From a virus (Duplodnaviria > Heunggongvirae > Uroviricota > Caudoviricetes), in the IMG/VR virus record IMGVR_UViG_3300021963_008171, positions 10,995 through 74,994 of that record: DNA of 64,000 nucleotides; one strand, written 5' to 3'. Below are positions 1-64,000 of the stretch, one piece after another. The translations under genes were made by a program, and so were the position numbers. Positions within the stretch are counted from its first letter, which is position 1, and each line of letters opens with the position of its first letter. The notes below the pieces were generated by a model. That model was not told the origin of the DNA. It was given only the letters and a program-made list of their open reading frames with translations, and searched no databases.

Positions 1-2
1 CA

Positions 3-146
3 AAGATATACGATAGACTTCCTGTTCATATAAAAAATAGAGTAATCAAGGAAATATCAGAGAGAAAGAAGGATCCAGAGGCATTTGAAAGATCTGTTCA
101 GAATGTTTCGGATCTAATGCAATCTGGCATATTTGATGATATATAA
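3..146 (+). CDS. 3' end of upstream gene (partial, hypothetical)
   Basis: Frame 3 is open from the window edge to TAA at 144-146 (...SDLMQSGIFDDI*). Confidence 0.35.
   Translation, partial: KIYDRLPVHIKNRVIKEISERKKDPEAFERSVQNVSDLMQSGIFDDI
137..146 (+). promoter_or_regulatory. GATATATAAA (TATAAAT-containing) promoter-like motif upstream of the ATG at 151
   Basis: Same decamer recurs 0-150 nt upstream of ATGs at 3680, 11676, 28500, 29442, 30800, 42934; variants at 22733, 26359, 61206, 2531, 29182. Confidence 0.45.
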
Positions 147-150
147 ATCA

Positions 151-777
151 ATGAAATATCTAAAGAATTTTAAATCCTTATTTGAAAGTGATGATCCTGG
201 ACATTCCGCCAGGGATATCTTTGATATCTGGGAGGTCTACAAGGTACGAGGACCCGGAATAGGCCACACCAGCGAAGAATACTTGAAAAAAATAGATTGG
301 GAGATGGGAGATCATCTAGACACTCCCGACCATCATGTTAAGGTGTATTCAGCAGATGGGTTTCATGAAGACGGCACGGAATTTCAAGCAGAGTATATGG
401 TAATAGATGACAACATTACAGAACTGGATTTGGATAATTTAGAAATTGTTAATTCCGAACGTTTCGAGCAAACGATCTATGATAAAATAGAATCTGATGG
501 ACATATTGTTAAACGCGCAAAAAACTTCAACACGTTAGAGACCTCTGCAGAATGGGACGATATTATTGGGATGTTTAAAAAAGCTTCTGATAATGGATCA
601 AGAACAGATGGAAAAATAACCATCGATGATAAAGAATACGAAACGGACCTAATTCTGTCTTGGGGTATTGTTAAATTGAAAGACGATAAAAAGGAATATT
701 GGTGGAACCCTAATACGAAAATATTATACATTAAATCCAAGCAGGGAGAGGAAATTTGGGCAATCTACAATCGTTGA
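151..777 (+). CDS. hypothetical protein, MK(H/Y)LxxF N-terminal family
   Basis: ORF 133..777; the ATG at 151 directly follows the motif (tgatgatatataaatcaATG), as at 28512. The N-terminus MKYLKNFKSL resembles paralogs at 22746, 28512 and 29463. Confidence 0.5.
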   Translation: MKYLKNFKSLFESDDPGHSARDIFDIWEVYKVRGPGIGHTSEEYLKKIDWEMGDHLDTPDHHVKVYSADGFHEDGTEFQAEYMVIDDNITELDLDNLEIVNSERFEQTIYDKIESDGHIVKRAKNFNTLETSAEWDDIIGMFKKASDNGSRTDGKITIDDKEYETDLILSWGIVKLKDDKKEYWWNPNTKILYIKSKQGEEIWAIYNR

Positions 778-965
778 TTCTCTATCAAATTACTTATCTC
801 TAACATCTTGGATTCATCCATAACAATTTCCTCGTTATCGTCAAAGGCATCTATCGAAAAATGTCCTGAATAAAAATCCTCGGTTAACATAACGGTGTAT
901 GAATTGCCATCATCAGTGGTAACATTATAGGTTAGATCTGTTTGCATTAATAATACTGTTGCCAT
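765..965 (-). CDS. hypothetical small acidic protein
   Basis: 66-aa ORF converging on the 151..777 gene. Only ORF evidence. Confidence 0.3.
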   Translation of the reverse strand: MATVLLMQTDLTYNVTTDDGNSYTVMLTEDFYSGHFSIDAFDDNEEIVMDESKMLEISNLIENQRL

Positions 966-976
966 AGTTCATAAAA

Positions 977-1002
977 AAAGCGACTGGATATCCAATCGCT
1001 TT
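977..1002. terminator. hairpin (AAAGCGA ... GGATATCC ... TCGCTTT) downstream of the 1025..1312 (-) gene
   Basis: 7-bp outer stem plus an inner 8-nt palindrome, followed by a T-rich run. Confidence 0.3.
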
Positions 1003-1024
1003 ATTTCATTTTAGTAGATTTCCA

Positions 1025-1312
1025 CTACTTTTTAGCTTTTTTAGCTTTAGTTGTTTCAGCCTTCGCCGGTGCCTTTTTAGCAGCTGGTTTTTTTGCTGGT
1101 GCTTTTTTGGTAGCTGGTTTTTTAGCAGCCGGTTTTACCTTTTCGATAACAGCTGGTGCTGCTTCTACTGATACAACGGGTTCTTCTGCCTTTACCTCTA
1201 CAACAGGATCAGCTTTAACTGGCTCAGCCTCTTGGTTTTTTGGTTTTTTGCTAATCTTTGTGTAAGCAAAATAAGCTCCCAAAACTAAAATCGCTAGAAA
1301 TAATACTTGCAT
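1025..1312 (-). CDS. membrane-anchored lysine/alanine-rich repeat protein (histone H1-like tail)
   Basis: N-terminal TM segment MQVLFLAILVLGAYFAY, then PAAKKPATKKAPAKKPAAKKAPAK repeats. The DNA carries roughly 18-nt tandem repeats at about 1060-1150. Confidence 0.55.
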   Translation of the reverse strand: MQVLFLAILVLGAYFAYTKISKKPKNQEAEPVKADPVVEVKAEEPVVSVEAAPAVIEKVKPAAKKPATKKAPAKKPAAKKAPAKAETTKAKKAKK

Positions 1313-1419
1313 ATTTTTGGTTATTTGATTTATATATCACTTAATTCTTTCGTTTTTGCATTTTTAATGGGGTCCTGAATCTTTTCAATACATTTGTGAT
1401 AGAATGAAAAAACATTTTT

Positions 1420-2100
1420 ATGAAGATAAAACACCCACTTGTTAAGGGAAAGGTTGAAATGATAAAACCGTTCATTTATTGTGTGGAGGTAAAGGATGAC
1501 TATGATAGAGCAATGCTTTTTTGTAGATACCAAGAATTTTACGAATCTCCTTATAAAAACATCAGGGGTAAGTATTTTAGCTGGGAAACATTTATGAGAA
1601 CATATACAAAAGAAAGGTTATCCGATTTCTTTACGTATCCTTTTGATTGGTCTGGTTATAATATACCATCTAATGTTTTAGAAAAAGGCATAGATACCTT
1701 TTATAAACAGAGCGAGTATGATAAGATAATGAGTGACATTTACTTTTATTGCTCAATAGATTCTCAAAATAAAAACAAAGGGACAAGAACAAAGTGGTAT
1801 TTAATAGGAGCTGATTCTAAAAAATCACAAACTATGAATCACGAAATAGCACATGGACTTTATTATACCAATAAAGAATATAAAAAAAGAATGGATCGGA
1901 TAATATCCGATATGAAGAAATCCAATTTTAAATTTATGAAAAAAGCATTAGTTAAAATGGGATATGCTGATGACGATAAAATTATATTTGATGAGATACA
2001 GGCATTTATGTCAACTGGTTTATATAAAACACTCGATAATGAAGATACAAGATCCTATCAGGACAGCTTCAAGGAGGTCTATAACGAATTTAATATATAA
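1420..2100 (+). CDS. putative zinc metallopeptidase (HExxH)
   Basis: HEIAHGL motif in a 226-aa ORF. The start could be downstream. Confidence 0.45.
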   Translation: MKIKHPLVKGKVEMIKPFIYCVEVKDDYDRAMLFCRYQEFYESPYKNIRGKYFSWETFMRTYTKERLSDFFTYPFDWSGYNIPSNVLEKGIDTFYKQSEYDKIMSDIYFYCSIDSQNKNKGTRTKWYLIGADSKKSQTMNHEIAHGLYYTNKEYKKRMDRIISDMKKSNFKFMKKALVKMGYADDDKIIFDEIQAFMSTGLYKTLDNEDTRSYQDSFKEVYNEFNI

Positions 2101-2103
2101 GGA

Positions 2104-2322
2104 ATGATCCCAAACAAAGAATATCTAGATCAGATAGCAAAAAAATTAGATTCGTTTAATAAGATAAACGGTGTTGATCCAGGAATGCGCAGGGATTTAT
2201 ACAACGATAACTTTGATTTTATGGATCATGCAGGAAAGGCTGCGATTGAATACATGAACAGGAGAAAAGAAGAACCCCAAAATTTTATAGATCCTCTATT
2301 CACGGATCACAATAAATACTAA
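2104..2322 (+). CDS. hypothetical protein
   Basis: 72-aa ORF, tightly packed and co-directional. Confidence 0.35.
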   Translation: MIPNKEYLDQIAKKLDSFNKINGVDPGMRRDLYNDNFDFMDHAGKAAIEYMNRRKEEPQNFIDPLFTDHNKY

Positions 2323-2324
2323 TT

Positions 2325-2531
2325 ATGGATTTAAAAAAACTAGATCAAAAAACATTAAAAAAAGGCATAGCTGATAAGGGATGGAACATTCATCTACCAA
2401 ATCCATTAAAGCCTCAAGAAACCGTTTGGATTCATCAGGATCAAACCGGAATAGACACAAGGCAATACGTTAGAATAATACACTCAGAACCTAATGTTGT
2501 CTCAGTTTTTAGTAAAAGATATTTTGAATAA
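2325..2531 (+). CDS. hypothetical protein
   Basis: 68-aa ORF starting 3 nt after the previous stop. Confidence 0.35.
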   Translation: MDLKKLDQKTLKKGIADKGWNIHLPNPLKPQETVWIHQDQTGIDTRQYVRIIHSEPNVVSVFSKRYFE

Positions 2532-2544
2532 AAATATATAGAGC

Positions 2545-2994
2545 ATGGGATATGAAATTAAGTTAATAGCAGGGGAGATAGGGGCAACTAAGACCTTTAT
2601 TGAGATTGCAAGCGTGGATCTATCCAAGATAGGAAACGGTCCATTAGCTAAGCTCGTTGCATATTCTAAAGGTAAGGAAACACCAGATTTTAGTGATTGG
2701 AAATTTTTAAAGGACGTCAAAGGGTCACATCTAGGAATAGATCCATCCGCCTCTGAGATATTTGACATTGGAATGAATTATAACAACGTTGAGATTTGGG
2801 ACGGTGATGAAAAAATAGGCGAAGATCTTTATGGAGATCCGCTCCCGGCAATCCCGGTTAAGCAGGTACTCGCTGCACTTCATGAGGAATTAAAATCTGA
2901 AAGATATAGAAGATTTGAACTTGCAAAACAGCTTCTCGAAGAACTCTCTACATCCAAATGGGATAACATTTTCGTAGTTCCCTACGGTCACTAG
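2545..2994 (+). CDS. hypothetical protein
   Basis: 149-aa ORF preceded by AAAATATATAGAGCATGG, an 18-mer identical to the one at 29182. Confidence 0.5.
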   Translation: MGYEIKLIAGEIGATKTFIEIASVDLSKIGNGPLAKLVAYSKGKETPDFSDWKFLKDVKGSHLGIDPSASEIFDIGMNYNNVEIWDGDEKIGEDLYGDPLPAIPVKQVLAALHEELKSERYRRFELAKQLLEELSTSKWDNIFVVPYGH

Positions 2995-3035
2995 AAATTT
3001 TGCAAACGGGGAATATATAGAAAAAAACCCCGATT

Positions 3036-3164
3036 ATGGCAAAGGCAAAAGGAGCATCAAGCAGCCAAAAAATTACTTTTGGTAAAAGAAGAAACGGCAA
3101 GGCTAAGAAAACCCACAATAAACACGACCGCAAGGAAAGAAACTACAGAGGTCAAGGCAGATAG
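3036..3164 (+). CDS. small basic protein (42 aa; MAKAKGASSSQKITFGKRRNGKAKKTHNKHDRKERNYRGQGR)
   Basis: Codon-by-codon read. Preceded by gaatatatag and absent from the ORF track (<60 aa). The antisense ORF 2948..3133 is likely spurious. Confidence 0.3.
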   Translation: MAKAKGASSSQKITFGKRRNGKAKKTHNKHDRKERNYRGQGR

Positions 3165-3218
3165 TCTCATTTTAGTTTTACGTAAAATAGTATTACCTTT
3201 ATATTCAAAAATAAAGGT

Positions 3219-3632
3219 ATGAATAAAACGTTGACTATAGTTAGGGGTTTACCCGGATCTGGTAAATCTACATTTGCAAATTTTATCTGGAATGATTACG
3301 CTATTTGTGAGGCTGATAAGTTCTTCTATGATAGCGAGGGACATTATCTTTTTGATCCATCTAAGCTAAAGGAAGCTCACAAGTGGTGCCAGGAAGAAGT
3401 TGAGAAAAGAATGCAGGAGAATCAAAACAATCCCCAATATTATCCAGAAATAGTTGTTTCTAATACATTCACACAGGAATGGGAAATGCAAGCATATTTC
3501 GATCTAGCAAAGAAGTACGATTACAAAGTATTTTCGATAATAGTTGAGAATAGGCACGGAAACACTAATATACACGGGGTACCTGACGATACACTCAAAA
3601 AAATGAGGGACCGATTTCACATATCATTATAA
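3219..3632 (+). CDS. P-loop NTPase/kinase (AAA_33 / polynucleotide-kinase-like)
   Basis: Walker A motif GLPGSGKST near the N-terminus; 137 aa. Confidence 0.55.
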   Translation: MNKTLTIVRGLPGSGKSTFANFIWNDYAICEADKFFYDSEGHYLFDPSKLKEAHKWCQEEVEKRMQENQNNPQYYPEIVVSNTFTQEWEMQAYFDLAKKYDYKVFSIIVENRHGNTNIHGVPDDTLKKMRDRFHISL

Positions 3633-3679
3633 ATTAATATTTAATATTTTTATCAGGGGGGATTTTTGTCTTTCAGTCG

Positions 3680-3710
3680 GATATATAAACTGAAAAAATC
3701 CTCATTCCGT
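3680..3710 (+). repeat. conserved leader element GATATATAAAC-TGAAAAAATCCTCATTCCGT (copy 1)
   Basis: The 20-mer TGAAAAAATCCTCATTCCGT is identical to 11688-11707. Hairpins follow: CGTGAAAAAAG/CTTTTTACACG at 3708-3738 and AGTCTTTC/GAAAGACT at 3748-3790. Confidence 0.6.
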
Positions 3711-3837
3711 GAAAAAAGATACGACCTTTTTACACGAAGATAGTTACAGTCTTTCAGGACAGGGAAACACGAAGCCCTATCAGAAAGACTTTATATTTGT
3801 CCCTCTCCTGGGATAGTGTGGATTTTTTCCAATTTAA

Positions 3838-4353
3838 TTGGAAAAAATGACAAAGACACTTAAAATCCTATTTATAGCAATTTTTGCTATGGCATTTTCC
3901 TTTCAATCTTTCGGACAAGGAAAATCTGTTCTCATAGGGGAAATCACTAACAAAATTCAAATTGGAAATCTAGCAGGATCTAGGCCATTAACTTTTGGCT
4001 TTAGAAATCTATTGGAGGAATACCTTCAAGAAAACGATTTTGACATCGTAGAAGACGAGACTAAATTTGATTACAAGGTCAACATAGATCTTCTTTTCTT
4101 TGATGTTGAGACCACAAAGTCTAGCGTTGCAATATTCCACAAAAACAATGCAGAGACAGTACTAAAAATAAAGGCATATCTTTTAGATAATAAGGGGAAG
4201 AAAATAAAAGAATGTTTAATAACAGAAAAAGCTTCCGAGATTTCAACATCAACTTTAATAGTTGACGAGGGCGGAAAAATGAATCAACAATCGGTTTCTA
4301 CAGTTATTAAAAAGGTGTGCGGAACAGCAATAAAACAATTATTAACACAATGA
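3838..4353 (+). CDS. secreted protein (signal peptide)
   Basis: N-terminal hydrophobic segment ending ...QSFGQG; 171 aa. Confidence 0.5.
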   Translation: MEKMTKTLKILFIAIFAMAFSFQSFGQGKSVLIGEITNKIQIGNLAGSRPLTFGFRNLLEEYLQENDFDIVEDETKFDYKVNIDLLFFDVETTKSSVAIFHKNNAETVLKIKAYLLDNKGKKIKECLITEKASEISTSTLIVDEGGKMNQQSVSTVIKKVCGTAIKQLLTQ

Positions 4354-6005
4354 AAAAACTAATTTTATTATCAGTATTTTTTCTCCTGTTTGGATTCTCA
4401 GGATTTGCACAATTGACGATTAGTCAATCCCTAACACCTACCTCGGGTTTAAAGGTTGGTGACACGATTACAGTTAGATATAATTTAACGAAAGGAACAG
4501 TGATTAAGAATCCTCGTTATCTTTGGTTTAGATATCAGTTTAACAACAAAGCTCTGACTTATGTTTCAACTGCTTTCAATCAAGGATCATCTTCTCAAAC
4601 ATTCTATACAGGTTGGAGCAATTATAAGTTTACGCCAAACGGCGGAGCAAGTGACAATGATCTGGATGTCCAGTATGGTTTAACCCCTTGGAACTACGCA
4701 GTTAATTCTGATTGGAATGTTGGTCAATTAGCGGTTCAAAGAGCAGACCAATCTATTAATGGGTTAATCGCAACACAAAAGTACATTTTGAAGGATCAAA
4801 ATACCTACAACAATATCTTTAAAATAGATTTAGCATCAGGTACGGATACAACAGGTGCAAATGTTGGAACTATTTACGGCGGGGGTTGGTCTTCTATATC
4901 CGGTGTAACTGGTAACACTTCACAATTCAAGGTGAAAGTACTATTCCCTCAGGGATATGCAATCTCTGACCATAATGTTCAATTAATGAAATTAAAATCA
5001 GACGGTAGCGGAGATATCGATTGGTCACAACAGCCTATTGCTCAATTACCTCTAGATGCTACTGGAGAGGCTCTTTTCACAACGCAGGTTAAAGTTGGTG
5101 ATAGCGTTGGTGTGTTTGTATCACCAGCATCCCAAAAATCTTGGATGAATAATGTGATCACGGTTTCTGATGCTTATAAGGCATTTTTAGGACACACACA
5201 AACTGATATCGGCGGAACTGCAAACTTTTTCACTTATCCAGTTTTGGAGAAAAAGGTAGGAAATGTTACTAAAAACGATGCAACGTTTAACGAAGCGGAT
5301 TCTTATAATTTATTCGCTTATGTAATGGGACAAGACGTGTCAGCAAACGCATTCATTCCTACAAGCACTGTGACATCTTGGAGATGGTATAGCGGTTTAT
5401 TAAATCAAAGTTGGTTAGACGGAGTTATTAAGAATAGGGTATTAATTGATACACCTATCAAAGAGGTTTATGCTGTATATGCTTGGGGAGGTGATTTAAA
5501 CTGGTCTCACTCATCAGATCCTGCAGTGATTGCAAGTAGAATATCAGCTGGACAGTATACGAATTCTGTAAATTCAATTCAGACAAACTCTGTTAAATCA
5601 ATGAGTAGTGTTTCCATGGCTTACAGAACAGAAGCAGTTGAAACTGCTAAGCTAAGCGTAACATCAACTTTAGAAAATGGCAAGGTTATTTTAACAACAA
5701 CTTTAACTAAAGCAGAACTAGCAGGTTTACAAGTTGTTATGAACTATGACGAAAGCAAATTAACATTGGATAACGTGGTGTTCGATGCAGGTTCTACTAT
5801 AACGAACTTCTCAACCCACGATGGTGGTAGATTAACATTTGGTTCTATAGATCAATTAAAAACAGCAAGAATTAAAACTGGTACACCTTATAAATTAATC
5901 TTCACACCAAAGGTAGCATTATCAAACACTGCGGGATTATTCTACTTTGTACTATCAGACGCAGTTGACGGCAAAGGAAATAAAATCGACCTAATAGTTG
6001 AATAA
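4350..6005 (+). CDS. secreted large protein with shared C-terminal domain
   Basis: Signal peptide MKKLILLSVFFLLFGFSGFAQ (ATG at 4350, in frame with the 4317 ORF). The C-terminal ~100 aa are homologous to the C-terminus of the 6007..8301 protein. Confidence 0.6.
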   Translation: MKKLILLSVFFLLFGFSGFAQLTISQSLTPTSGLKVGDTITVRYNLTKGTVIKNPRYLWFRYQFNNKALTYVSTAFNQGSSSQTFYTGWSNYKFTPNGGASDNDLDVQYGLTPWNYAVNSDWNVGQLAVQRADQSINGLIATQKYILKDQNTYNNIFKIDLASGTDTTGANVGTIYGGGWSSISGVTGNTSQFKVKVLFPQGYAISDHNVQLMKLKSDGSGDIDWSQQPIAQLPLDATGEALFTTQVKVGDSVGVFVSPASQKSWMNNVITVSDAYKAFLGHTQTDIGGTANFFTYPVLEKKVGNVTKNDATFNEADSYNLFAYVMGQDVSANAFIPTSTVTSWRWYSGLLNQSWLDGVIKNRVLIDTPIKEVYAVYAWGGDLNWSHSSDPAVIASRISAGQYTNSVNSIQTNSVKSMSSVSMAYRTEAVETAKLSVTSTLENGKVILTTTLTKAELAGLQVVMNYDESKLTLDNVVFDAGSTITNFSTHDGGRLTFGSIDQLKTARIKTGTPYKLIFTPKVALSNTAGLFYFVLSDAVDGKGNKIDLIVE

Positions 6006-6006
6006 T

Positions 6007-8301
6007 ATGAGATTTTTATTATTTATATTATTTTCTCTAATATCATTTTTAGGGTTCGGACAGAGTGTATCTGCTCCGGACTCTAAATCGTTTATACCAT
6101 CCACAACCGGCCAAGATGGGAGTGGATTCCAATTAAGTGGATTTAGTGCAACATCTACTTTATTAGCATCAATCAGTTTAATCAATCCATCAACAAATAC
6201 TACATTTTACCTTAACGATACACGAGGATTAATTGCCGCAAGTGGATTTACTTTAACGGGTAATAAAACTCGTTTAGTGGTATTGGGAACAATGTCAGAT
6301 ATTAATACTGCATTGGTATCTTTAAAAGTTAATACAGGTTCTGTAGTTGGTAATGTTCAATTATCGGTAGCGGCAACTGTAAACCCTGTTGGATTCTTTT
6401 ACAATGGAGTTAATGGACATTTTTACAAACCCATAACCGCAACCAATGAAAGAACTTCATACACACTTGCAAGAAGTAGGTCATTGCTAACTACATTCAA
6501 AGGACAGACAGGCTATTTGGTAACAATAACATCGGCTTCCGAAGATGCATTTATATTCGCAAATGTTCCTGCAACTAATGTATGGTTTGCTGCAACAGAT
6601 GAAATAAAAGATGGAACTTGGGTAATTGATGCTGGTCCTGAAAAAGGTACTGTGATGAAAACCTCAAATGGACAAACTAATGGAAACATTCCTGGCGTAT
6701 ATAACAACTGGGCACAAGGTGAACCAAATGGTAGTAATGGTAGTGAGAACTATGCAGTGGCAAAGTGGAATGGTGCTGCAAATTGGAACGATTTATCAAA
6801 CAATTGGAGTAATCCTTATGTAATTGAATACGGAACTTGGACTAACCCTGATGATGCAACATTTACTGAATTCTATACTAATAGTGTAACTCACTCAAAT
6901 GGGGAAGTATTGAGAGCAGCATTCAATGTTGATTTCGGAACTAATGTAGATGAAACAAAATTTTCAGCAAAAGCAAATACGTATGTAAATAATTTATGGG
7001 GTACAACAACTAACACATCAAGATCAATTAGTGGATTAGGTAAAGTAGATGTTACAAATGATTTGGATACTGTAAAGATTCAAAACGGAGGATACGTGGG
7101 TTCAATAGTAGGAGGGCAGGTAGAATGGTCTTATGTTAATTTTTATAACGGAGCAACCACACTTTACATTGACATGAGAAAGTTTGGTGCGATCGGTGCA
7201 AATTCTGTATCACACATTACACTCTTAGATGTATACAGTGGACCTGTTACCTTTTTAGGAAATGATGCAACCTGGGCAAGATATACGATACCCTCGACCC
7301 TTCCGAAAGTAACAAACGGAACGTCAACAAATTCACAATATATTCGCAACGCTGGATACGGAGATTATGCATTTATGTGTGAGATTTCATTTGAACTTAA
7401 TCGTGAATATAAACAACACGGAATAGAATTATCGTATACTAATCAAACAGATTTGAACACCCTGTATAATAGTATCGTTACTGTATCTGATGTGTTTATA
7501 GCATTTAAAGAATTATCAAATGGCGGGATATTTGGGGATCAAAGCGGATTGGAATTTACCAACGGTATTCAATTTATGAACGCAGATGTGGACGGTAATG
7601 GATTATTCAATGAATCCGACACGTATAAATTATTACAGCACCTAACTGGAGTTCAGCCATTAACACAAAATCCATTATTAACATTCTTGATGAAGCTTTA
7701 TAGCAAATCTGATTATGATGCAATTACAAAATCAAATTGGAACACAAGATTTAATTCTACGAGAAGTCTATTTCCATTTAGTTTAAATACGGGTACCCTT
7801 AATAACACATACAATGTGAACGTAACCTGGATAGGTGACGTAAACCTTTCTCATTCGGCACAACAAACTGCAAGCGGTGTTGCAACCAATTCATATAGAA
7901 GCATGAGCCTAATGACTAATACAACCACTAATGAAATAAATGCATCAATCATGGGTGAAAATGTTGGAGGTAAGGTTATAGTAACGATATCAGTAGACCC
8001 ATTACAGCAAGAATTAGTAGGAACCCAATTCCAGTTGAATTATGATAATACCTCGTTGGAATTTCAAAAAGTAGATTTTATAACAAAAGGTAATCCAACA
8101 AATTTTGGAACAGATAAAGGATCTTATATCACATTGGGATCATTAATCACTGATGGATCAACAATATTAGACAAAACAACAGAATATAAAATAACATTCG
8201 TACCAAAAATTGGATTAACTGGAACATTAGGGTTAACTTCTGTTTCAGCAACAGATGCTGTTAATAAAGCAGGAACTCAATTAAAAGTAAAATTAAACTA
8301 A
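6007..8301 (+). CDS. secreted C-type lectin domain protein (EPN/WND motifs)
   Basis: Signal peptide ending FGQ. The CRD-like segment has NWAQGEPNGSNGSENYAV and NWNDLSNNWSNPYVIEYG. C-terminal domain is shared with the previous gene. Confidence 0.6.
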   Translation: MRFLLFILFSLISFLGFGQSVSAPDSKSFIPSTTGQDGSGFQLSGFSATSTLLASISLINPSTNTTFYLNDTRGLIAASGFTLTGNKTRLVVLGTMSDINTALVSLKVNTGSVVGNVQLSVAATVNPVGFFYNGVNGHFYKPITATNERTSYTLARSRSLLTTFKGQTGYLVTITSASEDAFIFANVPATNVWFAATDEIKDGTWVIDAGPEKGTVMKTSNGQTNGNIPGVYNNWAQGEPNGSNGSENYAVAKWNGAANWNDLSNNWSNPYVIEYGTWTNPDDATFTEFYTNSVTHSNGEVLRAAFNVDFGTNVDETKFSAKANTYVNNLWGTTTNTSRSISGLGKVDVTNDLDTVKIQNGGYVGSIVGGQVEWSYVNFYNGATTLYIDMRKFGAIGANSVSHITLLDVYSGPVTFLGNDATWARYTIPSTLPKVTNGTSTNSQYIRNAGYGDYAFMCEISFELNREYKQHGIELSYTNQTDLNTLYNSIVTVSDVFIAFKELSNGGIFGDQSGLEFTNGIQFMNADVDGNGLFNESDTYKLLQHLTGVQPLTQNPLLTFLMKLYSKSDYDAITKSNWNTRFNSTRSLFPFSLNTGTLNNTYNVNVTWIGDVNLSHSAQQTASGVATNSYRSMSLMTNTTTNEINASIMGENVGGKVIVTISVDPLQQELVGTQFQLNYDNTSLEFQKVDFITKGNPTNFGTDKGSYITLGSLITDGSTILDKTTEYKITFVPKIGLTGTLGLTSVSATDAVNKAGTQLKVKLN

Positions 8302-9194
8302 TGAAAAGGATAACAATCATATTAATCTTACTTTTCATAGGGGTTTATTCTAAAGCACAAATTGTAAAACCTGATACGTTACAGCTTTCACCTAAAGAAT
8401 TGTTTGGTGAGAGTGATGATTGGAATGATATAGGTATATTACAATCCTATATTGATTTTTCAAAAGACGTTCTTTCATCCTCAAATCTATCTGTTGGTAT
8501 AATCGGAAAACAGGTGTCAAGTACTTTAAATCTGGGATACAGTAAATGGTCTAATAATGGAGTATGGGGACACTCATTTTCCACATCAATAAATCCGATA
8601 TGGAATTATTATGGTGTTGGTTATGGATTTAGTAGAAATACTGATAAGAGAACAACAACATTACAAACATTCTATTCAACTGATTTTGATTTTCAAAAAG
8701 ATATCAGTATTTCATTTATAGATGTTTTCAGGACAAAAAAGTTTGGGACATTTGGGTATAGCTTAATTGCATCAAAAACATTTTGGGGAACATATGAAGG
8801 AGCATGGGAAGGAAAATACACAGTTGATGCGAATGGTAATTTTTTGGATTTGATTTACCCACAAATGCCGGCATCATCCGAAATGATTTATAAAGGAATG
8901 TTAATGTACACATATACAATCAAAACAAAGAGAGTTAATATATCCCCACAAATATTTGCTATGAGCGACATCTATAAAGATTTTAAGGATGGTACCTCTT
9001 CGGATTTAGCATATCTTGATGATTTCAATTTGGATTTATATTATGGTACATCATTCGATTGGAAAATAACTAAAAGATTTGTTTTAAACACTAATATTAG
9101 ATTCAACAAAACGTGGGATAAATTAAGCGAGTCTGTTGGATATAAAAAAAGTAATCCAATAATGTTTATGATAGGAACAAACTTTCAATTTTAA
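8301..9194 (+). CDS. outer-membrane beta-barrel protein
   Basis: Signal peptide ending ...SKAQ and an alternating amphipathic pattern. The C-terminus ...MFMIGTNFQF ends in Phe. Confidence 0.5.
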   Translation: MKRITIILILLFIGVYSKAQIVKPDTLQLSPKELFGESDDWNDIGILQSYIDFSKDVLSSSNLSVGIIGKQVSSTLNLGYSKWSNNGVWGHSFSTSINPIWNYYGVGYGFSRNTDKRTTTLQTFYSTDFDFQKDISISFIDVFRTKKFGTFGYSLIASKTFWGTYEGAWEGKYTVDANGNFLDLIYPQMPASSEMIYKGMLMYTYTIKTKRVNISPQIFAMSDIYKDFKDGTSSDLAYLDDFNLDLYYGTSFDWKITKRFVLNTNIRFNKTWDKLSESVGYKKSNPIMFMIGTNFQF

Positions 9195-9197
9195 AAG

Positions 9198-9455
9198 ATG
9201 AAAAAAATATTAATTATATCATTTTTATTCTTAACAATATCATCTTGTACTAGTTACAAGATTAGGGTAATACAGTATGATGGAACTGGATATTCGTTGT
9301 ATTTGCCAATGAAAAAACACGGATTGGATAAATGGTACGATGATAACATTGTGTACTATTCTGAAGAGATGGCAAGGTTTAAAATTAAAAAATGGAAGAG
9401 TGAGGAATATCATTCGGATCCGTGGAAAAAACCAAAATACATTAAAATAAATTAA
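9198..9455 (+). CDS. small lipoprotein
   Basis: Lipobox LTISSC. Confidence 0.5.
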   Translation: MKKILIISFLFLTISSCTSYKIRVIQYDGTGYSLYLPMKKHGLDKWYDDNIVYYSEEMARFKIKKWKSEEYHSDPWKKPKYIKIN

Positions 9456-9799
9456 TGAAAAAGATATTATTCATATTTCTGATTTTACTGTATGGATGTA
9501 CTAAACCGGAGTTACCAACACCGGCACCGCCAGTCGAAAAAATATTTGATGTTGGGGAGAGTAGTGTTACCAATGGACAATCTTTGTATTTTGATTTACC
9601 ATCACCTGGAGTTTATATTTTATCCTTAATTGATAAAGAGACAAACCAAGTAATAAGCAGAGAAAAATTCGTGGGTCAGATTGGGGAGAATTCAAGAAAG
9701 ATCTATACCAATTCTATAAAATCACAAACGCTATATCTATTGTTGTCAGATTCTTCTAAAAACGAGATGAAAAGAACAACTATATTAATAAGAAAATAA
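9455..9799 (+). CDS. small lipoprotein
   Basis: Lipobox LLYGC; start overlaps the previous stop. Confidence 0.5.
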   Translation: MKKILFIFLILLYGCTKPELPTPAPPVEKIFDVGESSVTNGQSLYFDLPSPGVYILSLIDKETNQVISREKFVGQIGENSRKIYTNSIKSQTLYLLLSDSSKNEMKRTTILIRK

Positions 9800-9810
9800 A
9801 ATAAAAAGAA

Positions 9811-10185
9811 ATGAAAAAATCACTAATCTTCTCAATCTGCGTTATTCTATTTGCAGGATGTACAAAAGACGACATGCTAATTCCTATGCAGGAACAAATT
9901 AAACCAGAGCTTGCTATTCAAAACAGCGTGGGTATTAAATTAGAAACCCCATTTGTTTCCAAGGAAGTTTCAATGAACGTAAAATTGGAAAAGGAAGGTA
10001 CTGTAGTTATTAAAATAACTGACATATCAAATAGAGTTGTATCTAAGGAACAGGTTAATGTAAAGGCTGGAGATAATCTATTGAAAGTTTATACCTCTGC
10101 TTTACCATCTTCTTCATATAGAATTGGTATCTACGACTCTAGTAACAATCTTCTAGGAATAACAGACTTTAATAAGATAAACTAA
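9811..10185 (+). CDS. small lipoprotein
   Basis: Lipobox LFAGC. Confidence 0.5.
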   Translation: MKKSLIFSICVILFAGCTKDDMLIPMQEQIKPELAIQNSVGIKLETPFVSKEVSMNVKLEKEGTVVIKITDISNRVVSKEQVNVKAGDNLLKVYTSALPSSSYRIGIYDSSNNLLGITDFNKIN

Positions 10186-10223
10186 AAGATTATCTTAAAA
10201 TATTTGAGGCGGAGAAAAATTGA

Positions 10224-11669
10224 ATGAAGAAATTATTATTGTTCCTTTTATTGGTAGTAGCATCCTTTGCTGCTAGTGCACAGACCTTCACCCAGACCTA
10301 TGTGGATAAATGTACTGGGGAGCTCAAAGTTGTGGTGTCTGCTCCTATGCCCAATGGTGGAGTAATGATTTCTTTTTATAATCAAATGAAGATATTCACG
10401 AATGCGCAGGTCAATGACGGAACGGTTCAAAAATGGCTGAATCAAGTTTATACTGATTATAATACAAGACCTTGTCCAGTAAGTACTGTTGCTGTACAAA
10501 CAGTTCAACAAACTGTTGCACAAGCGGCATCAGCTGCTGCATCTGCTGCAGCTTCTTCCGCAGCAAGTAATGCAGCTTCATCTGCAGCTAGTTCTTCGGC
10601 ATCAGCTGCTGCTTCATCGTCTGCAAGTAGCGCTGCAAGTTCTTCTGCATCATCTTCTGCTAGTGCTTCTGCTGGTTCATCCGCGGGTGCTTCTGCTGGT
10701 TCATCAGGAGGTCCTTCTTCTCAAAGCTCAGGCGGATCTTCAGGTTCATCTAGCTCTAACGGGGAAAGTAAAAGTAGTGGATCATCATCAGGAGAATCAA
10801 AATCTGAAAGTAAAGCTGAATCAAAATCTGAAAGTAAATCAGAATCAAAATCCGAAAGTAAAAGTGAGGAGAAGAAAGAGGAAAGCAAATCTGAGAGTAA
10901 AAAAGAGGAGAAGAAAGAGGAGAATAAAAAAGAAGAAGAGAAGAAAAAAGAGGAGGAGAAAAAGAAAGAAGAGGAAAAGAAGAAGAAAGAAGAGGAAAAG
11001 AAGAAGAAACAATCCGTTAGTAATCCCACACTAGTTGCTTCCGATCTTGCAGTAACACAAGGAAATGACGGTAGATATTCTGCTATGATATCAACAGGTA
11101 TAAGCAAATCTTCCATGACGGGAACGGAAAGTTGGGGATTAACATCCATGATATGGACAACATTTGATCAATTTGCTTTGAATGGCGGATACACTAAAAT
11201 GAATTTCGAAAAAGGCAAATTAAAGAACATAGATTCATATTCTATGACATTAGCATACCTTCAGGGAAATATCATGATTATGCAGGGTTATACGCACATT
11301 AAACCGGATCCTAAGATAGGTACTTATGGATTTAACGTAGGAGTTGTTAGCTTATTATTAAAGGATGGAAATAAGTATACCTATTCTGCTTCTTTTTCGT
11401 CCATCGGATTTTGGACAAAGATTTATCAGGTAAATAAAAAAACATCAATAGCTCCTCAGGTTTTCGTAACAAGCTCCCCGATATCATGGAATCCAAACAC
11501 CAATCAAACCTTGGTAAACAGACATTACGGATATATGACAGGGTTTTCGTATGACTACAAATTAACTGGAAGATTCGGGCTTAATCTAAATTATAGATTT
11601 TCTGGATCAACCCAAGCGGGAACACCGATATTGCATAATTTTATGATAGGATCGAGGATTATGCTGTAG
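10224..11669 (+). CDS. secreted protein with long low-complexity linker and beta-barrel-like C-terminal domain
   Basis: Signal peptide ...ASAQ. The linker has an Ala/Ser-rich stretch, (SESK)n and (EEKKK)n tracts. The C-terminal ~200 aa resemble the 8301 protein (…FMIGSRIML versus …FMIGTNFQF). Confidence 0.55.
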   Translation: MKKLLLFLLLVVASFAASAQTFTQTYVDKCTGELKVVVSAPMPNGGVMISFYNQMKIFTNAQVNDGTVQKWLNQVYTDYNTRPCPVSTVAVQTVQQTVAQAASAAASAAASSAASNAASSAASSSASAAASSSASSAASSSASSSASASAGSSAGASAGSSGGPSSQSSGGSSGSSSSNGESKSSGSSSGESKSESKAESKSESKSESKSESKSEEKKEESKSESKKEEKKEENKKEEEKKKEEEKKKEEEKKKKEEEKKKKQSVSNPTLVASDLAVTQGNDGRYSAMISTGISKSSMTGTESWGLTSMIWTTFDQFALNGGYTKMNFEKGKLKNIDSYSMTLAYLQGNIMIMQGYTHIKPDPKIGTYGFNVGVVSLLLKDGNKYTYSASFSSIGFWTKIYQVNKKTSIAPQVFVTSSPISWNPNTNQTLVNRHYGYMTGFSYDYKLTGRFGLNLNYRFSGSTQAGTPILHNFMIGSRIML

Positions 11670-11675
11670 AAAAAA

Positions 11676-11707
11676 GATATATAAAGTTGAAAAAATCCTC
11701 ATTCCGT
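11676..11707 (+). repeat. conserved leader element (copy 2)
   Basis: GATATATAAAGTTGAAAAAATCCTCATTCCGT followed by the AGAAAT/ATTTCT hairpin. About 135 nt upstream of the ATG at 11844. Confidence 0.6.
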
Positions 11708-11843
11708 TAGCAAGAAATCTACATTTCTTCGTACGTCTTTTCAAAACTAGCTGGCTTATTGCCGGAAACCTGTATGAAAGGCGGGTCTCAACTTTGAGTA
11801 TTTTTTCTAGGTATTAAAAAAAACCGAATATAAAATAAACAAA

Positions 11844-12158
11844 ATGAGCGAAGAAACAGAAAACGACGGAACCTGGTCAGGTTTAAAAAAGACAATCGTA
11901 GGAGTACTTGGTACAGTAGTAACTGCAGGTGGAGTATTTTTAACTACACTATTAGGAGGCGGAGATAAAGACGAAGCCCCAGCACCAGCAGCCCCAGTAA
12001 TTAACATCACAAACTCAAATCAACAGCAACAAGCAGCAGGAAAAACCGTGATTATTCAGGGTGGCAACAATGGCGGAACAGGCAAACCAGCAGCTCCAGC
12101 TCCAGCACCTAAGAAGAAAGAAGGTGATGAGTTTAAAGAGGAAGCACCAAAATGGTAA
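11844..12158 (+). CDS. hypothetical protein (Gly/Ala/Pro-rich, one TM)
   Basis: 104-aa ORF. Confidence 0.4.
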   Translation: MSEETENDGTWSGLKKTIVGVLGTVVTAGGVFLTTLLGGGDKDEAPAPAAPVINITNSNQQQQAAGKTVIIQGGNNGGTGKPAAPAPAPKKKEGDEFKEEAPKW

Positions 12159-12334
12159 ATATGGAACAAGGGCTAAGTTTCATAGCAGTAGTTGCAGTAT
12201 GTTCAATAGCTATGTTTGTATTTAATTCACCAATAATGTTTTTAACATCTTTTATAATTGGATGTAGCTACTTGGTATTAAGAGGGAGAAAAAAGGGGTG
12301 GAGATTACCCAAAGATATAAAAAATACACATTAA
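12152..12334 (+). CDS. small membrane protein
   Basis: 60 aa with two hydrophobic segments. Confidence 0.35.
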   Translation: MVNMEQGLSFIAVVAVCSIAMFVFNSPIMFLTSFIIGCSYLVLRGRKKGWRLPKDIKNTH

Positions 12335-12348
12335 TAGAATAAATTAAA

Positions 12349-12918
12349 ATGGCAGAAAAAAATCAACAACCAAGTGGATTTAAAGACCTATTAAACTCGA
12401 TGATGACCCGCAGATGGTACATCACCGCATTAGTGTTAGGCGGATTTATGCTAATACTAGCAGGAATGTTTGCAGCTATAGGAATAGGAACCAAAATGGC
12501 AGGAGAATGGAAAGAGCTTCTTCTTTTATTATTAGGGGCTTTTATTGGCTCTTATGGTAAGATTATAGACTACTGGTTCTCAGATACCGACAAAGACAAG
12601 ATGCTAGTTCAGAAGATGGACGAAGAAGATGGAACTACTTTATCTCATACTAATGACATGAAGGAAACTAACAAGCCATACGCACCAACTATCCCTGATG
12701 CATTTGTTGCAGGAGCACAAGCTGCTAGAGAATTAGCAGTGGTTGAAAATCAGCAAAATTTTGAATTGGCTAAGGATCAACAAGAGCACGAGCAGGAAAT
12801 GGAAAAGCTTGAATATGAATCTCATAGACAATGCGAGCATGAATGGGGTGATTCCGATAATGATGGAGAACTTGAATGTCAAAAATGCGGATTGTTAAAA
12901 GACAATTTCGAGGGTTAA
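12349..12918 (+). CDS. membrane protein with C-terminal Cys-x-Cys zinc-ribbon-like tail
   Basis: Two TM segments and ...ECQKCGLLKDNFEG. Confidence 0.4.
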   Translation: MAEKNQQPSGFKDLLNSMMTRRWYITALVLGGFMLILAGMFAAIGIGTKMAGEWKELLLLLLGAFIGSYGKIIDYWFSDTDKDKMLVQKMDEEDGTTLSHTNDMKETNKPYAPTIPDAFVAGAQAARELAVVENQQNFELAKDQQEHEQEMEKLEYESHRQCEHEWGDSDNDGELECQKCGLLKDNFEG

Positions 12919-12942
12919 TCCCAAACAATATAAAATAATAAC

Positions 12943-13197
12943 ATGACTTTTAAAGAATGGATCATAGATCTTTTTAAAGACGAAAGAGGAGCAATTTCAG
13001 TAAAACCTGTGATTGCATTTGTTGGATCATTATTCCTTTGCGGAACGATGTTAGCTAACTCTTTCAGTGAAGAGCATTTTAAACCAGCAGCAGAATTGGT
13101 GAATGCAGTAATGGTAATAACAGCAATCGGTATGGGCGCTGATACATTAGATAAATTCACTAAGAAAGCACCTGCGGACAAGCAAGAAGAAGCTTAA
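12943..13197 (+). CDS. hypothetical small membrane protein
   Basis: 84-aa ORF. Confidence 0.35.
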   Translation: MTFKEWIIDLFKDERGAISVKPVIAFVGSLFLCGTMLANSFSEEHFKPAAELVNAVMVITAIGMGADTLDKFTKKAPADKQEEA

Positions 13198-13203
13198 AGT
13201 TGA

Positions 13204-13225
13204 GGAACGGGTTAATCCCCGTTCC
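13204..13225. terminator. hairpin GGAACGGG-ttaatc-CCCGTTCC
   Basis: Perfect 8-bp stem just after the stop at 13197. No strong T-run. Confidence 0.3.
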
Positions 13226-13258
13226 CTTCAAATACAAATAAAACACGACTAAACCCCC

Positions 13259-13492
13259 ATGAAAAATCAATTAACAAAAGCAAGTGAATTTCTATTTCAC
13301 GTATACCTAAGACTTTGTCTGTGCTGGGTATTTTTTGCACTAGGAATACAGGTATTCTTTGTGTATTTACAAGTTAGCGATCAACAAGAAAGAATGCGTC
13401 AATATTCAAACGAATTCGAATGGAAATTTGACGGAAGATTTAAAAACAATCCAGAAAACATTATGTACGAAGGACCGACATCTGAAAAATAA
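13259..13492 (+). CDS. hypothetical membrane protein
   Basis: 77-aa ORF. Confidence 0.35.
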   Translation: MKNQLTKASEFLFHVYLRLCLCWVFFALGIQVFFVYLQVSDQQERMRQYSNEFEWKFDGRFKNNPENIMYEGPTSEK

Positions 13493-13502
13493 TTAGGAAA
13501 GA

Positions 13503-14240
13503 ATGAAAAAGCAAATATACAACATCTCAATACTGGTCATCGTTTTTATGATTGGTTTTGTTCTGACTACAAAAGCTCAGACTATAGGTAAAACGAAAAC
13601 TGAAGATTTTAAAGCGGACTTCGAAAAGAAGAAGGATATTTCAGCATATCTTGATTACGAGGGTCCAAAGAAAAATATTCAATTGTTAAAGTGCGGAATC
13701 AATGATGAAACGTACGAGGCATATCCAGAATTAAAAGAAAAAAGAGTAGGACTTGGTGTTACTAACATCGTATTAGAATATCTTGATAACCTAAATAGAT
13801 TCGAATTCACTGAGGATAAAACCGAGATTAAAAACAGAATGGTGAAGCAATTCCAAGCATCACAATCTGGAATTTCTGAAAACAAATTAGACGGTAGAGG
13901 AAAGATAAAGCTAGCACACTATTTTGTTGAAATTGAAGTCTATGATTATTCAGTATCTGAAGACGAGTCAATTAGTCTAAAGGATGGCATCAAAGATAAT
14001 CTTGTAACAAGATTGGGTCTTCAGGTTAGATTTACTAATGCAGAGACTGGAGCAATAATAGCAGCATCTGGATTAGGTGAGGCTAAAACAACTAGGGAAT
14101 TAACTCTTGTTGCTGATGCTTCTGTTGACCCTATTAAATTCAATCAATCTACAATTAGTATTTCAACCAAAAAAGCATTGGATATAGCATGTGCAAACAT
14201 TCTAGATAAGATGATTAGAAAGGGAGTATTCCCTCAATAA
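13503..14240 (+). CDS. secreted protein
   Basis: Signal peptide ...TKAQ; 245 aa. Confidence 0.45.
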   Translation: MKKQIYNISILVIVFMIGFVLTTKAQTIGKTKTEDFKADFEKKKDISAYLDYEGPKKNIQLLKCGINDETYEAYPELKEKRVGLGVTNIVLEYLDNLNRFEFTEDKTEIKNRMVKQFQASQSGISENKLDGRGKIKLAHYFVEIEVYDYSVSEDESISLKDGIKDNLVTRLGLQVRFTNAETGAIIAASGLGEAKTTRELTLVADASVDPIKFNQSTISISTKKALDIACANILDKMIRKGVFPQ

Positions 14241-14293
14241 ATTTAGGTATAGCTTAAAACACTATGCTTTAGTTACACGACCTAAAGTATAAA

Positions 14294-14941
14294 ATGAACT
14301 TAAAACACGACAATTCCTCACTTAACACCATAGTAGTGGTGTTCTTTCTAGCAATCTCACAACTATTCTACAGCTGTAAGAATAACAGTTCCCCTAGGAA
14401 AGTATCCGATAAAGATAAAGCATCAATAAGTAAAGGATTGTCAGATACAACATTTATTCACGACACCGTGTATGTGGATAATTTAATTCCGTTCGAAGTT
14501 TTAAGGGACACCATAATTTATAGAGATGTCCCGGCTATCGTTGACACTGCTGCGATATTGGGAATGTATAATGTTAAAAAAGTTAAAATCGATACACTCA
14601 AGCTTGATTATGGCTATATCACAGTGGTTGATACTGTTTCTGGAGGTAATATCCTATCTAGAAAATATTTCTCTAAGATTAAGGTACCTGTTAAAGAGAG
14701 GATCGAAAAGATAAAAGAAGAACCTAGGGGTAATCTGTATTTAGGCCTGAATGGGGGTTTAGATAAACCTAACTATGTTTACTCCCTGGGGACTTCTTTT
14801 CTCTATAAAACACCTAAGGATAAAATTTACGAACTTGGTATAGGGGTTTGGAATATGACATCTAATGGAATAGATGGCCAATTCATTCCGTATGTAAAAG
14901 GAGGGGTTTACTGGAAGGTTAACCTCAAAGGGAAGAAATAA
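14294..14941 (+). CDS. secreted/lipoprotein-like protein
   Basis: N-terminal hydrophobic segment with ...FYSC; 215 aa. Confidence 0.4.
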   Translation: MNLKHDNSSLNTIVVVFFLAISQLFYSCKNNSSPRKVSDKDKASISKGLSDTTFIHDTVYVDNLIPFEVLRDTIIYRDVPAIVDTAAILGMYNVKKVKIDTLKLDYGYITVVDTVSGGNILSRKYFSKIKVPVKERIEKIKEEPRGNLYLGLNGGLDKPNYVYSLGTSFLYKTPKDKIYELGIGVWNMTSNGIDGQFIPYVKGGVYWKVNLKGKK

Positions 14942-15000
14942 TTTGCCATATTTAAATCGAATTATTTCCTGCATAATGATCTATAATCACTAAAAAATGT

Positions 15001-15237
15001 ATGGAAATTAAATCAAGTCCCCTTAATTGCACATTAGTTTTTGATTTTTCCGTGAACGATAAGAGCTTTAATGTTTCTCTTTATCAGGATCTAATCACCA
15101 ACGACAAATCCGTAATAGTCTTAAATCCTGATGGAACAGATGTTGATGATGTTGCATTATGCGATCTTATTGCTAAATATGCTATAGATAAATATAGTAT
15201 CACTTATGATCCGGGTACTGAGGATAACGAGGATTAA
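15001..15237 (+). CDS. hypothetical acidic protein
   Basis: 78-aa ORF. Confidence 0.35.
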   Translation: MEIKSSPLNCTLVFDFSVNDKSFNVSLYQDLITNDKSVIVLNPDGTDVDDVALCDLIAKYAIDKYSITYDPGTEDNED

Positions 15238-15255
15238 TCAATTTAAAAATAGGTT

Positions 15256-15810
15256 ATGATTTTAGAACAAGAAGATTTCTTATCGGAGCAGGATTGCGAT
15301 AAATTAATAGAATTAGCTCGACCCCAACTTTTCAAAACAACAACTTTGGGAAAACCTGTCGATGGATACAGAGTAGCAGAGGGAGCATGGCTTATGTCGA
15401 CAGAAGAAACTGTGTGCAAATTTAGATGCTTAGTATCAGATCTTGTTGGAATTCCAGAGGAGAACATGGAGGGAACACACATAGTTAAATATGAAATAGG
15501 AGGAGAGTATAAGGTTCATCACGATTTTTTCCATCCCAATGAAGGATATTATGATAGGGAAGTAACACAGAGAGGTGGACAGAGAACTAAAACCGCTCTG
15601 GTTTATCTTAATGACGATTTCAAGGGCGGGTCCACTGAATTTCCACAAAAAGAAAGAATTATCACACCAAGGAAAGGAAAATTAGTAGTCTGGTCAAATC
15701 TTAACGAAGATGGAACTTTAGATTTTACAAGTCTTCATGCGGGACTTCCTGTCGAAGAAGGAACAAAATATATTGCAGTAATCTGGATCAGGGAAAATAA
15801 ATTCAGATAA
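15256..15810 (+). CDS. prolyl 4-hydroxylase-like 2OG-Fe(II) oxygenase
   Basis: HHDFF...ALVYLNDDFKGGSTEF...LHAG pattern of the P4Hc family (His-x-Asp...His). Confidence 0.7.
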   Translation: MILEQEDFLSEQDCDKLIELARPQLFKTTTLGKPVDGYRVAEGAWLMSTEETVCKFRCLVSDLVGIPEENMEGTHIVKYEIGGEYKVHHDFFHPNEGYYDREVTQRGGQRTKTALVYLNDDFKGGSTEFPQKERIITPRKGKLVVWSNLNEDGTLDFTSLHAGLPVEEGTKYIAVIWIRENKFR

Positions 15811-15862
15811 ACATTTTTTTACTGACTGTACTATTTTTACATTTGTAGAAAATCATTATACC

Positions 15863-16285
15863 TTGGGGCACGACATAACAGCAACATCGAAAAAATCTGG
15901 AGAAAGACTTTCATATATTAGTATAAGTGCATTCAACCAGTGTAAATCCTGGATCTTATATGAATCCCTAAATTGTAATGAATTCAATTCCGGGGTTTCC
16001 GGTAATGGAGGATCTAAGATTATTCAAGAGAATGATATAAAAATCTCACTATCGAAGTTTAAATATTTGGCAACTGAGCCTATCCAAGAAATGGAATCTG
16101 CCGTTGTTTCTTCCAAGCCATGTAAATCAGCATCTGGGGTTTTAAAAAAAGTTCTGAGTGCCCTTGGATCTAAACCCGATCGGGGAGATATTAAAACTAA
16201 CCTCGACACAGAATCTTTGAAGGACGTCGAGAGATTCCTAACAGAAATACAGGATTCCGGGGAAATAGTCATAGATTTCCTCTAA
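15863..16285 (+). CDS. hypothetical protein
   Basis: 140-aa ORF with a TAcaTTTG box upstream at about 15838. The antisense ORF 16024..16272 is likely spurious. Confidence 0.4.
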   Translation: MGHDITATSKKSGERLSYISISAFNQCKSWILYESLNCNEFNSGVSGNGGSKIIQENDIKISLSKFKYLATEPIQEMESAVVSSKPCKSASGVLKKVLSALGSKPDRGDIKTNLDTESLKDVERFLTEIQDSGEIVIDFL

Positions 16286-16368
16286 ACCCTCATTTTTACC
16301 CCATTTTTGAAACCTTTTTGTTTGCCTGTACTATAATATGTATATTTTAACAAACTAAATTTAAAAAA

Positions 16369-16569
16369 ATGGCAAACACAAAAAAGGCGGTAAAACGCAA
16401 AAACATGGTCCCAGTGGTACAAATGACTCCGGGTGGAAGAAAGTTAAAGAAGTATTCTTCTATTCGTGAGGCAGCAACATCAACAGGCACAGACGCAAGT
16501 AATATCTCAAAAGTTACTAGAGGCGTTTATAAAACTGCTGGTGGATTCCGTTGGCAAACCTCAAAGTAG
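16369..16569 (+). CDS. small DNA-binding protein, NUMOD1-like HTH (homing-endonuclease-type)
   Basis: ...SSIREAATSTGTDASNISKVTRGVYKTAGGFRWQ resembles the C-terminal HTH of GIY-YIG/HNH homing endonucleases. Confidence 0.5.
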   Translation: MANTKKAVKRKNMVPVVQMTPGGRKLKKYSSIREAATSTGTDASNISKVTRGVYKTAGGFRWQTSK

Positions 16570-16580
16570 TTTAAAACTAA

Positions 16581-16616
16581 ATACGGGACTTCATCATTTT
16601 TTTTGGAGTCCCGTAT
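16581..16616. terminator. 10-bp perfect hairpin ATACGGGACT ... AGTCCCGTAT with a T-rich loop
   Basis: Sits immediately after the stop at 16569. Confidence 0.4.
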
Positions 16617-16634
16617 TGTTTATCCCTATCCCAG

Positions 16635-17333
16635 ATGATATACGATTTTCATGGAAATTTTTCTGAGATCTATCCGATACCAAAGGATTCTTTAAAAAGA
16701 CCAGACAGGGAAAGATGGGGGTATTATTGGGATTTTGAAGATTATATAATAGAGCATGAGCCCGGCAGGGGATTATCAATACAGGGAATTCTTTTGACCG
16801 ATCCTGATGATTTTAAACTGTTCTCTGGTTTATTTCAAAGAGCATTTAGGATGTCAACGATAAATGCAAAGCTGAAAAATTTTCACATTGTAAATTTCAC
16901 GGATTTTGATGATTCTCCAGAATTTGAATCATCCTATATAAGCAACTCCGTATCTGGTCTGAGCTCTGAGATAGATGAAAAGATAGAAAGAATGGGAAAT
17001 CTCTTTGAAGAGATCAGGAATTCAATTAAAAGAAGGGATGGGGTTTGGATATCCCTTTGTCCATATTGGACTGATTTAATCCACGAGGAGACCCAAAGAT
17101 TCTGGGGGGACGACATAAAGGTTTTTAGACTTCCAGTAGAGTATTCCCCTATGAATTTCAAAGAGCTTTGGGAAGAGCTTGATGTTATGGGAGGTCTTAG
17201 ATTTGAAAAAGATATGATGTGGGAGGATTTCTCATTCATGTACCCACAATTTGTCAAATACTTAGATCCGGAGATTAGACAGAGGATAGACACAGATTTT
17301 CTGGGAACAAGCTCAGAATACGGACTCCTGTAG
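16635..17333 (+). CDS. hypothetical protein
   Basis: 232-aa ORF. Confidence 0.45.
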   Translation: MIYDFHGNFSEIYPIPKDSLKRPDRERWGYYWDFEDYIIEHEPGRGLSIQGILLTDPDDFKLFSGLFQRAFRMSTINAKLKNFHIVNFTDFDDSPEFESSYISNSVSGLSSEIDEKIERMGNLFEEIRNSIKRRDGVWISLCPYWTDLIHEETQRFWGDDIKVFRLPVEYSPMNFKELWEELDVMGGLRFEKDMMWEDFSFMYPQFVKYLDPEIRQRIDTDFLGTSSEYGLL

Positions 17334-17528
17334 AAGAAAGGATAGATACAGCAAGATGGAAAGGATATAGCATTAATTAAACAGCCATTTAACAATTAGT
17401 TAGGTGATTTTTAATAAATCTTCTATCCCAAAATTCCATCCTCCCCAATTTATCGGCACATAAAACGGCAATCCAGAGAAATCCAGATTGCTACAAATGA
17501 TGACCTTGGGGATCATATAAAACAATAG

Positions 17529-17966
17529 ATGGAAGAGAAAGAATTGAGTGGGAAGGTAGTAACTACCACAGAAACAGACGAAAGTGTGGAATCAACACAC
17601 GAAACTACCTCGAGCAAAGGTAAAATGACAGACTTAGATGTTGCTAAGAAAATGATCAATTTAAAACAAAGCGCAGATGCTAGAAACATTAAATTTGATT
17701 TATCCTTCACAACATTAAAGAAACTGATGGAGCAGAAAAAATGCTTCTATACAGGAAGGGTTTTAGATCCAAGAGGGGATTATGCATTAAGCATAGACAG
17801 AATCGATAACAAATTAGGATATGTGGAAGGTAACGTCGTTTCCTGTACTGTTGAAATAAACAGAAAGAAAACCGACATTACATTGGATGAAATTGAAATG
17901 ATCTATAAGGCTATAAAAAAAGCCAAAAAAGGAATTTTTGAATCTGATGAAAACGGAGATAACTAG
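17529..17966 (+). CDS. HNH_3-type endonuclease-like protein
   Basis: ...LSIDRIDNKLGYVEGNVVSCTVEINRKK matches the HNH_3 pattern. Confidence 0.5.
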   Translation: MEEKELSGKVVTTTETDESVESTHETTSSKGKMTDLDVAKKMINLKQSADARNIKFDLSFTTLKKLMEQKKCFYTGRVLDPRGDYALSIDRIDNKLGYVEGNVVSCTVEINRKKTDITLDEIEMIYKAIKKAKKGIFESDENGDN

Positions 17967-18375
17967 GGAGAACGTTGAAAAATCGTTTTTAAGTATGCTC
18001 GGATTAGAGTCCGGAGAGATTCTTTTTGAATCTCTCTGGAATCATTTTGTTGACCGGGGAGATTTTATTAATGTTGTTCTTTTAGACGGAAGTCCTCTTT
18101 ATAATAGCGAGGGATATCATTTAAAGCCAGTCTATTTGGATCCTGAAACCAGCGATAGCACGTATGATATATTTTATACGCCTTCGGAAATACCTGAGAA
18201 ATTCAGGGGCAAGATTGGTAATTACTACTATATCACAGGGAAAATAAGATTTATGGACGATGGTGGTCCCGCTTCAGATCTTATAGTATACGCAAGGAGA
18301 AAGAATAAAAACGGGGAATGGAAAAAATCCCACAATCAATTAATAGTCTATAAAATAAGACAAAAAGAAGAATAG
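17938..18375 (+). CDS. hypothetical protein
   Basis: 145-aa ORF overlapping the previous stop. Confidence 0.4.
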   Translation: MNLMKTEITRENVEKSFLSMLGLESGEILFESLWNHFVDRGDFINVVLLDGSPLYNSEGYHLKPVYLDPETSDSTYDIFYTPSEIPEKFRGKIGNYYYITGKIRFMDDGGPASDLIVYARRKNKNGEWKKSHNQLIVYKIRQKEE

Positions 18376-18394
18376 AAATCTAAAGAAAAAGAAT

Positions 18395-18766
18395 ATGAAT
18401 ATTTCAGACATTAATTTAAAAAATGCCAGGATTATTCTAGATTGGTGCTACCAAAATCTGGGTAGATCAAAGTACAGACCATATTCCAAATTAAAGATTT
18501 CAATGTCAAGAAGCATAAATTGTAAGGGAATGTACGAGGAGGAAGGCGATTCAAGTACCATATACATTAATCCCAAAAGACACAGGAGCTTTAATGAATT
18601 CATAGACACCATGATTCACGAGTATATCCATTTCTTGCAAAGCCTAAGATACTACGATCAAATCATGGAGATAACTGGATACGACAAGCATCCGATGGAG
18701 CATTCCTCAAATCTGGTAGCGGACATTCTTAAGCACAGATGCAGAAAAGAGCTTTTCAGCCGCTAA
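18395..18766 (+). CDS. putative HExxH zinc-dependent protein (SprT-like)
   Basis: TMIHEYIHF motif. Confidence 0.4.
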   Translation: MNISDINLKNARIILDWCYQNLGRSKYRPYSKLKISMSRSINCKGMYEEEGDSSTIYINPKRHRSFNEFIDTMIHEYIHFLQSLRYYDQIMEITGYDKHPMEHSSNLVADILKHRCRKELFSR

Positions 18767-18819
18767 TTTTTTTATACCGGGATATTCCCCTATATTTACA
18801 TTCTAAATGGAAATATTTT

Positions 18820-19230
18820 ATGGATTCAAAAGGTAAACAATGGTCTTCTGAGGAGATCGATTTTCTGAAGAAAAATTACGAAGCGATGAAATTTAAGGAT
18901 CTTTCAGAAAGCCTCGAAAGAAGCATAGAAAGCATCAGATCTAAGTTAAAAAGAATGGGCCTTTCAAAGGAGGCAAAAACACCTGGACCTAAGAATACTA
19001 TTATAGTTAAGGGTCTGATAGGAAAGGCTGCTAAACCAGATCCCAAGAATGGAAGAATCCCGAGAAGTAGAAAACAGTTTGAAACACTAACTAACGATAA
19101 GAAAATGATTCCAGTTTATATAGATTCAAAAACCACGATCTATATAAAAGAAGGGGAGGATCCACAGGCTGCTAGGGAGAAGTACTTTGCTAGAATGGCA
19201 GAAAGAACAGCTCCAATAGTGCATTTTTAA
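18820..19230 (+). CDS. hypothetical protein (possible DNA-binding)
   Basis: ORF 18739..19230. The internal ATG at 18820 (MDSKGKQW...) avoids overlap with the previous gene. Confidence 0.4.
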   Translation: MDSKGKQWSSEEIDFLKKNYEAMKFKDLSESLERSIESIRSKLKRMGLSKEAKTPGPKNTIIVKGLIGKAAKPDPKNGRIPRSRKQFETLTNDKKMIPVYIDSKTTIYIKEGEDPQAAREKYFARMAERTAPIVHF

Positions 19231-19264
19231 TTATGAGTATCCTACCTTATCTTTGCATTAACAT

Positions 19265-19606
19265 ATGAAGGTATACCACATTTCGCCTAAAAGATTAAGA
19301 AAAAACATTTTACAAGAGGGATTAAAACCAACACTGGGACCTAGATCTAAAAGATTGGGAGAAAAAGAAGCTAAGCTTTTTTTCACCAAAGAATTAAATC
19401 ACTCTGTGGAATTGAGCAACAATAAAAGATTCAACAGACATCCGGATTTTTCTAACGGAATTGATATTTGGGAGATTAAGCTATCTGACAAAGTTAAAAT
19501 AGAAAATGATATGAAATTTAATGATGGATTCTACACTAGAGAAATAGTAGGTGTTCTTGATATAGAACTTGTGAAATCTTTCGAATGGATGGACAAACAA
19601 AACTAG
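19265..19606 (+). CDS. hypothetical protein
   Basis: 113-aa ORF. Confidence 0.4.
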   Translation: MKVYHISPKRLRKNILQEGLKPTLGPRSKRLGEKEAKLFFTKELNHSVELSNNKRFNRHPDFSNGIDIWEIKLSDKVKIENDMKFNDGFYTREIVGVLDIELVKSFEWMDKQN

Positions 19607-19610
19607 AATT

Positions 19611-19859
19611 ATGAAAAATTGGATAAAACATAAAAACAAAACGATAAATCTCAATAATGTTTTCTCGTACAGTAGTGGTTTATTCGAGAGATTAACAGAT
19701 TTTCAGAGCAATAAATCCGAGACTGTTTATTACATACAATTCGATTCAACTGGGAAAGAAAGTCAGCGATTCGAATTTGAATCTGCACAAGAAAGGGATG
19801 AATTCCTTACCCTCCTAGAAGATAAAATCAATGAAACTTCGGGTGATTCTGTGATATAA
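19611..19859 (+). CDS. hypothetical protein
   Basis: 82-aa ORF. Confidence 0.35.
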   Translation: MKNWIKHKNKTINLNNVFSYSSGLFERLTDFQSNKSETVYYIQFDSTGKESQRFEFESAQERDEFLTLLEDKINETSGDSVI

Positions 19860-19879
19860 TAAGCATATAACATGCTGTA

Positions 19880-20245
19880 TTGAAAAGGTCAGAGCACTAC
19901 GAGGATTATCCTAAACCGGTTTCAGAATTGACAGAAAAGCTATTAGATGGCTTAGAAGAAGAGAATTTTTTCGAAACTGAACACGCAGATTACAACATCA
20001 CTTTTAGAAGATTCGCAGATTCCGCTTTAAAGAAGTGGATCAAGGGCGATGATATGGATGATTTTACAGAGGAGGAATTTTCTCAAATCCTCCGATTCTC
20101 CATGGTAGAAACAGATCTATTAAGAATGAGTGAAAGGGGATTGCTTGACTCTATAGAAGATTCCAATGGCGAAGCTATGTATTTCTTAACCGACAAGGGT
20201 AAGAAAGAGATAGAAACACTAGTGGAAAAGGAAAAATCCAAATAA
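19880..20245 (+). CDS. hypothetical acidic protein
   Basis: 121-aa ORF. Confidence 0.4.
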   Translation: MKRSEHYEDYPKPVSELTEKLLDGLEEENFFETEHADYNITFRRFADSALKKWIKGDDMDDFTEEEFSQILRFSMVETDLLRMSERGLLDSIEDSNGEAMYFLTDKGKKEIETLVEKEKSK

Positions 20246-20308
20246 ATTAATCTGGGCATTTACTGAAATAAAATTCATTTCTCCTACTAATATAGAGAAA
20301 GGTAAAGA

Positions 20309-20536
20309 ATGAATAATTTATCATGGTCTTCCGAAGATTCTGCTTCAAAAAAAGCTCAGACAAAGAAGGAGGAAGTAAAGAAAAAGAGGATAGATTACAA
20401 GAAGGAAATAGAGGATCTAGAAAAGATCCATAAGAGAATTCTAGATAAGTACGAACTTCATGCACACAACAAGGTGTCCAATGCTATGATTGATATAAAA
20501 GGAGCCATTGAGAATCTGAAAAAATTTGAGCAATAG
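20309..20536 (+). CDS. hypothetical coiled-coil protein
   Basis: 75-aa ORF. Confidence 0.35.
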   Translation: MNNLSWSSEDSASKKAQTKKEEVKKKRIDYKKEIEDLEKIHKRILDKYELHAHNKVSNAMIDIKGAIENLKKFEQ

Positions 20537-20753
20537 CATGAACCTTCCCGATAAGATAACTCAGAGTGACATCAAGGCAGCCTCCCTGAAATTCGTAAAA
20601 GAGAGGTTTGGTTTTGTGAACTTGAGATCTGCAGAATCTTATGATATAAATCTTAAATCACATAGGGTATCATACGAGGTTGGTATGATACAAACCCTGG
20701 AAAAAATGGGATACAGAAAGAAGGGGAATTCTTACCTGTACGGAGGAGAGTAA
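20526..20753 (+). CDS. hypothetical protein
   Basis: 75-aa ORF. Confidence 0.35.
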   Translation: MSNSMNLPDKITQSDIKAASLKFVKERFGFVNLRSAESYDINLKSHRVSYEVGMIQTLEKMGYRKKGNSYLYGGE

Positions 20754-20781
20754 AATCCCTCCACAATATAACGTATTTTAA

Positions 20782-21189
20782 ATGAGCGAATCGAAGTTCA
20801 GAGTTCTTTCAAAAGAAAAATTACTTTCCTACAAAGAAAGCCATTATCTAACTGTCGGAAGACTTTTAGAATTTATTAAGGAAAATAACATTCCTGAGGA
20901 TGCATTAGTTGTATCCCAAAGGGTGGAAGATATCTACTACGAAACTCACAATTGGGGCGTATATGTCAAAGAAGGATATCATTCACATTGGATGAAAGAT
21001 ATGAATCGAAAAATAGACGAAGGTGTATTTGATGACAAGGAAGAATTTCCTATGATCACAGAGGAGATGAAAAGGAAATTTACAGAAGATGAAATAGCTG
21101 AAGCACACGAGCAATATCATCCGGTTTGGTGTCCTGTATTATACAAGGACGACAAAGACGATATACTTTTTTTAGATCTACATTATTAG
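20782..21189 (+). CDS. hypothetical protein
   Basis: 135-aa ORF. Confidence 0.4.
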   Translation: MSESKFRVLSKEKLLSYKESHYLTVGRLLEFIKENNIPEDALVVSQRVEDIYYETHNWGVYVKEGYHSHWMKDMNRKIDEGVFDDKEEFPMITEEMKRKFTEDEIAEAHEQYHPVWCPVLYKDDKDDILFLDLHY

Positions 21190-21192
21190 CAT

Positions 21193-21915
21193 ATGTCAAA
21201 AAGAAAAGTCTGTATAATCATTCCATCCAGAATGAATAGTTCTAGATTTCCCAATAAACCACTGGTTGATATTGATGGCAAATCCATGATAAGGAGAGTA
21301 TACGAAAAATGCTCTGCATCCATAGCAGATTCAGTGGCGGTTGCAACCGAGGATAAATCCATATACAATCACGTAACCGAATTTGGAAACTGTCACTTAA
21401 CCGATAAATTTGATAACGGAACATTAAGGGTTTGTCAGGTTGCTCAGATGCTGGAAGACTTCGATTATATTATCAACGTTCAGGGTGACGAGCCTTTCTT
21501 AGATTTGTCCTTTCTGAATAGATTTATTTCAGATTTATCCTGGATCAAAAGCGGAGAAATTTTAACAGGTGCAGAGGATAATTCCCTAATGACAGAAGAA
21601 CAAATGATCAATCCAAATGCAGTTAAATTCATAGCATCCGATGGCCTTGTTTCAGGATTCACAAGAAGCCCGATATTCAAGCCAACCAAGAACATATTTA
21701 AGCACATAGGAATATACGGATTCTGCTCTTCCGATATTAAATTGATAGCATCAATGGAGCCTAGTGATCTTTCAAAAAGAGATTCGCTAGAACAAATAAC
21801 CTGGATGGAAAGGGGCTTTAATTTTAAGTATACGGTGTGTTACAATAAAGCCATATCTATAGATACCCCTGAGGATTTAAGCTTAGCTATGAGCGTCTTT
21901 TTGCCCTCTAAATAG
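21193..21915 (+). CDS. CMP-sugar synthetase (CMP-Kdo / acylneuraminate cytidylyltransferase family)
   Basis: The N-terminus IIIPSRMNSSRFPNKPLVDIDGKSMIRRV matches the KdsB/NeuA signature (IPAR..S.R.PgKpL..i.Gk.Mi). Confidence 0.65.
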   Translation: MSKRKVCIIIPSRMNSSRFPNKPLVDIDGKSMIRRVYEKCSASIADSVAVATEDKSIYNHVTEFGNCHLTDKFDNGTLRVCQVAQMLEDFDYIINVQGDEPFLDLSFLNRFISDLSWIKSGEILTGAEDNSLMTEEQMINPNAVKFIASDGLVSGFTRSPIFKPTKNIFKHIGIYGFCSSDIKLIASMEPSDLSKRDSLEQITWMERGFNFKYTVCYNKAISIDTPEDLSLAMSVFLPSK

Positions 21916-21943
21916 AGAAAAATCCATTACATTTAGGATAAAT

Positions 21944-22426
21944 ATGGAAGTGAGAATTTACATAGATCTTGACGGCACAGTGTGCGATCTTAAATCTGCA
22001 GTTAATAAATACAGGGAGCAGAATTCGAACGACATCGAATCGATCAACTACAAATATCCGTGGTCTATACCCGGATTTTTTCTTGATCTGCAACCACTTC
22101 CTCTAGCAATAGAATCCGTTAATTTTCTAAAGAAAAATCACGATGTTTGGTTCTTGAGTAGACCATCTTTTAAAAACACAAACTCTTATACGGAAAAGGC
22201 AGAATGGGTCAAAAAACATTTTGGCTATGAGATGCAGAGAAAATTAATATTATGTGGGGATAAATCTCTACTAAAAGGAAAGATCCTAATCGACGATGCA
22301 GAAAATGCTAAGCAAGATATGTTTGACGGAGTGTGGTTAAAGATAGGATCCGAGCAATATCCTGATTGGGAAAGCATTCTCCCGAGGATCCAAGAAATAT
22401 CAGAATTGGGGATAAATAGCTTATAA
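21944..22426 (+). CDS. 5'(3')-deoxyribonucleotidase (NT5C-like HAD hydrolase)
   Basis: IYIDLDGTVCDL (HAD motif I) close to the N-terminus; 160 aa, typical NT5C size. Confidence 0.55.
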   Translation: MEVRIYIDLDGTVCDLKSAVNKYREQNSNDIESINYKYPWSIPGFFLDLQPLPLAIESVNFLKKNHDVWFLSRPSFKNTNSYTEKAEWVKKHFGYEMQRKLILCGDKSLLKGKILIDDAENAKQDMFDGVWLKIGSEQYPDWESILPRIQEISELGINSL

Positions 22427-22435
22427 GATTTTCTT

Positions 22436-22741
22436 ATGGCTAGAATGATTAGAAGATTCAGTTTCGACTCTGGTGATGTTACACTAGACACCCTAGTTGG
22501 CACTAACGACAGAGAAATAGTATATGAGATACTGAGAGGAATATTTTATGGGATTGCATCGGGGCATGAATCAGTAGAACTCTTTGAAATCAAAACAGTT
22601 TGCGGTAATCAGGTTTTTGCAATAAACAGAAAGCAATGGGGTAAAGCTCTGGAGAGATGTTTGGAATCCATGATAGAGGAGGAGGATTATGAGACGTGCT
22701 CTGAAATACAAAAAGCTTTAGATATAGTTAAGAATATATAA
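22436..22741 (+). CDS. hypothetical protein
   Basis: 101-aa ORF. Confidence 0.35.
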   Translation: MARMIRRFSFDSGDVTLDTLVGTNDREIVYEILRGIFYGIASGHESVELFEIKTVCGNQVFAINRKQWGKALERCLESMIEEEDYETCSEIQKALDIVKNI

Positions 22742-22745
22742 GGTA

Positions 22746-22988
22746 ATGAAGCATATTAGAATTTTTGAAGAGTACGATCCTAATTACAATCCTTATCCTT
22801 ATAAGGTTCTTAATCCTGGGCAGATCCAGCACTATCGTCAAGTTTTTAGACTTAGACCTGCCAAAGATGTAGACTATGCCTGGAAAATACTTGATACGGT
22901 CGAGAAAAACGAAGGTAAGGTTTCACTTAAGCAGTGGAATGTAATCCAAAGAACATATCACGGAGGAAATTATCCGGTTAATTATTAA
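22746..22988 (+). CDS. hypothetical protein, MKHxxxF family
   Basis: MKHIRIFEEY...; preceded by GAATATATAAGG at 22733-22744. Confidence 0.45.
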   Translation: MKHIRIFEEYDPNYNPYPYKVLNPGQIQHYRQVFRLRPAKDVDYAWKILDTVEKNEGKVSLKQWNVIQRTYHGGNYPVNY

Positions 22989-23629
22989 TGAAGCACCTAT
23001 TAGAATATCTTGATTTCAGTGAGCTTTCCCCGGAAGCAGCAAACAATGCCATAGAAAAGGTCAGACAGGAAAGATACGAAGATTATGATATTTGTGATTG
23101 GGTAGTTGATGATTCTGAATTATTCGAGCCGCCACATAAAGAAATGTCACAGCTTTTTGGGGAGGATTATTATGAATCCAATGGAGATCGATTCATGATC
23201 GAGAATGAATCACCCAAAAAAATCAGCTTTGTTGGAAAACAGGATCAGAACCACTACCTCCACTGCTCAAAGGCGATGGAAGTAAGTAATGACAATCTTT
23301 TTTTAAGATGGCTAGGTATACCCCCAAAATTTTTTAAATATATTTATTATTCATTTATAGACGGGGGACTTGGATATTCTGGCTCAAATACTGCAATAGC
23401 TTTTGAAATCGAAGACCATCAAGAGTTTGAAGAAAGATTCGGGTCACAAGGAGAAACAATCCTCGCAGAGTATTTTGAAAAAGCAGAAAAGAAATTTGAT
23501 TCACACATGGATTATGTTCTGACCAAGATCTCATCTTGCATAGATTCCCAATACGAAGACGATGCAATAATAGACCACATAGAATCCAATGAGATTACCT
23601 TTGACGAAGAAGGCAATCCAATAAGATAG
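22988..23629 (+). CDS. hypothetical acidic protein, MKHL family
   Basis: MKHLLEYLDFSEL...; 213 aa. Confidence 0.45.
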   Translation: MKHLLEYLDFSELSPEAANNAIEKVRQERYEDYDICDWVVDDSELFEPPHKEMSQLFGEDYYESNGDRFMIENESPKKISFVGKQDQNHYLHCSKAMEVSNDNLFLRWLGIPPKFFKYIYYSFIDGGLGYSGSNTAIAFEIEDHQEFEERFGSQGETILAEYFEKAEKKFDSHMDYVLTKISSCIDSQYEDDAIIDHIESNEITFDEEGNPIR

Positions 23630-23693
23630 TTACATTTTAAAGTTCGGGGAAATTATTTTATATTTGTAGATATAATATGTTAAACCCGAAGAA

Positions 23694-24431
23694 TTGAGCC
23701 AGAAAGATATAAATTTTGATAGATTAAAATTAGATCCGTCTGATGGAATTCTAAAGATAACAAAATCCAAACAATTTAAGGAAATACCATATATTGATGT
23801 TAATCAACACATCGAGGAATCTGTCATTTGGGCTGTTAAGAACGAATTTCAAAGAAACGGAAGGGTTCTTGATAAAGTGATAAAAAATTCAATCATCGGA
23901 AAACTTGGTGAATTTGCAGTCTATCATTTTTTAGATAGAATGGGATATCTTCCTGGATATCCAGATCTTAGAATAATAGAAAAAGGCGAAAGCAAGAATG
24001 ACGGTGGATACGATCTAAAAATTCTTAATAAGTATTACATCAACGTAAAAACATCAACAGGAGGATCCAATACACTTCTCTTAAAAAAAAGTCATTTCGA
24101 TTCCTTGGGAAATTGTGTATATAGAAAATCACCAGAAGATCCTCCGTGCCAATATTTTTTTCTATGCAGGATAAATCCAGATCTAAAAAAAATTAATCTG
24201 GATGATTGGACTGATATCGATTCCGTTGCTAGAGAACTATCACAATTAAGATTTAGGTGTGACATACCTGGATTTTTGACAATAGATGATTTTAGAAAAA
24301 TCATCTTAGAGAAGGTCACAATAAATACTGGACAAATGTTAGCAGTGAAGGATTTTAAATTCGACGAGGATAACTATTATTGTCAGACTGGAAATCTTAG
24401 AGATATAGAACAAATTAAAAAATATGGTTGA
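23694..24431 (+). CDS. hypothetical protein
   Basis: 245-aa ORF with a TATATTTG -7-like box at about 23665. Confidence 0.45.
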   Translation: MSQKDINFDRLKLDPSDGILKITKSKQFKEIPYIDVNQHIEESVIWAVKNEFQRNGRVLDKVIKNSIIGKLGEFAVYHFLDRMGYLPGYPDLRIIEKGESKNDGGYDLKILNKYYINVKTSTGGSNTLLLKKSHFDSLGNCVYRKSPEDPPCQYFFLCRINPDLKKINLDDWTDIDSVARELSQLRFRCDIPGFLTIDDFRKIILEKVTINTGQMLAVKDFKFDEDNYYCQTGNLRDIEQIKKYG

Positions 24432-25134
24432 TATAGTAATACTTAGTTGCTCTGCAAATGATGAATTAAAAAAGCAAACTACCGATTGCCTCGATTCCCT
24501 ATTTTTATCAGAGAACGATTCGGAAAATTTATTCAACGTCATAGTATTGGAATCCGAAGATTCCGTTAATTGGAATTCTTATCCAAACACCAAAACATAT
24601 AAATCTCCAGAGCCATATGGATACCACAAGTACATGAACTATGGCAGAAAACTTGGAATCAATGAATATGTCTGCTTATGTAATAATGATCTCATATTTT
24701 ATAAGGGATGGGCTTCTCATATTCTAGAATTATCTAAGGCACACCCAGGTATACTTTCATTTTCCCCAATATGTCCGAGAACCCAGCCTCTGTACGGAAT
24801 ACAACCAAATTCTGAAAATTATCTTGGATATGAAATAAGAAAGCATATTTCTGGTTGGTGCATATTTCAGAAAAGAGAAATTTATGAAATTATTGGGGAT
24901 CTTGACGAGAGCTTTACCCACTGGTTCTCTGATAATGATTATGCTTTAACCCTGTACACAAAAGGCATTCAGCACTGTTTAGTTACGCATTCCATAGTGG
25001 AACATCACGACAAAAATGTCGGAAAAACTGGACCTGCAGTATTATCAGACTCCGAGATGTATAATATGACAAGCGGAAGCCAAGATTTATTCACTAGGAA
25101 ATGGGATTCCTATTTCTCACAAATCGGTAAATAA
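24424..25134 (+). CDS. putative glycosyltransferase (GT-A / GT2-like)
   Basis: N-terminal DIVILSCSANDEL and downstream NNDL; weak motif-level call. Confidence 0.4.
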   Translation: MVDIVILSCSANDELKKQTTDCLDSLFLSENDSENLFNVIVLESEDSVNWNSYPNTKTYKSPEPYGYHKYMNYGRKLGINEYVCLCNNDLIFYKGWASHILELSKAHPGILSFSPICPRTQPLYGIQPNSENYLGYEIRKHISGWCIFQKREIYEIIGDLDESFTHWFSDNDYALTLYTKGIQHCLVTHSIVEHHDKNVGKTGPAVLSDSEMYNMTSGSQDLFTRKWDSYFSQIGK

Positions 25135-25193
25135 TTCAGATTTATTTGAAAATCCAAACAGGTTTTGATCTATAGTAATGAATATGGATTTTA

Positions 25194-25682
25194 ATGTTTA
25201 GGATATCCTTTAGAATTTCACCATTCCAAGAATTTAACGTTGGATCCCTGGTTGCTTACCGGGACGAAAATCTAGTGGATTACATAAGGGAAACCCTTTA
25301 TTCTAGATCCAATTTTTTCTACATTGAATCAGTTGATTGGCAAAAATATGAATGCAAAATATCTAATGGTATAGACTCTATCATGTCAACCCCAGACCAA
25401 CTCATAGAGGTGGTTTCTTATATAGAAAAGATCGAGATGAACGGAATAAGATCTATGAAATTTTCAGAGAATACCGTTGAAAATGTTGCTAGATGGCAAG
25501 ATGATTTTGACAATAGAGAATCCTATATTTTGGAGGATCAAAAAATGGGAGTATTTCTCGAAAATGTTGAAATACCGAGGGATTATTTTTCCTTAGCGAA
25601 TAAAATAATTAATGTCAATTCCAAGATTAAAAATTATATAGTTGCCCGGTTTGACGACGAGGTAATTCATAGTCTCCTTTGA
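25194..25682 (+). CDS. hypothetical protein
   Basis: 162-aa ORF. Confidence 0.4.
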   Translation: MFRISFRISPFQEFNVGSLVAYRDENLVDYIRETLYSRSNFFYIESVDWQKYECKISNGIDSIMSTPDQLIEVVSYIEKIEMNGIRSMKFSENTVENVARWQDDFDNRESYILEDQKMGVFLENVEIPRDYFSLANKIINVNSKIKNYIVARFDDEVIHSLL

Positions 25683-25725
25683 GATAGATACAAGAATCAA
25701 TCAGATAAAATATAAATTTAGAAAA

Positions 25726-26025
25726 ATGACAGAATTGCAAGGTGACAATTTCGAAAGTGCTGTTTCTTCAGCCAAAAAATGTTTAGTAGATTTTTATGCA
25801 ACTTGGTGTGGGCCGTGCAGAGCTATGAATCCGGTTTTAGAAAGTGTAGAGAGTGAATTGGGTGCAGATATTATTTTTAAAATTGACGTTGATAAAAATA
25901 GAGAATTGGTTGAAAAATACGGAATTAGATCCGTTCCAACTTTTATATTTTTTGAAGATGGGGAAGAAAAGGAAAGAAAAAGCGGAGCGATCCCTAAAGG
26001 ATATTTAATAGAATCTTTATCATAA
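25726..26025 (+). CDS. trx: thioredoxin
   Basis: WCGPC active site and ...RSVPTFIFF...; 99 aa. Confidence 0.8.
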   Translation: MTELQGDNFESAVSSAKKCLVDFYATWCGPCRAMNPVLESVESELGADIIFKIDVDKNRELVEKYGIRSVPTFIFFEDGEEKERKSGAIPKGYLIESLS

Positions 26026-26315
26026 TGGAAAAAATTAAATCATTTAATTCATTTCTTAGCGAGGGAAATAAATCAGGAGAGATGACACCTGATGAGGTAT
26101 ACCAAAGAGCCTCTTCACACAAAAAGTGGTATCATCTTGAAGATTTTGAAAAAGAATTAAAGGCAGGAATAGCAGTGGAAATGGAACACACCAATGACCA
26201 AGAAACCGCTAGAAGAATTGCATTGGATCATCTTTATGAAGATCCCGAATACTATGAAAAATTAGCTAAAGCTGGTTTAATCGATGAACCAGACGCATTG
26301 AAAAATTTGGAATAA
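26025..26315 (+). CDS. hypothetical protein (MEKIKSFNSF.., related to the MKHL family)
   Basis: 96-aa ORF; ATG overlaps the thioredoxin stop. Confidence 0.4.
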   Translation: MEKIKSFNSFLSEGNKSGEMTPDEVYQRASSHKKWYHLEDFEKELKAGIAVEMEHTNDQETARRIALDHLYEDPEYYEKLAKAGLIDEPDALKNLE

Positions 26316-26399
26316 TTTTTCAAAACATTTTTATTTCTCAGGAAACTATCATAGATTTGCATATATAAACATCTAAAGAAAAAGTTCTTTAAAATATTG

Positions 26400-26760
26400 G
26401 TTGTTAAAGTTGAAGCGGCAGAATTGGATACATCAAAATCAATTATGCAAGGAACGAATTTGATCTCGTATCAAATTTATCCAAACACCATCTTATCCGG
26501 TCTAATAGGATGAGATACGTCAGACACTAGCTGGATGACGGTAAATTTAGATATTTCTGAATAGAAATTCGGGGCGGCTAACAGGCCTTAGGGGTTAGAG
26601 AATCGTTCACTTAATGGACAACCTCCAGATCTGGAGATTCTCATCTTTACAATAACCAATTAATAAAATACTATCCGACGCGGGATAGGGAGTTACTTCA
26701 CTGCAAACGAAACAACACTCCCTTTCAATATTCTCGGTAAGTTATTCTTATTAAATACAT
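26400..26760 (+). ncRNA. candidate structured ncRNA (Y-RNA-like?) upstream of the Ro60/TROVE gene
   Basis: The 26316-26844 interval has no ORF in a window that is otherwise about 95% coding. It holds a 14-nt perfect palindrome CTCCAGATCTGGAG flanked by AGAATC/GATTCT, a GGGAGT...ACTCCC stem, and gcATATATAAAc at 26359. Bacterial rsr genes are usually adjacent to Y RNAs. Confidence 0.3.
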
Positions 26761-26844
26761 TAAATTGTGTTTGCTTAAATATAGGAAGGCTTATCGACTC
26801 ACGTTGGTAAGCTTTTTTTTTTGCCAAAAATTTAAAACAAACAT

Positions 26845-28470
26845 ATGAGCAAGTTATCAGAGTACGCGGTTAAGTCCAAAACAGAAATTAGAAAATACGA
26901 GGATCTAGTTGTTGAGAATTTTATGGGGGGTAATTCCTATAAATTGTCACCGCTACAAACACTTAAAATAGTAGCTGCTAGCTCGATCTTCGGGGAGCCA
27001 CAGTACTATAGAGATGGGATAAAGAAGCAGGCTTCGATAAAGAACCATGATACCCTATTGAAATACTCAATATTTGCTGGCCTTATAGAAGGCTGTACCT
27101 CCGCAGCGGACGTTTTTACGAACGCTATTGATGCAGCCTTAGATTATGACTTCAAGGGAACTTTAGACTTAGCTACGGAGCTAAGAATGGTGTTTTTTAT
27201 GAGATTAAACCCAGCCGTCATATTTATACGTGCTTCTATCCATCCAAAAAGAGCAGAATTCAATGGATCCAACCCAGGATACATGAAAACTGTGGGCAAA
27301 TCCATAGCACTTAGACCCGATGATTTAACAAATCAGCTTGAATATTTCATGTACGTGAACAAGACAAAAAGCAAATTAAGCTCCATTGTTAAAAGAACCT
27401 GGGCAGAAAGACTTGGAGAGTATTCAAGATATCAACTAAACAAATACAAAGGCAAAAGTCTAATTGATCTTGTTAGAATTTCACACGCTTGGAATAATGA
27501 TATAGATGAGCTAATGAAGACCGGATCTATCAAGGTTGAAGAATCTGAAAGAACATGGGAAAATTTAAGGTCGGAGGGCAAGACATGGAAGGAGATTCTA
27601 GAAGCAATCGAAATCCCTCACATGGCTCTTTTGAGAAATCTGAGGGGAATCTTCAAAGAAATAGAGGATTTGGAGATTGCTAAATCCGTCATGACAAAAT
27701 TATCGGCTGGTGTTACTAAGGGAAATCAATTTCCATTTAGATATTGGTCTGCATATAAAGCGGTAGAGAAAGAAGAAATAAATCATAAAGGAGTCATTCT
27801 TGATGGATTAGAGGAGTGCATGGACATTTCAGTACTGAATATGCCAAAGCTTGATGGAAAAACTATATGTCTTTCCGATAATTCAGGATCTGCCTGGGGT
27901 CAGTTATCATCAGAATATGGAACGGTTTATGCAGCAGAGATAGCAAATCTTTCTTCACTGATTACTGGAAAACAATCCGACGAAGGCGAAATAGGTTTAT
28001 TCGGAGATCGCCTTATTGTAGAGTCAGTTTCTAAAAGAAATGGACTTCTATCTCAGTTAAAAGCTATCAATGAGGTGGAGAGAGATCATGGTAAATTGGG
28101 GGGAGGCACAGAGAATGGGATTTGGTTGTTCTTCGATGATGCAATCAAGAGTAAAAAACATTACGATAACATTTTTATCTATTCTGATATGCAAGCTGGA
28201 CATGGTGGGTTATATGGAACAGATTCTTCAGAATATAAAGATTTCTTACATGGAGATTGGAGGCATATAGATGTTCTAGCTCTTGTTTCTAAATATAGGA
28301 AAGACGTGAATCCCAAGGTGAATCTATTTTCCGTTCAAGTTGCTGGATATGACAATACAGTATTGCCGGAGAATCTTTATAGGGGAGCTATTTTAGCAGG
28401 ATGGACGGGTAAAGAGCCAGTTTTTGCTAAGGCGTTAATCGACACCTGGAACGAAATAGAAAATCGATAA
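26845..28470 (+). CDS. rsr: Ro60-like ribonucleoprotein (TROVE domain + vWA with MIDAS)
   Basis: The N-terminus ...ENFMGGNSYKLSPLQTLK...FGEPQYY fits the TROVE start. The C-terminal ...CLSDNSGSAWG is a DxSxS MIDAS. 541 aa, Ro60 size. Confidence 0.6.
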   Translation: MSKLSEYAVKSKTEIRKYEDLVVENFMGGNSYKLSPLQTLKIVAASSIFGEPQYYRDGIKKQASIKNHDTLLKYSIFAGLIEGCTSAADVFTNAIDAALDYDFKGTLDLATELRMVFFMRLNPAVIFIRASIHPKRAEFNGSNPGYMKTVGKSIALRPDDLTNQLEYFMYVNKTKSKLSSIVKRTWAERLGEYSRYQLNKYKGKSLIDLVRISHAWNNDIDELMKTGSIKVEESERTWENLRSEGKTWKEILEAIEIPHMALLRNLRGIFKEIEDLEIAKSVMTKLSAGVTKGNQFPFRYWSAYKAVEKEEINHKGVILDGLEECMDISVLNMPKLDGKTICLSDNSGSAWGQLSSEYGTVYAAEIANLSSLITGKQSDEGEIGLFGDRLIVESVSKRNGLLSQLKAINEVERDHGKLGGGTENGIWLFFDDAIKSKKHYDNIFIYSDMQAGHGGLYGTDSSEYKDFLHGDWRHIDVLALVSKYRKDVNPKVNLFSVQVAGYDNTVLPENLYRGAILAGWTGKEPVFAKALIDTWNEIENR

Positions 28471-28474
28471 TTAG

Positions 28475-28499
28475 TGGGATCTTACGATCCCATTTTTCT
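28475..28499 (+). terminator. rho-independent-like hairpin GGGATC-ttac-GATCCC followed by TTTTTCT
   Basis: Immediately 3' of the rsr stop; a promoter motif follows. Coordinates +/-1. Confidence 0.5.
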
Positions 28500-28509
28500 G
28501 ATATATAAA
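28500..28509 (+). promoter_or_regulatory. GATATATAAA motif abutting the ATG at 28512
   Basis: See motif family. Confidence 0.45.
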
Positions 28510-28511
28510 TC

Positions 28512-29192
28512 ATGAAGCACCTGAATACGTTCAATGAATCAATGAGATCCAACAACATTATTGTGGGTGGATCAAGTTTCAAAGATCCAAGAGACGGAAG
28601 AGAATATCAAACTGTTATACTTGATAACGGAAAAGAGAAAGTAGAATGGTTTGCGGAAAACTTAGATTATGATGACACTGATGACTTTGGTGGAAAATCT
28701 GCATTAGACATATTCTTTACTAATAATGATCTGCCATCGATCAAGGAGGATACAAACAGAAACACCTGCGGTAGATATTATAGATTCAATTCGTTGGTGA
28801 ACGCATGTCCAGAAGGATGGGAGATACCAGAAAGAAGTGAATTTATAGATCTTTTTAAAAAAATCACGGGAAAAGATCCACATTTATGGAGGGATCACGA
28901 TAGAACTGAAATATTTAAATCAGTTTGCGGGTTTAGATCCTCATTAGAATTGACAATGTGCGGAAGCTATGAAAAACCAAGATATATGGGAACATCTTCT
29001 TTTGCAGGACAAAGACCGGATTCTAACGGATTTAATTTTAGCGGTAATAGGGATGGATATTATTGGTCAAGTACACCAGGTTCTATGAATAATGGAGGCG
29101 CAGTCTTTATATTCAGGGAGGATGAAAAAAAGTACCTAGAGGATGTTGGCTATGGTTATTACGCGGTTAGACCGATAAGAAAAAATATATAG
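28512..29192 (+). CDS. FISUMP-domain protein (Fibrobacter succinogenes major paralogous domain), MKHL N-terminus
   Basis: ...GYYWSSTPGSMNNGGAVFIFREDEKKYLEDVGYGYYAVRPIRK is the FISUMP signature. Confidence 0.55.
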   Translation: MKHLNTFNESMRSNNIIVGGSSFKDPRDGREYQTVILDNGKEKVEWFAENLDYDDTDDFGGKSALDIFFTNNDLPSIKEDTNRNTCGRYYRFNSLVNACPEGWEIPERSEFIDLFKKITGKDPHLWRDHDRTEIFKSVCGFRSSLELTMCGSYEKPRYMGTSSFAGQRPDSNGFNFSGNRDGYYWSSTPGSMNNGGAVFIFREDEKKYLEDVGYGYYAVRPIRKNI

Positions 29193-29195
29193 AGC

Positions 29196-29438
29196 ATGGA
29201 AATTAAAAGATTTGGCACATTTCTTAACGAAATGAAAAAAGAATACGGACAGGATTTCTCTCTTAGAGATATTAAACCTGGTGATAAAGTGACCTACATG
29301 GGGACTAAATACCACGTGATAGATTCTAATGAGGTTGTTTTAGAGCTTTCTAAAAATGACAAAGCAAAGCAGGGTGACAAGGGAAACTTCTTTGTGAACA
29401 GAAATATGTTCAAACAAAACGGGGCTATTCCTGACTAA
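29196..29438 (+). CDS. hypothetical protein (MEIKRFGTFLNEM..)
   Basis: Preceded by the 18-mer AAAATATATAGAGCATGG shared with 2531. Confidence 0.45.
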   Translation: MEIKRFGTFLNEMKKEYGQDFSLRDIKPGDKVTYMGTKYHVIDSNEVVLELSKNDKAKQGDKGNFFVNRNMFKQNGAIPD

Positions 29439-29441
29439 TCC

Positions 29442-29451
29442 GATATATAAA
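29442..29451 (+). promoter_or_regulatory. GATATATAAATA motif (contains TATAAATA)
   Basis: 12 nt upstream of the ATG at 29463. Confidence 0.45.
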
Positions 29452-29462
29452 TAAACAAAAAT

Positions 29463-29849
29463 ATGAAGCACTTAAAAGACTTTGATTCTATAGTAGAAAA
29501 TTTGGAAGAATCTGATGTTATGGATACATCTGGCGATTCCCCAGTGATGGAACCGGTTGAAAATAAATCATTAATCAACGCAGATTCTTGGATACCATCC
29601 CAACACGAAGAGGGTGATTACGATGTCACATGGACAGATGAAAATGGTGAAAAAGTGACCGCGGCATTTAAAGACGCTGGAGGTCCAATTCAATCTATGG
29701 AAAATGGAACCGGGTTTTCAGATCTAGAATCCATTGAAGGAACGGCAACCGACGGTAAAGAATATGTTGGAGAGATCAGATATAAAGAAGGAAAGGGCAA
29801 TTCTGAGGATGTTTTCTTAGTTACCAATATATCAATTAGCCATAAATAG
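29463..29849 (+). CDS. hypothetical acidic protein, MKHL family
   Basis: MKHLKDFDSIVENL... Confidence 0.45.
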   Translation: MKHLKDFDSIVENLEESDVMDTSGDSPVMEPVENKSLINADSWIPSQHEEGDYDVTWTDENGEKVTAAFKDAGGPIQSMENGTGFSDLESIEGTATDGKEYVGEIRYKEGKGNSEDVFLVTNISISHK

Positions 29850-29893
29850 CTGAAACATTTTTTCGAAACAAATATTTTTAATACATTTGAAGG

Positions 29894-30403
29894 ATGAAAC
29901 ACATCCTTCTTTTTTTGCTCCTGATTTCAGGTATTTCGGGATATTCGCAAACATCGGTTCCGTTCGGATCTGATGGTGATAAGGTTAATAGAGCATGCTC
30001 ACTTGTTAAAGAATATGCCCCGGATGTATATAATCACATAACATCCAGATCCAGGATCCAATCCTTCCTTGATTCCAATGGTGATAAATTTTCAAGCACA
30101 AATAGAATAGAAGGAGGAAATGAAAAAACTTATTGGATATTGGCGGGATTTGGATCAATCAGAGAAAGAAGCCAATATCACCTTGCAGGACTTATATTCC
30201 ACGAATCCATGCACATGTTGATAGCTGAGCAAAGAATGGCAAACGGAAGATCTGGGTATTTTTCTCATTTATCTCCGAAACAACAGAAACAAGAAGAATT
30301 TTTGATCTATAAAATGCAGATAGATCTTCTCGTAAGAATGAATGCACCACGTAGGGAAATTCAAGAAATGAGGGAGTGGATGCAACCCTACGTATCTAGA
30401 TAA
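29894..30403 (+). CDS. secreted HExxH protein (putative zincin-like)
   Basis: Signal peptide MKHILLFLLLISGISGYSQ; HESMHML motif. Confidence 0.45.
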   Translation: MKHILLFLLLISGISGYSQTSVPFGSDGDKVNRACSLVKEYAPDVYNHITSRSRIQSFLDSNGDKFSSTNRIEGGNEKTYWILAGFGSIRERSQYHLAGLIFHESMHMLIAEQRMANGRSGYFSHLSPKQQKQEEFLIYKMQIDLLVRMNAPRREIQEMREWMQPYVSR

Positions 30404-30453
30404 AAAACATCTTTTTTTACTGAGATAGATAGCGGCAATATAAGTAATTAGAA

Positions 30454-30780
30454 ATGGCTCTAGTTGTCTACAGTAAGTTAAAGGAATTACAAATCCAAGA
30501 AAAAGAAATATACGAATTTGGTAATTGGCTAAGAAGCTTTGCCAATGAATCAGCGTGGGACGGTGACGATGAGTATGAGGATTCATATGAGGAAGAAACC
30601 GAGGTACCTACCAATCATGACGGTGATGTCATGGAATACCCATGGGATGATTTCAGCTATATAGTGGTACCGGATTCAGCGGACGAGGTTAATGATGCAT
30701 TAGACGTTTCAAGAATGCTTGGTGTGTCATCAAGATTTGACGTTTATGACATGGGTAGGGTATTTTTTGTCGTTAAGTAG
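30454..30780 (+). CDS. hypothetical acidic protein
   Basis: 108-aa ORF. Confidence 0.4.
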   Translation: MALVVYSKLKELQIQEKEIYEFGNWLRSFANESAWDGDDEYEDSYEEETEVPTNHDGDVMEYPWDDFSYIVVPDSADEVNDALDVSRMLGVSSRFDVYDMGRVFFVVK

Positions 30781-30799
30781 AGGACCCGGCGGTCTTTTA

Positions 30800-30809
30800 G
30801 ATATATAAA
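30800..30809 (+). promoter_or_regulatory. GATATATAAA motif
   Basis: 14 nt upstream of the ATG at 30824; preceded by a small GACC/GGTC hairpin plus TTTT. Confidence 0.4.
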
Positions 30810-30823
30810 AAAAAGAGATTAAA

Positions 30824-31375
30824 ATGGCTTTACAAATTAATCAAGAAATTGAGACAATTAATAAGGGAATAGTGACTAATCCGTATTTAAGGATAGAATC
30901 ATACAGAATAGATAAGGTTTTAGGATATTTTATAGTTGCAACTGCTATGTTCAGGGACAAAGCAGACGCAGACTCTAATAAATTTGTCTATCACGAGGAT
31001 TATACACAGCCTATAGATAGAGCACCACAAACTGGGCCGATAGCAACAATGATCACATACGAGGATAACTCTTTCGAATATCCAGTAATTGTTGAATTCC
31101 CATTAACTGTTTCAGAAGAAGTTACCGAAGACATTTACGAGGATCAGGAGGTAACTAGAACCATAACATACAATGACTTTGACGAAAACGGAGATATCGT
31201 AGAGAAAACAAGAACAGAAACCACGATAGAAAAAGTTAAGACAGGGACACACGAAGTAACCAAATCAAGAATAGATCTTTCCGTAGTAGGAGCAGATCCT
31301 TATGGATGGGCTTACTCAAGATTAAAGACGCACTACGAAGGAATCTTCGGGGCTGGAAATGTAACTGATTGTTAA
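30824..31375 (+). CDS. hypothetical protein
   Basis: 183-aa ORF. Confidence 0.45.
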   Translation: MALQINQEIETINKGIVTNPYLRIESYRIDKVLGYFIVATAMFRDKADADSNKFVYHEDYTQPIDRAPQTGPIATMITYEDNSFEYPVIVEFPLTVSEEVTEDIYEDQEVTRTITYNDFDENGDIVEKTRTETTIEKVKTGTHEVTKSRIDLSVVGADPYGWAYSRLKTHYEGIFGAGNVTDC

Positions 31376-31378
31376 GAT

Positions 31379-31858
31379 ATGAGTGTAGTTGCGTTTACTT
31401 CTAGTAATATTAGATTTGGTAATCAGGGTACCTTCGGAGGAACTACCCAATTATCCAATCTATGGATGGGAACAACCAACGTTTCCTTGCAAACAATATA
31501 CACGTCAAAAATATACCCAAGGGGTCCTGCATTAGGAGCGAATCTTGCAACTTTCAGATCCTCGAAATGGAGAGTTATTAGACTCGTGAGCAATGATTAC
31601 ACAAAGGGTAACGTTGCATTTTCTTATCCGGTATTAACATTGGGTGCAGGTGGCCCGGTTGGAGATGGATATGCCTGGAGTTATCTTGATTATAGTTACA
31701 TTACTATAGCAGCAACCGCCGTATATCCATACACATTCCAAAGATGGGAAACTTTAAATCCTGCGCCGGCAGGAACGACACTTAGCACATCATCAGCAGT
31801 ATCTCTTTACAACACAGATTGGACTGGATACTATGAGGTTAGAGCAGTATTTGCATAA
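31379..31858 (+). CDS. hypothetical protein
   Basis: 159-aa ORF. Confidence 0.45.
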   Translation: MSVVAFTSSNIRFGNQGTFGGTTQLSNLWMGTTNVSLQTIYTSKIYPRGPALGANLATFRSSKWRVIRLVSNDYTKGNVAFSYPVLTLGAGGPVGDGYAWSYLDYSYITIAATAVYPYTFQRWETLNPAPAGTTLSTSSAVSLYNTDWTGYYEVRAVFA

Positions 31859-31861
31859 TTT

Positions 31862-32764
31862 ATGAAAGTAATTTGGGTCCTAGAAAATATCAGGAAAGAC
31901 CATAAATTTTTTTTACCAGAAATAGAACTTCTTGGATTGATCGCTTCTATTTCTAATTGGAAATTACTGTATCCAGAAACAAACACGCATCTTTATTGTG
32001 ATTCCACAGTACTCGAATATCTAACCAAGATAGAAATATTAGATCTCTGGGATAACGTACACACAGAAGAACTTTGCACAGAGGACAAAATAAACAGAAG
32101 GGCTTTCTGGGCAGCTTCAAAAATTAAAATTCTAAGAAATATAGAGGCTCCTTTTATAATAATGGACTGTGATCTTTATTTTAAAAAAAGATCTCTAGAT
32201 CTTGATTCTTTTCAAAAATTTGACATAGTAACAAATCAGATAGAAGATGGATTGGGATACTATCCAACAAAGAGAGATCCTATTATAAAAGAAATGAATG
32301 ATCCTTTTAAATACAGATCCTCACACGCATTCAATGTTGCCTTTCTTTATATAGGCTGTGAAAAAATTAGAAGGGAATACACAAATTTAGCATATTCATG
32401 GATGGAAGATTTATCTTCAAAAAATCCAGACATTGGGATTTTAACCGGAAAGCATATGATTTTCTGTGAACAAAAGATGCTAAAGGAATTTTCAGATCTT
32501 TATGATTCTAAGGTAATATCCCTAGCAGATCATATGATAAAAGGAGCGGAAGAAAGAATACCTATGATGGATGGATATGAATCTTTAAATCTTAGAGATT
32601 CAGATTATGTGCATCTGCACAGATTAAAAAGCAGAGTTAAATTCAATTCCGGGCTGTTTATTGATACCAGAAGTGATATCATTAAATCTATATACAATCT
32701 AAGTCCAGAGAGATCTAAGAAAGCATTCTCAGCATTAAAGCTCTCTAATCAGGATCTATTCTAA
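31862..32764 (+). CDS. putative glycosyltransferase (Gly_transf_sug / DxD-type)
   Basis: ...AASKIKILRNIEAPFIIMDCDLYF resembles the sugar-binding DxD region of the OCH1/alpha-GalT family; weak. Confidence 0.35.
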   Translation: MKVIWVLENIRKDHKFFLPEIELLGLIASISNWKLLYPETNTHLYCDSTVLEYLTKIEILDLWDNVHTEELCTEDKINRRAFWAASKIKILRNIEAPFIIMDCDLYFKKRSLDLDSFQKFDIVTNQIEDGLGYYPTKRDPIIKEMNDPFKYRSSHAFNVAFLYIGCEKIRREYTNLAYSWMEDLSSKNPDIGILTGKHMIFCEQKMLKEFSDLYDSKVISLADHMIKGAEERIPMMDGYESLNLRDSDYVHLHRLKSRVKFNSGLFIDTRSDIIKSIYNLSPERSKKAFSALKLSNQDLF

Positions 32765-33380
32765 CCTTTCTTTTATCCGAAATGATGTAATCGTAAATTA
32801 CATCATTTTCTATTTCTACTCCAATATATTCTAGCATCCTTGCAATTTCTGAAATGTTATGGCCGACAAAAAGATCTTCATAATAAAATATAGGCCACGA
32901 ATTTTGTTCTGCTATTGAGGTCATTTTATAGGAAAAATATTTGAAAGATTCGATTTCATTCTTTAGTCTTTCCCGATCTATTTTATTTACATCATATATC
33001 TTAGGAATATCCCACCCAATCTTAGAATCTAGATTTATTAAAAGACTTTCTGCCTGTAATCCTTTATCTCTTCTATCCAAAACTATAACCTTATCAAAGA
33101 ATTCTTTCATCCAATCAGTAAATCTTCTTTCATCGTTTCCTGTCGATTTTTTGGGATGCTGGCTACATCCAAAAAGGGTTTTAGTTAATACCTGATCGTA
33201 TTTAAAAAAAGGATCTATATAATCAAAATCAAAACCTTCTTTATAATATGTAACGTAATTTTTTGGATTATATGGTTCATAGAAACATTGAAATCCCTTT
33301 GGATGTAAATGCGATTCCAACATTCTATATAAGGAGGTTGAACCTGTTCTTGGCCTAGCTAATATTGCTATTTTACTCAT
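32745..33380 (-). CDS. sulfotransferase
   Basis: N-terminal 5'-PSB-like ILARPRTGSTSL; 211 aa. Confidence 0.6.
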   Translation of the reverse strand: MSKIAILARPRTGSTSLYRMLESHLHPKGFQCFYEPYNPKNYVTYYKEGFDFDYIDPFFKYDQVLTKTLFGCSQHPKKSTGNDERRFTDWMKEFFDKVIVLDRRDKGLQAESLLINLDSKIGWDIPKIYDVNKIDRERLKNEIESFKYFSYKMTSIAEQNSWPIFYYEDLFVGHNISEIARMLEYIGVEIENDVIYDYIISDKRKVRIDPD

Positions 33381-33407
33381 TACATATCTATCCTAATGGT
33401 TTGGATA

Positions 33408-33989
33408 TCAAATTAATCTCTTTCCTGATTTCCCTCCTCTTAATTTATTCTGAGGATTTACTATGTTAATTTTAGGGGTAAACCCTAGATAAGATGCTAT
33501 TTTTTCACCTCCCGTGTTATTGAAATATAGATCTTCGTATGTTACCTGTATACAGTCCTTTAGTGATTTAAAATATTTATTTCTTATTACTATTGATTCG
33601 TGAACGGATCTTATCCTTTCCTCGTTATCCAATAGAAATTCGTTATTTATTTCATAATATGAAACGTCCCACTTATCATTAACTAAATTATTATGCCACC
33701 TATTATGAACGTTTGCCCAAACTACGCTTTCTGCTTGAGCCATAGAATCATTCCTTGTTAAAACTATTCTTTTATCAAAGAAATCCTTACCATTATCATA
33801 ACTCCATCTATTATCAGTTGATATCTTAACTATACACTCATTCATCTTTTCCAATTTAATTCCTTTAAAAAATTCCTCATGTTTAGGATTTAGCAACTCG
33901 TGATAATACGTTATACCGGTCTCAAGTTCTAACCATTCCCCCAGAGATCTTGATCCAGTCCTGTAGTCGGTGTATATTAATATTCTCAT
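33408..33989 (-). CDS. sulfotransferase
   Basis: ILIYTDYRTGSRSL; paralog of the neighbours. Confidence 0.6.
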   Translation of the reverse strand: MRILIYTDYRTGSRSLGEWLELETGITYYHELLNPKHEEFFKGIKLEKMNECIVKISTDNRWSYDNGKDFFDKRIVLTRNDSMAQAESVVWANVHNRWHNNLVNDKWDVSYYEINNEFLLDNEERIRSVHESIVIRNKYFKSLKDCIQVTYEDLYFNNTGGEKIASYLGFTPKINIVNPQNKLRGGKSGKRLI

Positions 33990-33992
33990 CTG

Positions 33993-34523
33993 CTATATCA
34001 ATTGTTTTTTCATATTTCTATATCTTTTAGATCCTATTTCGAATTTTGATTCAAATTCTAAATAATCCTCAATTTTCTTAAGACCCTCTTTTGAATAAAA
34101 TAATTCCTCATATGTTAAATGAAGACATTCTATTAATTTTTTAAATTCCACATTTTCAGAAATTATTTTATTTTCTATTTCTTTAATTTCTTGCTTGTTT
34201 GAATTTAAAAAATCATCCGATATAGAATATGCTGAAAATTTCTTTTCTTCTATTTCAGAATATAATCTACTTTCAGCTTGTTCCCTAGTATTTTCCCTTA
34301 CGAGAACTATTTTTTTATCGAACATATGTTTGATTCTATCATAAGAATCTTCGTCCGGGCAAACCTTGTATATTCCGAATGTGTGCGAATTCACAGCTTG
34401 GTCAAACTCATCGTTTGTTTTATAATGAAATCTTCTATAATAATCACAGCTATATTCTATCATCAAAAAGTTAGCTAATGATGTGGATCCTGTTCTATGG
34501 CTTGTGTATATTAATATTTTCAT
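33993..34523 (-). CDS. sulfotransferase
   Basis: ILIYTSHRTGSTSL; paralog. Confidence 0.6.
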   Translation of the reverse strand: MKILIYTSHRTGSTSLANFLMIEYSCDYYRRFHYKTNDEFDQAVNSHTFGIYKVCPDEDSYDRIKHMFDKKIVLVRENTREQAESRLYSEIEEKKFSAYSISDDFLNSNKQEIKEIENKIISENVEFKKLIECLHLTYEELFYSKEGLKKIEDYLEFESKFEIGSKRYRNMKKQLI

Positions 34524-35346
34524 TGATGTGCTTTAATATATTATTTGCAATCTCCTCATGCCCACTATAGCTTGGATGATAATCAACAATTTTACCATTT
34601 GTATCGTGCATAATAGTGTGCTTATCTTTGCGTATTTTATATGATATTCCATTATCGCCATCGGAAATTAAATTTTTTGGCTTCTCGCAACATTTAGGCC
34701 AGTAGTCTTCGTGTAGGATAAAAACATTAAATCCTATATTTAAGAGAATTTCATTTATTTGTATAAATCTCCAAACCTCCCTCTCGTAATATTTTTTGGT
34801 TGATATGAATTCTAAAAAAAAGTCTTGCATTAAATCATACTTTTTTTTAGATAATTTTAAATTTTCATTACGTAAATATTGCCCGGTGTTTGTATAGAGT
34901 AAGGTGTCTTCTCCCCCGTCCTCATAACTCTTGATTATATTATTAATAAAGACGGTTTTTAAGAAATATGGAGATTGATTATCGGGATCATATAAAAAAT
35001 CTCTAGGCTCAATGCACCACCCACCCAGGAGCTTTTGCTGTTTAACTAAGGGGAAGTCATATCTAGCGCTAGTCGATATTTGAATTATGATAATATCGTC
35101 TTTTTTAAAATTATTAAACTCCTTTAATATTCTATCTAAAATAGAATCGTTTGTTGACCCATTTACGCCATAGTTTAAAATATCAAATCCGATTTTTTCT
35201 GCTACATGTTCCGCCCATATTTTTTTTGTTGGATCGATATAATCAAGATATTTTGAATTGTAAAATGATTTAGGATCGCCCGACTTATCCTCTTTGCATC
35301 CGTGTCCCCACGTAAAACTGTCACCAAAAGCCCAGAGTTTACTCAT
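34495..35346 (-). CDS. SGNH/GDSL hydrolase
   Basis: N-terminal LWAFGDSFTWGHG (GDS(x) block I). Confidence 0.6.
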   Translation of the reverse strand: MSKLWAFGDSFTWGHGCKEDKSGDPKSFYNSKYLDYIDPTKKIWAEHVAEKIGFDILNYGVNGSTNDSILDRILKEFNNFKKDDIIIIQISTSARYDFPLVKQQKLLGGWCIEPRDFLYDPDNQSPYFLKTVFINNIIKSYEDGGEDTLLYTNTGQYLRNENLKLSKKKYDLMQDFFLEFISTKKYYEREVWRFIQINEILLNIGFNVFILHEDYWPKCCEKPKNLISDGDNGISYKIRKDKHTIMHDTNGKIVDYHPSYSGHEEIANNILKHINENINIHKP

Positions 35347-35930
35347 ATTAATTTTTTTTCAAAATTTAAAAAAGAAAACATATTATAATATTTTCTATCC
35401 TCTTTAATCATATTCATCATAATACCATATTGGTCGGGATAAGTACTTTTAATATAATTTTTAATATAATTAGGGCTCCTCCATATATTAAATTCTTTAA
35501 AATTATATCTATCTTTATCGTATGGTTTCATTTTTCCCTCGAGAGATAAAAACAAAGTTAGATCTTTCAGTCTTAAAGCAATCGGCTTTTTATCCTTGGA
35601 TAAATAGGCCTCAAAAATAGTTCTATTCAGAATCCCACACCAGTGTGTTGACCCTAATTCAGAAACAAACAGGTTAATTAATTCTTCCTCCGTAATTCCT
35701 TCCCAGTTACTATGATTGTTCCACAAGCTTAAAATCTCTGTGTGTAGAGCACTATTTAGATGATCCTCAGGGTCTCTTAATATTATAACCCCCCAATTCA
35801 AATTCTTAAATTCGTCCCATCCGGCATCGAGCATAATTACTCCTTTTGTTTCTCCCCCGAAGGATCTTAAATATCTCGTTCCACACTTTAACGGTGTTAT
35901 AAATCTATTATCGATTTGTATTATCGTCAT
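35343..35930 (-). CDS. sulfotransferase-like protein
   Basis: TPLKCGTRYL resembles the PAPS 5'-phosphosulfate-binding loop. Confidence 0.4.
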   Translation of the reverse strand: MTIIQIDNRFITPLKCGTRYLRSFGGETKGVIMLDAGWDEFKNLNWGVIILRDPEDHLNSALHTEILSLWNNHSNWEGITEEELINLFVSELGSTHWCGILNRTIFEAYLSKDKKPIALRLKDLTLFLSLEGKMKPYDKDRYNFKEFNIWRSPNYIKNYIKSTYPDQYGIMMNMIKEDRKYYNMFSFLNFEKKLI

Positions 35931-36596
35931 TTAAATACTTTAAAAAATATTCACATTGAACTAATTGGCCTATCTCACCGAATTGATCGTCATTTAGCTC
36001 GTTTTTTGTTTCTTCCTTAATAGTCTGAGCACCAATTTTTTTAAGATGATTGTACAGATCTGTTACATCCCCTCCTATGTAATATGGCTTGTGTATTTTT
36101 TTATCAAACGTCCAATAATAAACTTTAAACCCTATAGATCTAGATAATAGATTAATTAGATTTTCCCAGCTAAATATTTCATCGAGCCACGACTCGTTGA
36201 TCCTATTATCGTGCAATTCCTTTATTGTTGTTAAATTAATACCGCTCAAAAACTCTGGGGTATTCACATGTTTTAATACATACGGTCTAGATGTAACAAC
36301 TCCCCATTATATTGATTAACTATTCTAAAATTTTGAATATCGGACCAACCAATAATGACAATATCTTCTTTCTTAATCGATGCAGAGAGTTTACAGAACC
36401 ACTCAAATATATCATAGTTAGATTGTCCTCCTATAGCATAATTTTTTAAACCAAGATTTAATTTTTCAGAAAGAAGCTCTGACCACGACTTAGGAAATTT
36501 TCCGGACCTGTATTGATTGTAATAATGATATCGACGCTCTTTCGTCTTTCCGAATATAGCGGAAGAATTATCTCCGAATATCCATAAATCGCTCAT
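35908..36596 (-). pseudogene. SGNH/GDSL hydrolase split by a frameshift (ORFs 36273..36596 and 35908..36267)
   Basis: The N-terminal part MSDLWIFGDNSS matches the neighbours. The two ORFs abut in different frames and sum to the neighbour size (232 aa). Confidence 0.35.
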
Positions 36597-37291
36597 AGTA
36601 ATTTTACTTTTTTGGTATTATCATAGGATTTAATTAGATCATAAAGATATTCAGACATTTGTCTATTTCCATTTTCACTGAAATGCATATCATAGATTTC
36701 GCCGTTTGTTTCTTCGAATATGGTTTCTATTTTTTGCTTTATCGGCGTAACAAACAATCCTCCTTCTTCCTGTTTAAATGGAGACCAATTAATTATAATA
36801 TTATCCGGATATATGTGATTGATTAATTTAATATATCTATTAATCTCGTCAACATATGGAAGTTCGCACCTATTAACAATTATTTCATTTAATGCGTCCA
36901 CACTAATGTCAGTTAAATAACTTGTATCAGATATTGTGGATATCAACTGCGAATCTTTGTCTTTGTTATTTAAATTATCTGGCCTAATTGTTAAAAAACT
37001 GCCATTCCTTGAAGCTACTCTAAATCTAATCGTAGACGACCATCCGATAATTATGATGTCTTCCCTATCGATTTTATTTAAACTATCAATTATAGAATCC
37101 ATGATGGTATAATTGTCTGCTCCGCCTATTCCCAGGTTTCTAGAAGGCATTCCCAGTTTTGCAGACAAAAAATCAGAAAATACCTTCGGAACATATTTTT
37201 TCCAATTGATATAATCCCTCCTCCATTTTACTAAAAATCGTCCTTCGTTTGTTTCTGAGAACGAATCACCAAAGATCCATAGTTTTGGCAT
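36593..37291 (-). CDS. SGNH/GDSL hydrolase
   Basis: MPKLWIFGDSFSETNEG. Confidence 0.55.
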   Translation of the reverse strand: MPKLWIFGDSFSETNEGRFLVKWRRDYINWKKYVPKVFSDFLSAKLGMPSRNLGIGGADNYTIMDSIIDSLNKIDREDIIIIGWSSTIRFRVASRNGSFLTIRPDNLNNKDKDSQLISTISDTSYLTDISVDALNEIIVNRCELPYVDEINRYIKLINHIYPDNIIINWSPFKQEEGGLFVTPIKQKIETIFEETNGEIYDMHFSENGNRQMSEYLYDLIKSYDNTKKVKLL

Positions 37292-37424
37292 AAAATTACC
37301 AGTTAGGAATGCTTATTTCTTATTGCTGTAAATATTGTGCTTAGTATAGCTAAGCAGACAGTTTTGTCTGAAGCCTGTACTTGAGTTGGTGTGGATTTGT
37401 CTAATAATTTTGCCATTTTTTTTA

Positions 37425-38825
37425 TTATTTTTCTGGGACGAAGTTGTGTGTTATTACGCTACCTAGTAGATTAACCCCGGTAATTCCGTTTAAATCTGTA
37501 CCTGCTACAAATACGTCATCAGGCTCTATGTTTATTGTTGTGATATTACCGTTGTACCATTCTAAATTTATTGAATTTATGTCAGCAACAATTTCATCTG
37601 AGATTACAATTGAATCTGTGTCCTCTATATCACTTGCTATTTTGAATTTAACGATGCCTGTGTTTTTTTCCCTAATTAATAGTTTTTCGTTTGGAGTTAC
37701 CAGTGTACTTCCGTTTAATGATCCATTGGAATATTCTATTCTTGGAAGCCAACCCTGAAATGTTGAGGTTAATTTATTAATAACAGATGCTGAAGAATAC
37801 GTGATTAACTCAGATATTGATAAAGATGATGACCAATTTAAACTCTCTGTTGAAAGTTCGTCTTTATTTAAACCTGATATAGAAATAGATTTAATTACAT
37901 CTCCTATATCAATGGAGTTTAAATCAATGGAAATTTCCTGATCTTCTACAATTTTAATAACCTCGTATTCGCTGGGTGTTCCCGTAGAATTCATGGGATT
38001 TGAGAAATACATAGACCTCCATTTATTGTCTAATTTATTATCTGTATATGTTATTTCAGTTTCCGCTAGTGGTACTGTGTTAGAATAAACACATCCCCCC
38101 ATATCAATAATGGTTTCAGCATCCTCTAATAATAGCGTCCATGTTCTGATCACGTTTGAAATTTTCCCATTTTCTAACGTATTTTCGTCAAATCTATATT
38201 CCTGCAGCATACTTGTACCATCTAGTGTAGATTTTAAATTTGACAGATTCGTTTCATTGTCTATTTTATAAAATGCGGGATATTCATTTTTTTCAAAATC
38301 TGGCAGTATTTTTTTAGCTATAACGTTAGGATTTAAACCGTTATCTATTAATTCGTTTAGATTATCAAATGTAACATTATCATCTGGGTGTAAAAGACAC
38401 GTTTTGGGTAAAATTCCCTCATTGTTTGATTCAAATAGCAATTTTACCATTTCAGACTTATCCCTGCAATAAAGATCGTCTATGATGGCAGTTAAATCAT
38501 ATGCGCATCTCAGATAAAATGTACTTTCGTCTACAACTATAGAAGGTGTAGTCAAGCTATTATTTGGAACTACAATTAACTCCAGTATTATGCTGTTATT
38601 GTCACAAAAATCTTGAAACTTAGAAATAGCAGACTGTGAAATGTGCTTTTTTTTGTAAACTAGTATTAGCTTAGTATACGAATTAGACGTCAAATATGTC
38701 ATTAAATTATCCAATTCTAGAAATTCGATAGTTGTGTGAAAAAGATCAACATCTGTGTTTGTTTCTAAGAATTTTATGTCGTTTTCCAATTTTAAAAAAT
38801 CGGATCCTATTAATACTGCTTTCAT
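37425..38825 (-). CDS. hypothetical protein (466 aa)
   Basis: Long ORF with no recognised motif. Confidence 0.5.
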   Translation of the reverse strand: MKAVLIGSDFLKLENDIKFLETNTDVDLFHTTIEFLELDNLMTYLTSNSYTKLILVYKKKHISQSAISKFQDFCDNNSIILELIVVPNNSLTTPSIVVDESTFYLRCAYDLTAIIDDLYCRDKSEMVKLLFESNNEGILPKTCLLHPDDNVTFDNLNELIDNGLNPNVIAKKILPDFEKNEYPAFYKIDNETNLSNLKSTLDGTSMLQEYRFDENTLENGKISNVIRTWTLLLEDAETIIDMGGCVYSNTVPLAETEITYTDNKLDNKWRSMYFSNPMNSTGTPSEYEVIKIVEDQEISIDLNSIDIGDVIKSISISGLNKDELSTESLNWSSSLSISELITYSSASVINKLTSTFQGWLPRIEYSNGSLNGSTLVTPNEKLLIREKNTGIVKFKIASDIEDTDSIVISDEIVADINSINLEWYNGNITTINIEPDDVFVAGTDLNGITGVNLLGSVITHNFVPEK

Positions 38826-38835
38826 ATATTGTTTT

Positions 38836-39417
38836 TTATAAATATTTATTTTTTCTCTCCATTATTTTTTCTTTCAATAAAAATGGAATCTTTTCTTCGA
38901 TACTAAAGGTTTCGTCGTTATATAATAGATGAAAATCGTCTAAAAACTCAGTTTTAAAATTGGTAATATTTCCGTACGATAAATACCAGCTATCAATTGT
39001 AACAGATTCATCGTATGTTCTATCCCTATTTTTAACCCTATTAATACACACGTCCAGCGGCGCATATAGCATAAACATTATGGTTTTGTATCCATTAATA
39101 TTCAACTTTTTGCGCTGTTTCCTTATAGAATCTATATATCTACCAACTGTATCGATGACTATATTATCCCCATGGGCTATAGCTTCTAAAAATGTATTAT
39201 AACTAATATCCTTTGCACTCTCGAAAAACTTAGAAGCCTGTCCTGCCTGATCCTCGCTGAAATCTGTTATTTTAACCCCCATCCCCGAGCCTTTTAATAG
39301 TTTTTCGTATGGGATGTCAACATTAATCTTCTTAAAAGAACTAAAATATCTATCGGAAAATGTAGTTTTACCACTTCCCCCAGAGCCACAAACAAAGACT
39401 GCTATCTTATCTTTCAT
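38836..39417 (-). CDS. P-loop kinase/NTPase
   Basis: FVCGSGGSGKTTFS Walker A. Confidence 0.5.
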   Translation of the reverse strand: MKDKIAVFVCGSGGSGKTTFSDRYFSSFKKINVDIPYEKLLKGSGMGVKITDFSEDQAGQASKFFESAKDISYNTFLEAIAHGDNIVIDTVGRYIDSIRKQRKKLNINGYKTIMFMLYAPLDVCINRVKNRDRTYDESVTIDSWYLSYGNITNFKTEFLDDFHLLYNDETFSIEEKIPFLLKEKIMERKNKYL

Positions 39418-39874
39418 TTACCCATTTTTTTATTGATTCAATATCCTCATTGTGTTTAATTAGTTCTGGCTCTGTTTCTAGTATCCATAATTTATCCTTT
39501 AGAATAAATTCAGGCTTTAAAACCCTTATTGAGTAACCCCCGGATGATATCGTGTTAAAAATGTTTTCTACGTAATTAACAAACAAGTGAAATTCCCCGC
39601 ATTTGTTTTTATTAAATCCGGTGTATACCTCAAAATTAAATCCAAGATCCTGGTTGACTATTAAATCACCCCGATACAATCTAAATTTCCTTTGTAAAAT
39701 ATTTTCGTAAATGTCCCAATCTTTTTTTAAAATATTAAGATCTATATCAGAAATATCTCTACTTATTACCCCTTGTAGATTTAAGCTTAAAGATCCTCCG
39801 ACAATTATATTACCCTCTGTGATACTGTAAATTTCTTTGAATATCTCCTCGTAGGGTCCGTGTAGTTTAATCAT
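39407..39874 (-). CDS. minimal nucleotidyltransferase (NTase fold)
   Basis: VGGSLSLNLQGVISRDISDIDLNI fits hG[GS]-x(9-13)-DhD. Confidence 0.45.
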   Translation of the reverse strand: MIKLHGPYEEIFKEIYSITEGNIIVGGSLSLNLQGVISRDISDIDLNILKKDWDIYENILQRKFRLYRGDLIVNQDLGFNFEVYTGFNKNKCGEFHLFVNYVENIFNTISSGGYSIRVLKPEFILKDKLWILETEPELIKHNEDIESIKKWVNER

Positions 39875-40422
39875 ATTAATGTCTTTTTAAATCCACCAGA
39901 TCCTTTAAGAGAAACCCAATTGACCAAAGAATATCTGATCCCGCTAATAACAGGGGTTACCCTGTGTGGTGTGTCGGAATAAAAGATCAATAAGGTTCCT
40001 GTGTTAACATTTGGAGTTGTTAAATTACCATTATCGTCTTTGAATTGTAGATATCCCCCGTCATAATCATTATTGAGTACGATTACAACCGAACAATATC
40101 TTTCTCTGTAGACATCGTCTGAAGAATCTGTATGCCAATTATAATATTCATCGGGTTTGTATTCAGTAAATTGATATCTACCTAGATTTGTTAATTCGTG
40201 TCCCTTAACATTCATGGTTTTTCTTAGAATTTCCTTTAATCTATCATCTAAACCATCAATCTTATCTATAAATCCCACTGATGATTTTCTAGCGTTAGAA
40301 ATACCAGAATTTGCCACTTTTGCTGCGGTTAGATTCAATTCAGTTTTATACTTTATTATACATTCGAAACATTCATCCTCTGTTAAAAATCCACAAAAAA
40401 CTTGAACGTTCCTATTCATCAT
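39871..40422 (-). CDS. 2OG-Fe(II) oxygenase (prolyl 4-hydroxylase-like)
   Basis: ...WHTDSSDD...HRVTPVISGIRYSLVNW (HxD...H...R). Confidence 0.6.
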   Translation of the reverse strand: MMNRNVQVFCGFLTEDECFECIIKYKTELNLTAAKVANSGISNARKSSVGFIDKIDGLDDRLKEILRKTMNVKGHELTNLGRYQFTEYKPDEYYNWHTDSSDDVYRERYCSVVIVLNNDYDGGYLQFKDDNGNLTTPNVNTGTLLIFYSDTPHRVTPVISGIRYSLVNWVSLKGSGGFKKTLI

Positions 40423-40633
40423 TCATCTTTTTTAGTCCGTATTTAATACATTTGTACCATATTCTTTCGTGCAAATAGTATTGAATGGGTTTCCACAGGA
40501 GCTCTGCAACACCAAAGGCTGCCCCAATCTTTATTGATCCGGTTACTATCCACATTGTTAAAAATCCAATCGTAGTACTAAGCACCCTATAGCTAATTGT
40601 TTTTGCTATGTGTCTCTTTTTCTCTACTATCAT
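40412..40633 (-). CDS. small membrane protein (DUF2061-like)
   Basis: 73 aa with two TM segments. DUF2061 is found fused to or next to APS kinases; from memory. Confidence 0.35.
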   Translation of the reverse strand: MIVEKKRHIAKTISYRVLSTTIGFLTMWIVTGSIKIGAAFGVAELLWKPIQYYLHERIWYKCIKYGLKKMNDE

Positions 40634-40653
40634 ATATTATATGTGTATAAAAA

Positions 40654-41031
40654 CTATCCTTTGCTTACGTCATATTTTATAGACCCATCAGCTGACATAT
40701 GACCAGTTCTTATAGCAGTACCGCTTATTGCTCCTACCTCTGCTGGCGGTTCATGGTAAATCACATCATATCCTACTCCCCTTCCATAATTAACACTTTC
40801 TATATCAGGTATAACGGAGATAAAAAGTCTCCCGGTTTGTAAATAATCGTTCAGTTCGATTTTTAATTCATCAAAAACTTGCAATGCAGATTTTGGATTG
40901 TTTTCGTCTTGCGGTACGTCTCTAATTGCGACCCAGACATTCTTCCCCTGACTAAATTGCTGATCTATTAACCACTGGTGTCCTTTGTGCCAGTTTTGCC
41001 ATCTTCCGATGTATAACGCGTATTTTTTCAT
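40654..41031 (-). CDS. minimal HxGH nucleotidyltransferase (cytidylyl/adenylyl-transferase fold); candidate sulfate adenylyltransferase
   Basis: YIGRWQNWHKGHQWL ((H/T)xGH motif) and C-terminal ISGTAIR (ISxTxIR motif). The start overlaps the APS kinase stop (ATGA). Confidence 0.5.
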   Translation of the reverse strand: MKKYALYIGRWQNWHKGHQWLIDQQFSQGKNVWVAIRDVPQDENNPKSALQVFDELKIELNDYLQTGRLFISVIPDIESVNYGRGVGYDVIYHEPPAEVGAISGTAIRTGHMSADGSIKYDVSKG

Positions 41032-41465
41032 ATAGATTCTAGACCCAAAATACTGATAAGTTCCTCGAACGATTCATTCAGATCATCACCATTTACAAAT
41101 GCCTTATAATTATCAACGGGCAGCTCAAATGCTTGTACATGGAGTTTATCCTTTCCTGAGAAATGCGGCCTATTAAACAGTATCTCAGTGACCTCGTTAT
41201 TCGCTTTTAAATCCTCCCTAATTGCACGATAAGGACAAACCATACTTATCACTACATCATATCCTTTTTGGCTCATAAAACGAGCTATTGTAAAGGATCT
41301 TTCTATGTTTCTAATTCTCCCCGAATATGAATAATCAGTATTTGGAAATATCTCTCTTAAATCGTCGCCGTCTATCCAAATTGTTTTTTCGCCCAATCTT
41401 TCTACGAGCATACTAGACATTTGGGTTTTTCCTGTGCCAGGCTGCCCGATAAACAAATAAATCAT
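41028..41465 (-). CDS. cysC: adenylyl-sulfate kinase (APS kinase)
   Basis: FIGQPGTGKTQ P-loop followed by WIDGDDLR (the LDGDNxR APS-binding motif); 145 aa. Confidence 0.65.
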   Translation of the reverse strand: MIYLFIGQPGTGKTQMSSMLVERLGEKTIWIDGDDLREIFPNTDYSYSGRIRNIERSFTIARFMSQKGYDVVISMVCPYRAIREDLKANNEVTEILFNRPHFSGKDKLHVQAFELPVDNYKAFVNGDDLNESFEELISILGLESI

Positions 41466-41694
41466 ATATTTTTAAATTAATGGTTATATGTGAACGGATC
41501 TCTTTTTCTGATCTCCTCTATTTTCTTCATGAACTCCTTCTTTTTCCTTCTTTTTTCGAAGTAATCCTTGATCCAGTTTAGTATCTTTTTCATCTTAATA
41601 GTTATATTGATTATATATTTTAAGTTTCCCCCTTCCTGGCGGTAACTATTTCGGAATTTTATCCAATTTTACTCTAAAATATTAAAATAGAAAT

Positions 41695-42918
41695 ATGGTT
41701 TGGAATTACCAAGATACAGTGCTAGTTCATGTGGAACTTTCCAATCTTTGCAATGCTGCTTGTCCCCTTTGCCCAAGATATGTAAACAATTCGTTAAGGG
41801 TCAATCCAGAATTGGACTTGGGCAGCGTTTCTTTTGAGGATTTTAAAAAATGGTTCCCTCTAGAATTTGTACAAAAAAGTAAAGGATGGATATTCTGCGG
41901 TACTAATGGCGACCCCATGATGGCTAGAGACGTGTATGAGATATTAGAATATGTTCTCAGAAATTCGACTGCTAAGGTCCAGGTCAACACTAACGGTTCC
42001 ATAAGAGACGGGGAATTTTGGGAAAAAATAGGATCTTTATTTGCCGAGCCCTGTGAAAATAGCAGATATGTTGTTTTCTCTGTTGATGGACTGGAGGACA
42101 CGAACCACATCTACAGAAGAAACGTGAAATGGGAGAGGGTGATGGAAAATATGAGAGCCTATGCAAAATCAGGATCTACTGGTATTTGGGACTTTCTAAT
42201 ATTCAAGCACAATGAGCATCAGCTAGAGGAGGCTGAGCTTCTCTGCAAAGAAATAGGTCTAGCATTTTCTCCAAAAAGACCCTTTGGGTTTGAAACGGGA
42301 AATCCTGATGAATACCAGGACTTAATGGTTTATGACATGGAAGGAAATTTTTTATACAAGATAGAGCCGGCCAGCGAGGAGTGGAGATTAAATAGATCCA
42401 TGAATAAATTTGAGAGAGGAGAGGAAAAAATATGGATTCCGGGAAAGGGGAAAAGAACAGATGATGAAATCAAAGAAAAGTGGAATGGACTGATCGAGAG
42501 GGATCTTCCTAAATATAAATTCCCGGAAAGATTCAAAGAAAAATCAGTTAGTTGCAAATCTTGCCATCCTATCGGGAAGGAAATTTATGTTGATTGTAAG
42601 GGAAATGTTATGCCTTGCTGCTTTGTTGGAACAATGTACAACAGTGACTTTCAACACCACGAGGCATTACAGATAAAAAAACATTTATGGGACTGGGGAT
42701 TGGATAAAATAAATCTGAATAATCATTCTCTCAAAGATATACTAGATAGCAAATATCTAGATGAGGTTTTTGCCAACCGCTGGGAAGGAGCTAAGGATGA
42801 GGATAAAATGGGATATTGCTTTAACACATGCTCGGTTGATCACATGAAAGATCTTTTTGTCAGAAAGGAAAATCTACCAATTTCTTCAGAAAAATCAGGC
42901 AAAAAAAGTCTTATCTAG
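41695..42918 (+). CDS. radical SAM / SPASM-domain enzyme
   Basis: CNAACPLC (Cx3Cx2C) near the N-terminus; C-terminal Cys cluster CKSCHP...CKGNVMPCC. Confidence 0.65.
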   Translation: MVWNYQDTVLVHVELSNLCNAACPLCPRYVNNSLRVNPELDLGSVSFEDFKKWFPLEFVQKSKGWIFCGTNGDPMMARDVYEILEYVLRNSTAKVQVNTNGSIRDGEFWEKIGSLFAEPCENSRYVVFSVDGLEDTNHIYRRNVKWERVMENMRAYAKSGSTGIWDFLIFKHNEHQLEEAELLCKEIGLAFSPKRPFGFETGNPDEYQDLMVYDMEGNFLYKIEPASEEWRLNRSMNKFERGEEKIWIPGKGKRTDDEIKEKWNGLIERDLPKYKFPERFKEKSVSCKSCHPIGKEIYVDCKGNVMPCCFVGTMYNSDFQHHEALQIKKHLWDWGLDKINLNNHSLKDILDSKYLDEVFANRWEGAKDEDKMGYCFNTCSVDHMKDLFVRKENLPISSEKSGKKSLI

Positions 42919-42933
42919 GGACATTTTTTGGGC

Positions 42934-42943
42934 GATATATAAA
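42934..42943 (+). promoter_or_regulatory. GATATATAAA motif 2 nt before the ATG at 42946
   Basis: See motif family. Confidence 0.4.
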
Positions 42944-42945
42944 AT

Positions 42946-45441
42946 ATGAACGATAAGATAAATTTAGTCTATGACGATTGGCCTCTTGATCAGGAAAGGC
43001 CGAATCCCAATGGAGATAAATATTTTCCAGAAGCAAATGCCTGGATGACTGGTGATGGTCCGATGGAGACTCTTCGATACTGCAATTACGTCAACCGAAG
43101 AATGGAAGATGTCGACAAGTACCAGGAGGAAAATTTCTTTTATGTTGTTTGGCATCGACATTCTCTCTATGACAGATTTTTGTATTTTGACAGACTTCCA
43201 ATAGGTGATGATATGATAGGGGCTTTCCAAAGAAAGCCAAATCTTTATCTTCTTTTAATAAACGATCAAGAGATAGAGCCTATAGAAACTATAAGCAAAC
43301 TTGATCTCGCTCTAGAAAGAAATAATATAGATCCAAGAAAGGTTTTTGTAGTTAACAACAATTCTAGAAATTGGGAATATAAAAAAGAATTGGGGAGTAA
43401 TATTAATGTTCATAGTACGAGGGCAATGCCTCTAGCATTGGCTAAAATTCCCAGAAGTAATTTCGTAGAGAATAAAGAAGGGCATTTTTTCATGTCACAC
43501 AACCATTCTTTAAGAGAAAGCAGATCCGCGTTTGTGTGTCTCTTAAAAAAATATGGACTGATCGATGATTTTGATTGGTCTTATTTGAAGCTCTGGAGAC
43601 TACCTGGTGAGGATTGGATAACTATCTATAGAAGAATATTCAACGATTCCGATATGGAATTCATGATGCCAGAAATAGAATATTTTAATTCTTATGGTAT
43701 TAAGAAAAGCAATTACGAGTCACATTTTCCGTGGCTTGATGAAATGACAACTAATAGTCCTTCTTGGTGGGAAACATTTAATTCACAGCAGTACGAGAAT
43801 ACCTATTTTAATGTAACTGTGGAAACACAATATTTTGGAAGGGACCTTCACATAACAGAAAAGTCATTTAAACCCTTTATCCATCTGCAGTTTCCTATGA
43901 TTCTTGCCTCCAGACATCATATAAAACATATGCGGGAGTATTACGGGTATGATTTTTTCGATGATGTGATTAACCACGATTATGATAACGTCGTAAGTGA
44001 TAGAGATAGAATCTTTAGGTTCATAGAAGAACTAAAAAGAATTCAGGAGAATAAAGAATTCTTTATCGATTTTTATAAAAATAACAAGGAAAGATTTCGG
44101 AGGAATCAAGAAATGGTTTATCAATTCACCAATGAATATGATGCTAGCTATTTCAGGGCATTGACAAAATTTGATCACCCAAAGAAAACCCTTAATCTTG
44201 TTTATGATAATTGGGATACCCAAACTAATCGCCCATTAAGAGGCAATTCTGAAGATCTTTACCTAAGTACATTCCACATGAATGTTGACAGTGTAGTTGG
44301 ATCCTTACAATTTGATAGAAGATTAATCAGAAGATATAGATTGGAAGATGTTCCTAAGATAAAAAATGAGACATTCTTTTATTTTGTCACCTTAATTCCT
44401 GGCATCCTAGCGGAGAATTTAAGATCTGGAAAACTACCAATAAATAGAGATGCTATCAACATGCTCAAGAATTATTCAAACTTTAATGTGATAATAATGA
44501 ATGAGCAGGAAGCAGAAAGAAAAGAAACACTGGTTCTTCTTGATAAATGGTCCAAAGAATCCGGCTTAAATCAGCAACAAATTTGGTTTTCTAATAACAA
44601 CCCAAGACTACAAGAATTCAAAGAGGAAATAGGAACTGATATAAATGTTCATTCGACAGTTAGACTTGCTAATTTCACAGCAAATTCTGTTATACATTCA
44701 GTGGGAAGGGTGGAGTTCAAGTCTGAGAAAGACGGGGAATTTTTCATGTGTCACAATAGAAGGCCAAGACCGCATAGATATGGTTTACTATGCTTGCTTA
44801 AAAAGAGCGGGGTTTTAGATGATGTTGATTGGTCTTTAGTTCAAGGGTTTCAGTTCAAGGGAAATAAGCACCCTGAATCCTTCTTTAGAACAATATTTAA
44901 CGATGAAGATATAGAAAACATGAGAGAAGAAATTGAGTACTTCTCTAACATAGAACAAAAGAAAAGTAGATACGAGGAAGAAAGAACATGGTTCGATGAT
45001 AGGGAAAATGAAAATAATGTTCCTTGGAATGAAACCTATGATAAAAATCAGTTGGAAAATTCATATTTCAATATCACAACAGAAACTGAATTTTCATCAG
45101 ATCTGACACACATATCAGAAAAATCTTTCAAAGCTTTCTGTGCAATGCAGTTTCCCATGATTCTTGCATCTGCTCACCACATCAGAGAAATTAAAAAGAA
45201 ATATGATTTTGATTTTTTTGATGATGTGATCAATCACGATTATGACGACGAAGAGAATCACAGAGACAGACTTTTTAAATTTGTAAAAGAGATAAAAAGA
45301 ATAAACGACAACAAGGAGTTCTTCATAGAATTTTATAAGAACAACAAATTTAGATTCGAGGAAAATCTTAGAAAAATAGAGGAGAAAGTAAAGGATCAAT
45401 CAGATTCTGACTTTTTAAAAAGAATATCTGGTATAATATGA
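42946..45441 (+). CDS. internally duplicated protein (two ~400-aa homologous halves), possible glycosyltransferase
   Basis: FPMILASRHHIKHMREYYGYDFFDDVINHDYDN (half 1) versus FPMILASAHHIREIKKKYDFDFFDDVINHDYDD (half 2). Also KINLVYDDWPLDQERPN versus LNLVYDNWDTQTNRPL. Confidence 0.55.
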   Translation: MNDKINLVYDDWPLDQERPNPNGDKYFPEANAWMTGDGPMETLRYCNYVNRRMEDVDKYQEENFFYVVWHRHSLYDRFLYFDRLPIGDDMIGAFQRKPNLYLLLINDQEIEPIETISKLDLALERNNIDPRKVFVVNNNSRNWEYKKELGSNINVHSTRAMPLALAKIPRSNFVENKEGHFFMSHNHSLRESRSAFVCLLKKYGLIDDFDWSYLKLWRLPGEDWITIYRRIFNDSDMEFMMPEIEYFNSYGIKKSNYESHFPWLDEMTTNSPSWWETFNSQQYENTYFNVTVETQYFGRDLHITEKSFKPFIHLQFPMILASRHHIKHMREYYGYDFFDDVINHDYDNVVSDRDRIFRFIEELKRIQENKEFFIDFYKNNKERFRRNQEMVYQFTNEYDASYFRALTKFDHPKKTLNLVYDNWDTQTNRPLRGNSEDLYLSTFHMNVDSVVGSLQFDRRLIRRYRLEDVPKIKNETFFYFVTLIPGILAENLRSGKLPINRDAINMLKNYSNFNVIIMNEQEAERKETLVLLDKWSKESGLNQQQIWFSNNNPRLQEFKEEIGTDINVHSTVRLANFTANSVIHSVGRVEFKSEKDGEFFMCHNRRPRPHRYGLLCLLKKSGVLDDVDWSLVQGFQFKGNKHPESFFRTIFNDEDIENMREEIEYFSNIEQKKSRYEEERTWFDDRENENNVPWNETYDKNQLENSYFNITTETEFSSDLTHISEKSFKAFCAMQFPMILASAHHIREIKKKYDFDFFDDVINHDYDDEENHRDRLFKFVKEIKRINDNKEFFIEFYKNNKFRFEENLRKIEEKVKDQSDSDFLKRISGII

Positions 45442-47105
45442 AAAAGGTACTAATTACAGGATGCAATGGTTTAGTTGGAAGCTATCTAAGAGATCTTTGT
45501 TTAGATAATGGATGGAAAGTTACTGGTGTAGATAGAAACGCAACAAAGAGAATTACCAGAGATTTTAATTACAAATTTAAAAAACTAGACTTATTAATAG
45601 AACAAAATATAATAGATCTTTTTAAAGATGAAAAATATGATGTAGTATTTAATTGTTTTGGAATTAAAGGATCTCCAGTAAGGGCAAAAAATAATCCTGT
45701 TGATTTTCTGTACCCGTCTTTTAAAATAAACACTGAGATAATAAATCAATGTTATTTAAACGACACGTGGTTGGTTTTTGTTAGCTCTGTTGGTGTTTAT
45801 AGCCCAGCAGAAAAATTCTCAGAAGATGATGTTTGGAAAACACTACCATCAGAATCCGATTGGTTTCCGTCTTGGTCTAAAAGAATGGGAGAATTGCTAT
45901 TGGAATCATATCGGGTTCAATATGGATACAACAAATGGACGATAGTAAGACCAGCAAATATATTTGGTGAATACGACGACTTTAGTGGTAGTGGAACATT
46001 GATATCAACCATGGTAAAAAAGGTCTACGAATCTTCTGGAGAGATTGAAGCATGGGGAGACGGCACACCTATCAGGGATTTTGTTTACGGAAAAGACGTT
46101 GCTTTGTCTTTAATAAAACTTTATGAAGAAGAAATAAACGATATAGTTAATTGCGGGTCAGGAATAGAGGTATCAATAAAAGATGTTGTTGAAGAAATTA
46201 TAAAAGCAAGCGGGAAGGAAATCTCAGTAAAATGGGATTCTTCTAAACCTAATGGAGATCTTAGAAGACTAATGGATACCACAAGACAGGAAATTCACGG
46301 GATAATGCCAAAAACCAATTTTTCCGATGCTATACTTAATGTTTATAAATATTACTCAGGTCTTTTCGAAGAGGAGTTACCAGTAATATCTAAAGACGAT
46401 TTGCTCGTCGAAGGTGCATATGTTGGAAAAATATCTGATTTCCTAGAGGAGGATGAATTAGAGCTTTTCAAAGAAATGATAGAGGATGTTAAAGAGTACT
46501 CCTCCGAAGATATTGAAAATAGACTTTCGTGCAAATATAATTATGACGATATAGTAAATGAATATGACCATAATATTCCACCCAGTAAAGTTGCGGAGAG
46601 AGATGCATTTATTCGAAAGAATAAATATCACGTTTGGCAAAAATGGTGGGATTTTAGGTATCCTAAAGAGTCATATTTCAGCGAGATAGCCACAAAAATA
46701 TTAAAGGATCTTTACCCACAGGCTGCCGCTGCTTTGAATGAGGCTAAGATATCAGGATCTATGGCACTTTTTGAAGATGGACATTTCATAGACATTCACA
46801 ACGATGGAGCTAATGTAGGAAGACTTTGTGTAATTATATTCTATCTCTCCGACCCTTCTGCTCATAATAACGGGGGAGGGGAATTAAGAATAATTACCAG
46901 CACAGGAAAAGAATTTATAATAGATCCAGTTTTTGATAATTTCTGCGTGATGGATTTTGCAAAGAATAACATAAAACATGAAGTAAAGATGGTTAATAAC
47001 GGATTTAAAAGATATACCTATATAAATTTTATATCACTCAAAGATGGGATTTTAGAATCAATTTTCCCGAACGAAATAAAAATAGAAAAGAAAAAAATAA
47101 TATGA
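45438..47105 (+). CDS. NAD-dependent epimerase/reductase (GDP-fucose-synthase-like) fused to a C-terminal 2OG-Fe(II) oxygenase domain
   Basis: Rossmann motif LITGCNGLVGS at the N-terminus; ...IDIHNDGAN...GGGELRI...IKHEV at the C-terminus. Confidence 0.6.
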   Translation: MKKVLITGCNGLVGSYLRDLCLDNGWKVTGVDRNATKRITRDFNYKFKKLDLLIEQNIIDLFKDEKYDVVFNCFGIKGSPVRAKNNPVDFLYPSFKINTEIINQCYLNDTWLVFVSSVGVYSPAEKFSEDDVWKTLPSESDWFPSWSKRMGELLLESYRVQYGYNKWTIVRPANIFGEYDDFSGSGTLISTMVKKVYESSGEIEAWGDGTPIRDFVYGKDVALSLIKLYEEEINDIVNCGSGIEVSIKDVVEEIIKASGKEISVKWDSSKPNGDLRRLMDTTRQEIHGIMPKTNFSDAILNVYKYYSGLFEEELPVISKDDLLVEGAYVGKISDFLEEDELELFKEMIEDVKEYSSEDIENRLSCKYNYDDIVNEYDHNIPPSKVAERDAFIRKNKYHVWQKWWDFRYPKESYFSEIATKILKDLYPQAAAALNEAKISGSMALFEDGHFIDIHNDGANVGRLCVIIFYLSDPSAHNNGGGELRIITSTGKEFIIDPVFDNFCVMDFAKNNIKHEVKMVNNGFKRYTYINFISLKDGILESIFPNEIKIEKKKII

Positions 47106-48076
47106 TAAACAAGAATTCAAGAATTTTAATTACCGGTGGATCTGGATTGGTTGGACAAAATTTAACTGAAAGACTAGTCAGAGAGGGATATACAGATTTA
47201 AGAGTAAATCTTCATAGAAGAGGAGTTAGAAAGGTTCATGACGGTGTTAATTACACATATCATGATCTACAAACATACGAAGGGTGTAAAATCGCAACAG
47301 TGGACGTTGATGTTGTTTTTCATGCCGCTGCTTCAACCTCAAATGCAGTTGATACTGTAGTAGATCCTTTAGCACACGTTACACCAAATGTTGCTATGAA
47401 TAATTTTCTTATAGATGCAGCTTGGAGGAATAATGTACAGCACTATATTTTCATTTCTTCCAATACCGTTTATCCACCAAAGGGTGATGAGCCTGTGGTA
47501 GAAACAGATTTTCTATTTGATGAACCTTATCCAGTATATTTTCCAGTTGGCTGGATGAAAAGATACGCAGAGGTTCAGTGCGAACTTTACGGAAAATATC
47601 TCCCAAGAAAGATGAAATCAACTGTGATAAGACCAGCCAATTTGTTTGGTCCTCATGATAAGTACGATTTCAATAAATGTCACGTTACCCCAGCAACAAT
47701 AAGAAAGGTAGCAGACAAAATGAACCCGATTCCTGTTTGGGGTGACGGATCGGAATTAAGGGATCTCCTTTTCGTAGAAGATTTTGTAGAAGCTCTACAG
47801 ACGGTAATGGAAAAAGAAACTGAAATGTTCGAGGTGTATAATGTTGGATCTAATAAAGTATATTCAGTTCTTGATGTTCTTGAGAAGATGAAAAAGATTG
47901 CAGACTATGATGCACCGACAGAGTTCATTAGTGGAAAGCCTTCTATGATACCAACTAGAAAAATAGATTCTAATAAAATCAAAGAAAAATTAGGATGGGA
48001 GGCAAAAACCCCCCTAGAAGATGGATTGGCTATAGCTTATAATTGGTATCTTGAGAATAATAAAGAATTCAAATAA
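47102..48076 (+). CDS. NAD-dependent sugar epimerase/dehydratase (GDP-L-fucose synthase-like)
   Basis: ILITGGSGLVGQNL; 324 aa. Confidence 0.65.
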   Translation: MINKNSRILITGGSGLVGQNLTERLVREGYTDLRVNLHRRGVRKVHDGVNYTYHDLQTYEGCKIATVDVDVVFHAAASTSNAVDTVVDPLAHVTPNVAMNNFLIDAAWRNNVQHYIFISSNTVYPPKGDEPVVETDFLFDEPYPVYFPVGWMKRYAEVQCELYGKYLPRKMKSTVIRPANLFGPHDKYDFNKCHVTPATIRKVADKMNPIPVWGDGSELRDLLFVEDFVEALQTVMEKETEMFEVYNVGSNKVYSVLDVLEKMKKIADYDAPTEFISGKPSMIPTRKIDSNKIKEKLGWEAKTPLEDGLAIAYNWYLENNKEFK

Positions 48077-48983
48077 TATGAAGGGATTGATTTTTGCTGG
48101 TTGTTCTTTTACCTGGGGTCAGGGATTATATTACTATTCGGGATTGAATACTTTAGTCGAGCCTGAACCAGATTGTTATGATGCTAGTCTTATCACAGAT
48201 GCCCATAAAAGATATATGGAAACACTGAGATATCCCAGGATAGTTGCAAATCATTTCAACACGTTTGAGTTGGTGTCTAAGCAAAATGGAGGATCTGAAG
48301 AAAGTTCGATTGATTTTATTAATTCAGCATTTGGAATTGGGGAAAAATTTGGATTTTTAACAGATCAGGAATTTTCTTTTAGCGAAATAGAATATGTTAT
48401 AATACAAACATCCCAACCGAATAGAAATGGATTTTACTTCCAATACGAGGGAGAGGAACATAAATTCTTGATTCACGAAAAATCATCAAAAGGTAAATTT
48501 TACGAATGGCTTATAGAAGAAAGAAAATTAACTATCGATGAGTGGTTTGAAGAGCACAAGGAAACATACATTGAGAAAATAAAAAGATTGATGAAGTTCC
48601 TTGAATCCAATGGAATTAAAACGAAAATACTCTGCTGGGAGAACGATTATTTAAATCTAATCAGATCTGATATTTTTATGTACAACAGATTTATCCCGTT
48701 GGAATACAGAGGGGATCAATTTTCGTCCATAAGAGATTTAATGTCCAAACACTCGCATCTTACCATAAATTCAGATTATGATAACTTTCAGGATCCTCCG
48801 AAGGATCACCATCCATCTAAAGAATGTCACCAGGTTCTAGCAGAATCTGTTATAAAATCTATAGAAAGTGATCTGAAGAATTTAAGCGAAACCCATATTT
48901 TTGATGATCACAGGGAGTTTATGAAAACTCTTCCTTGTCCAGCAAAAGAGCCAATTATAAAAAAGGCTAAAACCCTTATATAG
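48051..48983 (+). CDS. SGNH-like hydrolase homolog (GCS variant of the GDS block)
   Basis: LIFAGCSFTWGQG parallels FGDSFTWGHG of the 34495 gene. Confidence 0.4.
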   Translation: MRIIKNSNNMKGLIFAGCSFTWGQGLYYYSGLNTLVEPEPDCYDASLITDAHKRYMETLRYPRIVANHFNTFELVSKQNGGSEESSIDFINSAFGIGEKFGFLTDQEFSFSEIEYVIIQTSQPNRNGFYFQYEGEEHKFLIHEKSSKGKFYEWLIEERKLTIDEWFEEHKETYIEKIKRLMKFLESNGIKTKILCWENDYLNLIRSDIFMYNRFIPLEYRGDQFSSIRDLMSKHSHLTINSDYDNFQDPPKDHHPSKECHQVLAESVIKSIESDLKNLSETHIFDDHREFMKTLPCPAKEPIIKKAKTLI

Positions 48984-50421
48984 GTTTTTCTGGTGGATAT
49001 GGATAAGTACCTGTTTCGAAGTGCGTTATTCTTCCATCGTTAAGATTAACTACTGGAATGGATTGATCAACTTTTATAGCCCCATACCATTCAGCTAATT
49101 CTGGAAAAGTCTCTTTGAAGTTCTTACCCCTTCTACTATCATATTGTACATAGAAGCTTTTGAAATCATGGTGTAGTATCGATTTATCGTCTTCTGTTGT
49201 ATTGTGCCCTTTCTCTACAACCTGTATGTAATCCAATAATCTTTGAACCTGAGCAAATTCTCCAACACTGAATAAATTGGGTGTCATTTTTTCGTTGAAC
49301 CATTTACTCAATTTTGCATGAAGCTCAGCTTTGATTTCATCAGGAAGAACTAATGGTGACATAAATGCCGGCCATCTTAGAATATTAAGATCAACGTTTG
49401 GTTTATTTGCACCATATTTCTTTTTTAGTTCTATCATATCATCCAAGAAATCAGTGATGCTAAATAGACATAAACTGTTGATTGTCATCATTATGGTTAA
49501 AGATCTTAATTTAGCTCTTTCGATTAAGCTAACAAGATTGCTTCTCCATGTTTCGTAAACTAATCCGTCTCTAATATATTCTGCATGTCTTCCATAGGAT
49601 TCGTTGCTAGTATAGATGTCCATTTCTTTAATGTCCATCGTGTGTGACATTGCTATCATCTTCTCTAATGTTTGTTCTGTCATTCCGAGATTTGAATTAA
49701 CAGCAAGTCTTAGATTAGGAGAAGGGTTGGATTTTAATATGTCTATGAAATCCCAAAAATTGTGGCTCAAAGAAGGCTCTCCCCCTGTAATTCTGATCTC
49801 CTCTAATGTTTGAGATAACTCTGGCCACCATTCGAAAAAAGCCTGTACGAATGGATTCCTTTCGTTATACTTTCCAAATATTTCTGACCAAGAACCGTCA
49901 CTTCGGTATGCACCCGCTGAATCTGTTCTCATCTTTTGATATGGACCAAATTGCTGAATTTCCTTTCCCCACGTGGTACTGTATCCTGCATTACAATAGC
50001 TACACGCAAAATTACAAGTTCTATCAAAGCTTATTTCTAATGTCTTTAAAAGAATATCATCTCTGTAATCGGTCTCTTCTATTTTAGCTATGTCTTCCTC
50101 GTTATAGATGATGCTTTTGTAAACCCTGTCAGATACATTGTTTCTCCCTATGTCCTCTATTTTCCAGCAATAAGAGCATTCTGCAGGTCTAATGCCACTA
50201 AGCATCATTTTTCGCATTTGCTTTTTATGCCTTGTGTTGTGAATTGCAGAAGGATTTGTTTTTATTTCTTCCAAGTCTATAGGATGCGGAAGGGGTAAAT
50301 GGCAGGATCCGGTGTATCCATGTCCAAGATGTATACTTGCATTGTACCATTTCGCTGCACAAAAGCTTTTGCTTATCTTATTAAGGTTTTTTTCTCTCCA
50401 GTCTATCAGTTCTTTTGACAT
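48976..50421 (-). CDS. radical SAM/SPASM enzyme with N-terminal Cys/His-rich extension
   Basis: CNFACSYC (Cx3Cx2C) and a GGEPSL glycine-rich motif. N-terminal CAAKW...HLGHGYTGSCHLPLPHP. Paralog of 50989..52383. Confidence 0.65.
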   Translation of the reverse strand: MSKELIDWREKNLNKISKSFCAAKWYNASIHLGHGYTGSCHLPLPHPIDLEEIKTNPSAIHNTRHKKQMRKMMLSGIRPAECSYCWKIEDIGRNNVSDRVYKSIIYNEEDIAKIEETDYRDDILLKTLEISFDRTCNFACSYCNAGYSTTWGKEIQQFGPYQKMRTDSAGAYRSDGSWSEIFGKYNERNPFVQAFFEWWPELSQTLEEIRITGGEPSLSHNFWDFIDILKSNPSPNLRLAVNSNLGMTEQTLEKMIAMSHTMDIKEMDIYTSNESYGRHAEYIRDGLVYETWRSNLVSLIERAKLRSLTIMMTINSLCLFSITDFLDDMIELKKKYGANKPNVDLNILRWPAFMSPLVLPDEIKAELHAKLSKWFNEKMTPNLFSVGEFAQVQRLLDYIQVVEKGHNTTEDDKSILHHDFKSFYVQYDSRRGKNFKETFPELAEWYGAIKVDQSIPVVNLNDGRITHFETGTYPYPPEKPI

Positions 50422-50429
50422 AGTCTAAA

Positions 50430-51011
50430 TTATATTTGGTGTAGAAAATTGCAGTTATCTGTTAGATCGTAGCTTTTTCCGTGGATGAATTCTTCGAATA
50501 CATGCTTACTTATAGTTTCTTCGTCTCTTATTATTTCCAGTTCATGAAGAATTACCTCAAGATAATTGAGATTAAATTCATTTTTCGGGAAATTCCCAGC
50601 TCCAAATATTATATGTGAATTTGTGTCTGCTGCTAATTTGTCGTTTATAAAATAAAGGGTTAATGCATTTCCGTCTATATAAACAGTTATTACACCATTT
50701 CCTTTTGTTACCAACAATTCATATTTTCTGTTTGGCTCCCATTCAAAGTTACAAGAAAGATATTCAGTTTTTCCTTTACCGTCAGTAACAATTAATAGCA
50801 TGCCATATTCCTCCAGATCTATTCCAAGGTAGCTGGGAAGTTTAGCAAATAGAGTTGATTTTCTAGTTATTTCTTTCTCTAGTTCAAAGACTAGCTTAAA
50901 ACTAAAATCCCCTTCATAATCAAATATGTGATTTGCTGGATCTTTTATGAATTTTTGTCCTAATATATTAGGCCACATTATCCAGGGTTCACCCTCTTTT
51001 ATTTTTAACAT
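50430..51011 (-). CDS. ConA-like lectin / LamG-like jelly-roll protein (tentative)
   Basis: 193-aa ORF between the two radical-SAM paralogs with a beta-sandwich-like pattern; weak. Confidence 0.35.
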   Translation of the reverse strand: MLKIKEGEPWIMWPNILGQKFIKDPANHIFDYEGDFSFKLVFELEKEITRKSTLFAKLPSYLGIDLEEYGMLLIVTDGKGKTEYLSCNFEWEPNRKYELLVTKGNGVITVYIDGNALTLYFINDKLAADTNSHIIFGAGNFPKNEFNLNYLEVILHELEIIRDEETISKHVFEEFIHGKSYDLTDNCNFLHQI

Positions 51012-52383
51012 CTTCGTAGAATTTTTTTAGTTCAGGAAAGGTTTTTATAAAATCTGTACCTCTTCTTTTATCGTGTTCATCAACAAACAATACAAAATCT
51101 TTTCTATTTTTTTCAACGTCGAATCCATCCTCTGATATAGCATAGTCATAGATTCTTTTTATCTTTTGAATCTCAACATCGGAAAATCCATAATTATCGT
51201 GTGTGAATTCAGGTGTTGCGTAATAGAATGCTTTTTGAGCAGCTTTGAATATGAGCTCTTTGTGTTCGTCGTTAAGTATTTTAACCGACTGATGCTCTGG
51301 CCATCTTAGATAGGATGTATCTAGCTGTATGGCAGATATCCAATACCTTTCTTTGTTTTGGTATTTCTTTTTTAGCTGGAATATCTTTTCTATTAACTTA
51401 GAATACCCAAACACCGACATTGCGTTAAACGTTGCCATAACGTTCACTGTGACCTTCGGAAGTTCGGTTAGGATAGTTTCTACATTTTCGAAGAAGTGGT
51501 CAAAATTGAGCCCGAAACGGATGTATTCGGCTTGTTCTTTCCATGCTTCACACGAGGTAAATACTATTAGCTCGTTTACCCTGTTTTCCTCAATTATTTT
51601 TTTACACAATTTCACAAATTTTTCTACCAGATTTTTAGGAACACCAAGATTGGTATTGATTGAAAGATTTAATTTTCTATTAGGTTCCTCGGTTTCTGCT
51701 ATGAATTCTAATAACTTCCACGTGTCTTTTGAAAGAAGTGGTTCACCACCAGTTATTCTAAATGTGTGTAAGTCGTTGTAAAGATCTGGCCACCATTCCC
51801 AAAATGCTTCAACGTATGGATTTTCTTCTGAATGCTTGTATGGTATTTGTCCGGTTTCCCTGGGCCATTTAAGATCATTAAAATTTGTTGATGTTGGATA
51901 TCCCCCATGATTTTCTATTTCTTCCATCCATTTGGAAGAAAACATAGGGCTACAATAGGAGCATTTGAAATTACACGTGTTTGAAAAATTAACCTCAACA
52001 TATTTTGGATTGTAATCTGAGCTCCATCTTAGATTTTTAATTTCGTCCATGTGTGGAAATGACCATGGCTCTGAGCTTTTGAAAACCCTATCAGAAAAAG
52101 ATTCTGAACTATCTTCCACCTTCCAACAATAATTACATTCCTCGGGTCTTTGCCCATTTAACATTTCCCTTCTCACCTTCTTTTTGTGCTTGGTGTTGTG
52201 AAGAGCCGATGGATTATTTTCCAGTTCGCTCAAAGGAATTTTATGTGGAATCGGGTGATGACATGAATGCGTCATTCCATTATGAAGATGCATAGTAACT
52301 TGTGTCCACTTAGCGAGACACATCCCACATCCAGTTGAATTTAATTCTTTTCTTGTTTCCTCAAAAATTCTTTGATCGCTCAT
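50989..52383 (-). CDS. radical SAM/SPASM enzyme (paralog)
   Basis: CNFKCSYC and GGEPLL; N-terminal CGMCLAKW...HLHNGMTHSCHHPIPH. Confidence 0.65.
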   Translation of the reverse strand: MSDQRIFEETRKELNSTGCGMCLAKWTQVTMHLHNGMTHSCHHPIPHKIPLSELENNPSALHNTKHKKKVRREMLNGQRPEECNYCWKVEDSSESFSDRVFKSSEPWSFPHMDEIKNLRWSSDYNPKYVEVNFSNTCNFKCSYCSPMFSSKWMEEIENHGGYPTSTNFNDLKWPRETGQIPYKHSEENPYVEAFWEWWPDLYNDLHTFRITGGEPLLSKDTWKLLEFIAETEEPNRKLNLSINTNLGVPKNLVEKFVKLCKKIIEENRVNELIVFTSCEAWKEQAEYIRFGLNFDHFFENVETILTELPKVTVNVMATFNAMSVFGYSKLIEKIFQLKKKYQNKERYWISAIQLDTSYLRWPEHQSVKILNDEHKELIFKAAQKAFYYATPEFTHDNYGFSDVEIQKIKRIYDYAISEDGFDVEKNRKDFVLFVDEHDKRRGTDFIKTFPELKKFYEDVKNKRG

Positions 52384-53843
52384 TATGCTTTACAATTTAT
52401 TAAAAGTACGTTATTGCCAAGATCCTTCGCCGTGATTAATTCATATTGCATATTATTAATCCCGTCGCTCTTGTAATCTATGGATCTTCTTTGCATTTCT
52501 GTAACAAATCTTCTTTCGTTTCTGGCTGTTGTTTCTCCCTTAGCCCATTTATTGTTTACTAATCCTTCGTCAACATGTGGCATGCATTCAAAATCTCCTT
52601 CTCTTCTAAATGGTATTGGCATATCAGTAACCGAAAAATCCTTCTTCTCAAATTCCACATTTTTATGATCTGCTCTTACTCCTTTTATTAAATCTGGTAT
52701 TTTTTCTGCTGATATATTTTCAAAATCATAATGCAAGACAGGATCTATTTTCTTTGAATGAAAATCCGATATTTGACTAGCATTATCTACGAATTTATCA
52801 AATATAAGTAATTCTGCTATCTCTCCCCTGAAATTTATAGGATTTCCTTTATCTGCATTGGTTCCTAAATACATCGGACTTTTATCTTCGTAATTGAACA
52901 TACCTCCAAATATGTAAGTGGATTTTTCCTCCTTGATGCCCTTTTCGTTAGATTTTCCAAGCTCGTCATTAAGAAAAAAGTTAAATCTGGACTCAGATTC
53001 TTTATACGAAGTTGTCACCCATGTCCATTCTTCGTCACTTCTTTTGAGCCAATTGTAAAACATAGTTTTGTCCTGGTTGTAAACCATGCTTGTTACTGCT
53101 CTTGAATTATTGAAAGAGATTGAATATGGACAATAGCTTTGCTTTCTAAAAACTGGAAATTCTATAAATTGTTTATCTTCCTCCCCTATTAACCATTCGT
53201 TATACTTTTCATTCTGTTGCTGAGCCCGGAATAAAACCGCTATGGTGTGATCTTTGGTTAACAGGTGATTCATTTCTTTTTTGTGAGGAATCTTTATCCA
53301 TGAATCCTCCCCATTAAAAATTGCAACATTCTTCTGATCGTACTTTTTATACACCCTGCAGTTAGAGTATCCCTCGAAATGAGCACGGAAAAAAAGATCA
53401 TCGTCTTCCATTCCCCAATCCCAATAGTTATTAGAATATCCATTTGTTCTCTCCACCTGCTCCTTGGTAAAAAGAACCACCCCGCCAAAGTATTGTTCGT
53501 AATTTAATTTGTAATCATACTTTGATAGTTTGGTTGCTATATGAACAGGATTTTCTCCTGGGTAGGAATAATCACAGTCTTCTGACACTGGTATCATATC
53601 AATATCGTGCCATGCTATGTAATCACATCCGTCATCAAAAGCAAACTTGGCTGCAATGTTCTTCATTAAACCCCGGTTAAAGAGTTTATCGTCCATTTGA
53701 TTTGCAACATAGAATTTATGTTCTATTCCTCTCTTGTTCAGAAATTCTGTCAAGTGCGGAACTAGTTTTTGTAAATGTTCGTATCTATTTCTGTATGGGA
53801 TACAGATTCCAAGTTTATGTTTCATATGCCTACGTCTACCCAA
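52383..53843 (-). CDS. GT7 beta-1,4-galactosyltransferase-like glycosyltransferase + C-terminal ConA-like domain
   Basis: FNRGLMKNIAAKF, DIDMIPV and YWDWGMEDDD all match B4GALT motifs (FNRAKLLNVGF / DVDLIP / WGWGGEDDD). Confidence 0.7.
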   Translation of the reverse strand: MGRRRHMKHKLGICIPYRNRYEHLQKLVPHLTEFLNKRGIEHKFYVANQMDDKLFNRGLMKNIAAKFAFDDGCDYIAWHDIDMIPVSEDCDYSYPGENPVHIATKLSKYDYKLNYEQYFGGVVLFTKEQVERTNGYSNNYWDWGMEDDDLFFRAHFEGYSNCRVYKKYDQKNVAIFNGEDSWIKIPHKKEMNHLLTKDHTIAVLFRAQQQNEKYNEWLIGEEDKQFIEFPVFRKQSYCPYSISFNNSRAVTSMVYNQDKTMFYNWLKRSDEEWTWVTTSYKESESRFNFFLNDELGKSNEKGIKEEKSTYIFGGMFNYEDKSPMYLGTNADKGNPINFRGEIAELLIFDKFVDNASQISDFHSKKIDPVLHYDFENISAEKIPDLIKGVRADHKNVEFEKKDFSVTDMPIPFRREGDFECMPHVDEGLVNNKWAKGETTARNERRFVTEMQRRSIDYKSDGINNMQYELITAKDLGNNVLLINCKA

Positions 53844-55234
53844 GTTATATTCTTGTCTTTTTTTATTCCGTGTTCTGTGAATTTGATTCTGAATACACCA
53901 TCATCTTCATCTGATGATGACATACTATAATTTTTAGAAACCTCGTTGATGAACCTCAATTGATTCCATCTAGTTGCCTGATCCTTCCATTTATTTTCAA
54001 AGAATCCATTCTCACTGTGACCAAGTGCTTTGAATAATCCCTTCCTCCTTCTGGGAATTTCTAATTTTTTGTGTGATGGAATTTCCATTTCCCTGATATC
54101 ACAATTGAATATTCTAGCATGATTCCTATTTCCGGATTGATCTACCAATCGATAATTTCTGATACTTTTTGCATTGTAAAGAAGATGTAGCTCGTTAGAA
54201 ATTTTATATTTTCTAAATTTTTGATTTTTAGTTAATTCCTCTACCTCTTCTTTGGATAAACATTTCTTGACAACTGCAAATGAGTCTATCAGTCCTTTAA
54301 ACATATTAGGATCTCCTATTCTGTGTGGATTTCCTGCTCCTAGATAAAACAAATCAACATCATCATATGACCTTAAAGATTCGAATCCCTCAGATTCTCC
54401 TATTAATTCACCATCCTGATAGAATTTGATTTTCTTTTCTCCTAATGATATTGTCACACAAACTGTAGTTTGATAGTTTGTTTTAATATCGGAATTCACG
54501 TAAAAAGCTTTTTCTTCCTTATCGAATGTTACAAAATTGTATCTCTGAAAAGAATTATAAGAAACTGCAGTGTCATATCCAGGTAAGCTAAATGCTGTAA
54601 AAACGTCCGAATCCTTTGTGTGATCACACTCGATATCTTCTGGATAAAAAGAAACAAAAAATGTTAGATCCGTATCAAGATCAAAATTGTTTTTAATCTC
54701 GACGTAAGAATTAATTCCATTAAAATATAATGCTGTGAATTTCTTTTTTGAATTCTTAACAAATCCAAAATCAGTCTCACATCCGTTTCTAACGCATCTT
54801 AATAATAGATCATCGTCTTCGAATCCCCATCCCCAATATCTGTTTGAGTAACCATTTATTCTTCTAAATTCATCTGCTGGAAAAATAGTAACACCACCAA
54901 AATATTGATCGAAAGTCTTTTTTGTATTTCCAGATTCTACCTCCACTATATTTTTAGCCAAGTGAACTGGGAATGGTGAATAACTATAATCAACATCAAC
55001 AGGAAGAAGATCTATGTCATGAAATACCACATAATTACATCCAAGTCTTTTTGCGTATTTGAATCCAATATTTAAGAGCATCCCACGGTTAAATTGCTTA
55101 GCATCATCTTGGTTGATAATGATAAGCTCGAATGAGATCCTTTTCTCGTCAAGATAATTTATTAGATGTCTCTTGAATGCTAGAAGATGCTCCCATCTGT
55201 GCCGATGAGGTACTATTACTCCTAGTTTATTCAT
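53822..55234 (-). CDS. GT7 beta-1,4-galactosyltransferase-like glycosyltransferase (paralog)
   Basis: FNRGMLLNIGFKY, DIDLLPV, YWGWGFEDDD. Confidence 0.7.
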   Translation of the reverse strand: MNKLGVIVPHRHRWEHLLAFKRHLINYLDEKRISFELIIINQDDAKQFNRGMLLNIGFKYAKRLGCNYVVFHDIDLLPVDVDYSYSPFPVHLAKNIVEVESGNTKKTFDQYFGGVTIFPADEFRRINGYSNRYWGWGFEDDDLLLRCVRNGCETDFGFVKNSKKKFTALYFNGINSYVEIKNNFDLDTDLTFFVSFYPEDIECDHTKDSDVFTAFSLPGYDTAVSYNSFQRYNFVTFDKEEKAFYVNSDIKTNYQTTVCVTISLGEKKIKFYQDGELIGESEGFESLRSYDDVDLFYLGAGNPHRIGDPNMFKGLIDSFAVVKKCLSKEEVEELTKNQKFRKYKISNELHLLYNAKSIRNYRLVDQSGNRNHARIFNCDIREMEIPSHKKLEIPRRRKGLFKALGHSENGFFENKWKDQATRWNQLRFINEVSKNYSMSSSDEDDGVFRIKFTEHGIKKDKNITWVDVGI

Positions 55235-55430
55235 TCAAATTATCGTTTTCTTCTACGAATTTAGTGTGGAATTCAGACAGATAGAATTGGATTCGGTTGC
55301 TCCATTCGTTTTTGTCTATCTCCTCTACCCAAGCTGTTAGGTCTTCCATACAGTTTGCAATCTTTTCTAATGCTTTAACCTTTCTGATTTCCAGGTCTTG
55401 TGGATTTTCTGTTTTTTTAGATACTGACAT
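55227..55430 (-). CDS. hypothetical small protein
   Basis: 67-aa ORF coupled to its neighbours. Confidence 0.35.
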   Translation of the reverse strand: MSVSKKTENPQDLEIRKVKALEKIANCMEDLTAWVEEIDKNEWSNRIQFYLSEFHTKFVEENDNLNE

Positions 55431-55441
55431 GATTTCTGTTT

Positions 55442-56287
55442 TTATATGGATGTGATAATTTTTATTAATTTTTTCCAGGAAGTGTATCCATCATAGCTGT
55501 TTACATTCTGCTCGAACATAAATGAAGGATCGCTTACGTCTAGTTTATTCTCTATTATAGCATCATACATCTTTTTATATTCGGATGAAAATGCATATTG
55601 TGAATTTACGTCCGCCACAGCCTTGATCCTTTCTAGACACGTTGAATCCCATTTGAAGTGATGAACTTGGACCGAGTATTTTTCAACTGGAGCAATTAAT
55701 GGATGATTCCACCCCTGCCATTTCCATGTTGTATAGCCATCTATCTTTGCATAGTGCTGGCCAGAAGTTATTTGAACGTGCCCCTTTACCAAACAAACTT
55801 TATTTGGGCAGGCATTACTTAGTGGATATCTAAAAAACCCAGCAAGTGGAAATTGAGAAAATATGTCTTTTCCTGATCTTATTCTGGGGAATTCACCATC
55901 TTCTCCTAATCTATCAACAAATCCACCTCTAACCAAATCCCACCCATTTTTTTCGCAGTCGTCTGCTATTCTTCTTGGATGATCGTTGTAAAGATGAAAT
56001 TCATCAATATCAGCAACCATCCACCAATCGTTAGGATGCTCATATTTACAAGAATTATAAATTGTGGTTACCTCTTCCCAGTCAAAACCCCTACTTTTTC
56101 TGGATCCGCAGATTTTTACATTCTTGTGATCCTTTATCTTTTCCTCTACCTGTTTTTTTAAATCTGGATAAAGATCCGATTCATAGACGTAAAACAAAAT
56201 TTCATCCACATTAAATTTACTATAATGTTGAATGAAGTGGGGTATAAGATTAACCCCGTGTCCTATTACTGATACGACTCTAAGCAT
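55442..56287 (-). CDS. putative GT-A fold glycosyltransferase (GT92/DUF23-like?)
   Basis: ...WWMVADIDEF (DxD-like); 281 aa. Confidence 0.4.
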   Translation of the reverse strand: MLRVVSVIGHGVNLIPHFIQHYSKFNVDEILFYVYESDLYPDLKKQVEEKIKDHKNVKICGSRKSRGFDWEEVTTIYNSCKYEHPNDWWMVADIDEFHLYNDHPRRIADDCEKNGWDLVRGGFVDRLGEDGEFPRIRSGKDIFSQFPLAGFFRYPLSNACPNKVCLVKGHVQITSGQHYAKIDGYTTWKWQGWNHPLIAPVEKYSVQVHHFKWDSTCLERIKAVADVNSQYAFSSEYKKMYDAIIENKLDVSDPSFMFEQNVNSYDGYTSWKKLIKIITSI

Positions 56288-57011
56288 TTTTTCTTTTTAA
56301 TATAGTTATACCGCTCGAAGCTGGTTTTTCTTTTAATCTTCCATAATTGAATAAATTAAAAATTTCCCATTCATCGTTATTAAAATCCTTTACGAATTGG
56401 GAAGGACCTGAGAAATCATGGAAATCCTTTTTCTGGTCCTCTGTTACTATATAATTTTCTGAAAAGCTTGGATCTGTGTCGTGTATAGCGATTATCCCAT
56501 TCTTTTCCATTATCGTGCTGTACATATTAAAATCCTTGGAAACCCCTTCATATGAATGATCGCCGTCTATAAATAAGAAATCTATTTTGATGTCTTGCAT
56601 TATAAAGAAATCATAGAATGCTTTCTCTGATGTTTCTTTTATAAATCTTGGGTGGAAATTAGATCTATAGAATCCAGATTCGTCCATCATATTGGATTGT
56701 CCCCCGATTCCATTGCAAGGATCTACCACGTAGGTAGCTCCGATATCTCCCCAATTGTAATCGGGATTTCCTTCGAATATTCCCGAACCGTGTAAATCTA
56801 TTCTTGCCTGTGTCATTATCCTAGGAATAAAACCTCCCCCGCTCCCAATACACACGCAATTTTTAGATCTTGTAAACTGGATAAGCGAGTATATTAATAG
56901 TCCATCGCCTAGATCAGAATCCGTTGCACCATGTGACCAGCGGAAAGGTACAGGAATTTCCCCGTCGTTTGTTATCTTTTCCCTGATATAATCTAAATTC
57001 AATACCATCAT
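56280..57011 (-). CDS. class I SAM-dependent methyltransferase (TylF/MycF-like O-methyltransferase)
   Basis: ...CVCIGSGGGFIPR Gly-rich motif and the acidic ...AIHDTD. Confidence 0.45.
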   Translation of the reverse strand: MMVLNLDYIREKITNDGEIPVPFRWSHGATDSDLGDGLLIYSLIQFTRSKNCVCIGSGGGFIPRIMTQARIDLHGSGIFEGNPDYNWGDIGATYVVDPCNGIGGQSNMMDESGFYRSNFHPRFIKETSEKAFYDFFIMQDIKIDFLFIDGDHSYEGVSKDFNMYSTIMEKNGIIAIHDTDPSFSENYIVTEDQKKDFHDFSGPSQFVKDFNNDEWEIFNLFNYGRLKEKPASSGITILKRKNA

Positions 57012-57116
57012 TTTATTTTATCAATTAAGGATGAAAGATTTCACCAAAACGAAACTTAATAGTAAACAAATAGTATTACATTTTATATTCGGAAGGATTT
57101 ATATTATATTTACACC

Positions 57117-57899
57117 ATGGGACAAAAAATAATGACAATAGGGGACGTTCACGGGAGGGATACCTGGAAGTTTCTGACCCATGGGAGTAGTTATGAATTC
57201 GAGCAATGGTCTATTATGGTCGAAAATGGTGCGGATCCCAGTGATGAAATGTTCAAGGATGATTATCCATATTTCGGGGTAGATAAGATTGTTTTTATCG
57301 GTGACTATGTTGATAGCTTCACGGTATCAAATGTTGAGATTAAGAGAAATCTGGAAGACATTATTATGTTTAAAAAGAAAATGCCGGATAAAGTGATTCT
57401 TCTTTGGGGAAATCATGATGTTCAGTATTTTATCCCAAATCAAATTTGCAGCGGGTTTAGACCAGAGGCTAAATGGGACTTACAAATTCTATTTGATCAC
57501 AACAAAGAGCTTTTTCAAATGGCGTATCAGGAGGGAGAATATCTTTGGACCCATGCTGGTTTATTGAAACCGGTTCTTTCGGATATGCTAAAAATGTACC
57601 CAGATTTGAAAGAATTTAAAACTGAGATGGATATTTTGAATCATGCTTTTGAAATGGAAATTCCACAGATATTTCAGGTCGATGGAGCAAGTGGGGGATG
57701 GAGTATGTATGGAGGACCTTTATGGGTAAGACCTAAACAGCTCGAGCAGTACGGATGTAGATTGAATCAAATAGTAGGTCACACCCCGCAGAAAAAATTA
57801 GTTGAAATTGAAACAGGTCATGGTTATAAAATCTGGCTAACGGATTACATCGAATATAATGAAGAATCGGAGATCATTCCATTTATACTAGAGATATGA
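57117..57899 (+). CDS. calcineurin-like metallophosphoesterase (Ser/Thr phosphatase family)
   Basis: GDVHG, FIGDYVD and WGNHD motifs in order. Confidence 0.7.
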   Translation: MGQKIMTIGDVHGRDTWKFLTHGSSYEFEQWSIMVENGADPSDEMFKDDYPYFGVDKIVFIGDYVDSFTVSNVEIKRNLEDIIMFKKKMPDKVILLWGNHDVQYFIPNQICSGFRPEAKWDLQILFDHNKELFQMAYQEGEYLWTHAGLLKPVLSDMLKMYPDLKEFKTEMDILNHAFEMEIPQIFQVDGASGGWSMYGGPLWVRPKQLEQYGCRLNQIVGHTPQKKLVEIETGHGYKIWLTDYIEYNEESEIIPFILEI

Positions 57900-58180
57900 T
57901 ATCAAAAAAGACAAAAGAAAGAGCGAAACAAATTATGAATGGAACATATACTCCGCCGGAGCCTGAAAAAATTGCTGTTAAATTCGAGGTCACAGAAAAA
58001 CAGTATAAAAAATATAAGAGATGGAGAAATGCTAAAACTAAAAAAGACGGGGAGCTTTATGTCGGAACAATCGGAGGAGCATATACTTTTTGCTTTACTG
58101 CAACCGGAATAGGAGAAATAGTAACGGTGAGAGCAGCAGACGGAGACGAGTTAGATTTAACAGATTATAATACTTGGTAA
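57896..58180 (+). CDS. hypothetical protein
   Basis: 94-aa ORF overlapping the previous stop. Confidence 0.4.
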   Translation: MISKKTKERAKQIMNGTYTPPEPEKIAVKFEVTEKQYKKYKRWRNAKTKKDGELYVGTIGGAYTFCFTATGIGEIVTVRAADGDELDLTDYNTW

Positions 58181-58782
58181 TGAAGGTAATATTTTTAGAT
58201 CACGATGGAGTGATATGTCTTTCTAATAATTGGGGAGGTAGAATGAAGAAGCAGAAAGAGTATGGCAGAAAGATGAGCCAATCTGTTAATGAACTTCCTG
58301 TGGAGGTTAGATTCGATAATTTTGACAAAAAAGCAATTGACACATTAAATGAAATACTGGAAGAAACTGGTGCTGAAATTGTTGTCTCATCTGATTGGAA
58401 AAGATGGGCCACTGTTGAGGAGATGGGTGAATATTACGAGTCACAGGGGATCAAAAAGAAACCCATAGATTGTACTCCATATTTCAGAGATCTCATGAAA
58501 GACGGAAAGGCTCCTAAAATAGGAGAATTTCACTATCAAAGATTTGAAGATCTTGAACAGGAGAGGCATTTTGAAATCCTGGATTATTTAAGAGATCATC
58601 CAGAGATAACACATTGGGTTGCTATTGATGATTTAAATATGGGTATCGACATTGTTTATACCGACGGACAGGAGGATCAAAGATATTGGGGACTTACAAA
58701 TTTTGTTTGGACGCCAAGAGAAGATGAAGGAATTAAACAATCAGGTATCAAAGAAAAGATTTTAAAATTTTTAAAACAATAA
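58174..58782 (+). CDS. HAD-like hydrolase (tentative)
   Basis: N-terminal IFLDHDGVI (DxDG-like motif I) and ...AIDD near the C-terminus. Confidence 0.4.
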   Translation: MVMKVIFLDHDGVICLSNNWGGRMKKQKEYGRKMSQSVNELPVEVRFDNFDKKAIDTLNEILEETGAEIVVSSDWKRWATVEEMGEYYESQGIKKKPIDCTPYFRDLMKDGKAPKIGEFHYQRFEDLEQERHFEILDYLRDHPEITHWVAIDDLNMGIDIVYTDGQEDQRYWGLTNFVWTPREDEGIKQSGIKEKILKFLKQ

Positions 58783-58787
58783 TAATT

Positions 58788-58973
58788 ATGGAATACGCAC
58801 CGGTTTTTGGATTAATGTTTATAGTAGTTGCTTTCATATCGTGGCAATGGGTTAGAGGTATTGACAACATGAAAAAGAATCATCCTGATTACAAAGGTGA
58901 GGATTTTTTAAACTGGGGAGATGAAGATATCGATGACGAATTTAGCAGGCAAAATAAAAATAATAACAAATGA
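58788..58973 (+). CDS. small membrane protein
   Basis: 61 aa, one TM segment. Confidence 0.35.
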   Translation: MEYAPVFGLMFIVVAFISWQWVRGIDNMKKNHPDYKGEDFLNWGDEDIDDEFSRQNKNNNK

Positions 58974-59329
58974 AAAGAGTATTAAAAAAGATTTTTATCA
59001 ACAAATTCTCGGAGATCCTACTGATTATTTTCGTAGCAGGATTCTCTCTTGATCTTTTAGCGTTCCCACTAATGAGCGCACCGAGTTCAATAAAGAATAT
59101 AATAGGAGGTGCAATTCTGGTTTTCTTTGTCATGTTCATCGTTATGTATGCAAGTGAAATGCTATCAGACGGAAAAAAAGAAGCCGAAGATTCTGAGGAT
59201 CCGGGAGAAACTGAATTGGATTATATCCCGAAGGATAAGCTACCAAAAAAGAAGAAAAATTCCAAGCAATTTCCCGAAATTAAGAGCGATGAACCCTTTG
59301 TAAAAACAAGAAAGAAAGCAAAAAAATAG
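58970..59329 (+). CDS. membrane protein with Lys-rich tail
   Basis: Two TM segments; 119 aa. Confidence 0.4.
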   Translation: MKRVLKKIFINKFSEILLIIFVAGFSLDLLAFPLMSAPSSIKNIIGGAILVFFVMFIVMYASEMLSDGKKEAEDSEDPGETELDYIPKDKLPKKKKNSKQFPEIKSDEPFVKTRKKAKK

Positions 59330-59333
59330 TAAT

Positions 59334-60251
59334 ATGAATTTCGAAGAAAGATATGCTCAACAAATCAAAGAGAGGGAAGAGCAAGCACAACAAGAAAAAT
59401 TAAAAAAACAAATAAAACAAAAACAGATGATGAGAAACATTTTAATTGGGGTTGGGTTATTTTTTACACTAACCTTTTTATTCTTCTCTTGTGAGAGGAT
59501 CGATGCAGGACACGTTGGCGTCAAGGTGAATCAGTACGGGGATAATAAAGGCGTGGATGATGTTGTTGCAGTTACCGGTATGGTATTCTTTAATCCATTC
59601 ACAACTGCAATCTATGAATTTCCAACTTTTATTCAACACAAAGAATATAAAGGAGAGAATTCATTTGTGGTAAATAGCAAAGATGGTTCTGAATTTAGTG
59701 TTTCTCCTATTATGAACTACTCCGTACAGAGAGATAAAGTACCAGCAATCTTTAGTAAGTATCGTAGACCATTAGAAGATATTGAAGAAGGCTTTTTAAA
59801 AACTGCTGTGTATGATGCTTTTAGATTGGCAACTAATAAATATACTGCGGATGAATTAATTTCAAACAGAGCAGTATTTGAAATTGAGGTTCGCAGATTA
59901 CTAGACGGACAACTATTAAAAGAGGGTTTTATCATTAATCAATTCACGTCTAACCTGATCTACCCAGAAACATTTAAGAAATCTATTGAAGCTAAAAATA
60001 ATGCGGTACAAGCAGCTTTAAGAGCTGAGAACGAAGTTAAAACTGCAGAAGCACAAGCTAAGATTAAGGTAGCAACTGCTGAAGGTAATGCACAGGCTAT
60101 GCTAACGTCTGCAAAGGCAGAAGCTGAATCAAATAGAATGAAACAGCAGACATTAACACCACTGTTATTGCAATTGGAGTACATTAATAAATGGGACGGA
60201 AAACTTCCTGTTTATGGAACTGCACCTATGTTATATAAACCGGTTAACTAG
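59334..60251 (+). CDS. SPFH/band-7 (prohibitin/HflK-like) membrane protein
   Basis: TM segment then ...IDAGHVGVKV... band-7 start; Ala/Glu-rich coiled-coil tail. Confidence 0.6.
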   Translation: MNFEERYAQQIKEREEQAQQEKLKKQIKQKQMMRNILIGVGLFFTLTFLFFSCERIDAGHVGVKVNQYGDNKGVDDVVAVTGMVFFNPFTTAIYEFPTFIQHKEYKGENSFVVNSKDGSEFSVSPIMNYSVQRDKVPAIFSKYRRPLEDIEEGFLKTAVYDAFRLATNKYTADELISNRAVFEIEVRRLLDGQLLKEGFIINQFTSNLIYPETFKKSIEAKNNAVQAALRAENEVKTAEAQAKIKVATAEGNAQAMLTSAKAEAESNRMKQQTLTPLLLQLEYINKWDGKLPVYGTAPMLYKPVN

Positions 60252-60313
60252 GATTTACAAGAAACTAAATCTTCCTCCGAATATATAATCCTCAATTAGT
60301 TCTTTTAAATATT

Positions 60314-60725
60314 GGGGATGACATGGCATTTGATCCGGATGTGGATTTTAATACTACACGCAGAGGTATGGTACTCATCCTCTTTAATCTCGGTACAAAC
60401 AAGTAAACGACGTAGAATTATCTACCATGACTTTCGAAGACGCAATGTCTTTCGTAGGTGCTGATTACGCACTAGCTGCCTAATCACTCCCGCACACATC
60501 GTGGGACTTAAAATAGAATGTGTACCAAGGTGTGATTTCTACCCAAAAAGGAATAAGGTCACGTTCAGAGGACTACCTTAATACAAGTGAACTCGACACA
60601 GTTATTGGTAACGATGTCAAAATAGGAACCATTTATTTTGTTAGGCAAGAAAAACTAGCTAAGCGTGTGAGACGTTAGTATTATTATTTCTTTCGGAGAC
60701 CGGGGTTCGAATCCCCGCATCTCCA
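60314..60725 (+). ncRNA. ssrA: tmRNA (ssrA)
   Basis: 5' GGGGATG pairs with 3' CATCCTC(C) and contains a G·U wobble. The 3' T-arm CGGGG-TTCGAAT-CCCCG abuts the acceptor strand, as in tmRNAs. The internal tag ORF ...GGT GCT GAT TAC GCA CTA GCT GCC TAA reads GADYALAA* (60457-60483). Ends are +/-2 nt. Confidence 0.7.
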
Positions 60726-60737
60726 CAAATTTTATAT

Positions 60738-60812
<75 letters not shown>

Positions 60813-60823
60813 AATTTAAAATC

Positions 60824-61207
60824 ATGTCTACCAATTGTAATATCTGCAGCGAAAAATGTTTTGGAAAGGATGGATATGATGGAAGTTGCTGTACAATAGA
60901 AGCACGTGACTATATCATAGGTCCACATAAGGACGCTAAGCAATTCATTCAATCATTATCATTAAAGCTCGGAAGAGAGATCAGCTACGAGTCAATATTC
61001 ATTGATTACGAAGAAGGAAAAAGACTTTTTCCCGACAAATCCGCATGGCAAAGCCCAACTTCATATCCTGCATTCAGAGTTGATCTAAATAATCCAAGAA
61101 ACCCCTGCATCTTTTACAATACAGTAGTTAAATCATGTATGGTATATGATATCAGACCAGAAACATGCGAGACATATCAATGCGATTATCTTAAAAGTAA
61201 TCTCTGA
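60824..61207 (+). CDS. Cys-rich protein (YkgJ/UPF0153-like putative metal-chelating domain)
   Basis: CNICSEKC...GSCC ... CDYL. The ORF-track N-terminus (60752-60823) overlaps the tRNA, so the start is moved to the ATG at 60824. Confidence 0.5.
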   Translation: MSTNCNICSEKCFGKDGYDGSCCTIEARDYIIGPHKDAKQFIQSLSLKLGREISYESIFIDYEEGKRLFPDKSAWQSPTSYPAFRVDLNNPRNPCIFYNTVVKSCMVYDIRPETCETYQCDYLKSNL

Positions 61208-61215
61208 TATATAGA
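61206..61215 (+). promoter_or_regulatory. GATATATAGA motif variant
   Basis: 18 nt upstream of the ATG at 61234. Confidence 0.35.
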
Positions 61216-61233
61216 TGCAAAACACGTGCATCA

Positions 61234-62046
61234 ATGATTAAGAAGTATCTAGATTTTATTAATGAATCCATAAAATATCTTTCAACCCAAGAGTTTTTCA
61301 ATTGGCTAGAGGAAAGAAAGGACCATGTATTCATTGCTCTTGACACAGAAACTACTGGGCTAAAAGGTCCAAGGATAGATCAATTGACTCAAATTGCTGC
61401 TATTGCTTTTTCTTTTGATTATGATTCTCTATCATTCTTGGAAATTAGCAGATACAATAAGAAGATCTCTTTAACTCCAGAAATTAAAGCATTAAAACAA
61501 TTACCGGATTCTGAAATTCAGGGAGCACTTAAATATAACAGATACGGCGTAAGCGGAGGAAAATTCCAAGACGAGCAGGTAGTTATAAACGAATTGGTAG
61601 ATTTTGTTGCACAATTTGATAAAAGCATTTTATTAATTCAAAATTCACCATTTGATATGCCAATGATTAATGTCAGGGCTAAATTTCAAAGACTGAATTC
61701 AGAGGTATTTGATACAAAAGATTTCTTTGCATATTTCTTAATACCAACTCTTCAAAGATTAGCAGATACTGATCCAGAAGCCCAAAGTATATTGGATACT
61801 TTCGGTAAATCATCAAGTGGGAAGCTTTACACATCATCGCTTCCTAAGGTAGCTGCAGGACTTGGTGTTGACCCGAGTGGAGCGCATGATGCATTATACG
61901 ATTGCTCATATATGGTTGAAACCCTGGAAAAAGCGTTTCAAATAGTTAGAAATAATTCAGATTTTGACAGAAAAGATTTAATCAGACAAAGAATACTAAC
62001 AGATCGCTATATGAAAGCGAAGAATAAGGCAGAAGGAAGACTATGA
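61234..62046 (+). CDS. DEDD-family 3'-5' exonuclease (DnaQ/RNase T-like)
   Basis: FIALDTETTGL Exo I motif; ...HDALYDC Exo III-like. Confidence 0.6.
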   Translation: MIKKYLDFINESIKYLSTQEFFNWLEERKDHVFIALDTETTGLKGPRIDQLTQIAAIAFSFDYDSLSFLEISRYNKKISLTPEIKALKQLPDSEIQGALKYNRYGVSGGKFQDEQVVINELVDFVAQFDKSILLIQNSPFDMPMINVRAKFQRLNSEVFDTKDFFAYFLIPTLQRLADTDPEAQSILDTFGKSSSGKLYTSSLPKVAAGLGVDPSGAHDALYDCSYMVETLEKAFQIVRNNSDFDRKDLIRQRILTDRYMKAKNKAEGRL

Positions 62047-62735
62047 TAAAGAACTTTTCATCATACATTAATGAGCAGTATTCCAATCCAAAAGATGTGG
62101 TTAATCTGAAATATGGCACCCCTCAGATGGATCACAAAGAAAAAATGGATCAAGGATCATCCCTATATTCCTCCGTGAAAGACACAGATCTTTGGAAAAA
62201 GTGGACTTCCACCTTTCCTCCGGCGCAGAGTTCAGAAGATGCTATAAAATCCCTAGAAGAATTAATTCTAATTGGATCTTCACAAACCCCAGAGGATAAA
62301 GAATTTGTTAAAGATGCTGAACATGATATGAAAGGCATTTTCGTTAAATTTTTAAAACTCAACGGAGTAGATAATATAACTGTAGAAGATCTTAAAGAGA
62401 TATCCAAAGAATTAGATCCTATAACATTTCATCTGAAATACATTTTTAATTATCCAAGACCTCACCAATTAGCAGGCGAATTGGAAATCCCGTTATACCC
62501 TTCTCAAACAACAGATGCATGCAGTCCTGCATATCCGTCGGGTCATTCTATAGATTCATTCGTTATGGGAGGATTAATAGGTAAAAAAATACCTCAACTC
62601 CGAAACGATGTTCTAAAACTGTCTGAAAAAATTTCCAGATCTAGACTTCAAGGAGGTATACATTTTTCTTTCGATCAGGAGTTTGGGAGACAAATTGCAG
62701 AGGATATTTTAAACCTTGATTTTTTGTCTCTCTAG
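62043..62735 (+). CDS. PAP2-superfamily phosphatase
   Basis: ...YPRPHQ (K/RP), YPSGHS (PSGH), SRSRLQGGIHFSFD (SR...H...D) in canonical order. Confidence 0.6.
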   Translation: MIKNFSSYINEQYSNPKDVVNLKYGTPQMDHKEKMDQGSSLYSSVKDTDLWKKWTSTFPPAQSSEDAIKSLEELILIGSSQTPEDKEFVKDAEHDMKGIFVKFLKLNGVDNITVEDLKEISKELDPITFHLKYIFNYPRPHQLAGELEIPLYPSQTTDACSPAYPSGHSIDSFVMGGLIGKKIPQLRNDVLKLSEKISRSRLQGGIHFSFDQEFGRQIAEDILNLDFLSL

Positions 62736-62838
62736 AGCCATTTTTTCCCTTTCTAAAATAAAATCACCTTCTTTCCTGTTTAATCATATTTCTTGAATAT
62801 ATAAATGAACTCGATAGAGTCAAAATTCAAAGAAATAG

Positions 62839-64000
62839 ATGCCATTAATTTTAAGAAACGTCAAAGGTTCGGCTTTAACCATCAATGAGATGGATGATAA
62901 CCTTGAGTATTTATACAATAGGACATCGGTTGGAACATCAGGTACTGCTGGTACATCAGGTATTCAAGGATCCCAAGGATTTCAAGGTGCTCAGGGTCTA
63001 ACAGGACCTCAAGGTCTTAAAGGTGATACCGGGTCAACCGGAGCACAGGGTAGCACAGGATCAACCGGGGCTCAAGGAGCTCAGGGATTAACTGGTTCAG
63101 GAGCACAGGGAGCAGAAGGTCCAACCGGAGCACAGGGTAGCACAGGATCAACCGGAGCTCAAGGAGCTCAGGGATTAACTGGTTCAGGAGCACAGGGAGC
63201 AGAAGGTCCAACAGGGGCTCAGGGAGACATTGGATCTACAGGATCACAGGGAGCGCCGGGAACAGGAGCACAGGGAGCGCCAGGTCCAACAGGAGCACAG
63301 GGTGATACAGGTTTAACCGGAGCTCAAGGAATTAGCGGAACATCTGGCCAGTCAGGAGCACAAGGTCCAGCAGGTTCAGGAGCGCAAGGGGATCCAGGTC
63401 CAACGGGAGCTCAGGGAGACCCTGGATTAACAGGAGCACAAGGTCCAGCAGGGGCGGGAGCTCAGGGAGAGGCTGGTCCAACGGGAGCTCAGGGAGACAC
63501 TGGATTAACGGGAGCACAAGGAGCACAAGGTCCAGCAGGTTCTGGGGCACAGGGTGATTCAGGTCCAACCGGAGCTCAGGGGGACATCGGATTAACAGGA
63601 GCGCAAGGACCAGCAGGTTCTGGAGCCCAGGGTGCAGAGGGTGCTCAGGGAGCAACAGGAGCAGATGGATCCTCAATTACCTGGATGGGTGGATGGGTTA
63701 ATAATATACCATACGGAGAAAACGATGTAGTACAATATAATGGCAATTCCTACATAGGAACTGTAAATTCGATAACAGTAGGGGTAGCACCTGAAAATAA
63801 TCTAGCGGAATGGGACATATTTGTTCTTTCTGGGGAAGGAGCTCAAGGAGCAGAAGGAGCACAGGGTGCTAACGGAGCAGCTGGAGCACAGGGAGCAGCA
63901 GGTGAAGGAGCTCAGGGAGATGCCGGATCTGCAGGAGCGCAGGGAGCTAAAGGAGATGATGGGTCCGCAGGGGCACAAGGAGCAAAAGGAGACACAGGAG
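62839..64000 (+). CDS. collagen-like triple-helix repeat protein (partial; continues beyond the window)
   Basis: ATG at 62839 (alternative 62890), then more than 100 G-X-Y triplets (GAQGPTGAQGDTGLTG...). An interruption domain ...SSITWMGGWVNNIPYGENDVVQYNGNSYIGT... is followed by more GXY. Open to the window edge. Confidence 0.75.
   Translation, partial: MPLILRNVKGSALTINEMDDNLEYLYNRTSVGTSGTAGTSGIQGSQGFQGAQGLTGPQGLKGDTGSTGAQGSTGSTGAQGAQGLTGSGAQGAEGPTGAQGSTGSTGAQGAQGLTGSGAQGAEGPTGAQGDIGSTGSQGAPGTGAQGAPGPTGAQGDTGLTGAQGISGTSGQSGAQGPAGSGAQGDPGPTGAQGDPGLTGAQGPAGAGAQGEAGPTGAQGDTGLTGAQGAQGPAGSGAQGDSGPTGAQGDIGLTGAQGPAGSGAQGAEGAQGATGADGSSITWMGGWVNNIPYGENDVVQYNGNSYIGTVNSITVGVAPENNLAEWDIFVLSGEGAQGAEGAQGANGAAGAQGAAGEGAQGDAGSAGAQGAKGDDGSAGAQGAKGDTG

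What the first reader, a model, noticed from the sequence alone, without database searches (positions are those of the whole stretch)
26316..28470. Ro60/TROVE-vWA protein with a 530-nt ORF-free structured upstream region: candidate Y-RNA module
The 541-aa protein has the TROVE N-terminal signature and a vWA MIDAS at the C-terminus, like Ro60/Rsr. Bacterial and phage rsr genes are almost always next to Y-RNA genes. The 26316-26844 gap is the largest non-coding stretch in the window. It contains a 14-nt perfect palindrome nested in a longer inverted repeat, several 6-bp stems and its own ATATATAAA promoter-like box. Bacterial Ro60 with Y RNA is known in few lineages. A viral copy could repurpose host RNA decay.
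Basis: partly seen in the sequence, partly recalled or inferred. Interest (0 to 1): 0.7.

Follow-up and report, generated by a model that had tools for sequence, protein, structure and literature searches.

The report
Phage Ro60 gene with two Y-like RNAs
A large environmental phage carries a copy of the RNA-quality-control protein Ro60, and just upstream of it a gene for a conserved, folded RNA of about 420 bases made of two Y-RNA-like units; this pairing is already known in phages, but these units lack the usual tRNA-like part.

Summary
ORF 26845-28470 is a Ro60/Rsr ortholog: Pfam TROVE hit, invariant MIDAS residues, and a predicted fold that matches all solved Ro60 structures. The 529-nt gap upstream is the longest stretch in the window without an ORF of 60 aa or more. 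It is not a spacer. It is conserved upstream of the TROVE gene in more than 30 related viral and metagenomic loci.

The gap holds a promoter-like motif shared only with the window's tmRNA gene, then two paralogous stem modules (26409-26645 and 26670-26742), then an intrinsic terminator (26789-22). Both modules follow one plan: closing stem, asymmetric internal loop (5'-NGCGG / 3'-RRNAUUC), second stem, then UACUUCA. Covariation supports this plan.

The same stem encloses the tRNA-like domain of the YrlA-like RNA of Bacillus phage G, and its layout parallels the Rfam YrlA consensus. The window RNA itself matches no Rfam Y RNA family and has no tRNA-like domain. Module 1 carries a multi-hairpin insert of about 190 nt instead.

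Verdict: these are Y-RNA-like partners of a phage Ro60, a new variant of a known kind. Ro60 binding and any effector recruitment are inferred, not shown.

The parts
26362..26368 (+).
   Evidence: It is conserved as (G)ATATATAA in alignment A1. Similar boxes lie just before several + strand gene starts and before the tmRNA gene. The octamer is not enriched overall. A promoter role is inferred.
26383..26400 (+). AGTTCTTTAAAATATTGG, a promoter-like motif for ncRNA genes that contains a -10-like TAAAAT (26390-26395)
   Evidence: Exact copies of AGTTCTTTNAAATATTGG occur only here and at 60298-60315, directly 5' of the tmRNA gene. Shuffles give a mean of 0.99 matches even when 3 mismatches are allowed. 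The motif is nearly invariant in the close relatives. In distant relatives GTTCTT plus TAAAAT or TACAAT is kept 12-15 nt before stem 1.
26409..26645 (+). Y-like module 1. Layout: stem 1 GUUGA (26409-13) with UCAUC (26641-45); internal loop AGCGG (26414-18) opposite GAGAUUC (26634-40); stem 2 CAGAAUUGG (26419-27) with CCAGAUCUG (26625-33); UACAUCAA (26429-36); multi-hairpin insert of about 190 nt (26437-26620).
   Evidence: Stem 1 is 99% paired across 24 sequences, with several covarying forms. Stem 2 duplex energy is -7.2 kcal/mol with its own partner and -3.7 +/- 2.3 with the partners of other sequences. RNAalifold on 12 close relatives recovers both stems and four inner hairpins; 20 of 38 pairs show compensatory changes. 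Model R1 matches the 5' half at 21.4 bits, E 0.003.
26605..26619 (+). Conserved hairpin inside the module 1 insert: GUUCA-CUUAA-UGGAC
   Evidence: The 5-bp stem covaries (UA/CG, AU/CG) around a conserved C(U/G)UAA loop. It is present in nearly all relatives, including the distant ones.
26623..26636 (+). The 14-nt palindrome CTCCAGATCTGGAG: the 3' strand of stem 2 plus the start of the 3' loop, which can form an alternative local hairpin
   Evidence: It is not conserved as a perfect palindrome (relatives have, for example, CCCAAACTGGG). A local hairpin is still possible in 15 of 17 unique sequences (mean -3.7 kcal/mol against -0.5 for shuffles). That hairpin and stem 2 exclude each other.
26670..26742 (+). 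Y-like module 2. Layout: stem 1 ACUAUCCGA with UCGGUAAGU; internal loop CGCGG (26679-83) opposite AAUAUUC (26727-33); stem 2 GAUAGGGAGU with ACUCCCUUUC; A-rich apical loop of 23 nt starting with UACUUCA.
   Evidence: Alignment A2 (29 sequences): 82% of cells are paired, against 39-50% when partners are slid. 15 of 18 pairs have compensatory changes, and 0 of 500 shuffles reach the observed covariation score. Model R1 scores 84.2 bits, E 5e-20, the only strong match in the 64 kb.
26789..26822 (+). Intrinsic terminator: GCUUAUCGAC-UCAC-GUUGGUAAGC followed by U10
   Evidence: The sequence shows it directly. The stem covaries in relatives (GCUUAUCG to GCCUAUCG, with partners). Distant relatives have different GC hairpins followed by a T run at the same place. 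The simple scan did not list it.
26845..28470 (+). Ro60/Rsr ortholog (TROVE HEAT-repeat ring plus vWA domain with MIDAS), 541 aa
   Evidence: Pfam TROVE hit. AlphaFold2 model with pLDDT 80 and pTM 0.80. Foldseek matches: phiLo Ro60 9KOP (E 5e-15, TM 0.66/0.76), D. radiodurans Rsr 2NVO, Xenopus Ro 1YVP and human Ro60. MIDAS residues are invariant. More than 4000 homologs; the best named isolate is Bacillus phage G gp540 at 50% identity.
28473..28494 (+). Terminator-like hairpin that closes the unit
   Evidence: 9-bp stem followed by a T run, 3 nt after the stop codon.

Best explanation
The unit 26362-28494 pairs a non-coding RNA gene with a phage Ro60 gene.

The RNA is about 420 nt and is read on the + strand. 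It starts at a promoter-like motif that this phage also places in front of its tmRNA gene, and it ends at an intrinsic terminator 22 nt before the Ro60 start codon.

The RNA contains two paralogous Y-RNA-like modules. In each, the two ends pair into a closing stem. Next comes a conserved asymmetric internal loop (5'-NGCGG, preceded by (C/U)GA, opposite 3'-RRNAUUC), then a second stem, then a conserved UACUUCA. This region corresponds to the Rsr-binding region of bacterial YrlA RNAs and is the likely docking site for the adjacent Ro60.

The apical part differs between the modules. Module 2 has a short A-rich loop, like YrlB-type Y RNAs. Module 1 has a conserved multi-hairpin domain of about 190 nt where YrlA has its tRNA-like domain.

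By analogy with D. radiodurans, Salmonella and Thermus phage phiLo, the RNAs would gate Ro60 or tether it to a host partner such as PNPase. That would redirect host RNA decay or quality control during infection. Ro60 mRNA most likely arises by read-through of the terminator, which would set the ratio of RNA to protein.

Shown here: the protein's identity; the conservation, strand and secondary structure of the RNA; its linkage to TROVE genes; and the shared stem with the phage G YrlA-like RNA.
Inferred: transcription, processing, Ro60 binding, the effector, and terminator read-through.
For: Protein. Pfam TROVE hit. The predicted fold matches every solved Ro60. MIDAS residues are invariant.

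Linkage. Every related locus examined that includes sequence upstream of the gene carries the RNA upstream on the same strand. This covers the viral loci, including L009 and L011; L007 has no upstream sequence. It also covers 6 of 6 contigs fetched through more distant proteins of 65-74% identity. The same module type sits next to TROVE relatives of 39-55% identity in MAG contigs.

Structure. Module 2 covariation: 82% paired against 39-50% for slid partners, 15 of 18 pairs compensatory, 0 of 500 shuffles. Module 1 stems.

Strand. The + strand folds with z = -5.9 against -2.2 for the - strand, G-U pairs are present in the stems, and the terminator runs in the + direction.

Link to Y RNAs. Model R1 was built from module 2 and two short phage G modules, not from the phage G YrlA-like RNA. 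It hits phage G 777-937 at 38.3 bits, E 2e-7. That span encloses the Rfam YrlA hit to the tRNA-like domain at 820-906 (36.2 bits). The Rfam YrlA consensus has the same plan: a stem ending in CGA, a 5-nt loop on the 5' side opposite an 8-nt loop on the 3' side, then a 7-bp stem. Chen et al. define GNCGAAN0-1G near the 5' end as the likely Rsr site (PMC4201824); relatives here read UCCGAAGCGG or UUCGAAGCGG. Phage phiLo Ro60 binds two Y-like RNAs encoded upstream of its gene (PMC12135203).

Trans action. In L009, L126, L129 and L130 another ORF lies between the RNA and the TROVE gene.
Against: No Rfam Y RNA family (Y_RNA, YrlA, Deinococcus_Y_RNA) matches the region at E up to 10, or the whole window at E up to 1.

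There is no tRNA-like domain, although Chen et al. found one in at least one Y RNA of every species they examined.

In the window itself the motif is CCGAC-G in module 2 and UUGAA-G in module 1, so neither is an exact GNCGAA.

Module 1 (237 nt) is about twice the usual Y RNA length.

Model R1 does not match the experimentally bound phiLo Yrl RNAs.

There is no expression or binding data. Phage G's YrlA-like hit is itself below Rfam's gathering score (36 against 69 bits).
Confidence: 0.75

Rival explanations
1. The structured region is a cis-acting leader of the Ro60 mRNA. Ro60 would bind the two stem modules in its own 5' leader and control termination at 26789-26822, or translation, as autoregulation. 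It would not be a trans-acting Y RNA.
For: Only 22 nt without an obvious promoter or Shine-Dalgarno sequence separate the terminator from the ATG. Ro60 expression therefore probably depends on read-through from the RNA's promoter. The RNA is always on the same strand and upstream in the close family.
Against: In L009, L126, L129 and L130 a separate ORF of 134-313 aa sits between the RNA and the TROVE gene. In L139 and L141 modules also lie downstream of the gene. In phage G one module is 2 kb away, beyond another gene. L074 and L123 carry module arrays with no TROVE relative within 10 kb. The two roles do not exclude each other.
Confidence: 0.12
2. The RNA is a phage non-coding RNA whose function is unrelated to Ro60. 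Examples would be a processing by-product of a tRNA cluster, a decoy for a host nuclease or defence system, or a regulatory sRNA. On this view it merely shares a genomic neighbourhood with the TROVE gene.
For: No Rfam Y RNA match. In L129 and L130 the RNA directly follows a tRNA-Met, and in L074 the modules are interleaved with tRNAs. It shares a promoter-like motif with the tmRNA gene. L074 and L123 have modules but no TROVE relative in the DNA fetched.
Against: Linkage to TROVE holds across 39-97% protein identity, in viral contigs, metagenomes and MAGs. The stem layout and the CGAAG motif parallel the YrlA consensus. The same stem carries the tRNA-like domain in phage G.
Confidence: 0.1
3. 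The gap is only a promoter and terminator spacer, or a DNA-level element such as an origin or a protein-binding inverted repeat, with no functional RNA.
For: The gap contains promoter-like boxes, a terminator and a perfect palindrome.
Against: There are many compensatory base changes in four or more helices, with G-U pairs that work only on the + strand. The gap is conserved more strongly than a spacer would be, down to 65% protein identity. The palindrome itself is not conserved.
Confidence: 0.03

Closest known systems
YrlA-like RNA and Ro60 (gp540) of Bacillus phage G (Rfam RF02553 YrlA; Chen et al. 2014, PMC4201824)
   Same: The TROVE proteins are 50% identical. The RNA lies upstream on the same strand. 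The stem is the same: (C/U)GA-AGCGG, stem 2 ending in GU, UACUUC, and a 3' loop AAUAAUC/AAUAUUC followed by UC. Model R1 matches it at 38 bits, E 2e-7. Several modules stand in tandem.
   Different: The phage G RNA encloses a clear tRNA-like domain with T arm and D arm. The window RNA has none. Module 1 encloses an unrelated multi-hairpin domain of about 190 nt and module 2 a 23-nt loop. Phage G has six modules and the window has two.
Salmonella YrlA/YrlB and D. radiodurans Yrn1 with Rsr (RYPER complex with PNPase)
   Same: A Ro60 ortholog with adjacent Y RNAs on the same strand. The plan is a closing stem, an asymmetric internal loop next to a CGAA-type motif, and a second stem. One RNA has a large effector domain and one is short, as with YrlA and YrlB.
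   Different: There is no Rfam match. The loop sequences differ (AGCGG / AAUAUUC here, AUGCU / AAAACUUG in YrlA). No rtcBA genes are nearby. The host is a phage rather than a cell. The effector partner is unknown.
Thermus phage phiLo Ro60 with Yrl1 and Yrl2 (PDB 9KOP, 9L5Y; PMC12135203)
   Same: It is the closest solved structure. Two Y-like RNAs are encoded directly upstream of a phage Ro60 gene, and there binding to Ro60 and to host PNPase was shown in vitro.
   Different: The proteins are only about 22% identical. The phiLo RNAs do not match model R1 and have different sequences around their CGAA motifs.
Metazoan Y RNAs (Rfam RF00019)
   Same: A terminal stem with an internal loop or bulge. 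The 5' strand reads UCCGA, and GUCCGAAG in relative L033, identical to the GUCCGAAG I recall from human Y1 RNA (from memory, not checked with a tool).
   Different: No covariance-model match. The 3' strand, the loop and the length differ. The resemblance is short and could be convergent.

Membership tests
Ro60/Rsr protein (TROVE + vWA) | TROVE domain detectable by the Pfam profile above its curated cut-off | tested here: met
   PF05731, 27.7 bits against a cut-off of 23, E 2e-6.
Ro60/Rsr protein (TROVE + vWA) | Ring of HEAT-like helices closed by a vWA domain, superposable on solved Ro60 structures | tested here: met
   AlphaFold2 model with pLDDT 80 and pTM 0.80. The top 12 Foldseek PDB hits are all Ro60 or Rsr (9KOP, 9L5Y, 9NF8, 2NVO, 1YVP, 2I91, 9NEN), with E from 5e-15 to 1e-9.
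Ro60/Rsr protein (TROVE + vWA) | MIDAS motif DxSxS...T...D in the vWA domain | tested here: met
   D345, S347, S349, T422 and D448 are invariant in 42 homologs.
Y RNA (general definition) | Encoded within 4 kb of the Ro60 gene, on the same strand | tested here: met
   The RNA ends 22 nt before the ATG, on the same strand. This linkage is kept in more than 30 loci.
Y RNA (general definition) | The 5' and 3' ends pair into a long stem interrupted by an internal loop or bulge | tested here: met
   Covariation supports this in both modules.
Y RNA (general definition) | Conserved Ro-binding motif on the 5' strand (bacterial GNCGAAN0-1G, metazoan GGUCCGA) | tested here: inconclusive
   The window has AUCCGACG in module 2 and GUUGAAG in module 1. 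Relatives have UCCGAAG, UUCGAAG or GUCCGAAG. The motif is similar but not an exact match in the window itself.
Y RNA (general definition) | Length of about 80-130 nt | tested here: inconclusive
   Module 2 is 73 nt (26670-26742), just under this range. Module 1 is 237 nt, well above it. Both probably lie on one primary transcript of about 420 nt, and processing is unknown.
Y RNA (general definition) | Bound by Ro60 in vivo or in vitro | not testable with these tools
   This needs a gel-shift or immunoprecipitation experiment.
YrlA (Rfam RF02553) | Covariance-model score at or above the gathering score of 69 bits | tested here: not met
   No YrlA hit at E up to 10 in 26200-28650, 26395-26665 or 26655-26765, and none at E up to 1 in the whole window.
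YrlA (Rfam RF02553) | tRNA-like domain (T arm, D arm, acceptor-like stem) | tested here: not met
   No YrlA or tRNA model hit in the region, and ARAGORN finds only the tRNA-Met at 60738. The phage G RNA has this domain.
YrlA (Rfam RF02553) | Rsr-binding stem plan: a stem ending in CGA, a 5-nt loop opposite a 7-8-nt loop, then a second stem | tested here: met
   Comparison with the YrlA consensus printed. The stem is shared with the phage G YrlA-like RNA through model R1 (38.3 bits).
Metazoan Y_RNA (RF00019) and Deinococcus_Y_RNA (RF01053) | Covariance-model match | tested here: not met
   No hits.

The most novel reading that the evidence does not exclude
The conserved multi-hairpin domain of about 190 nt enclosed by the module 1 stem would be a new kind of Y RNA effector domain. 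It would replace the tRNA mimic of YrlA and recruit a different host or phage partner. In addition, the conserved local hairpin that competes with stem 2 would be a switch that is set when Ro60 captures the 5' strand. Together these would define a class of long, non-tRNA-like Y RNAs, widespread in environmental jumbo phages and absent from Rfam.
Probability: 0.35. Interest if true: 0.6.

Novelty: new variant of a known kind. Interest (0 to 1): 0.45.

Why it matters
Ro60-Y RNA particles are a conserved RNA-surveillance system, and their effector logic is known for only a few RNAs: tethering of PNPase in bacteria, and a tRNA mimic of unknown purpose in YrlA.

This work defines a Y-like stem motif that current Rfam models miss. 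The motif is linked to a TROVE clade with thousands of environmental, mostly phage-borne members.

It also shows that the same Ro60-docking stem can carry interchangeable apical domains: a tRNA-like domain in phage G, a 190-nt multi-hairpin domain here, or a short loop. That gives a concrete and testable handle on what phages use Ro60 for. It also supplies a covariance model for annotating these RNAs.

This extends known biology and does not open a new category.

Tried and rejected
1. Rfam scans of the region at gathering and at permissive thresholds gave only chance hits (pntA, ctRNA_p42d, a Tetrahymena snoRNA and mir families, all far below their gathering scores).
2. I first read the local hairpin CUAUCC-GACGCG-GGAUAG in module 2 as a stem. 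I dropped it because the outer pairs break in L003 and L004, while the long-range stem covaries.
3. The window's GAGAAUC/GAUUCUC inverted repeat around the palindrome is not compensated in the L003/L004 group, so I did not count it as a helix.
4. A third R1 hit at 18189-18283 (-), 13.8 bits, E 0.31, lies inside a 145-aa ORF on the other strand and lacks UACUUC. I take it as chance.
5. The loose pattern GTTACNTCA...ATTATTCTCNG in viral contigs returned 81 loci, most of them with no sign of the module.
6. Model R1 on the phage phiLo locus gave no match to its Yrl RNAs.
7. The supplementary tables of Chen et al., which hold the phage G coordinates, are not available as text.
8. I looked for RNA-repair genes (RtcB, RNA ligase) next to the locus and found none among the ten flanking ORFs scanned. 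Those with a Pfam match are NT5C, thioredoxin, DUF5661, Fib_succ_major and DUF6734.
9. I did not identify the phage lineage or its host.
Full report
**Observation.** ORF 26845-28470 (+) encodes 541 aa. It matches Pfam TROVE above the curated cut-off (27.7 against 23 bits). Its best matches among solved structures by sequence are the two entries for Thermus phage phiLo Ro60 (E 3e-15). The vWA MIDAS residues D345-x-S347-x-S349, T422 and D448 are present and invariant across 42 homologs. An AlphaFold2 model (pLDDT 80, pTM 0.80) superposes on every solved Ro60: phiLo 9KOP (E 5e-15, TM 0.66/0.76), D. radiodurans Rsr 2NVO, Xenopus 1YVP and human Ro60.

The 529-nt gap 26316-26844 is the longest stretch of the window with no ORF of 60 aa or more. 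The palindrome CTCCAGATCTGGAG is at 26623-26636 and ATATATAA is at 26361-26368. The + strand of the gap folds far better than shuffled sequence (z = -5.9), and the - strand does not (z = -2.2).

**The gap is a conserved RNA gene.** Twelve IMG/VR loci encode relatives of 65-89% identity. In every locus that includes upstream sequence, an ORF-free gap of about 500 nt precedes the gene, or precedes one small inserted ORF. The gap aligns with the window. Pattern scans and look-ups through more distant proteins raised this to 31 distinct versions.

The conserved blocks, in order, are:
- a TATATAA box;
- the motif AGTTCTTTAAAATATTGG, which contains a -10-like TAAAAT;
- two blocks that each contain (C/U)GA-NGCGG-N8-(G/A)UAC(U/A)UCA;
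- two blocks that each end in AUUCUC;
- a GC hairpin followed by a T run at 26789-26822.

The 18-nt motif occurs exactly twice in 64 kb: here, and directly in front of the tmRNA gene at 60314. This points to a shared promoter for non-coding RNA genes. A second terminator-like hairpin follows the Ro60 stop codon, so the unit is self-contained.

**Anatomy.** The RNA has two paralogous modules built to one plan.

Module 2 (26670-26742):
- stem 1, ACUAUCCGA with UCGGUAAGU;
- internal loop, CGCGG opposite AAUAUUC;
- stem 2, GAUAGGGAGU with ACUCCCUUUC;
- a 23-nt apical loop beginning with UACUUCA.

On 29 sequences this structure is 82% paired, against 39-50% when partners are slid. Fifteen of 18 pairs show compensatory changes, and none of 500 shuffles reaches the observed covariation score.

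Module 1 (26409-26645) has the same plan:
- stem 1, GUUGA with UCAUC;
- internal loop, AGCGG opposite GAGAUUC;
- stem 2, CAGAAUUGG with CCAGAUCUG;
- then UACAUCAA.

It encloses about 190 nt. Its stem 1 is 99% paired across 24 sequences, in several covarying forms. Its stem 2 strands bind their own partners better than the partners of other sequences (-7.2 against -3.7 +/- 2.3 kcal/mol). RNAalifold on 12 close relatives recovers both stems and four inner hairpins, with compensatory changes in 20 of 38 pairs. One of those hairpins, GUUCA-CUUAA-UGGAC at 26605-26619, is kept even in distant relatives.

It is not conserved as a palindrome. A competing local hairpin is still possible in 15 of 17 unique sequences, and I cannot explain that. 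It may be a switch.

**Link to Y RNAs.** Rfam gives no Y_RNA, YrlA or Deinococcus Y RNA match, either to the region at E up to 10 or to the whole window at E up to 1. The link comes through Bacillus phage G, the closest named relative (gp540, 50% identity).

Phage G has a sub-threshold YrlA hit (36.2 bits, E 1e-6 locally) to a clear tRNA-like domain at L013:820-906. That domain is flanked by CCUGA-AGCGG-UAAAAGCAGU-UACUUCGA on one side and ACUGUUUUA-AAUAAUC-UCAGG on the other, which is the window's stem. Covariance model R1 was built from module 2 and two short phage G modules. It hits this YrlA-like RNA as a whole (777-937, 38.3 bits, E 2e-7), and it hits four further modules (one only weakly, E 0.08) in the 1059-nt unannotated gap upstream of gp540.

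The Rfam YrlA consensus itself has a stem ending in CGA, a 5-nt loop on the 5' side opposite an 8-nt loop on the 3' side, and a 7-bp second stem before the tRNA-like domain. Chen et al. identify GNCGAAN0-1G near the 5' end as the probable Rsr contact (PMC4201824). Relatives here read UCCGAAGCGG or UUCGAAGCGG. The window reads CCGACGCGG and UUGAAGCGG.

Phage Ro60 with two upstream Y-like RNAs has been shown to form complexes in vitro, including with host PNPase, for phage phiLo (PMC12135203). The phiLo RNAs do not match R1.

R1-type modules also sit next to TROVE relatives of 39-55% identity in MAG contigs labelled Spirochaetes, Ruminococcus and Melioribacteraceae. The RNA-protein linkage therefore spans a wide range of divergence.

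**Mechanism.** I conclude that the gap encodes Y-RNA-like partners of the adjacent phage Ro60. The conserved stem and loop region would be the Ro60 docking site. The apical parts would be interchangeable effector or gating domains.

The following are inferences: transcription from the motif at 26383-26400; termination at 26822, with read-through supplying the Ro60 mRNA (only 22 nt without a promoter or Shine-Dalgarno sequence precede the ATG); processing into separate modules; Ro60 binding; and recruitment of a nuclease.

The main rival is a cis-acting autoregulatory leader. It is weakened by loci where another ORF separates the RNA from the TROVE gene and by modules found downstream of the gene or far from it. 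It is not excluded and could coexist with a trans role. A plain spacer or a DNA element is contradicted by the strand-specific covariation.

**Novelty.** Ro60 in jumbo phages and phage Y-like RNAs are both established (PMC4201824, PMC7824862, PMC12135203). The new points are:
- a stem motif that Rfam models miss;
- the absence of any tRNA-like domain in this lineage within the 64 kb examined;
- a conserved multi-hairpin domain of about 190 nt in its place;
- the tandem two-module transcript;
- the promoter-like motif shared with a phage tmRNA gene.

I rate it a new variant of a known kind, of moderate interest.

Noticed in passing
window 60314-60812: The phage-like window carries a tmRNA gene (Rfam RF00023, 80.4 bits, 60314-60728) immediately followed by a tRNA-Met (60738-60812). 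ARAGORN reports only the tRNA.
   Followed up: partly
window 26383-26400 and 60298-60315: The 18-nt motif AGTTCTTTNAAATATTGG occurs exactly twice in 64 kb, directly 5' of the Y-like RNA and of the tmRNA. If TAAATA is a -10 box, tmRNA transcription would start at its mature 5' end.
   Followed up: partly
L013 (Bacillus phage G, NC_023719) 1942-3000 and 777-937: The 1059-nt unannotated gap upstream of gp540 holds five tandem Y-like stem modules without a tRNA-like domain (about 2253-2341, 2454-2542, 2561-2666, 2685-2761 and 2790-2940). These are in addition to the YrlA-like RNA at 777-937. I could not check whether the extra modules were reported before.
   Followed up: partly
L074 about 5900-10280 (-) and L123 (-): Two viral contigs carry five or six of the same stem modules interleaved with an array of ten tRNA genes. 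No relative of this TROVE protein lies in the 9-10 kb fetched for each.
   Followed up: partly
L129 1552-1660, L130 1527-1620: In distant relatives a tRNA-Met gene ends no more than 26 nt before module 1, so the Y-like RNA sits at the end of the phage tRNA cluster. This suggests co-transcription and processing by tRNA-maturing enzymes.
   Followed up: no
window 26623-26640 and the same place in relatives (alignment A3): A local hairpin formed by the 3' strand of stem 2 and the 3' internal loop of module 1 is possible in 15 of 17 unique sequences, and its arms differ between relatives while remaining complementary. It cannot coexist with stem 2. Unexplained; possibly a conformational switch.
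   Followed up: partly
L133, L136, L139, L141 (GTDB genome contigs): R1-type modules lie next to TROVE relatives of 39-55% identity in MAG contigs labelled Melioribacteraceae, Spirochaetes and Ruminococcus. L141 has three tandem modules upstream of the gene and one downstream. I did not check whether these are prophages, mis-binned phage contigs or cellular loci.
   Followed up: no
L009 2580-2993, L129 2092-2496, L130 2061-2498, L126 1563-2504: In some relatives a small ORF (134-145 aa, no Pfam hit on record for L129 and L130) or a Methyltransf_21 gene is inserted between the Y-like RNA and the TROVE gene.
   Followed up: no
window 21944-26315 and 28512-29192: The flanking genes are typical phage auxiliary genes: NT5C deoxynucleotidase (21944-22426), thioredoxin (25726-26025), DUF5661 (26025-26315) and a Fib_succ_major domain protein (28512-29192). 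Most gene starts lack a Shine-Dalgarno sequence, and several are preceded within 3-15 nt by TATATAA.
   Followed up: partly

Follow-up and report, generated by a model that had tools for sequence, protein, structure and literature searches.

We describe an uncultured large phage that carries 15 genes tightly packed into a single operon on the minus strand, at positions 32745-41465 of the window (the whole stretch of DNA analysed here, 64,000 nucleotides); taken as a whole, this is probably a virus-encoded sulfation operon. The pathway that we propose has four steps. In the first, a 125-aa HxGH adenylyltransferase would adenylylate sulfate to give APS, acting as a compact, non-canonical ATP sulfurylase; in the second, for which homology is the guide, a short-lid APS kinase translationally coupled to it would phosphorylate the 3′-OH of APS to give PAPS, the universal sulfate donor, and would pull the unfavourable first step forward, with a DUF2061 membrane protein assisting or anchoring the nucleotidyltransferase-kinase pair. 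Three small sulfotransferases, judged from fold and motifs, would then move sulfate from PAPS to different positions, on one acceptor or on related acceptors. In the last and least certain step, the acceptor would be made or processed by the remaining genes of the operon – those for an ATP-grasp/Hint protein, a 37-aa peptide, a Zeta-like kinase, a putative nucleotidyltransferase, SGNH proteins, and a 2OG oxygenase – together with genes of an adjacent glycan-gene island. A preliminary description of this DNA had proposed an operon combining PAPS supply with multiple sulfotransferases; its core idea of a PAPS-supply module beside several sulfotransferases stands, and its gene inventory is revised here.

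Organization of the operon

Every gene that had been listed earlier is present at its position on the minus strand, and the junctions are very tight: four are ATGA overlaps, other overlaps span 11-29 bp, and the largest gap is no more than 27 bp. The earlier count of about fourteen genes omitted two of the 15: the gene for a 466-aa protein at 37425-38825, which is the largest, and a conserved 37-aa ORF (37303-37416). The sole sizeable non-coding gap is the 229 bp divergent intergenic region (41466-41694) between the operon and a plus-strand radical SAM/SPASM gene. It is the presumed promoter region, and a consensus promoter scan of it scored no better than shuffled sequence. A glycan-gene island adjoins the operon.

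Genes for proposed sulfate activation

The product of 41028-41465 (145 aa) is a P-loop kinase, proposed here to convert APS to PAPS, and its earlier designation as an APS kinase is supported by a match to Pfam APS_kinase (PF01583; E=5e-10; 39.9 bits, gathering score 21.1) and by a PDB search in which all of the best 18 matches are APS kinases. It scores below the 138.7-bit equivalog cut-off of TIGR00455 (40.9 bits) and below the cut-off of 127 for NF004041 (50.8 bits). The Walker A P-loop (GQPGTGKT) and IDGDDLR, the DGDxxR Mg/APS motif, align with those of canonical enzymes, and the alignment also contains Y-S..GR..N and PY..R, such that the P-loop, DGDxxR, aromatic-S..R..N, and PY..R motifs are all shared with canonical CysC (TIGR00455, PF01583). 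The canonical APS kinase lid closes over APS, and it is here that the two differ: where CysC has the segment KGLYKKARAGEIKxFTGI, the window kinase has a stretch about 20 aa shorter, with the full mobile lid (KGLYxxARxGxIxxFTGIxxPYExP) absent and the terminal (Y/F)ExP retained. Cellular short-form kinases have the same shortened lid, and in Marinimicrobia, marine group III archaea, and Thaumarchaeota such a kinase takes the place that full-length CysC has in other loci; similar short kinases are found, too, where the HxGH nucleotidyltransferase is absent. These sequence comparisons support placing the window kinase within the APS-kinase lineage, as a member with a short lid.

The kinase gene is ATGA-coupled to 40654-41031, which encodes a minimal NMNAT-like HxGH adenylyltransferase (125 aa) that we propose forms APS from sulfate and ATP. 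Its previous identification as an HxGH nucleotidyltransferase is confirmed by matches to TIGR00125 (E=5e-5) and, for the family profile, to archaeal NMNAT (E=9e-12). Among solved structures its nearest relatives are NMN adenylyltransferases rather than ATP sulfurylases, and the family shares with archaeal NMNAT (MJ0541, NadM family) the GRxQPxHxGH and ISxTxIR motifs; the window protein has GRWQNWHKGH and NYGRGVGY, and IRD and PDIxSxNxGRxVGY are invariant and family-specific. Membership of the ATP sulfurylase families (Sat, CysD/CysN) was considered and rejected, as the signature motifs are missing: the window protein has neither QxRNPxHxxH nor GRDHAG of Sat, nor the PP-loop of CysD with the GTPase of CysN, and has no match to Pfam ATP-sulfurylase (Sat PF01747), for which one fused relative (P0043) gives a marginal match (E=0.098). 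ATP sulfurylase is nonetheless a member of the same HxxH nucleotidyltransferase superfamily, and the window protein would share with NMNAT and, at that level, with Sat a class of chemistry in which the alpha-phosphate of ATP is attacked by an oxyanion.

The genomic context of the family points to APS. Among 78 cellular (bacterial and archaeal) loci, 68 have an APS kinase partner, either fused (19), adjacent (42), or one gene away (7), with full-length partners scoring 166-258 bits on the apsK equivalog TIGR00455 (cut-off 138.7). Of the best 150 family representatives, 33 are fusions to APS kinase, and both domain orders occur. In Nitrospiraceae there is no kinase within two genes of the nucleotidyltransferase, and the gene upstream encodes an Fe-S APS reductase (2goy, E=2.5e-59). 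Sulfotransfer_5 (E=8e-48) and Sulfotransfer_3-like proteins and polysaccharide genes are frequent neighbours, and none of the 1,071 neighbouring genes within 8 kb at 80 loci carries a signature motif of Sat, CysD, or CysN.

This context bears on a different reading, in which the operon does serve sulfation while its nucleotidyltransferase has a role other than that of an ATP sulfurylase: the host CysDN or Sat would provide APS, the virus would add the kinase and transferases, and the nucleotidyltransferase would adenylylate an acceptor or an NMN-like compound, or recycle a by-product. It draws on the NMNAT structures and absent Sat motifs noted above, on JGI records that name some relatives 'nicotinamide mononucleotide adenylyltransferase', and on size, as we know of no ATP sulfurylase this small. 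Against the NMNAT equivalog (TIGR01527/NadM; cut-off 181.2), however, the window protein scores only 16.7 bits and its relatives 36-57, and the family is 40-55 aa shorter than NMNAT and, unlike it, is partnered by APS kinase and APS reductase rather than NAD genes. The neighbours nearly always consume APS, the fusions occur in both orders, none of the 80 loci offers a canonical sulfurylase motif nearby, and a dedicated kinase lacking an APS source of its own would depart from the NodPQ and RaxPQ arrangements considered below. We regard provision of APS by the host as unlikely, and infer from genomic context that the HxGH nucleotidyltransferase would make APS and so complete the PAPS supply. 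The PAPS supply had earlier been called self-contained with no ATP sulfurylase named and the nucleotidyltransferase treated as unrelated; it is this protein that context now offers as the candidate.

The third member of the proposed sulfate-activation module is the 73-aa DUF2061 small membrane protein encoded at 40412-40633 (Pfam PF09834, E=5e-16; 59.2 bits, passing the gathering score of 23.1). Its gene comes after that of the HxGH nucleotidyltransferase in most viral loci, and DUF2061 is fused to the nucleotidyltransferase in one relative (P0024) and to APS kinase in Chitinophagaceae.

Predicted sulfotransferases

Three genes, at 33993-34523 (176 aa), 33408-33989 (193 aa), and 32745-33380 (211 aa), encode small proteins with an RTGS(T/R)SL loop, one fewer than the four tandem paralogues counted previously. 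The 193-aa and 211-aa paralogues are 34% identical and share both PAPS-binding motifs. All three belong to an unannotated family of at least 496 proteins, known only from metagenomes and found on viral contigs, in which R10-T-G12-S13 and R76...E84-S85 are invariant among 59 members; we take the RTGS loop and R..QAES (R76...E84-S85) to be the 5′-phosphosulfate- and 3′-phosphate-binding motifs, as in Stf0 and Sulfotransfer_3 enzymes. The window proteins differ from mycobacterial Stf0 and other Sulfotransfer_3-type bacterial sulfotransferases in length (176-211 aa versus about 240-270) and are about 13% identical to them.

Of the 59 members, 17 match Pfam Sulfotransfer_3 (E≤0.05, best 2e-6) and six match Sulfotransfer_1; the window proteins themselves lie below Pfam gathering scores (best 22.4 bits versus 27), the 211-aa paralogue matching Sulfotransfer_3 (E=1.7e-4) over the N-terminal loop only. 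The best matches of the AlphaFold model of the family are sulfotransferases, which is the fold predicted for the RTGS proteins. We also considered whether they could be degenerate P-loop kinases or other nucleotide-binding proteins, with the kinase and nucleotidyltransferase serving nucleotide or NAD metabolism, as NadR does. This is very improbable: the loop has no Walker lysine and R..QAES presumably fits a 3′-phosphate-binding motif, none of the 59 members matches a kinase family, the sulfotransferase alignments are longer (152-157 residues versus about 130), and the same activation module is found together with bona fide sulfotransferases both in cells and in a crAss-like phage. Fold and motifs support the three as predicted PAPS-dependent sulfotransferases.

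A further protein (35343-35930; 195 aa) had been described as divergent sulfotransferase-like. The likeness holds at the level of motifs, PLKCGTRYL and ILRDPEDHLNSAL being kept in three orthologues, and does not extend to Pfam, PHROGs, NCBIfam, hhalign, or PDB searches, which gave no sulfotransferase support.

The module recurs among viruses: about 20 IMG/VR viral contigs carry it, as do a crAss-like phage and Xylella/Stenotrophomonas phages. In approximately 16 of 22 viral loci, RTGS sulfotransferases are encoded no more than 10 kb from the nucleotidyltransferase-DUF2061 pair, whether or not the short kinase is present; in about half of the related viral loci the nucleotidyltransferase and DUF2061 occur with no short kinase within 10 kb. 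Orthologues of the 211-aa paralogue directly follow the kinase-nucleotidyltransferase pair at five loci (L009, L011, L012, L016, and L019). In the crAss-like phage a Sulfotransfer_2 gene (E=5.5e-7) is immediately upstream of a fused kinase-nucleotidyltransferase gene, and in Xylella phage Sano a weak Sulfotransfer_4-like gp33 is two genes upstream of the fused gp35.

Genes for the putative acceptor

HMM searches substantiate two further earlier assignments, as they do that of DUF2061: a P4H-like 2OG-Fe(II) oxygenase (39871-40422; 183 aa; 2OG-FeII_Oxy_3 E=3e-15; phrog_61 E=2e-30) and a Zeta-toxin-like/AAA_33 P-loop kinase (38836-39417; 193 aa; Zeta_toxin E=8e-9; AAA_33 E=7e-8), whose orthologue profile matches Zeta toxin 1gvn (E=3e-5). 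2OG or AspH-like oxygenases also flank the activation module in Chitinophagaceae and phage DLP6. Beside the Zeta-like kinase, in a conserved position, 39407-39874 encodes a possible minimal pol-beta-type nucleotidyltransferase (155 aa). Its previous listing as a minimal NTase survives as a motif, G-S ... D-x-D being invariant across 10 orthologues, and finds no support in HMM or PDB profile searches (DUF6036, E=0.07).

The 466-aa protein of 37425-38825 joins an ATP-grasp ligase domain to a probable Hint (intein/Hedgehog-like) domain, a fusion that to our knowledge has not been described. It may be compared with ATP-grasp acid-amine ligases (YgiC, GspS, RimK, LysX) and with bacterial intein-like (BIL) and Hedgehog Hint domains, from which it differs in that a conserved N-terminal Cys/Ser nucleophile is not evident. 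The Hint domain ends in an invariant His-Asn, followed in relatives by a second Hint domain or an S74-like chaperone domain. Directly after this gene is the conserved 37-aa ORF (37303-37416; C-terminus ..IFTAIRNKHS), and of 14 related loci, 12 have an ORF in the corresponding position (consensus C-terminus LQILFAAI(R/K)AKHS).

Three SGNH/GDSL hydrolases, one frameshifted, had been reported, and the three proteins are SGNH-like. The 283-aa protein (34495-35346) matches Lipase_GDSL (E=6e-7) at 30.2 bits, above the gathering score of 23.6, and conserves GDS and D-Y-H; the 232-aa protein (36593-37291; E=0.002) is below it at 18.7 bits, with GDS and D-x-H conserved in orthologues. The frameshift in the third (35908-36596) is a single T deleted at window position 36299 relative to a 99.97% identical contig (L005) with an intact 229-aa gene. 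Where related loci possess this paralogue, it comes after the small ORF. All orthologues have GDN for GDS, lacking the nucleophile Ser, and the block V catalytic His is missing from the window copy and most orthologues.

Because the ATP-grasp/Hint protein and the 37-aa ORF form the centre of conserved synteny, a peptide-linked or peptide-derived acceptor is a serious alternative to a glycan. The ATP-grasp enzyme would load or lengthen the 37-aa peptide at its C-terminal ..KHS, which is invariant, and LysW/LysX carrier systems, RimK, and RiPP ATP-grasp enzymes are models for this; tailoring of the product would fall to the kinase, oxygenase, and sulfotransferases, its release would fall to the SGNH hydrolases, and Hint would self-process. 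The main alternative, a product built up on the small peptide, is a real possibility that we place short of even; we give about an even chance to the acceptor being a glycan or glycoconjugate presented on the infected cell or virion.

Discussion

Dedicated PAPS synthesis tied to a pathway-specific sulfotransferase is established for rhizobial NodP/NodQ with NodH and Xanthomonas RaxP/RaxQ with RaxST. The raxX-raxSTAB cluster has been described (PMC6637879). Common to these systems and the phage operon is a dedicated sulfate-activation pair encoded beside one or more PAPS-consuming sulfotransferases. However, NodPQ and RaxPQ use a CysD/CysN-type ATP sulfurylase and a full-length CysC domain, whereas here the pair would be a 125-aa NMNAT-like nucleotidyltransferase and a kinase with a truncated lid, partnered by DUF2061, with three or four sulfotransferases, and in a virus.

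The preliminary description considered this combination unusual for a phage-like element. A viral sulfotransferase alone is not unusual, because viral proteomes already include proteins annotated as sulfotransferases, but the combination of a PAPS-supply module with sulfotransferases on a virus is. The HxGH nucleotidyltransferases at its core are an uncharacterised family that may represent a new kind of sulfate-activating enzyme.

Organization of the operon

The minus-strand genes between 32745 and 41465 – 15 genes represented by 16 ORFs, one gene being split – are closely packed, with four ATGA overlaps, other overlaps of 11-29 bp, and a largest gap of no more than 27 bp. A consensus scan, which performed no better than on shuffled sequence, reported no minus-strand terminator-like site within 32745-41465, and both the promoter and terminator scans were uninformative, being indistinguishable from shuffled sequence. 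Given the tight junctions and the lack of an internal terminator-like site, we therefore treat 32745-41465 as one operon. It is bounded by a 229 bp divergent intergenic region (41466-41694), and its GC content (0.30-0.32) is lower than that of its flanks (0.35-0.38). A short lysine-rich ORF, MKKILNWIKDYFEKRRKKKEFMKKIEEIRKRDPFTYNH, lies on the operon strand within 41466-41694, upstream of the operon.

By homology or fold, the operon encodes an APS-kinase-like kinase, sulfotransferase-fold proteins, SGNH proteins, a 2OG oxygenase, and an ATP-grasp/Hint protein. HMM searches bear out much of a preliminary description of these genes: the proposed APS kinase (41028-41465) matches APS_kinase (E=5e-10), the DUF2061 gene matches DUF2061 (E=5e-16), the 2OG oxygenase matches 2OG-FeII_Oxy_3 (E=3e-15), the P-loop kinase matches Zeta_toxin/AAA_33, and, of the SGNH/GDSL hydrolases, the 283-aa gene matches Lipase_GDSL, with a weaker match for the 232-aa gene. 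The middle SGNH gene, described as frameshifted, is indeed split in the window, where one T is missing from a T run at 36299, but it is intact (229 aa) in ENA k141_1586432, an 85.5 kb metagenome contig with 99.97% identity to the window across 13.4 kb. A second homopolymer indel lies at 30418; assembly or sequencing error, or strain variation, probably accounts for both.

Two further assignments drew no support from any search: a 155-aa minimal nucleotidyltransferase, with a suggestive, conserved G-S...D-x-D motif, and a 195-aa divergent sulfotransferase, with conserved and likewise suggestive PLKCGTRYL and RDPEDHLNSAL motifs. For the 195-aa protein, hhalign comparisons with the RTGS sulfotransferase family and with a crAss-like phage sulfotransferase were negative, as was a PDB profile search, and we have set its assignment as a sulfotransferase aside. 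The largest gene (37425-38825, 466 aa) and the 37-aa ORF behind it had not been listed.

A nucleotidyltransferase family associated with APS kinases

The 125-aa HxGH nucleotidyltransferase (40654-41031, minus strand) belongs to a sizeable family (786 clusters at the 50% identity level), for which annotation goes no further than ‘cytidyltransferase family’ or ‘kinase’. Its nearest sequence relative is the archaeal NMNAT (E=9e-12), but the family falls far under the NMNAT equivalog cut-offs, is shorter, and has its own invariant motifs; R37/D38 is invariant, and a GRxVGY motif is present. Among the best 150 representatives there are 33 APS-kinase fusions; homologues are fused in both orders to full-length APS-kinase domains (e.g. 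P0043 and P0025, with APS_kinase matches of E=1e-58 and E=2e-43), and the PHROGs family phrog_10255 (‘kinase’) spans kinase and nucleotidyltransferase as a single protein. Another homologue, P0024, is a fusion with DUF2061.

A scan of cellular genomes, using one genome per species, yielded 80 loci from Marinimicrobia, Bacteroidota, Omnitrophota, Planctomycetota, Nitrospirota, Acidobacteriota, Thaumarchaeota, Poseidoniales, and Methanosarcinales, with the nucleotidyltransferase gene callable in 78. Of these 78 loci, 19 carry it as a fusion with an APS kinase, 42 have it directly next to one, and seven have it one gene away; all of the full-length partner kinases tested (166-258 bits) score above the curated apsK equivalog cut-off of 138.7. 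Three Nitrospiraceae loci (L081, L082, and L086) have no kinase within two genes of the nucleotidyltransferase. Immediately upstream of it in L081 is an Fe-S APS reductase, which matches 2goy (E=2.5e-59) above any PAPS reductase and retains the CC...CxxC cysteines; the corresponding genes in L082 and L086 are of the same size (264-265 aa), with identity examined in L081 alone.

In Chitinophagaceae (L088, L093, L094, L100-L106, and L108), the bona fide APS kinase begins with a fused DUF2061 domain, and the nucleotidyltransferase and a Sulfotransfer_3-like gene come next, an arrangement that provides DUF2061 with a predicted functional context in PAPS synthesis. In Marinimicrobia, polysaccharide genes recur near the nucleotidyltransferase, as does a Sulfotransfer_5 gene (E=8e-48). 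A crude regular-expression test for Sat, CysD, and CysN signature motifs found none in the 1,071 genes of the cellular loci.

The HxxH nucleotidyltransferase superfamily also includes ATP sulfurylase. Because the partner is nearly always an APS-using enzyme and the superfamily is shared with ATP sulfurylase, the simplest reading is that the family makes APS, which we infer from genomic context and homology. A literature search returned no account of this nucleotidyltransferase as a sulfurylase, nor of any DUF2061 function.

A short-lid APS-kinase-like protein

The adjacent 145-aa kinase (41028-41465, minus strand) has APS kinases as all of its best 18 PDB matches, with the alignment confined to the N-terminal 90 residues. 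It misses the NCBIfam cut-offs by a wide margin, which the alignment attributes to a lid approximately 20 residues shorter; the P-loop, DGDxxR, Y-S..GR..N, and PY..R motifs are kept. Short forms of 141-158 aa are also present in Marinimicrobia, marine group III archaea, and Thaumarchaeota, where they occupy the exact genomic slot of full-length CysC in relatives, and the short kinase is also found without the nucleotidyltransferase. We treat the window kinase as a member of a short-lid APS-kinase subfamily, with APS as its presumed substrate. The nucleotidyltransferase would supply APS and the short-lid kinase would form PAPS, with DUF2061 as a putative accessory protein.

Predicted small sulfotransferases

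The tandem paralogues with an RTGS loop are three in number, rather than the four proposed previously: 176 aa (33993-34523), 193 aa (33408-33989), and 211 aa (32745-33380), all on the minus strand. Their family has at least 496 members, all metagenomic, every one of them ‘hypothetical’ and almost none with a Pfam domain. Sequence and profile searches of the family against the PDB gave no significant match, PHROGs has no match for any SGNH or sulfotransferase-like gene of the operon, and the family assignment was resolved by structure prediction only. There is no Walker lysine in the RTGS loop, the proteins share a second invariant motif (R...QAES), and the family matches Sulfotransfer_3 in 17 of 59 members and Sulfotransfer_1 in six, with no match to kinase families in any of the 59. 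Together, these features separate a sulfotransferase from a kinase reading, and, since sulfotransferase families are matched, the earlier proposal passes the check set for it. The RTGS proteins are assigned to the sulfotransferases at the superfamily level, with the window proteins themselves below Pfam thresholds.

The ATP-grasp/Hint protein and the 37-aa ORF

The 466-aa protein (37425-38825, minus strand) received no sequence-level annotation in HMM and PHROGs searches and has at least 187 well-conserved relatives; its predicted model (pLDDT 84.5) has two domains, ATP-grasp and Hint. An invariant His-Asn closes the Hint domain throughout the family; the sequence beyond it is variable and takes one of three forms: 1-7 residues (FVPEK in the window), a K-C-x-W-S-G-F-C linker and second Hint domain, or an S74-type ‘SDxRLKENI’ chaperone domain. 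The 617-aa tandem-Hint relatives (L009 6464-8317, L010 5839-7689, and L011 5961-7814, in viral or metagenome loci) conserve K-C-x-W-S-G-F-C between a first Hint ending in HN and a second beginning with CF, a layout through which a short Cys/Trp peptide could be excised. Six of nine tandem-Hint loci and the S74-type locus contain a flavin Trp-halogenase gene, which is absent from all five short-form loci, the window included.

Directly after the ATP-grasp/Hint gene is the 37-aa ORF (37303-37416, minus strand; MAKLLDKSTPTQVQASDKTVCLAILSTIFTAIRNKHS). This position holds an ORF in 12 of 14 related loci; its C-terminus, LQILFAAI(R/K)AKHS, is near-invariant, and it could encode a carrier or precursor peptide. 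Of two candidate sulfate acceptors, one is a peptide-linked product, to which the invariant association with the ATP-grasp/Hint gene and small ORF points, as do the halogenase, SPASM, and oxygenase genes in relatives.

Adjoining genes

The other candidate acceptor is a glycan, which three features of the gene context favor. An island of approximately 20 kb adjoins the operon and includes epimerase/dehydratases, two GT7 genes, a GT2 gene, a methyltransferase, and radical SAM genes; the cellular modules also have a polysaccharide context, and glycosyltransferases lie beside the sulfotransferase in L009. Genes of the glycan-type island at 45438-57011 encode a fusion of an SDR epimerase/dehydratase with a 2OG oxygenase, another epimerase, two radical SAM proteins, a GT2, a methyltransferase, and two eukaryote-like GT7 proteins (beta-1,4-galactosyltransferase family), one with a Laminin_G_3 domain.

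Between the operon and 45438-57011 are a plus-strand radical SAM/SPASM gene (41695-42918), which BLAST ruled out as a relocated orthologue of the radical SAM gene in the L009 operon, and an 831-aa plus-strand ORF (42946-45441) composed of two tandem units of approximately 415 aa with no Pfam match. Single-unit relatives of the latter are present in viral loci L022, L023, and L027.

Recurrence in viral genomes

The contigs related to the window are IMG/VR viral genomes, and the ‘phage-like’ label given to the element earlier is reasonable. Together with metagenome contigs, and at lengths of up to 235 kb, they retain two gene blocks: the first contains the short kinase, the nucleotidyltransferase, a 205-aa sulfotransferase, and DUF2061, and the second a putative nucleotidyltransferase, a Zeta-like kinase, ATP-grasp/Hint, the small ORF, SGNH(229), an optional 195-aa protein, SGNH(283), and the 176-aa sulfotransferase. 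In about 16 of 22 viral loci, no more than 10 kb separates the nucleotidyltransferase-DUF2061 pair from RTGS sulfotransferases, and the short kinase is present in eight viral loci, including the window. In an independent case, the gene immediately upstream of a fused kinase-nucleotidyltransferase in a crAss-like phage is a Sulfotransfer_2 gene.

The kinase-nucleotidyltransferase fusion is also present in cultured phages of Xylella, Xanthomonas, and Stenotrophomonas, annotated just as ‘kinase’. In Xylella phage Sano (NC_042344, 4567-6336), gp35 (‘kinase’) comprises an APS-kinase-like domain and the nucleotidyltransferase, and gp33, encoded two genes upstream, has sulfotransferase-like motifs (PRSRSAW and HRPAREVAHS) and a weak Sulfotransfer_4 match (E=4e-4). 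The same module may therefore go unrecognized in cultured phages. Nucleotide and protein comparisons of the operon and the large window ORFs with 50,697 phage records recovered nothing except the nucleotidyltransferase and a TROVE gene, and the large ORFs have no detectable similarity to cultured phages.

The TROVE/Ro60-like RNA-binding protein (26845-28470, plus strand) shares 50% identity with Bacillus phage G gp540; Rfam gave no Y-RNA-like match anywhere in the window. A tmRNA at 60314-60728 (plus strand), missed by ARAGORN, is a full-length RF00023 match in Rfam (80.4 bits, E=1e-29). Directly behind it is a tRNA-Met (60738-60812), the sole RNA gene reported there by ARAGORN.

Discussion

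In functional terms the operon resembles NodPQ/NodH and RaxPQ/RaxST, in which a dedicated PAPS supply accompanies a pathway sulfotransferase, but every component differs: the candidate sulfurylase is non-canonical, the lid of the kinase is truncated, DUF2061 is a partner, and the sulfotransferases are miniature. The operon is also viral. A viral sulfotransferase alone is not new, and viral proteins so annotated already exist; our literature search found no description of a phage PAPS-plus-sulfotransferase operon.

The most far-reaching interpretation, to which we give somewhat less than even odds, is that the 125-aa HxGH protein stands for a minimal kind of sulfate adenylyltransferase that has so far gone unrecognized and is evolutionarily nearer to NMNAT than to either Sat or CysDN. 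Together with DUF2061 and an APS kinase (or APS reductase) it would constitute a sulfate-activation module in many Marinimicrobia, Bacteroidota, Omnitrophota, Planctomycetota, Nitrospirota, marine archaea, and several phage lineages. Here it would feed a family of unannotated mini-sulfotransferases, and these would decorate a product that an ATP-grasp/Hint enzyme builds on a 37-aa ribosomal peptide. That a new enzyme class is revealed is plausible, and in our judgment stops a little short of probable.

To our knowledge, APS formation in the sulfur cycle is performed by two enzyme types only, Sat and CysDN. If the nucleotidyltransferase makes APS, it would be a third and very small solution, currently missed by genome annotation. 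The capacity for sulfate assimilation and sulfation would then be inferred differently for abundant marine lineages, DUF2061 would gain a functional context, and a PAPS generator as compact as two genes would find use in biocatalytic sulfation. The family of at least 496 ‘hypothetical’ proteins would be sulfotransferases, and phages would bring a complete sulfation toolkit, implicating sulfated molecules, whether secreted or on surfaces, in phage-host interactions.

What the first reader, a model, noticed from the sequence alone, without database searches (positions are those of the whole stretch)
40654..41031. Minimal 125-aa HxGH nucleotidyltransferase coupled to APS kinase: candidate novel small ATP-sulfurylase
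The protein has the (H/T)xGH motif (WHKGH) and the C-terminal ISxTxIR motif (ISGTAIR) of the cytidylyl/adenylyl-transferase superfamily, to which ATP sulfurylase Sat also belongs. It is far smaller than any known Sat (~390 aa). Its start overlaps the APS kinase stop, which suggests co-function. PAPS synthesis needs an APS-forming step, and no CysDN or Sat homolog is visible in the window. This gene is the obvious candidate. A sugar-phosphate cytidylyltransferase (TagD-like) is the alternative.
Basis: inference. Interest (0 to 1): 0.7.

Follow-up and report, generated by a model that had tools for sequence, protein, structure and literature searches.

The report
Minimal candidate sulfate-activating enzyme in phage
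A 125-residue phage enzyme, sitting between an APS kinase and a small membrane protein, belongs to a large unnamed family that is always found next to enzymes handling the activated-sulfate nucleotide APS. It is therefore a strong but untested candidate for a third, miniature type of ATP sulfurylase, possibly the one long missing from SAR11 ocean bacteria.

Summary
A 125-aa ORF at 40654-41031 (minus strand) carries WHKGH and ISGTAIR, and its ATG overlaps the stop of an APS-kinase-like gene (ATGA).

By sequence profile and fold, its nearest solved relatives are archaeal NadM-type NMN adenylyltransferases, not TagD, PPAT or canonical Sat. However, the 33-residue segment that should hold the nicotinamide pocket is reduced to 8 residues, and two new arginines are invariant.

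The family is very large (phages, bacteria, archaea). It is fused to canonical APS-kinase domains in both orders and fused or adjacent to DUF2061. In genomes its commonest neighbours are sulfotransferases, and no canonical sulfurylase was a recurrent neighbour.

In Pelagibacteraceae it lies at or within two genes of aprM-aprB-aprA, mirroring the sat-aprMBA operon of Allochromatium. Published work says Pelagibacter lacks sat and cysDN.

The window also encodes three or four small sulfotransferase-like proteins inside a glycan-building island.

Best reading (about 0.6): a minimal sulfate adenylyltransferase that, with the kinase, makes PAPS for phage-directed sulfation. No activity has been measured.

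The parts
40654..41031 (-). 125-aa minimal HxGH nucleotidyltransferase (NT), the candidate sulfate adenylyltransferase
   Evidence: ORF and motifs. AF2 model pLDDT 92.6. Best relatives are NadM-type NMNAT. Family-invariant residues are G9, R10, Q12, H15, G17, H18, R37, G83, R84, G87, S103, T105 and R108.
41028..41465 (-). 145-aa short APS-kinase-like P-loop kinase; its stop overlaps the NT start (ATGA)
   Evidence: PF01583 5.4e-10, above the cut-off. NCBIfam APS kinase models hit at 1.9e-13 but below their cut-offs. All top PDB hits are APS kinases. It lacks a 14-residue lid segment that includes FTG.
40412..40633 (-). 73-aa DUF2061 small membrane protein, a conserved third member of the module
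   Evidence: PF09834 5.4e-16. A DUF2061 gene is present in 63 of the 81 loci searched (80 viral loci plus the window), usually immediately downstream of NT. Fused to NT in P0158. Fused to a full APS kinase next to NT in L053 and L071.
39871..40422 (-). 183-aa 2OG-Fe(II) oxygenase in the same gene string; its start overlaps the DUF2061 end
   Evidence: PF13640 3.2e-15. An equivalent gene lies between NT and DUF2061 in L007-L009. Its role in the module is unknown.
32745..33380 (-). 211-aa sulfotransferase-like protein (RPRTGSTSL ... RRDKGLQAES), a candidate PAPS consumer
   Evidence: PF13469 Sulfotransfer_3 at 1.7e-4, 22.4 bits, below the 27-bit cut-off. Three homologues carry a precomputed PF13469 hit. 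The family profile's best PDB hit is NodH sulfotransferase 9vki at 0.0079. hhalign against a genuine Sulfotransfer_3 cluster gives E=8.2e-5 over 35 columns.
33408..33989 (-). 193-aa paralogue of the sulfotransferase-like protein
   Evidence: Alignment A7 shows shared RTGS.SL and R...QAES motifs.
33993..34523 (-). 176-aa paralogue of the sulfotransferase-like protein
   Evidence: Alignment A7.
35343..35930 (-). 195-aa possible fourth sulfotransferase-like protein (PLKCGTRYL, ILRDPEDHLNS); weak
   Evidence: Support comes from motif reading only. There is no Pfam hit and hhalign is not significant. A 29%-identical homologue lies two genes (about 580 bp) upstream of NT-DUF2061 in L004.
41466..41694 (.). 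Divergent intergenic region upstream of the kinase; possible promoter region of the K-NT-DUF2061 string
   Evidence: One weak sigma-70-like match on the minus strand at 41685-41656. No terminator-like site anywhere in 38700-41800. Promoter-like matches are not enriched over shuffles.

Best explanation
The 125-aa protein is a minimal, NadM-NMNAT-derived adenylyltransferase. It has lost the pocket for an organic substrate and uses sulfate as the nucleophile: ATP + sulfate -> APS + PPi.

The translationally coupled short APS kinase then converts APS to PAPS. The DUF2061 protein places the pair at the membrane by an unknown mechanism.

In the infected cell the PAPS would feed the three or four phage sulfotransferase-like enzymes 5-8 kb away. 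These would decorate a glycan made by the surrounding glycosyltransferase, epimerase and radical-SAM island.

Shown here:
- gene structure and overlap;
- fold and nearest relatives;
- invariant catalytic motifs;
- deletion of the segment that in NMNAT lies between beta3 and the GY strand;
- fusions and synteny with APS kinase, DUF2061, sulfotransferases and AprMBA.

Inferred:
- the substrate (sulfate) and the direction of the reaction;
- the use of PAPS by the nearby genes;
- the role of DUF2061.
For: 1. Catalytic machinery is intact and invariant. GR[WY]Q..HxGH and IS[AG]TxxR are conserved in all 156 sampled members. The AF2 model has pLDDT 92.6.

3. The substrate pocket has shrunk. HMM positions 79-86 (8 residues) replace M. 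jannaschii residues 77-109 (33 residues). Family-specific invariant R37 and R84 appear.

4. Fusions act as Rosetta stones. Kinase-NT and NT-kinase fusions both occur, with full PF01583 domains (P0227 1.1e-45, P0214 1.5e-31, P0226 1.7e-31). There is an NT-DUF2061 fusion and a DUF2061-kinase fusion next to NT.

5. Neighbours point to sulfation. Among 147 genes within 3 genes of NT in 45 kinase-linked genome loci, the commonest families are Sulfotransfer_3 (12) and Sulfotransfer_1 (8). ATP-sulfurylase, PAPS_reduct and GTP_EFTU are not in the top 25.

6. Pelagibacteraceae synteny. NT lies immediately upstream of, or within two genes of, aprM-aprB-aprA-TauE in 9 contigs. This parallels sat-aprMBA in A. 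vinosum (PMC3779200). Pelagibacter is reported to lack sat and cysDN while keeping cysC, cysQ and aprBA (PMC5069961; PMC12636525).

7. The window carries sulfotransferase-like genes and a glycan island.
Against: - No biochemical data exist for any member.
- The nearest solved relatives are NMNATs, and Sat is only a more distant superfamily relative.
- The Sat sulfate-binding signature QxRNPxHxxH and the GRD/HAG loop are absent. Only one relative gave a sub-threshold PF01747 hit (P0226, 17.6 bits against a 24.3-bit cut-off).
- The window's kinase is atypical, with a truncated lid, so its substrate may not be APS.
- About 40% of sampled family members have no kinase within two genes. These include a Dadabacteria/Thermodesulfobacteriota subfamily among housekeeping genes and a phage group with NT-DUF2061 only.
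- Whole genomes could not be scanned, so absence of sat/cysDN in carriers rests on the literature for Pelagibacter only.
- In cultured Xanthomonadaceae phages, the annotated genes around the fusion are MazG, a COG3236 protein and a topoisomerase, with no annotated sulfotransferase.
- The window's sulfotransferase assignments are below curated thresholds.
Confidence: 0.6

Rival explanations
1. The NT adenylylates some other small phospho- or oxyanion substrate, and the APS-kinase-like enzyme phosphorylates the 3'-OH of that product. This would give a PAPS-like group donor for glycan decoration. The Campylobacter O-methyl-phosphoramidate pathway is a precedent recalled from memory, not read here: an APS-kinase homologue (Cj1415) acts on a nucleotide-diphosphoramidate.
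For: The viral kinase is divergent and lacks the lid segment with FTG. It reaches only about 40 bits against PF01583 and is below the NCBIfam cut-offs. The window island is full of enzymes with no assignable function, including three radical-SAM proteins and an 831-aa duplicated protein. The window's sulfotransferase calls are sub-threshold.
Against: Cellular fusions carry fully canonical APS-kinase domains (1e-31 to 1e-45), and their NT domains have the same invariant residues as the phage protein. Neighbours are genuine PAPS-dependent sulfotransferase families. In SAR11 the neighbour is APS reductase. No enzyme that would supply an alternative phospho-substrate recurs next to the module.
Confidence: 0.13
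2. It handles APS but is not an ATP sulfurylase in the strict sense. For example, it could be an ADP-sulfurylase-type enzyme (APS + Pi <-> ADP + sulfate). Alternatively it could work physiologically only in the APS-consuming direction.
For: All the APS-centred context evidence applies equally. In SAR11 the proposed role of AprBA is sulfite oxidation, which needs an APS-consuming step.
Against: HxGH transferases use an NTP and release PPi (established knowledge of the superfamily). Fusion to APS kinase and adjacency to sulfotransferases require net APS synthesis. Known ADP-sulfurylases belong to another fold (from memory).
Confidence: 0.1
3. It is a non-catalytic or regulatory partner or scaffold of the APS kinase. 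The inactive Sat-like domain of the Thiobacillus denitrificans APS kinase (PDB 3cr8) is a precedent.
Against: Every catalytic-motif residue is invariant across 156 members from distant phyla and viruses. The protein also occurs without any kinase, next to aprMBA, or alone.
Confidence: 0.07
4. It is an ordinary NMN adenylyltransferase for phage NAD salvage, or a PPAT or TagD-type enzyme as automatic annotation suggests.
For: The best sequence and fold matches are NadM-type NMNATs. The GRWQNWHKGH motif resembles the NadM motif aligned. JGI names it phosphopantetheine adenylyltransferase or NMNAT. Sano-like phages place it next to a COG3236 (NADAR-type) gene.
Against: NCBIfam NMNAT scores are 17-20 bits against cut-offs of 127-409. 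The 33-residue segment that carries the nicotinamide contacts in archaeal NMNAT (from memory) is reduced to 8 residues. The partner is an APS kinase, not a ribosylnicotinamide kinase, Nudix or NAMPT. PPAT and TagD match far more weakly (3e-3 and 0.26).
Confidence: 0.05

Closest known systems
Archaeal / NadM-type nicotinamide-mononucleotide adenylyltransferase (e.g. M. jannaschii MJ0541, PDB 1f9a; M. thermoautotrophicum 1ej2; NadM-Nudix 2qjo, 2qjt)
   Different: It is 125 aa against about 170 aa. The beta3-to-GY segment is 8 residues rather than 33, and the C-terminal helical tail is missing. Gly-Ser after beta2 is replaced by invariant Arg-(Asp/Asn/Glu), with an additional invariant GRxVGY loop. 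Its partners are APS kinase, DUF2061, sulfotransferases and AprMBA rather than Nudix, RNK or NAMPT.
Homo-oligomeric ATP sulfurylase Sat (PF01747; e.g. T. thermophilus 1v47, A. vinosum 4dnx) and Sat-APS-kinase fusions (PAPS synthases; A. aeolicus 2gks, human 1x6v)
   Different: It is about one third the size. It has no PUA-like N-terminal domain, no QxRNPxHxxH motif and no GRD/HAG loop. It does not reach the Pfam threshold. It is evolutionarily closer to NMNAT than to Sat.
CysDN (heterodimeric, GTP-coupled ATP sulfurylase; NodPQ, RaxPQ in sulfation clusters)
   Same: It occupies the same slot in sulfation gene clusters, next to cysC and sulfotransferases (knowledge of nodPQ and raxPQ is from memory; neighbours).
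   Different: The fold is unrelated (PAPS-reductase-like ATP pyrophosphatase plus GTPase). The module has no GTPase partner.
Phage 'cysC' auxiliary metabolic genes of large freshwater phages (Chen & Banfield 2024, PMC10914622)
   Same: These are short APS-kinase genes in large phage genomes and are transcribed in situ.
   Different: That work interprets cysC as part of assimilatory sulfate reduction and does not mention the adjacent NT, DUF2061 or sulfotransferase genes.
PHROG phrog_10255 'kinase' (Xylella phages Sano, Salvo and Bacata; Stenotrophomonas DLP6 and others)
   Same: It is the fused kinase-NT version of the same two proteins. The NT domains match the family profile at 1e-33 to 1e-37.
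   Different: It is a single 245-aa polypeptide annotated only as kinase or hypothetical. Its annotated neighbours are mostly hypothetical proteins plus MazG, a COG3236 protein and a topoisomerase, not a glycan island.

Membership tests
HIGH/HxGH nucleotidyltransferase superfamily (CTP_transf_like, PF01467) | (H/T)xGH motif after beta1 | tested here: met
   WHKGH at residues 14-18. H15, G17 and H18 are invariant in 156 members.
HIGH/HxGH nucleotidyltransferase superfamily (CTP_transf_like, PF01467) | C-terminal ISxTxxR motif | tested here: met
   ISGTAIR at 102-108. S103, T105 and R108 are invariant.
HIGH/HxGH nucleotidyltransferase superfamily (CTP_transf_like, PF01467) | Rossmann-like alpha/beta fold | tested here: met
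HIGH/HxGH nucleotidyltransferase superfamily (CTP_transf_like, PF01467) | Pfam gathering score | tested here: inconclusive
   The window protein has no Pfam hit at E<=0.1. Relatives pass the 21-bit cut-off (P0226 37.2 bits, P0268 40.3 bits).
NadM-type NMN adenylyltransferase | GRFQPFHxGH-type motif and overall sequence similarity | tested here: met
   GRWQNWHKGH. The family profile hits 1f9a at 1.4e-12.
NadM-type NMN adenylyltransferase | Segment between beta3 and the GY strand that carries the nicotinamide-ribose contacts (Trp/Asn helix; residue roles from memory) | tested here: not met
   33 residues in MJ0541 (77-109) correspond to 8 profile positions (79-86) here.
NadM-type NMN adenylyltransferase | NCBIfam curated score | tested here: not met
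   16.7-20.2 bits against cut-offs of 127-409.
ATP sulfurylase Sat (PF01747) | QxRNPxHxxH motif and GRD/HAG sulfate loop (motifs from memory) | tested here: not met
   The sequence reads GRWQNWHKGH, and no GRDHAG-like loop is present.
ATP sulfurylase Sat (PF01747) | Pfam model match | tested here: not met
   No hit for the window protein. The only hit in a relative is 17.6 bits, below the 24.3-bit cut-off (P0226).
ATP sulfurylase Sat (PF01747) | PUA-like N-terminal domain, about 390 aa overall | tested here: not met
   The protein is 125 aa and has a single domain.
ATP sulfurylase (function, not family) | Catalyses ATP + sulfate <-> APS + PPi | not testable with these tools
   Only context evidence is available: APS-kinase fusions, sulfotransferase neighbours and aprMBA synteny.
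Glycerol-3-phosphate / sugar-phosphate cytidylyltransferase (TagD-like) | Best homology to GCT/CCT enzymes | tested here: not met
Phosphopantetheine adenylyltransferase (the JGI name) | Best homology to CoaD | tested here: not met
   PPAT chains score 3e-3 or weaker against 1e-12 for NMNAT. NCBIfam PPAT gives 18.7 bits against a cut-off of 104.
APS kinase (PF01583), for the partner gene 41028-41465 | P-loop, DGD, Arg/aromatic APS-binding stretch, (I/V)SP-type strand | tested here: met
   GQPGTGKT, IDGDDLR, YSYSGRIRNIER and MVCPY align to APS kinases. Pfam gives 39.9 bits, above the 21.1-bit cut-off.
APS kinase (PF01583), for the partner gene 41028-41465 | Mobile lid with RDPKGLYKKA...FTG...YExP | tested here: not met
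   There is a 14-residue gap that includes FTG. Only an FELP remnant of YExP remains. NCBIfam cut-offs are not reached.
Sulfotransferase (PF13469-like), for 32745-34523 | 5'-PSB loop and 3'-PB Arg...Ser motif; model match | tested here: inconclusive
   RTGSTSL and R..QAES motifs are conserved. Pfam gives 22.4 bits, below the 27-bit cut-off. NodH 9vki scores E 0.0079. hhalign gives 8.2e-5 but only over the N-terminal 35 columns.

The most novel reading that the evidence does not exclude
This family may be a third, previously unrecognised type of ATP sulfurylase: a roughly 110-residue NMNAT-derived core.

If so, it would be the missing sulfate/APS-interconverting enzyme of SAR11 (Pelagibacteraceae) and of many uncultured lineages, including Marinimicrobia, Omnitrophota, Planctomycetota, Patescibacteria and DPANN.

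Phages would carry it with a lid-less APS kinase and a DUF2061 membrane protein as a self-contained three-gene PAPS synthase. That would let them sulfate glycans even in hosts that cannot activate sulfate.
Probability: 0.5. Interest if true: 0.9.

Novelty: new variant of a known kind. Interest (0 to 1): 0.85.

Why it matters
Only two kinds of sulfate-activating enzyme are known to me: Sat and CysDN. A third, tiny one would have several consequences.

1. It would change how sulfur metabolism is read from genomes. SAR11, the most abundant marine bacteria, are described as having 'incomplete' sulfate pathways: aprBA under very strong purifying selection, plus cysC and cysQ, but no sat or cysDN. 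An APS + PPi -> ATP + sulfate step would complete sulfite oxidation with ATP gain. It would also explain the orphan cysC.

2. It would reinterpret phage 'cysC' auxiliary genes. They would be part of a PAPS-for-sulfation module rather than a contribution to host sulfate assimilation.

3. It would suggest that some phages direct sulfation of glycans.

4. It would provide a very small sulfurylase for PAPS regeneration in biotechnology.

The hypothesis can be tested directly with cultured material: Xylella phage Sano gp35, Stenotrophomonas phage DLP6 gp227 and SAR11 isolates.

Tried and rejected
Approaches that gave nothing or little:
- Single-sequence searches were uninformative. Pfam gave no hit and PDB phmmer gave only noise. 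A thin profile of close homologues (A1) gave NMNAT only at E 0.005.
- The first AF2 model, built from close homologues, was poor in the C-terminal third (pLDDT 72.7). Its Foldseek matches covered only about 80 residues. It was replaced by a model from a diverse alignment.
- The diverse alignment A4 was too variable for the locus scan, so a subset (A5) was used instead.
- The source phage could not be identified. Megablast of 8 kb and tblastn of two large ORFs against 50,697 phage records found nothing. PHROGs hit only 3 of 10 large ORFs.
- BFVD fold search gave nothing at E<0.001. The afdb50 library was unavailable.
- The DUF2061 literature (6 papers) deals mostly with metal-regulation and other unrelated topics, judging by titles and abstracts only, so its role stays open.
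- Thin-profile hhalign of the window's sulfotransferase-like paralogues was weak, as was the profile of three sequences against the PDB. Only the 20-sequence profile gave NodH.
- In NT-DUF2061-only phages, a 363-395-aa gene lies upstream of NT and is the size of Sat. Its N-terminus reads as a membrane protein, so it is not Sat.
- The promoter and terminator scan showed no enrichment.
- Literature searches for a described small sulfurylase, or for a link between a cytidyltransferase and APS reductase, found none. This is absence in the held library only.

Interpretations considered and rejected:
- A NadR-like NMNAT plus RN-kinase pair is rejected because the kinase is APS-kinase type.
- A DNA-hypermodification kinase was considered because of the radical-SAM neighbours and the context in Sano phages. 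I set it aside because no thymidine-hypermodification genes were seen next to the module and the cellular contexts are sulfation and Apr loci.
Full report
OBSERVATION

The ORF is real and is as described. It runs 40654-41031 on the minus strand, is 125 aa long and starts with ATG. WHKGH lies at residues 14-18 and ISGTAIR at 102-108.

The plus strand at 41028-41031 reads TCAT. On the minus strand this gives an ATGA overlap between the NT start and the stop of the upstream 145-aa ORF at 41028-41465.

That upstream ORF matches PF01583 APS_kinase (5.4e-10, 39.9 bits against a 21.1-bit cut-off). Its 18 best solved relatives are all APS kinases, led by 7yq0 at 1.5e-7.

Twenty bases downstream lies a 73-aa DUF2061 membrane protein (5.4e-16). 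It is followed, with overlaps, by a 2OG-Fe(II) oxygenase and further genes on the same strand. No terminator-like site occurs in 38700-41800.

The gene is strongly conserved. There are 3232 homologues, with the top 120 at 71-100% identity. An identical protein lies on an 85.5-kb metagenome contig.

No window ORF of 280 aa or more that I scanned with Pfam is Sat, CysD or CysN. One ORF of that size (59334-60251) was scanned with PHROGs only.

WHAT THE PROTEIN IS

A single-sequence search is nearly blind. Pfam finds nothing, and NCBIfam gives only weak NMNAT, PPAT and cyt_tran_rel hits far below their cut-offs.

I therefore built a profile of 40 diverse family members (A4). Its matches to solved structures are:
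- M. jannaschii NMNAT at 1.4e-12;
- other NadM-type NMNATs at 1e-9 to 1e-11;
- NadR at 2.7e-4;
- PPAT at about 3e-3;
- TagD at 0.26;
- no ATP sulfurylase among the 60 matches listed, of 66 at E<=10.

So the protein is an adenylyl-type HxGH transferase descended from the NadM NMNAT lineage. The TagD alternative is rejected.

It is not an ordinary NMNAT, for two reasons:
- The alignment to MJ0541 splits into two blocks, and 33 NMNAT residues (77-109) correspond to only 8 profile positions. From memory of the archaeal NMNAT structures, that segment carries the Trp/Asn helix that holds the nicotinamide ring.
- The family has its own invariant residues: R37 after beta2 (Gly-Ser in NMNAT) and a GR84xVGY loop. 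These sit alongside G9, R10, Q12, H15, G17, H18, S103, T105 and R108, and all are invariant in 156 sampled members.

A lost organic-substrate pocket plus two new arginines next to an intact ATP site is what one would expect for a small oxyanion substrate. This step is inference.

FAMILY-WIDE CONTEXT

The family is large:
- 978 representatives at 50% identity;
- at least 538 loci in species-representative genomes;
- at least 580 loci in IMG/VR.

Carriers include Marinimicrobia, Omnitrophota, Planctomycetota, Acidobacteriota, Bacteroidota, Patescibacteria, DPANN archaea, Dadabacteria/Thermodesulfobacteriota and Pelagibacteraceae.

Four independent associations stand out.

1. APS kinase.
   - Kinase-NT and NT-kinase fusions both exist.
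   - The fused kinase domains are fully canonical (PF01583 at 1.1e-45, 1.5e-31 and 1.7e-31).
   - Of 156 NT genes from genome loci, viral loci and the window, 29 are fused to a kinase and 65 have one within two genes.
   - Sources name the fusions only 'adenylyl-sulfate kinase'.

2. DUF2061.
   - A DUF2061 gene is present in 63 of the 81 loci searched (80 viral loci plus the window), usually immediately downstream of NT or one gene further on.
   - It is fused to NT in P0158.
   - It is fused to a full-length APS kinase immediately upstream of NT in two Chitinophagaceae genomes.

3. Sulfotransferases.
   - I took 147 genes lying within three genes of NT in 45 kinase-linked genome loci.
   - The commonest Pfam families among them are Sulfotransfer_3 (12) and Sulfotransfer_1 (8).
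   - Next come methyltransferases, B12/radical-SAM enzymes, GT2, epimerases and sulfatases.
   - ATP-sulfurylase, PAPS_reduct and GTP_EFTU do not appear in the top 25 (examples).

4. APS reductase.
   - In a Pelagibacteraceae single-cell genome, NT is followed by a 264-aa membrane protein in the aprM position.
   - Then come AprB (PF12139, 8e-32), AprA, a 116-aa protein and TauE.
   - Eight further Pelagibacteraceae or Tara contigs show NT immediately upstream of, or within two genes of, aprM-aprB-aprA. The region also holds a Cys/Met-metabolism PLP enzyme, an MFS transporter and a CysQ-like phosphatase.
   - Another SAR11 genome carries a kinase-NT fusion in a GT2/SIS glycan region.
   - All these SAR11 proteins match the family profile at about 1e-38 and keep the signature residues.

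The literature supplies the rest:
- In Allochromatium vinosum, sat lies immediately upstream of aprMBA and is co-transcribed with it (PMC3779200).
- aprBA of this lineage, including P. ubique, is always preceded by aprM (PMC2211403).
- 'Ca. P. ubique' lacks cysDNCHIJ and sat yet keeps cysC, cysQ and aprBA (PMC5069961).
- A 2025 study still calls the pathways incomplete and finds aprAB among the genes under the strongest purifying selection (PMC12636525).

The one metabolite shared by APS kinase, APS reductase and the PAPS-dependent sulfotransferases (through PAPS) is APS. The only reaction I know that links APS to an HxGH nucleotidyltransferase is ATP + sulfate <-> APS + PPi.

THE WINDOW

The module sits in a glycan-building island. 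The island contains:
- two GT7 and one GT2 glycosyltransferases;
- two NAD-dependent epimerases/dehydratases, one fused to a 2OG oxygenase;
- three radical-SAM enzymes;
- a methyltransferase;
- GDSL-like proteins.

Five to eight kilobases along the same strand lie three tandem paralogues of 176-211 aa. They share RTGS(T/R)SL and R...QAES motifs. The evidence that they are sulfotransferases is suggestive but below curated thresholds:
- a sub-threshold Sulfotransfer_3 hit (22.4 bits against 27);
- homologues with precomputed PF13469 hits;
- NodH sulfotransferase as the best solved match of the family profile (E 0.0079 over residues 3-125);
- hhalign E 8.2e-5 to a genuine Sulfotransfer_3 cluster, over 35 columns only.

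A fourth candidate at 35343-35930 rests on motifs alone.

The window kinase is a short form. It keeps the P-loop, DGD, the Arg/aromatic stretch and the CPY strand. It lacks 14 lid residues, including FTG.

The source appears to be a large uncultivated phage:
- Close homologues sit on viral contigs of up to about 298 kb.
- A few PHROG hits support a phage origin.
- No cultured relative was found.

MECHANISM

1. NT adenylylates sulfate to make APS. This step is inferred.
2. The translationally coupled kinase makes PAPS. The family assignment is shown; the substrate is inferred.
3. DUF2061 localises the pair at the membrane. The association is shown; the role is unknown.
4. The sulfotransferase-like proteins use the PAPS to sulfate a phage-specified glycan or other acceptor. 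This step is inferred.

Coupling to the kinase, by fusion or by translational coupling, makes chemical sense. APS formation is thermodynamically very unfavourable and is normally pulled forward by APS kinase and pyrophosphatase (established knowledge).

RIVALS

- Another oxyanion or phospho-substrate giving a PAPS-like donor (0.13).
  - For: the odd viral kinase and the many unknown enzymes in the island.
  - Against: the canonical kinases in cellular fusions, the genuine sulfotransferase neighbours and the Apr neighbours.
- An APS-handling enzyme with different stoichiometry or direction (0.10).
- A non-catalytic partner, as in T. denitrificans 3cr8 (0.07).
  - Against: the invariant catalytic residues and the kinase-free occurrences.
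- An ordinary NMNAT, PPAT or TagD-type enzyme (0.05).
  - Against: the scores, the deleted pocket and the partners.

WEAKNESSES

- No activity data exist for any member.
- The Sat sulfate-binding signature is absent.
- About 40% of sampled members have no nearby kinase. These include a Dadabacteria subfamily among housekeeping genes and a phage group with only NT-DUF2061.
- Whole genomes could not be searched for sat or cysDN.
- In cultured Xanthomonadaceae phages, the annotated genes around the fusion are MazG, a COG3236 protein and a topoisomerase, not sulfation genes.

NOVELTY

I found no description of this family as a sulfurylase. I also found no link between a 'cytidyltransferase' and APS reductase in the held literature.

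Databases call the protein hypothetical, cytidyltransferase, PPAT or NMNAT. The fusions are called 'adenylyl-sulfate kinase'.

Work on phage cysC does not mention the partner gene.

If confirmed, this would be a third, minimal type of sulfate adenylyltransferase. It would belong to the known HIGH-transferase superfamily but not to the Sat family.

Noticed in passing
window 42946-45441 (+): An 831-aa protein with no Pfam family is an internal tandem duplication. Its two halves are 40% identical (E 7e-100). It lies between a radical-SAM/SPASM gene and an epimerase.
   Followed up: partly
window 45438-47105 (+): A 555-aa fusion joins an NAD-dependent epimerase/dehydratase to a C-terminal 2OG-Fe(II) oxygenase domain. 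A second epimerase follows at 47102-48076.
   Followed up: no
window 52383-53843 (-) and 53822-55234 (-): Two eukaryote-type GT7 (beta-1,4-galactosyltransferase-like) glycosyltransferases. One has a Laminin_G_3 / sialidase-N-like lectin domain.
   Followed up: no
window 41695-42918 (+), 48976-50421 (-), 50989-52383 (-): Three radical-SAM enzymes, one with a SPASM domain, lie in the same island. Related phage loci carry up to five in a row next to the kinase-NT pair (L007).
   Followed up: no
window 26845-28470 (+): A TROVE/Ro60-like RNA-binding protein (phrog_850 5e-42; Pfam TROVE 2e-6). I did not look for a partner Y-RNA-like gene.
   Followed up: no
window 38836-39417 (-) and 39407-39874 (-): A second P-loop kinase-like protein (Zeta_toxin/AAA_33) and a 155-aa protein with a faint DUF6036 nucleotidyltransferase hit lie in the same gene string as the kinase-NT-DUF2061 module.
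   Followed up: no
window 37425-38825 (-); L093:8615-10102, L110:8621-10150: A 466-aa protein without a Pfam family. Its N-terminus (VLIGSDF...) resembles that of the 495-509-aa genes just downstream of DUF2061 in related viral contigs; this was judged by eye only, with no alignment run.
   Followed up: no
window 41028-41465 (-): The phage APS-kinase-like proteins (142-156 aa) lack a 14-residue lid segment, including the FTG motif, that cellular APS kinases have. The NT partner might substitute for it in a complex.
   Followed up: partly
L004:8827-10587, L005, L006; L103-L118 class: A group of related phages has NT-DUF2061 without an adjacent kinase. In many of them a 363-395-aa membrane protein lies upstream and a 211-aa gene downstream.
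   Followed up: partly
P0197 (249 aa) and cluster members P0271-P0274: The NT domain is fused to DUF6717 (7.8e-34), a family of unknown function.
   Followed up: no
L056-L079 (Dadabacteria / Thermodesulfobacteriota chromosomes): A 152-aa subfamily keeps all signature residues but has no kinase neighbour. It is conserved next to Leu/Phe-tRNA-protein transferase, a class-I glutamine amidotransferase and a methyltransferase.
   Followed up: partly
L001 (Xylella phage Sano gp35), L002 (Stenotrophomonas phage DLP6 gp227), L003 (Xylella phage Bacata): Cultured phages carry the kinase-NT fusion (NT domain E 1e-33 to 1e-37). In Sano the region also holds a MazG-like pyrophosphatase and a gene annotated cysteine dioxygenase; in Bacata the gene just upstream is a COG3236 (NADAR-type) protein. 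They offer an experimental handle.
   Followed up: partly
L088:575-2709; L170:11119-11517: In SAR11, one NT copy sits next to an enoyl-CoA hydratase and an SBP56 selenium-binding protein (the methanethiol-oxidase family, as I recall). A HIT-family hydrolase flanks the NT-aprMBA-TauE island.
   Followed up: no
L020-L028 (Omnitrophota / Planctomycetes loci): A conserved cluster comprises two different sulfotransferases, an ADI/amidinotransferase-like protein, the NT-kinase fusion, a methyltransferase and a B12-radical-SAM enzyme. It may be the pathway for an unknown sulfated metabolite.
   Followed up: partly
window 60738-60812 (+): A tRNA-Met (CAT) gene overlaps the start of a predicted 151-aa ORF at 60752-61207, which is therefore probably spurious.
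   Followed up: no
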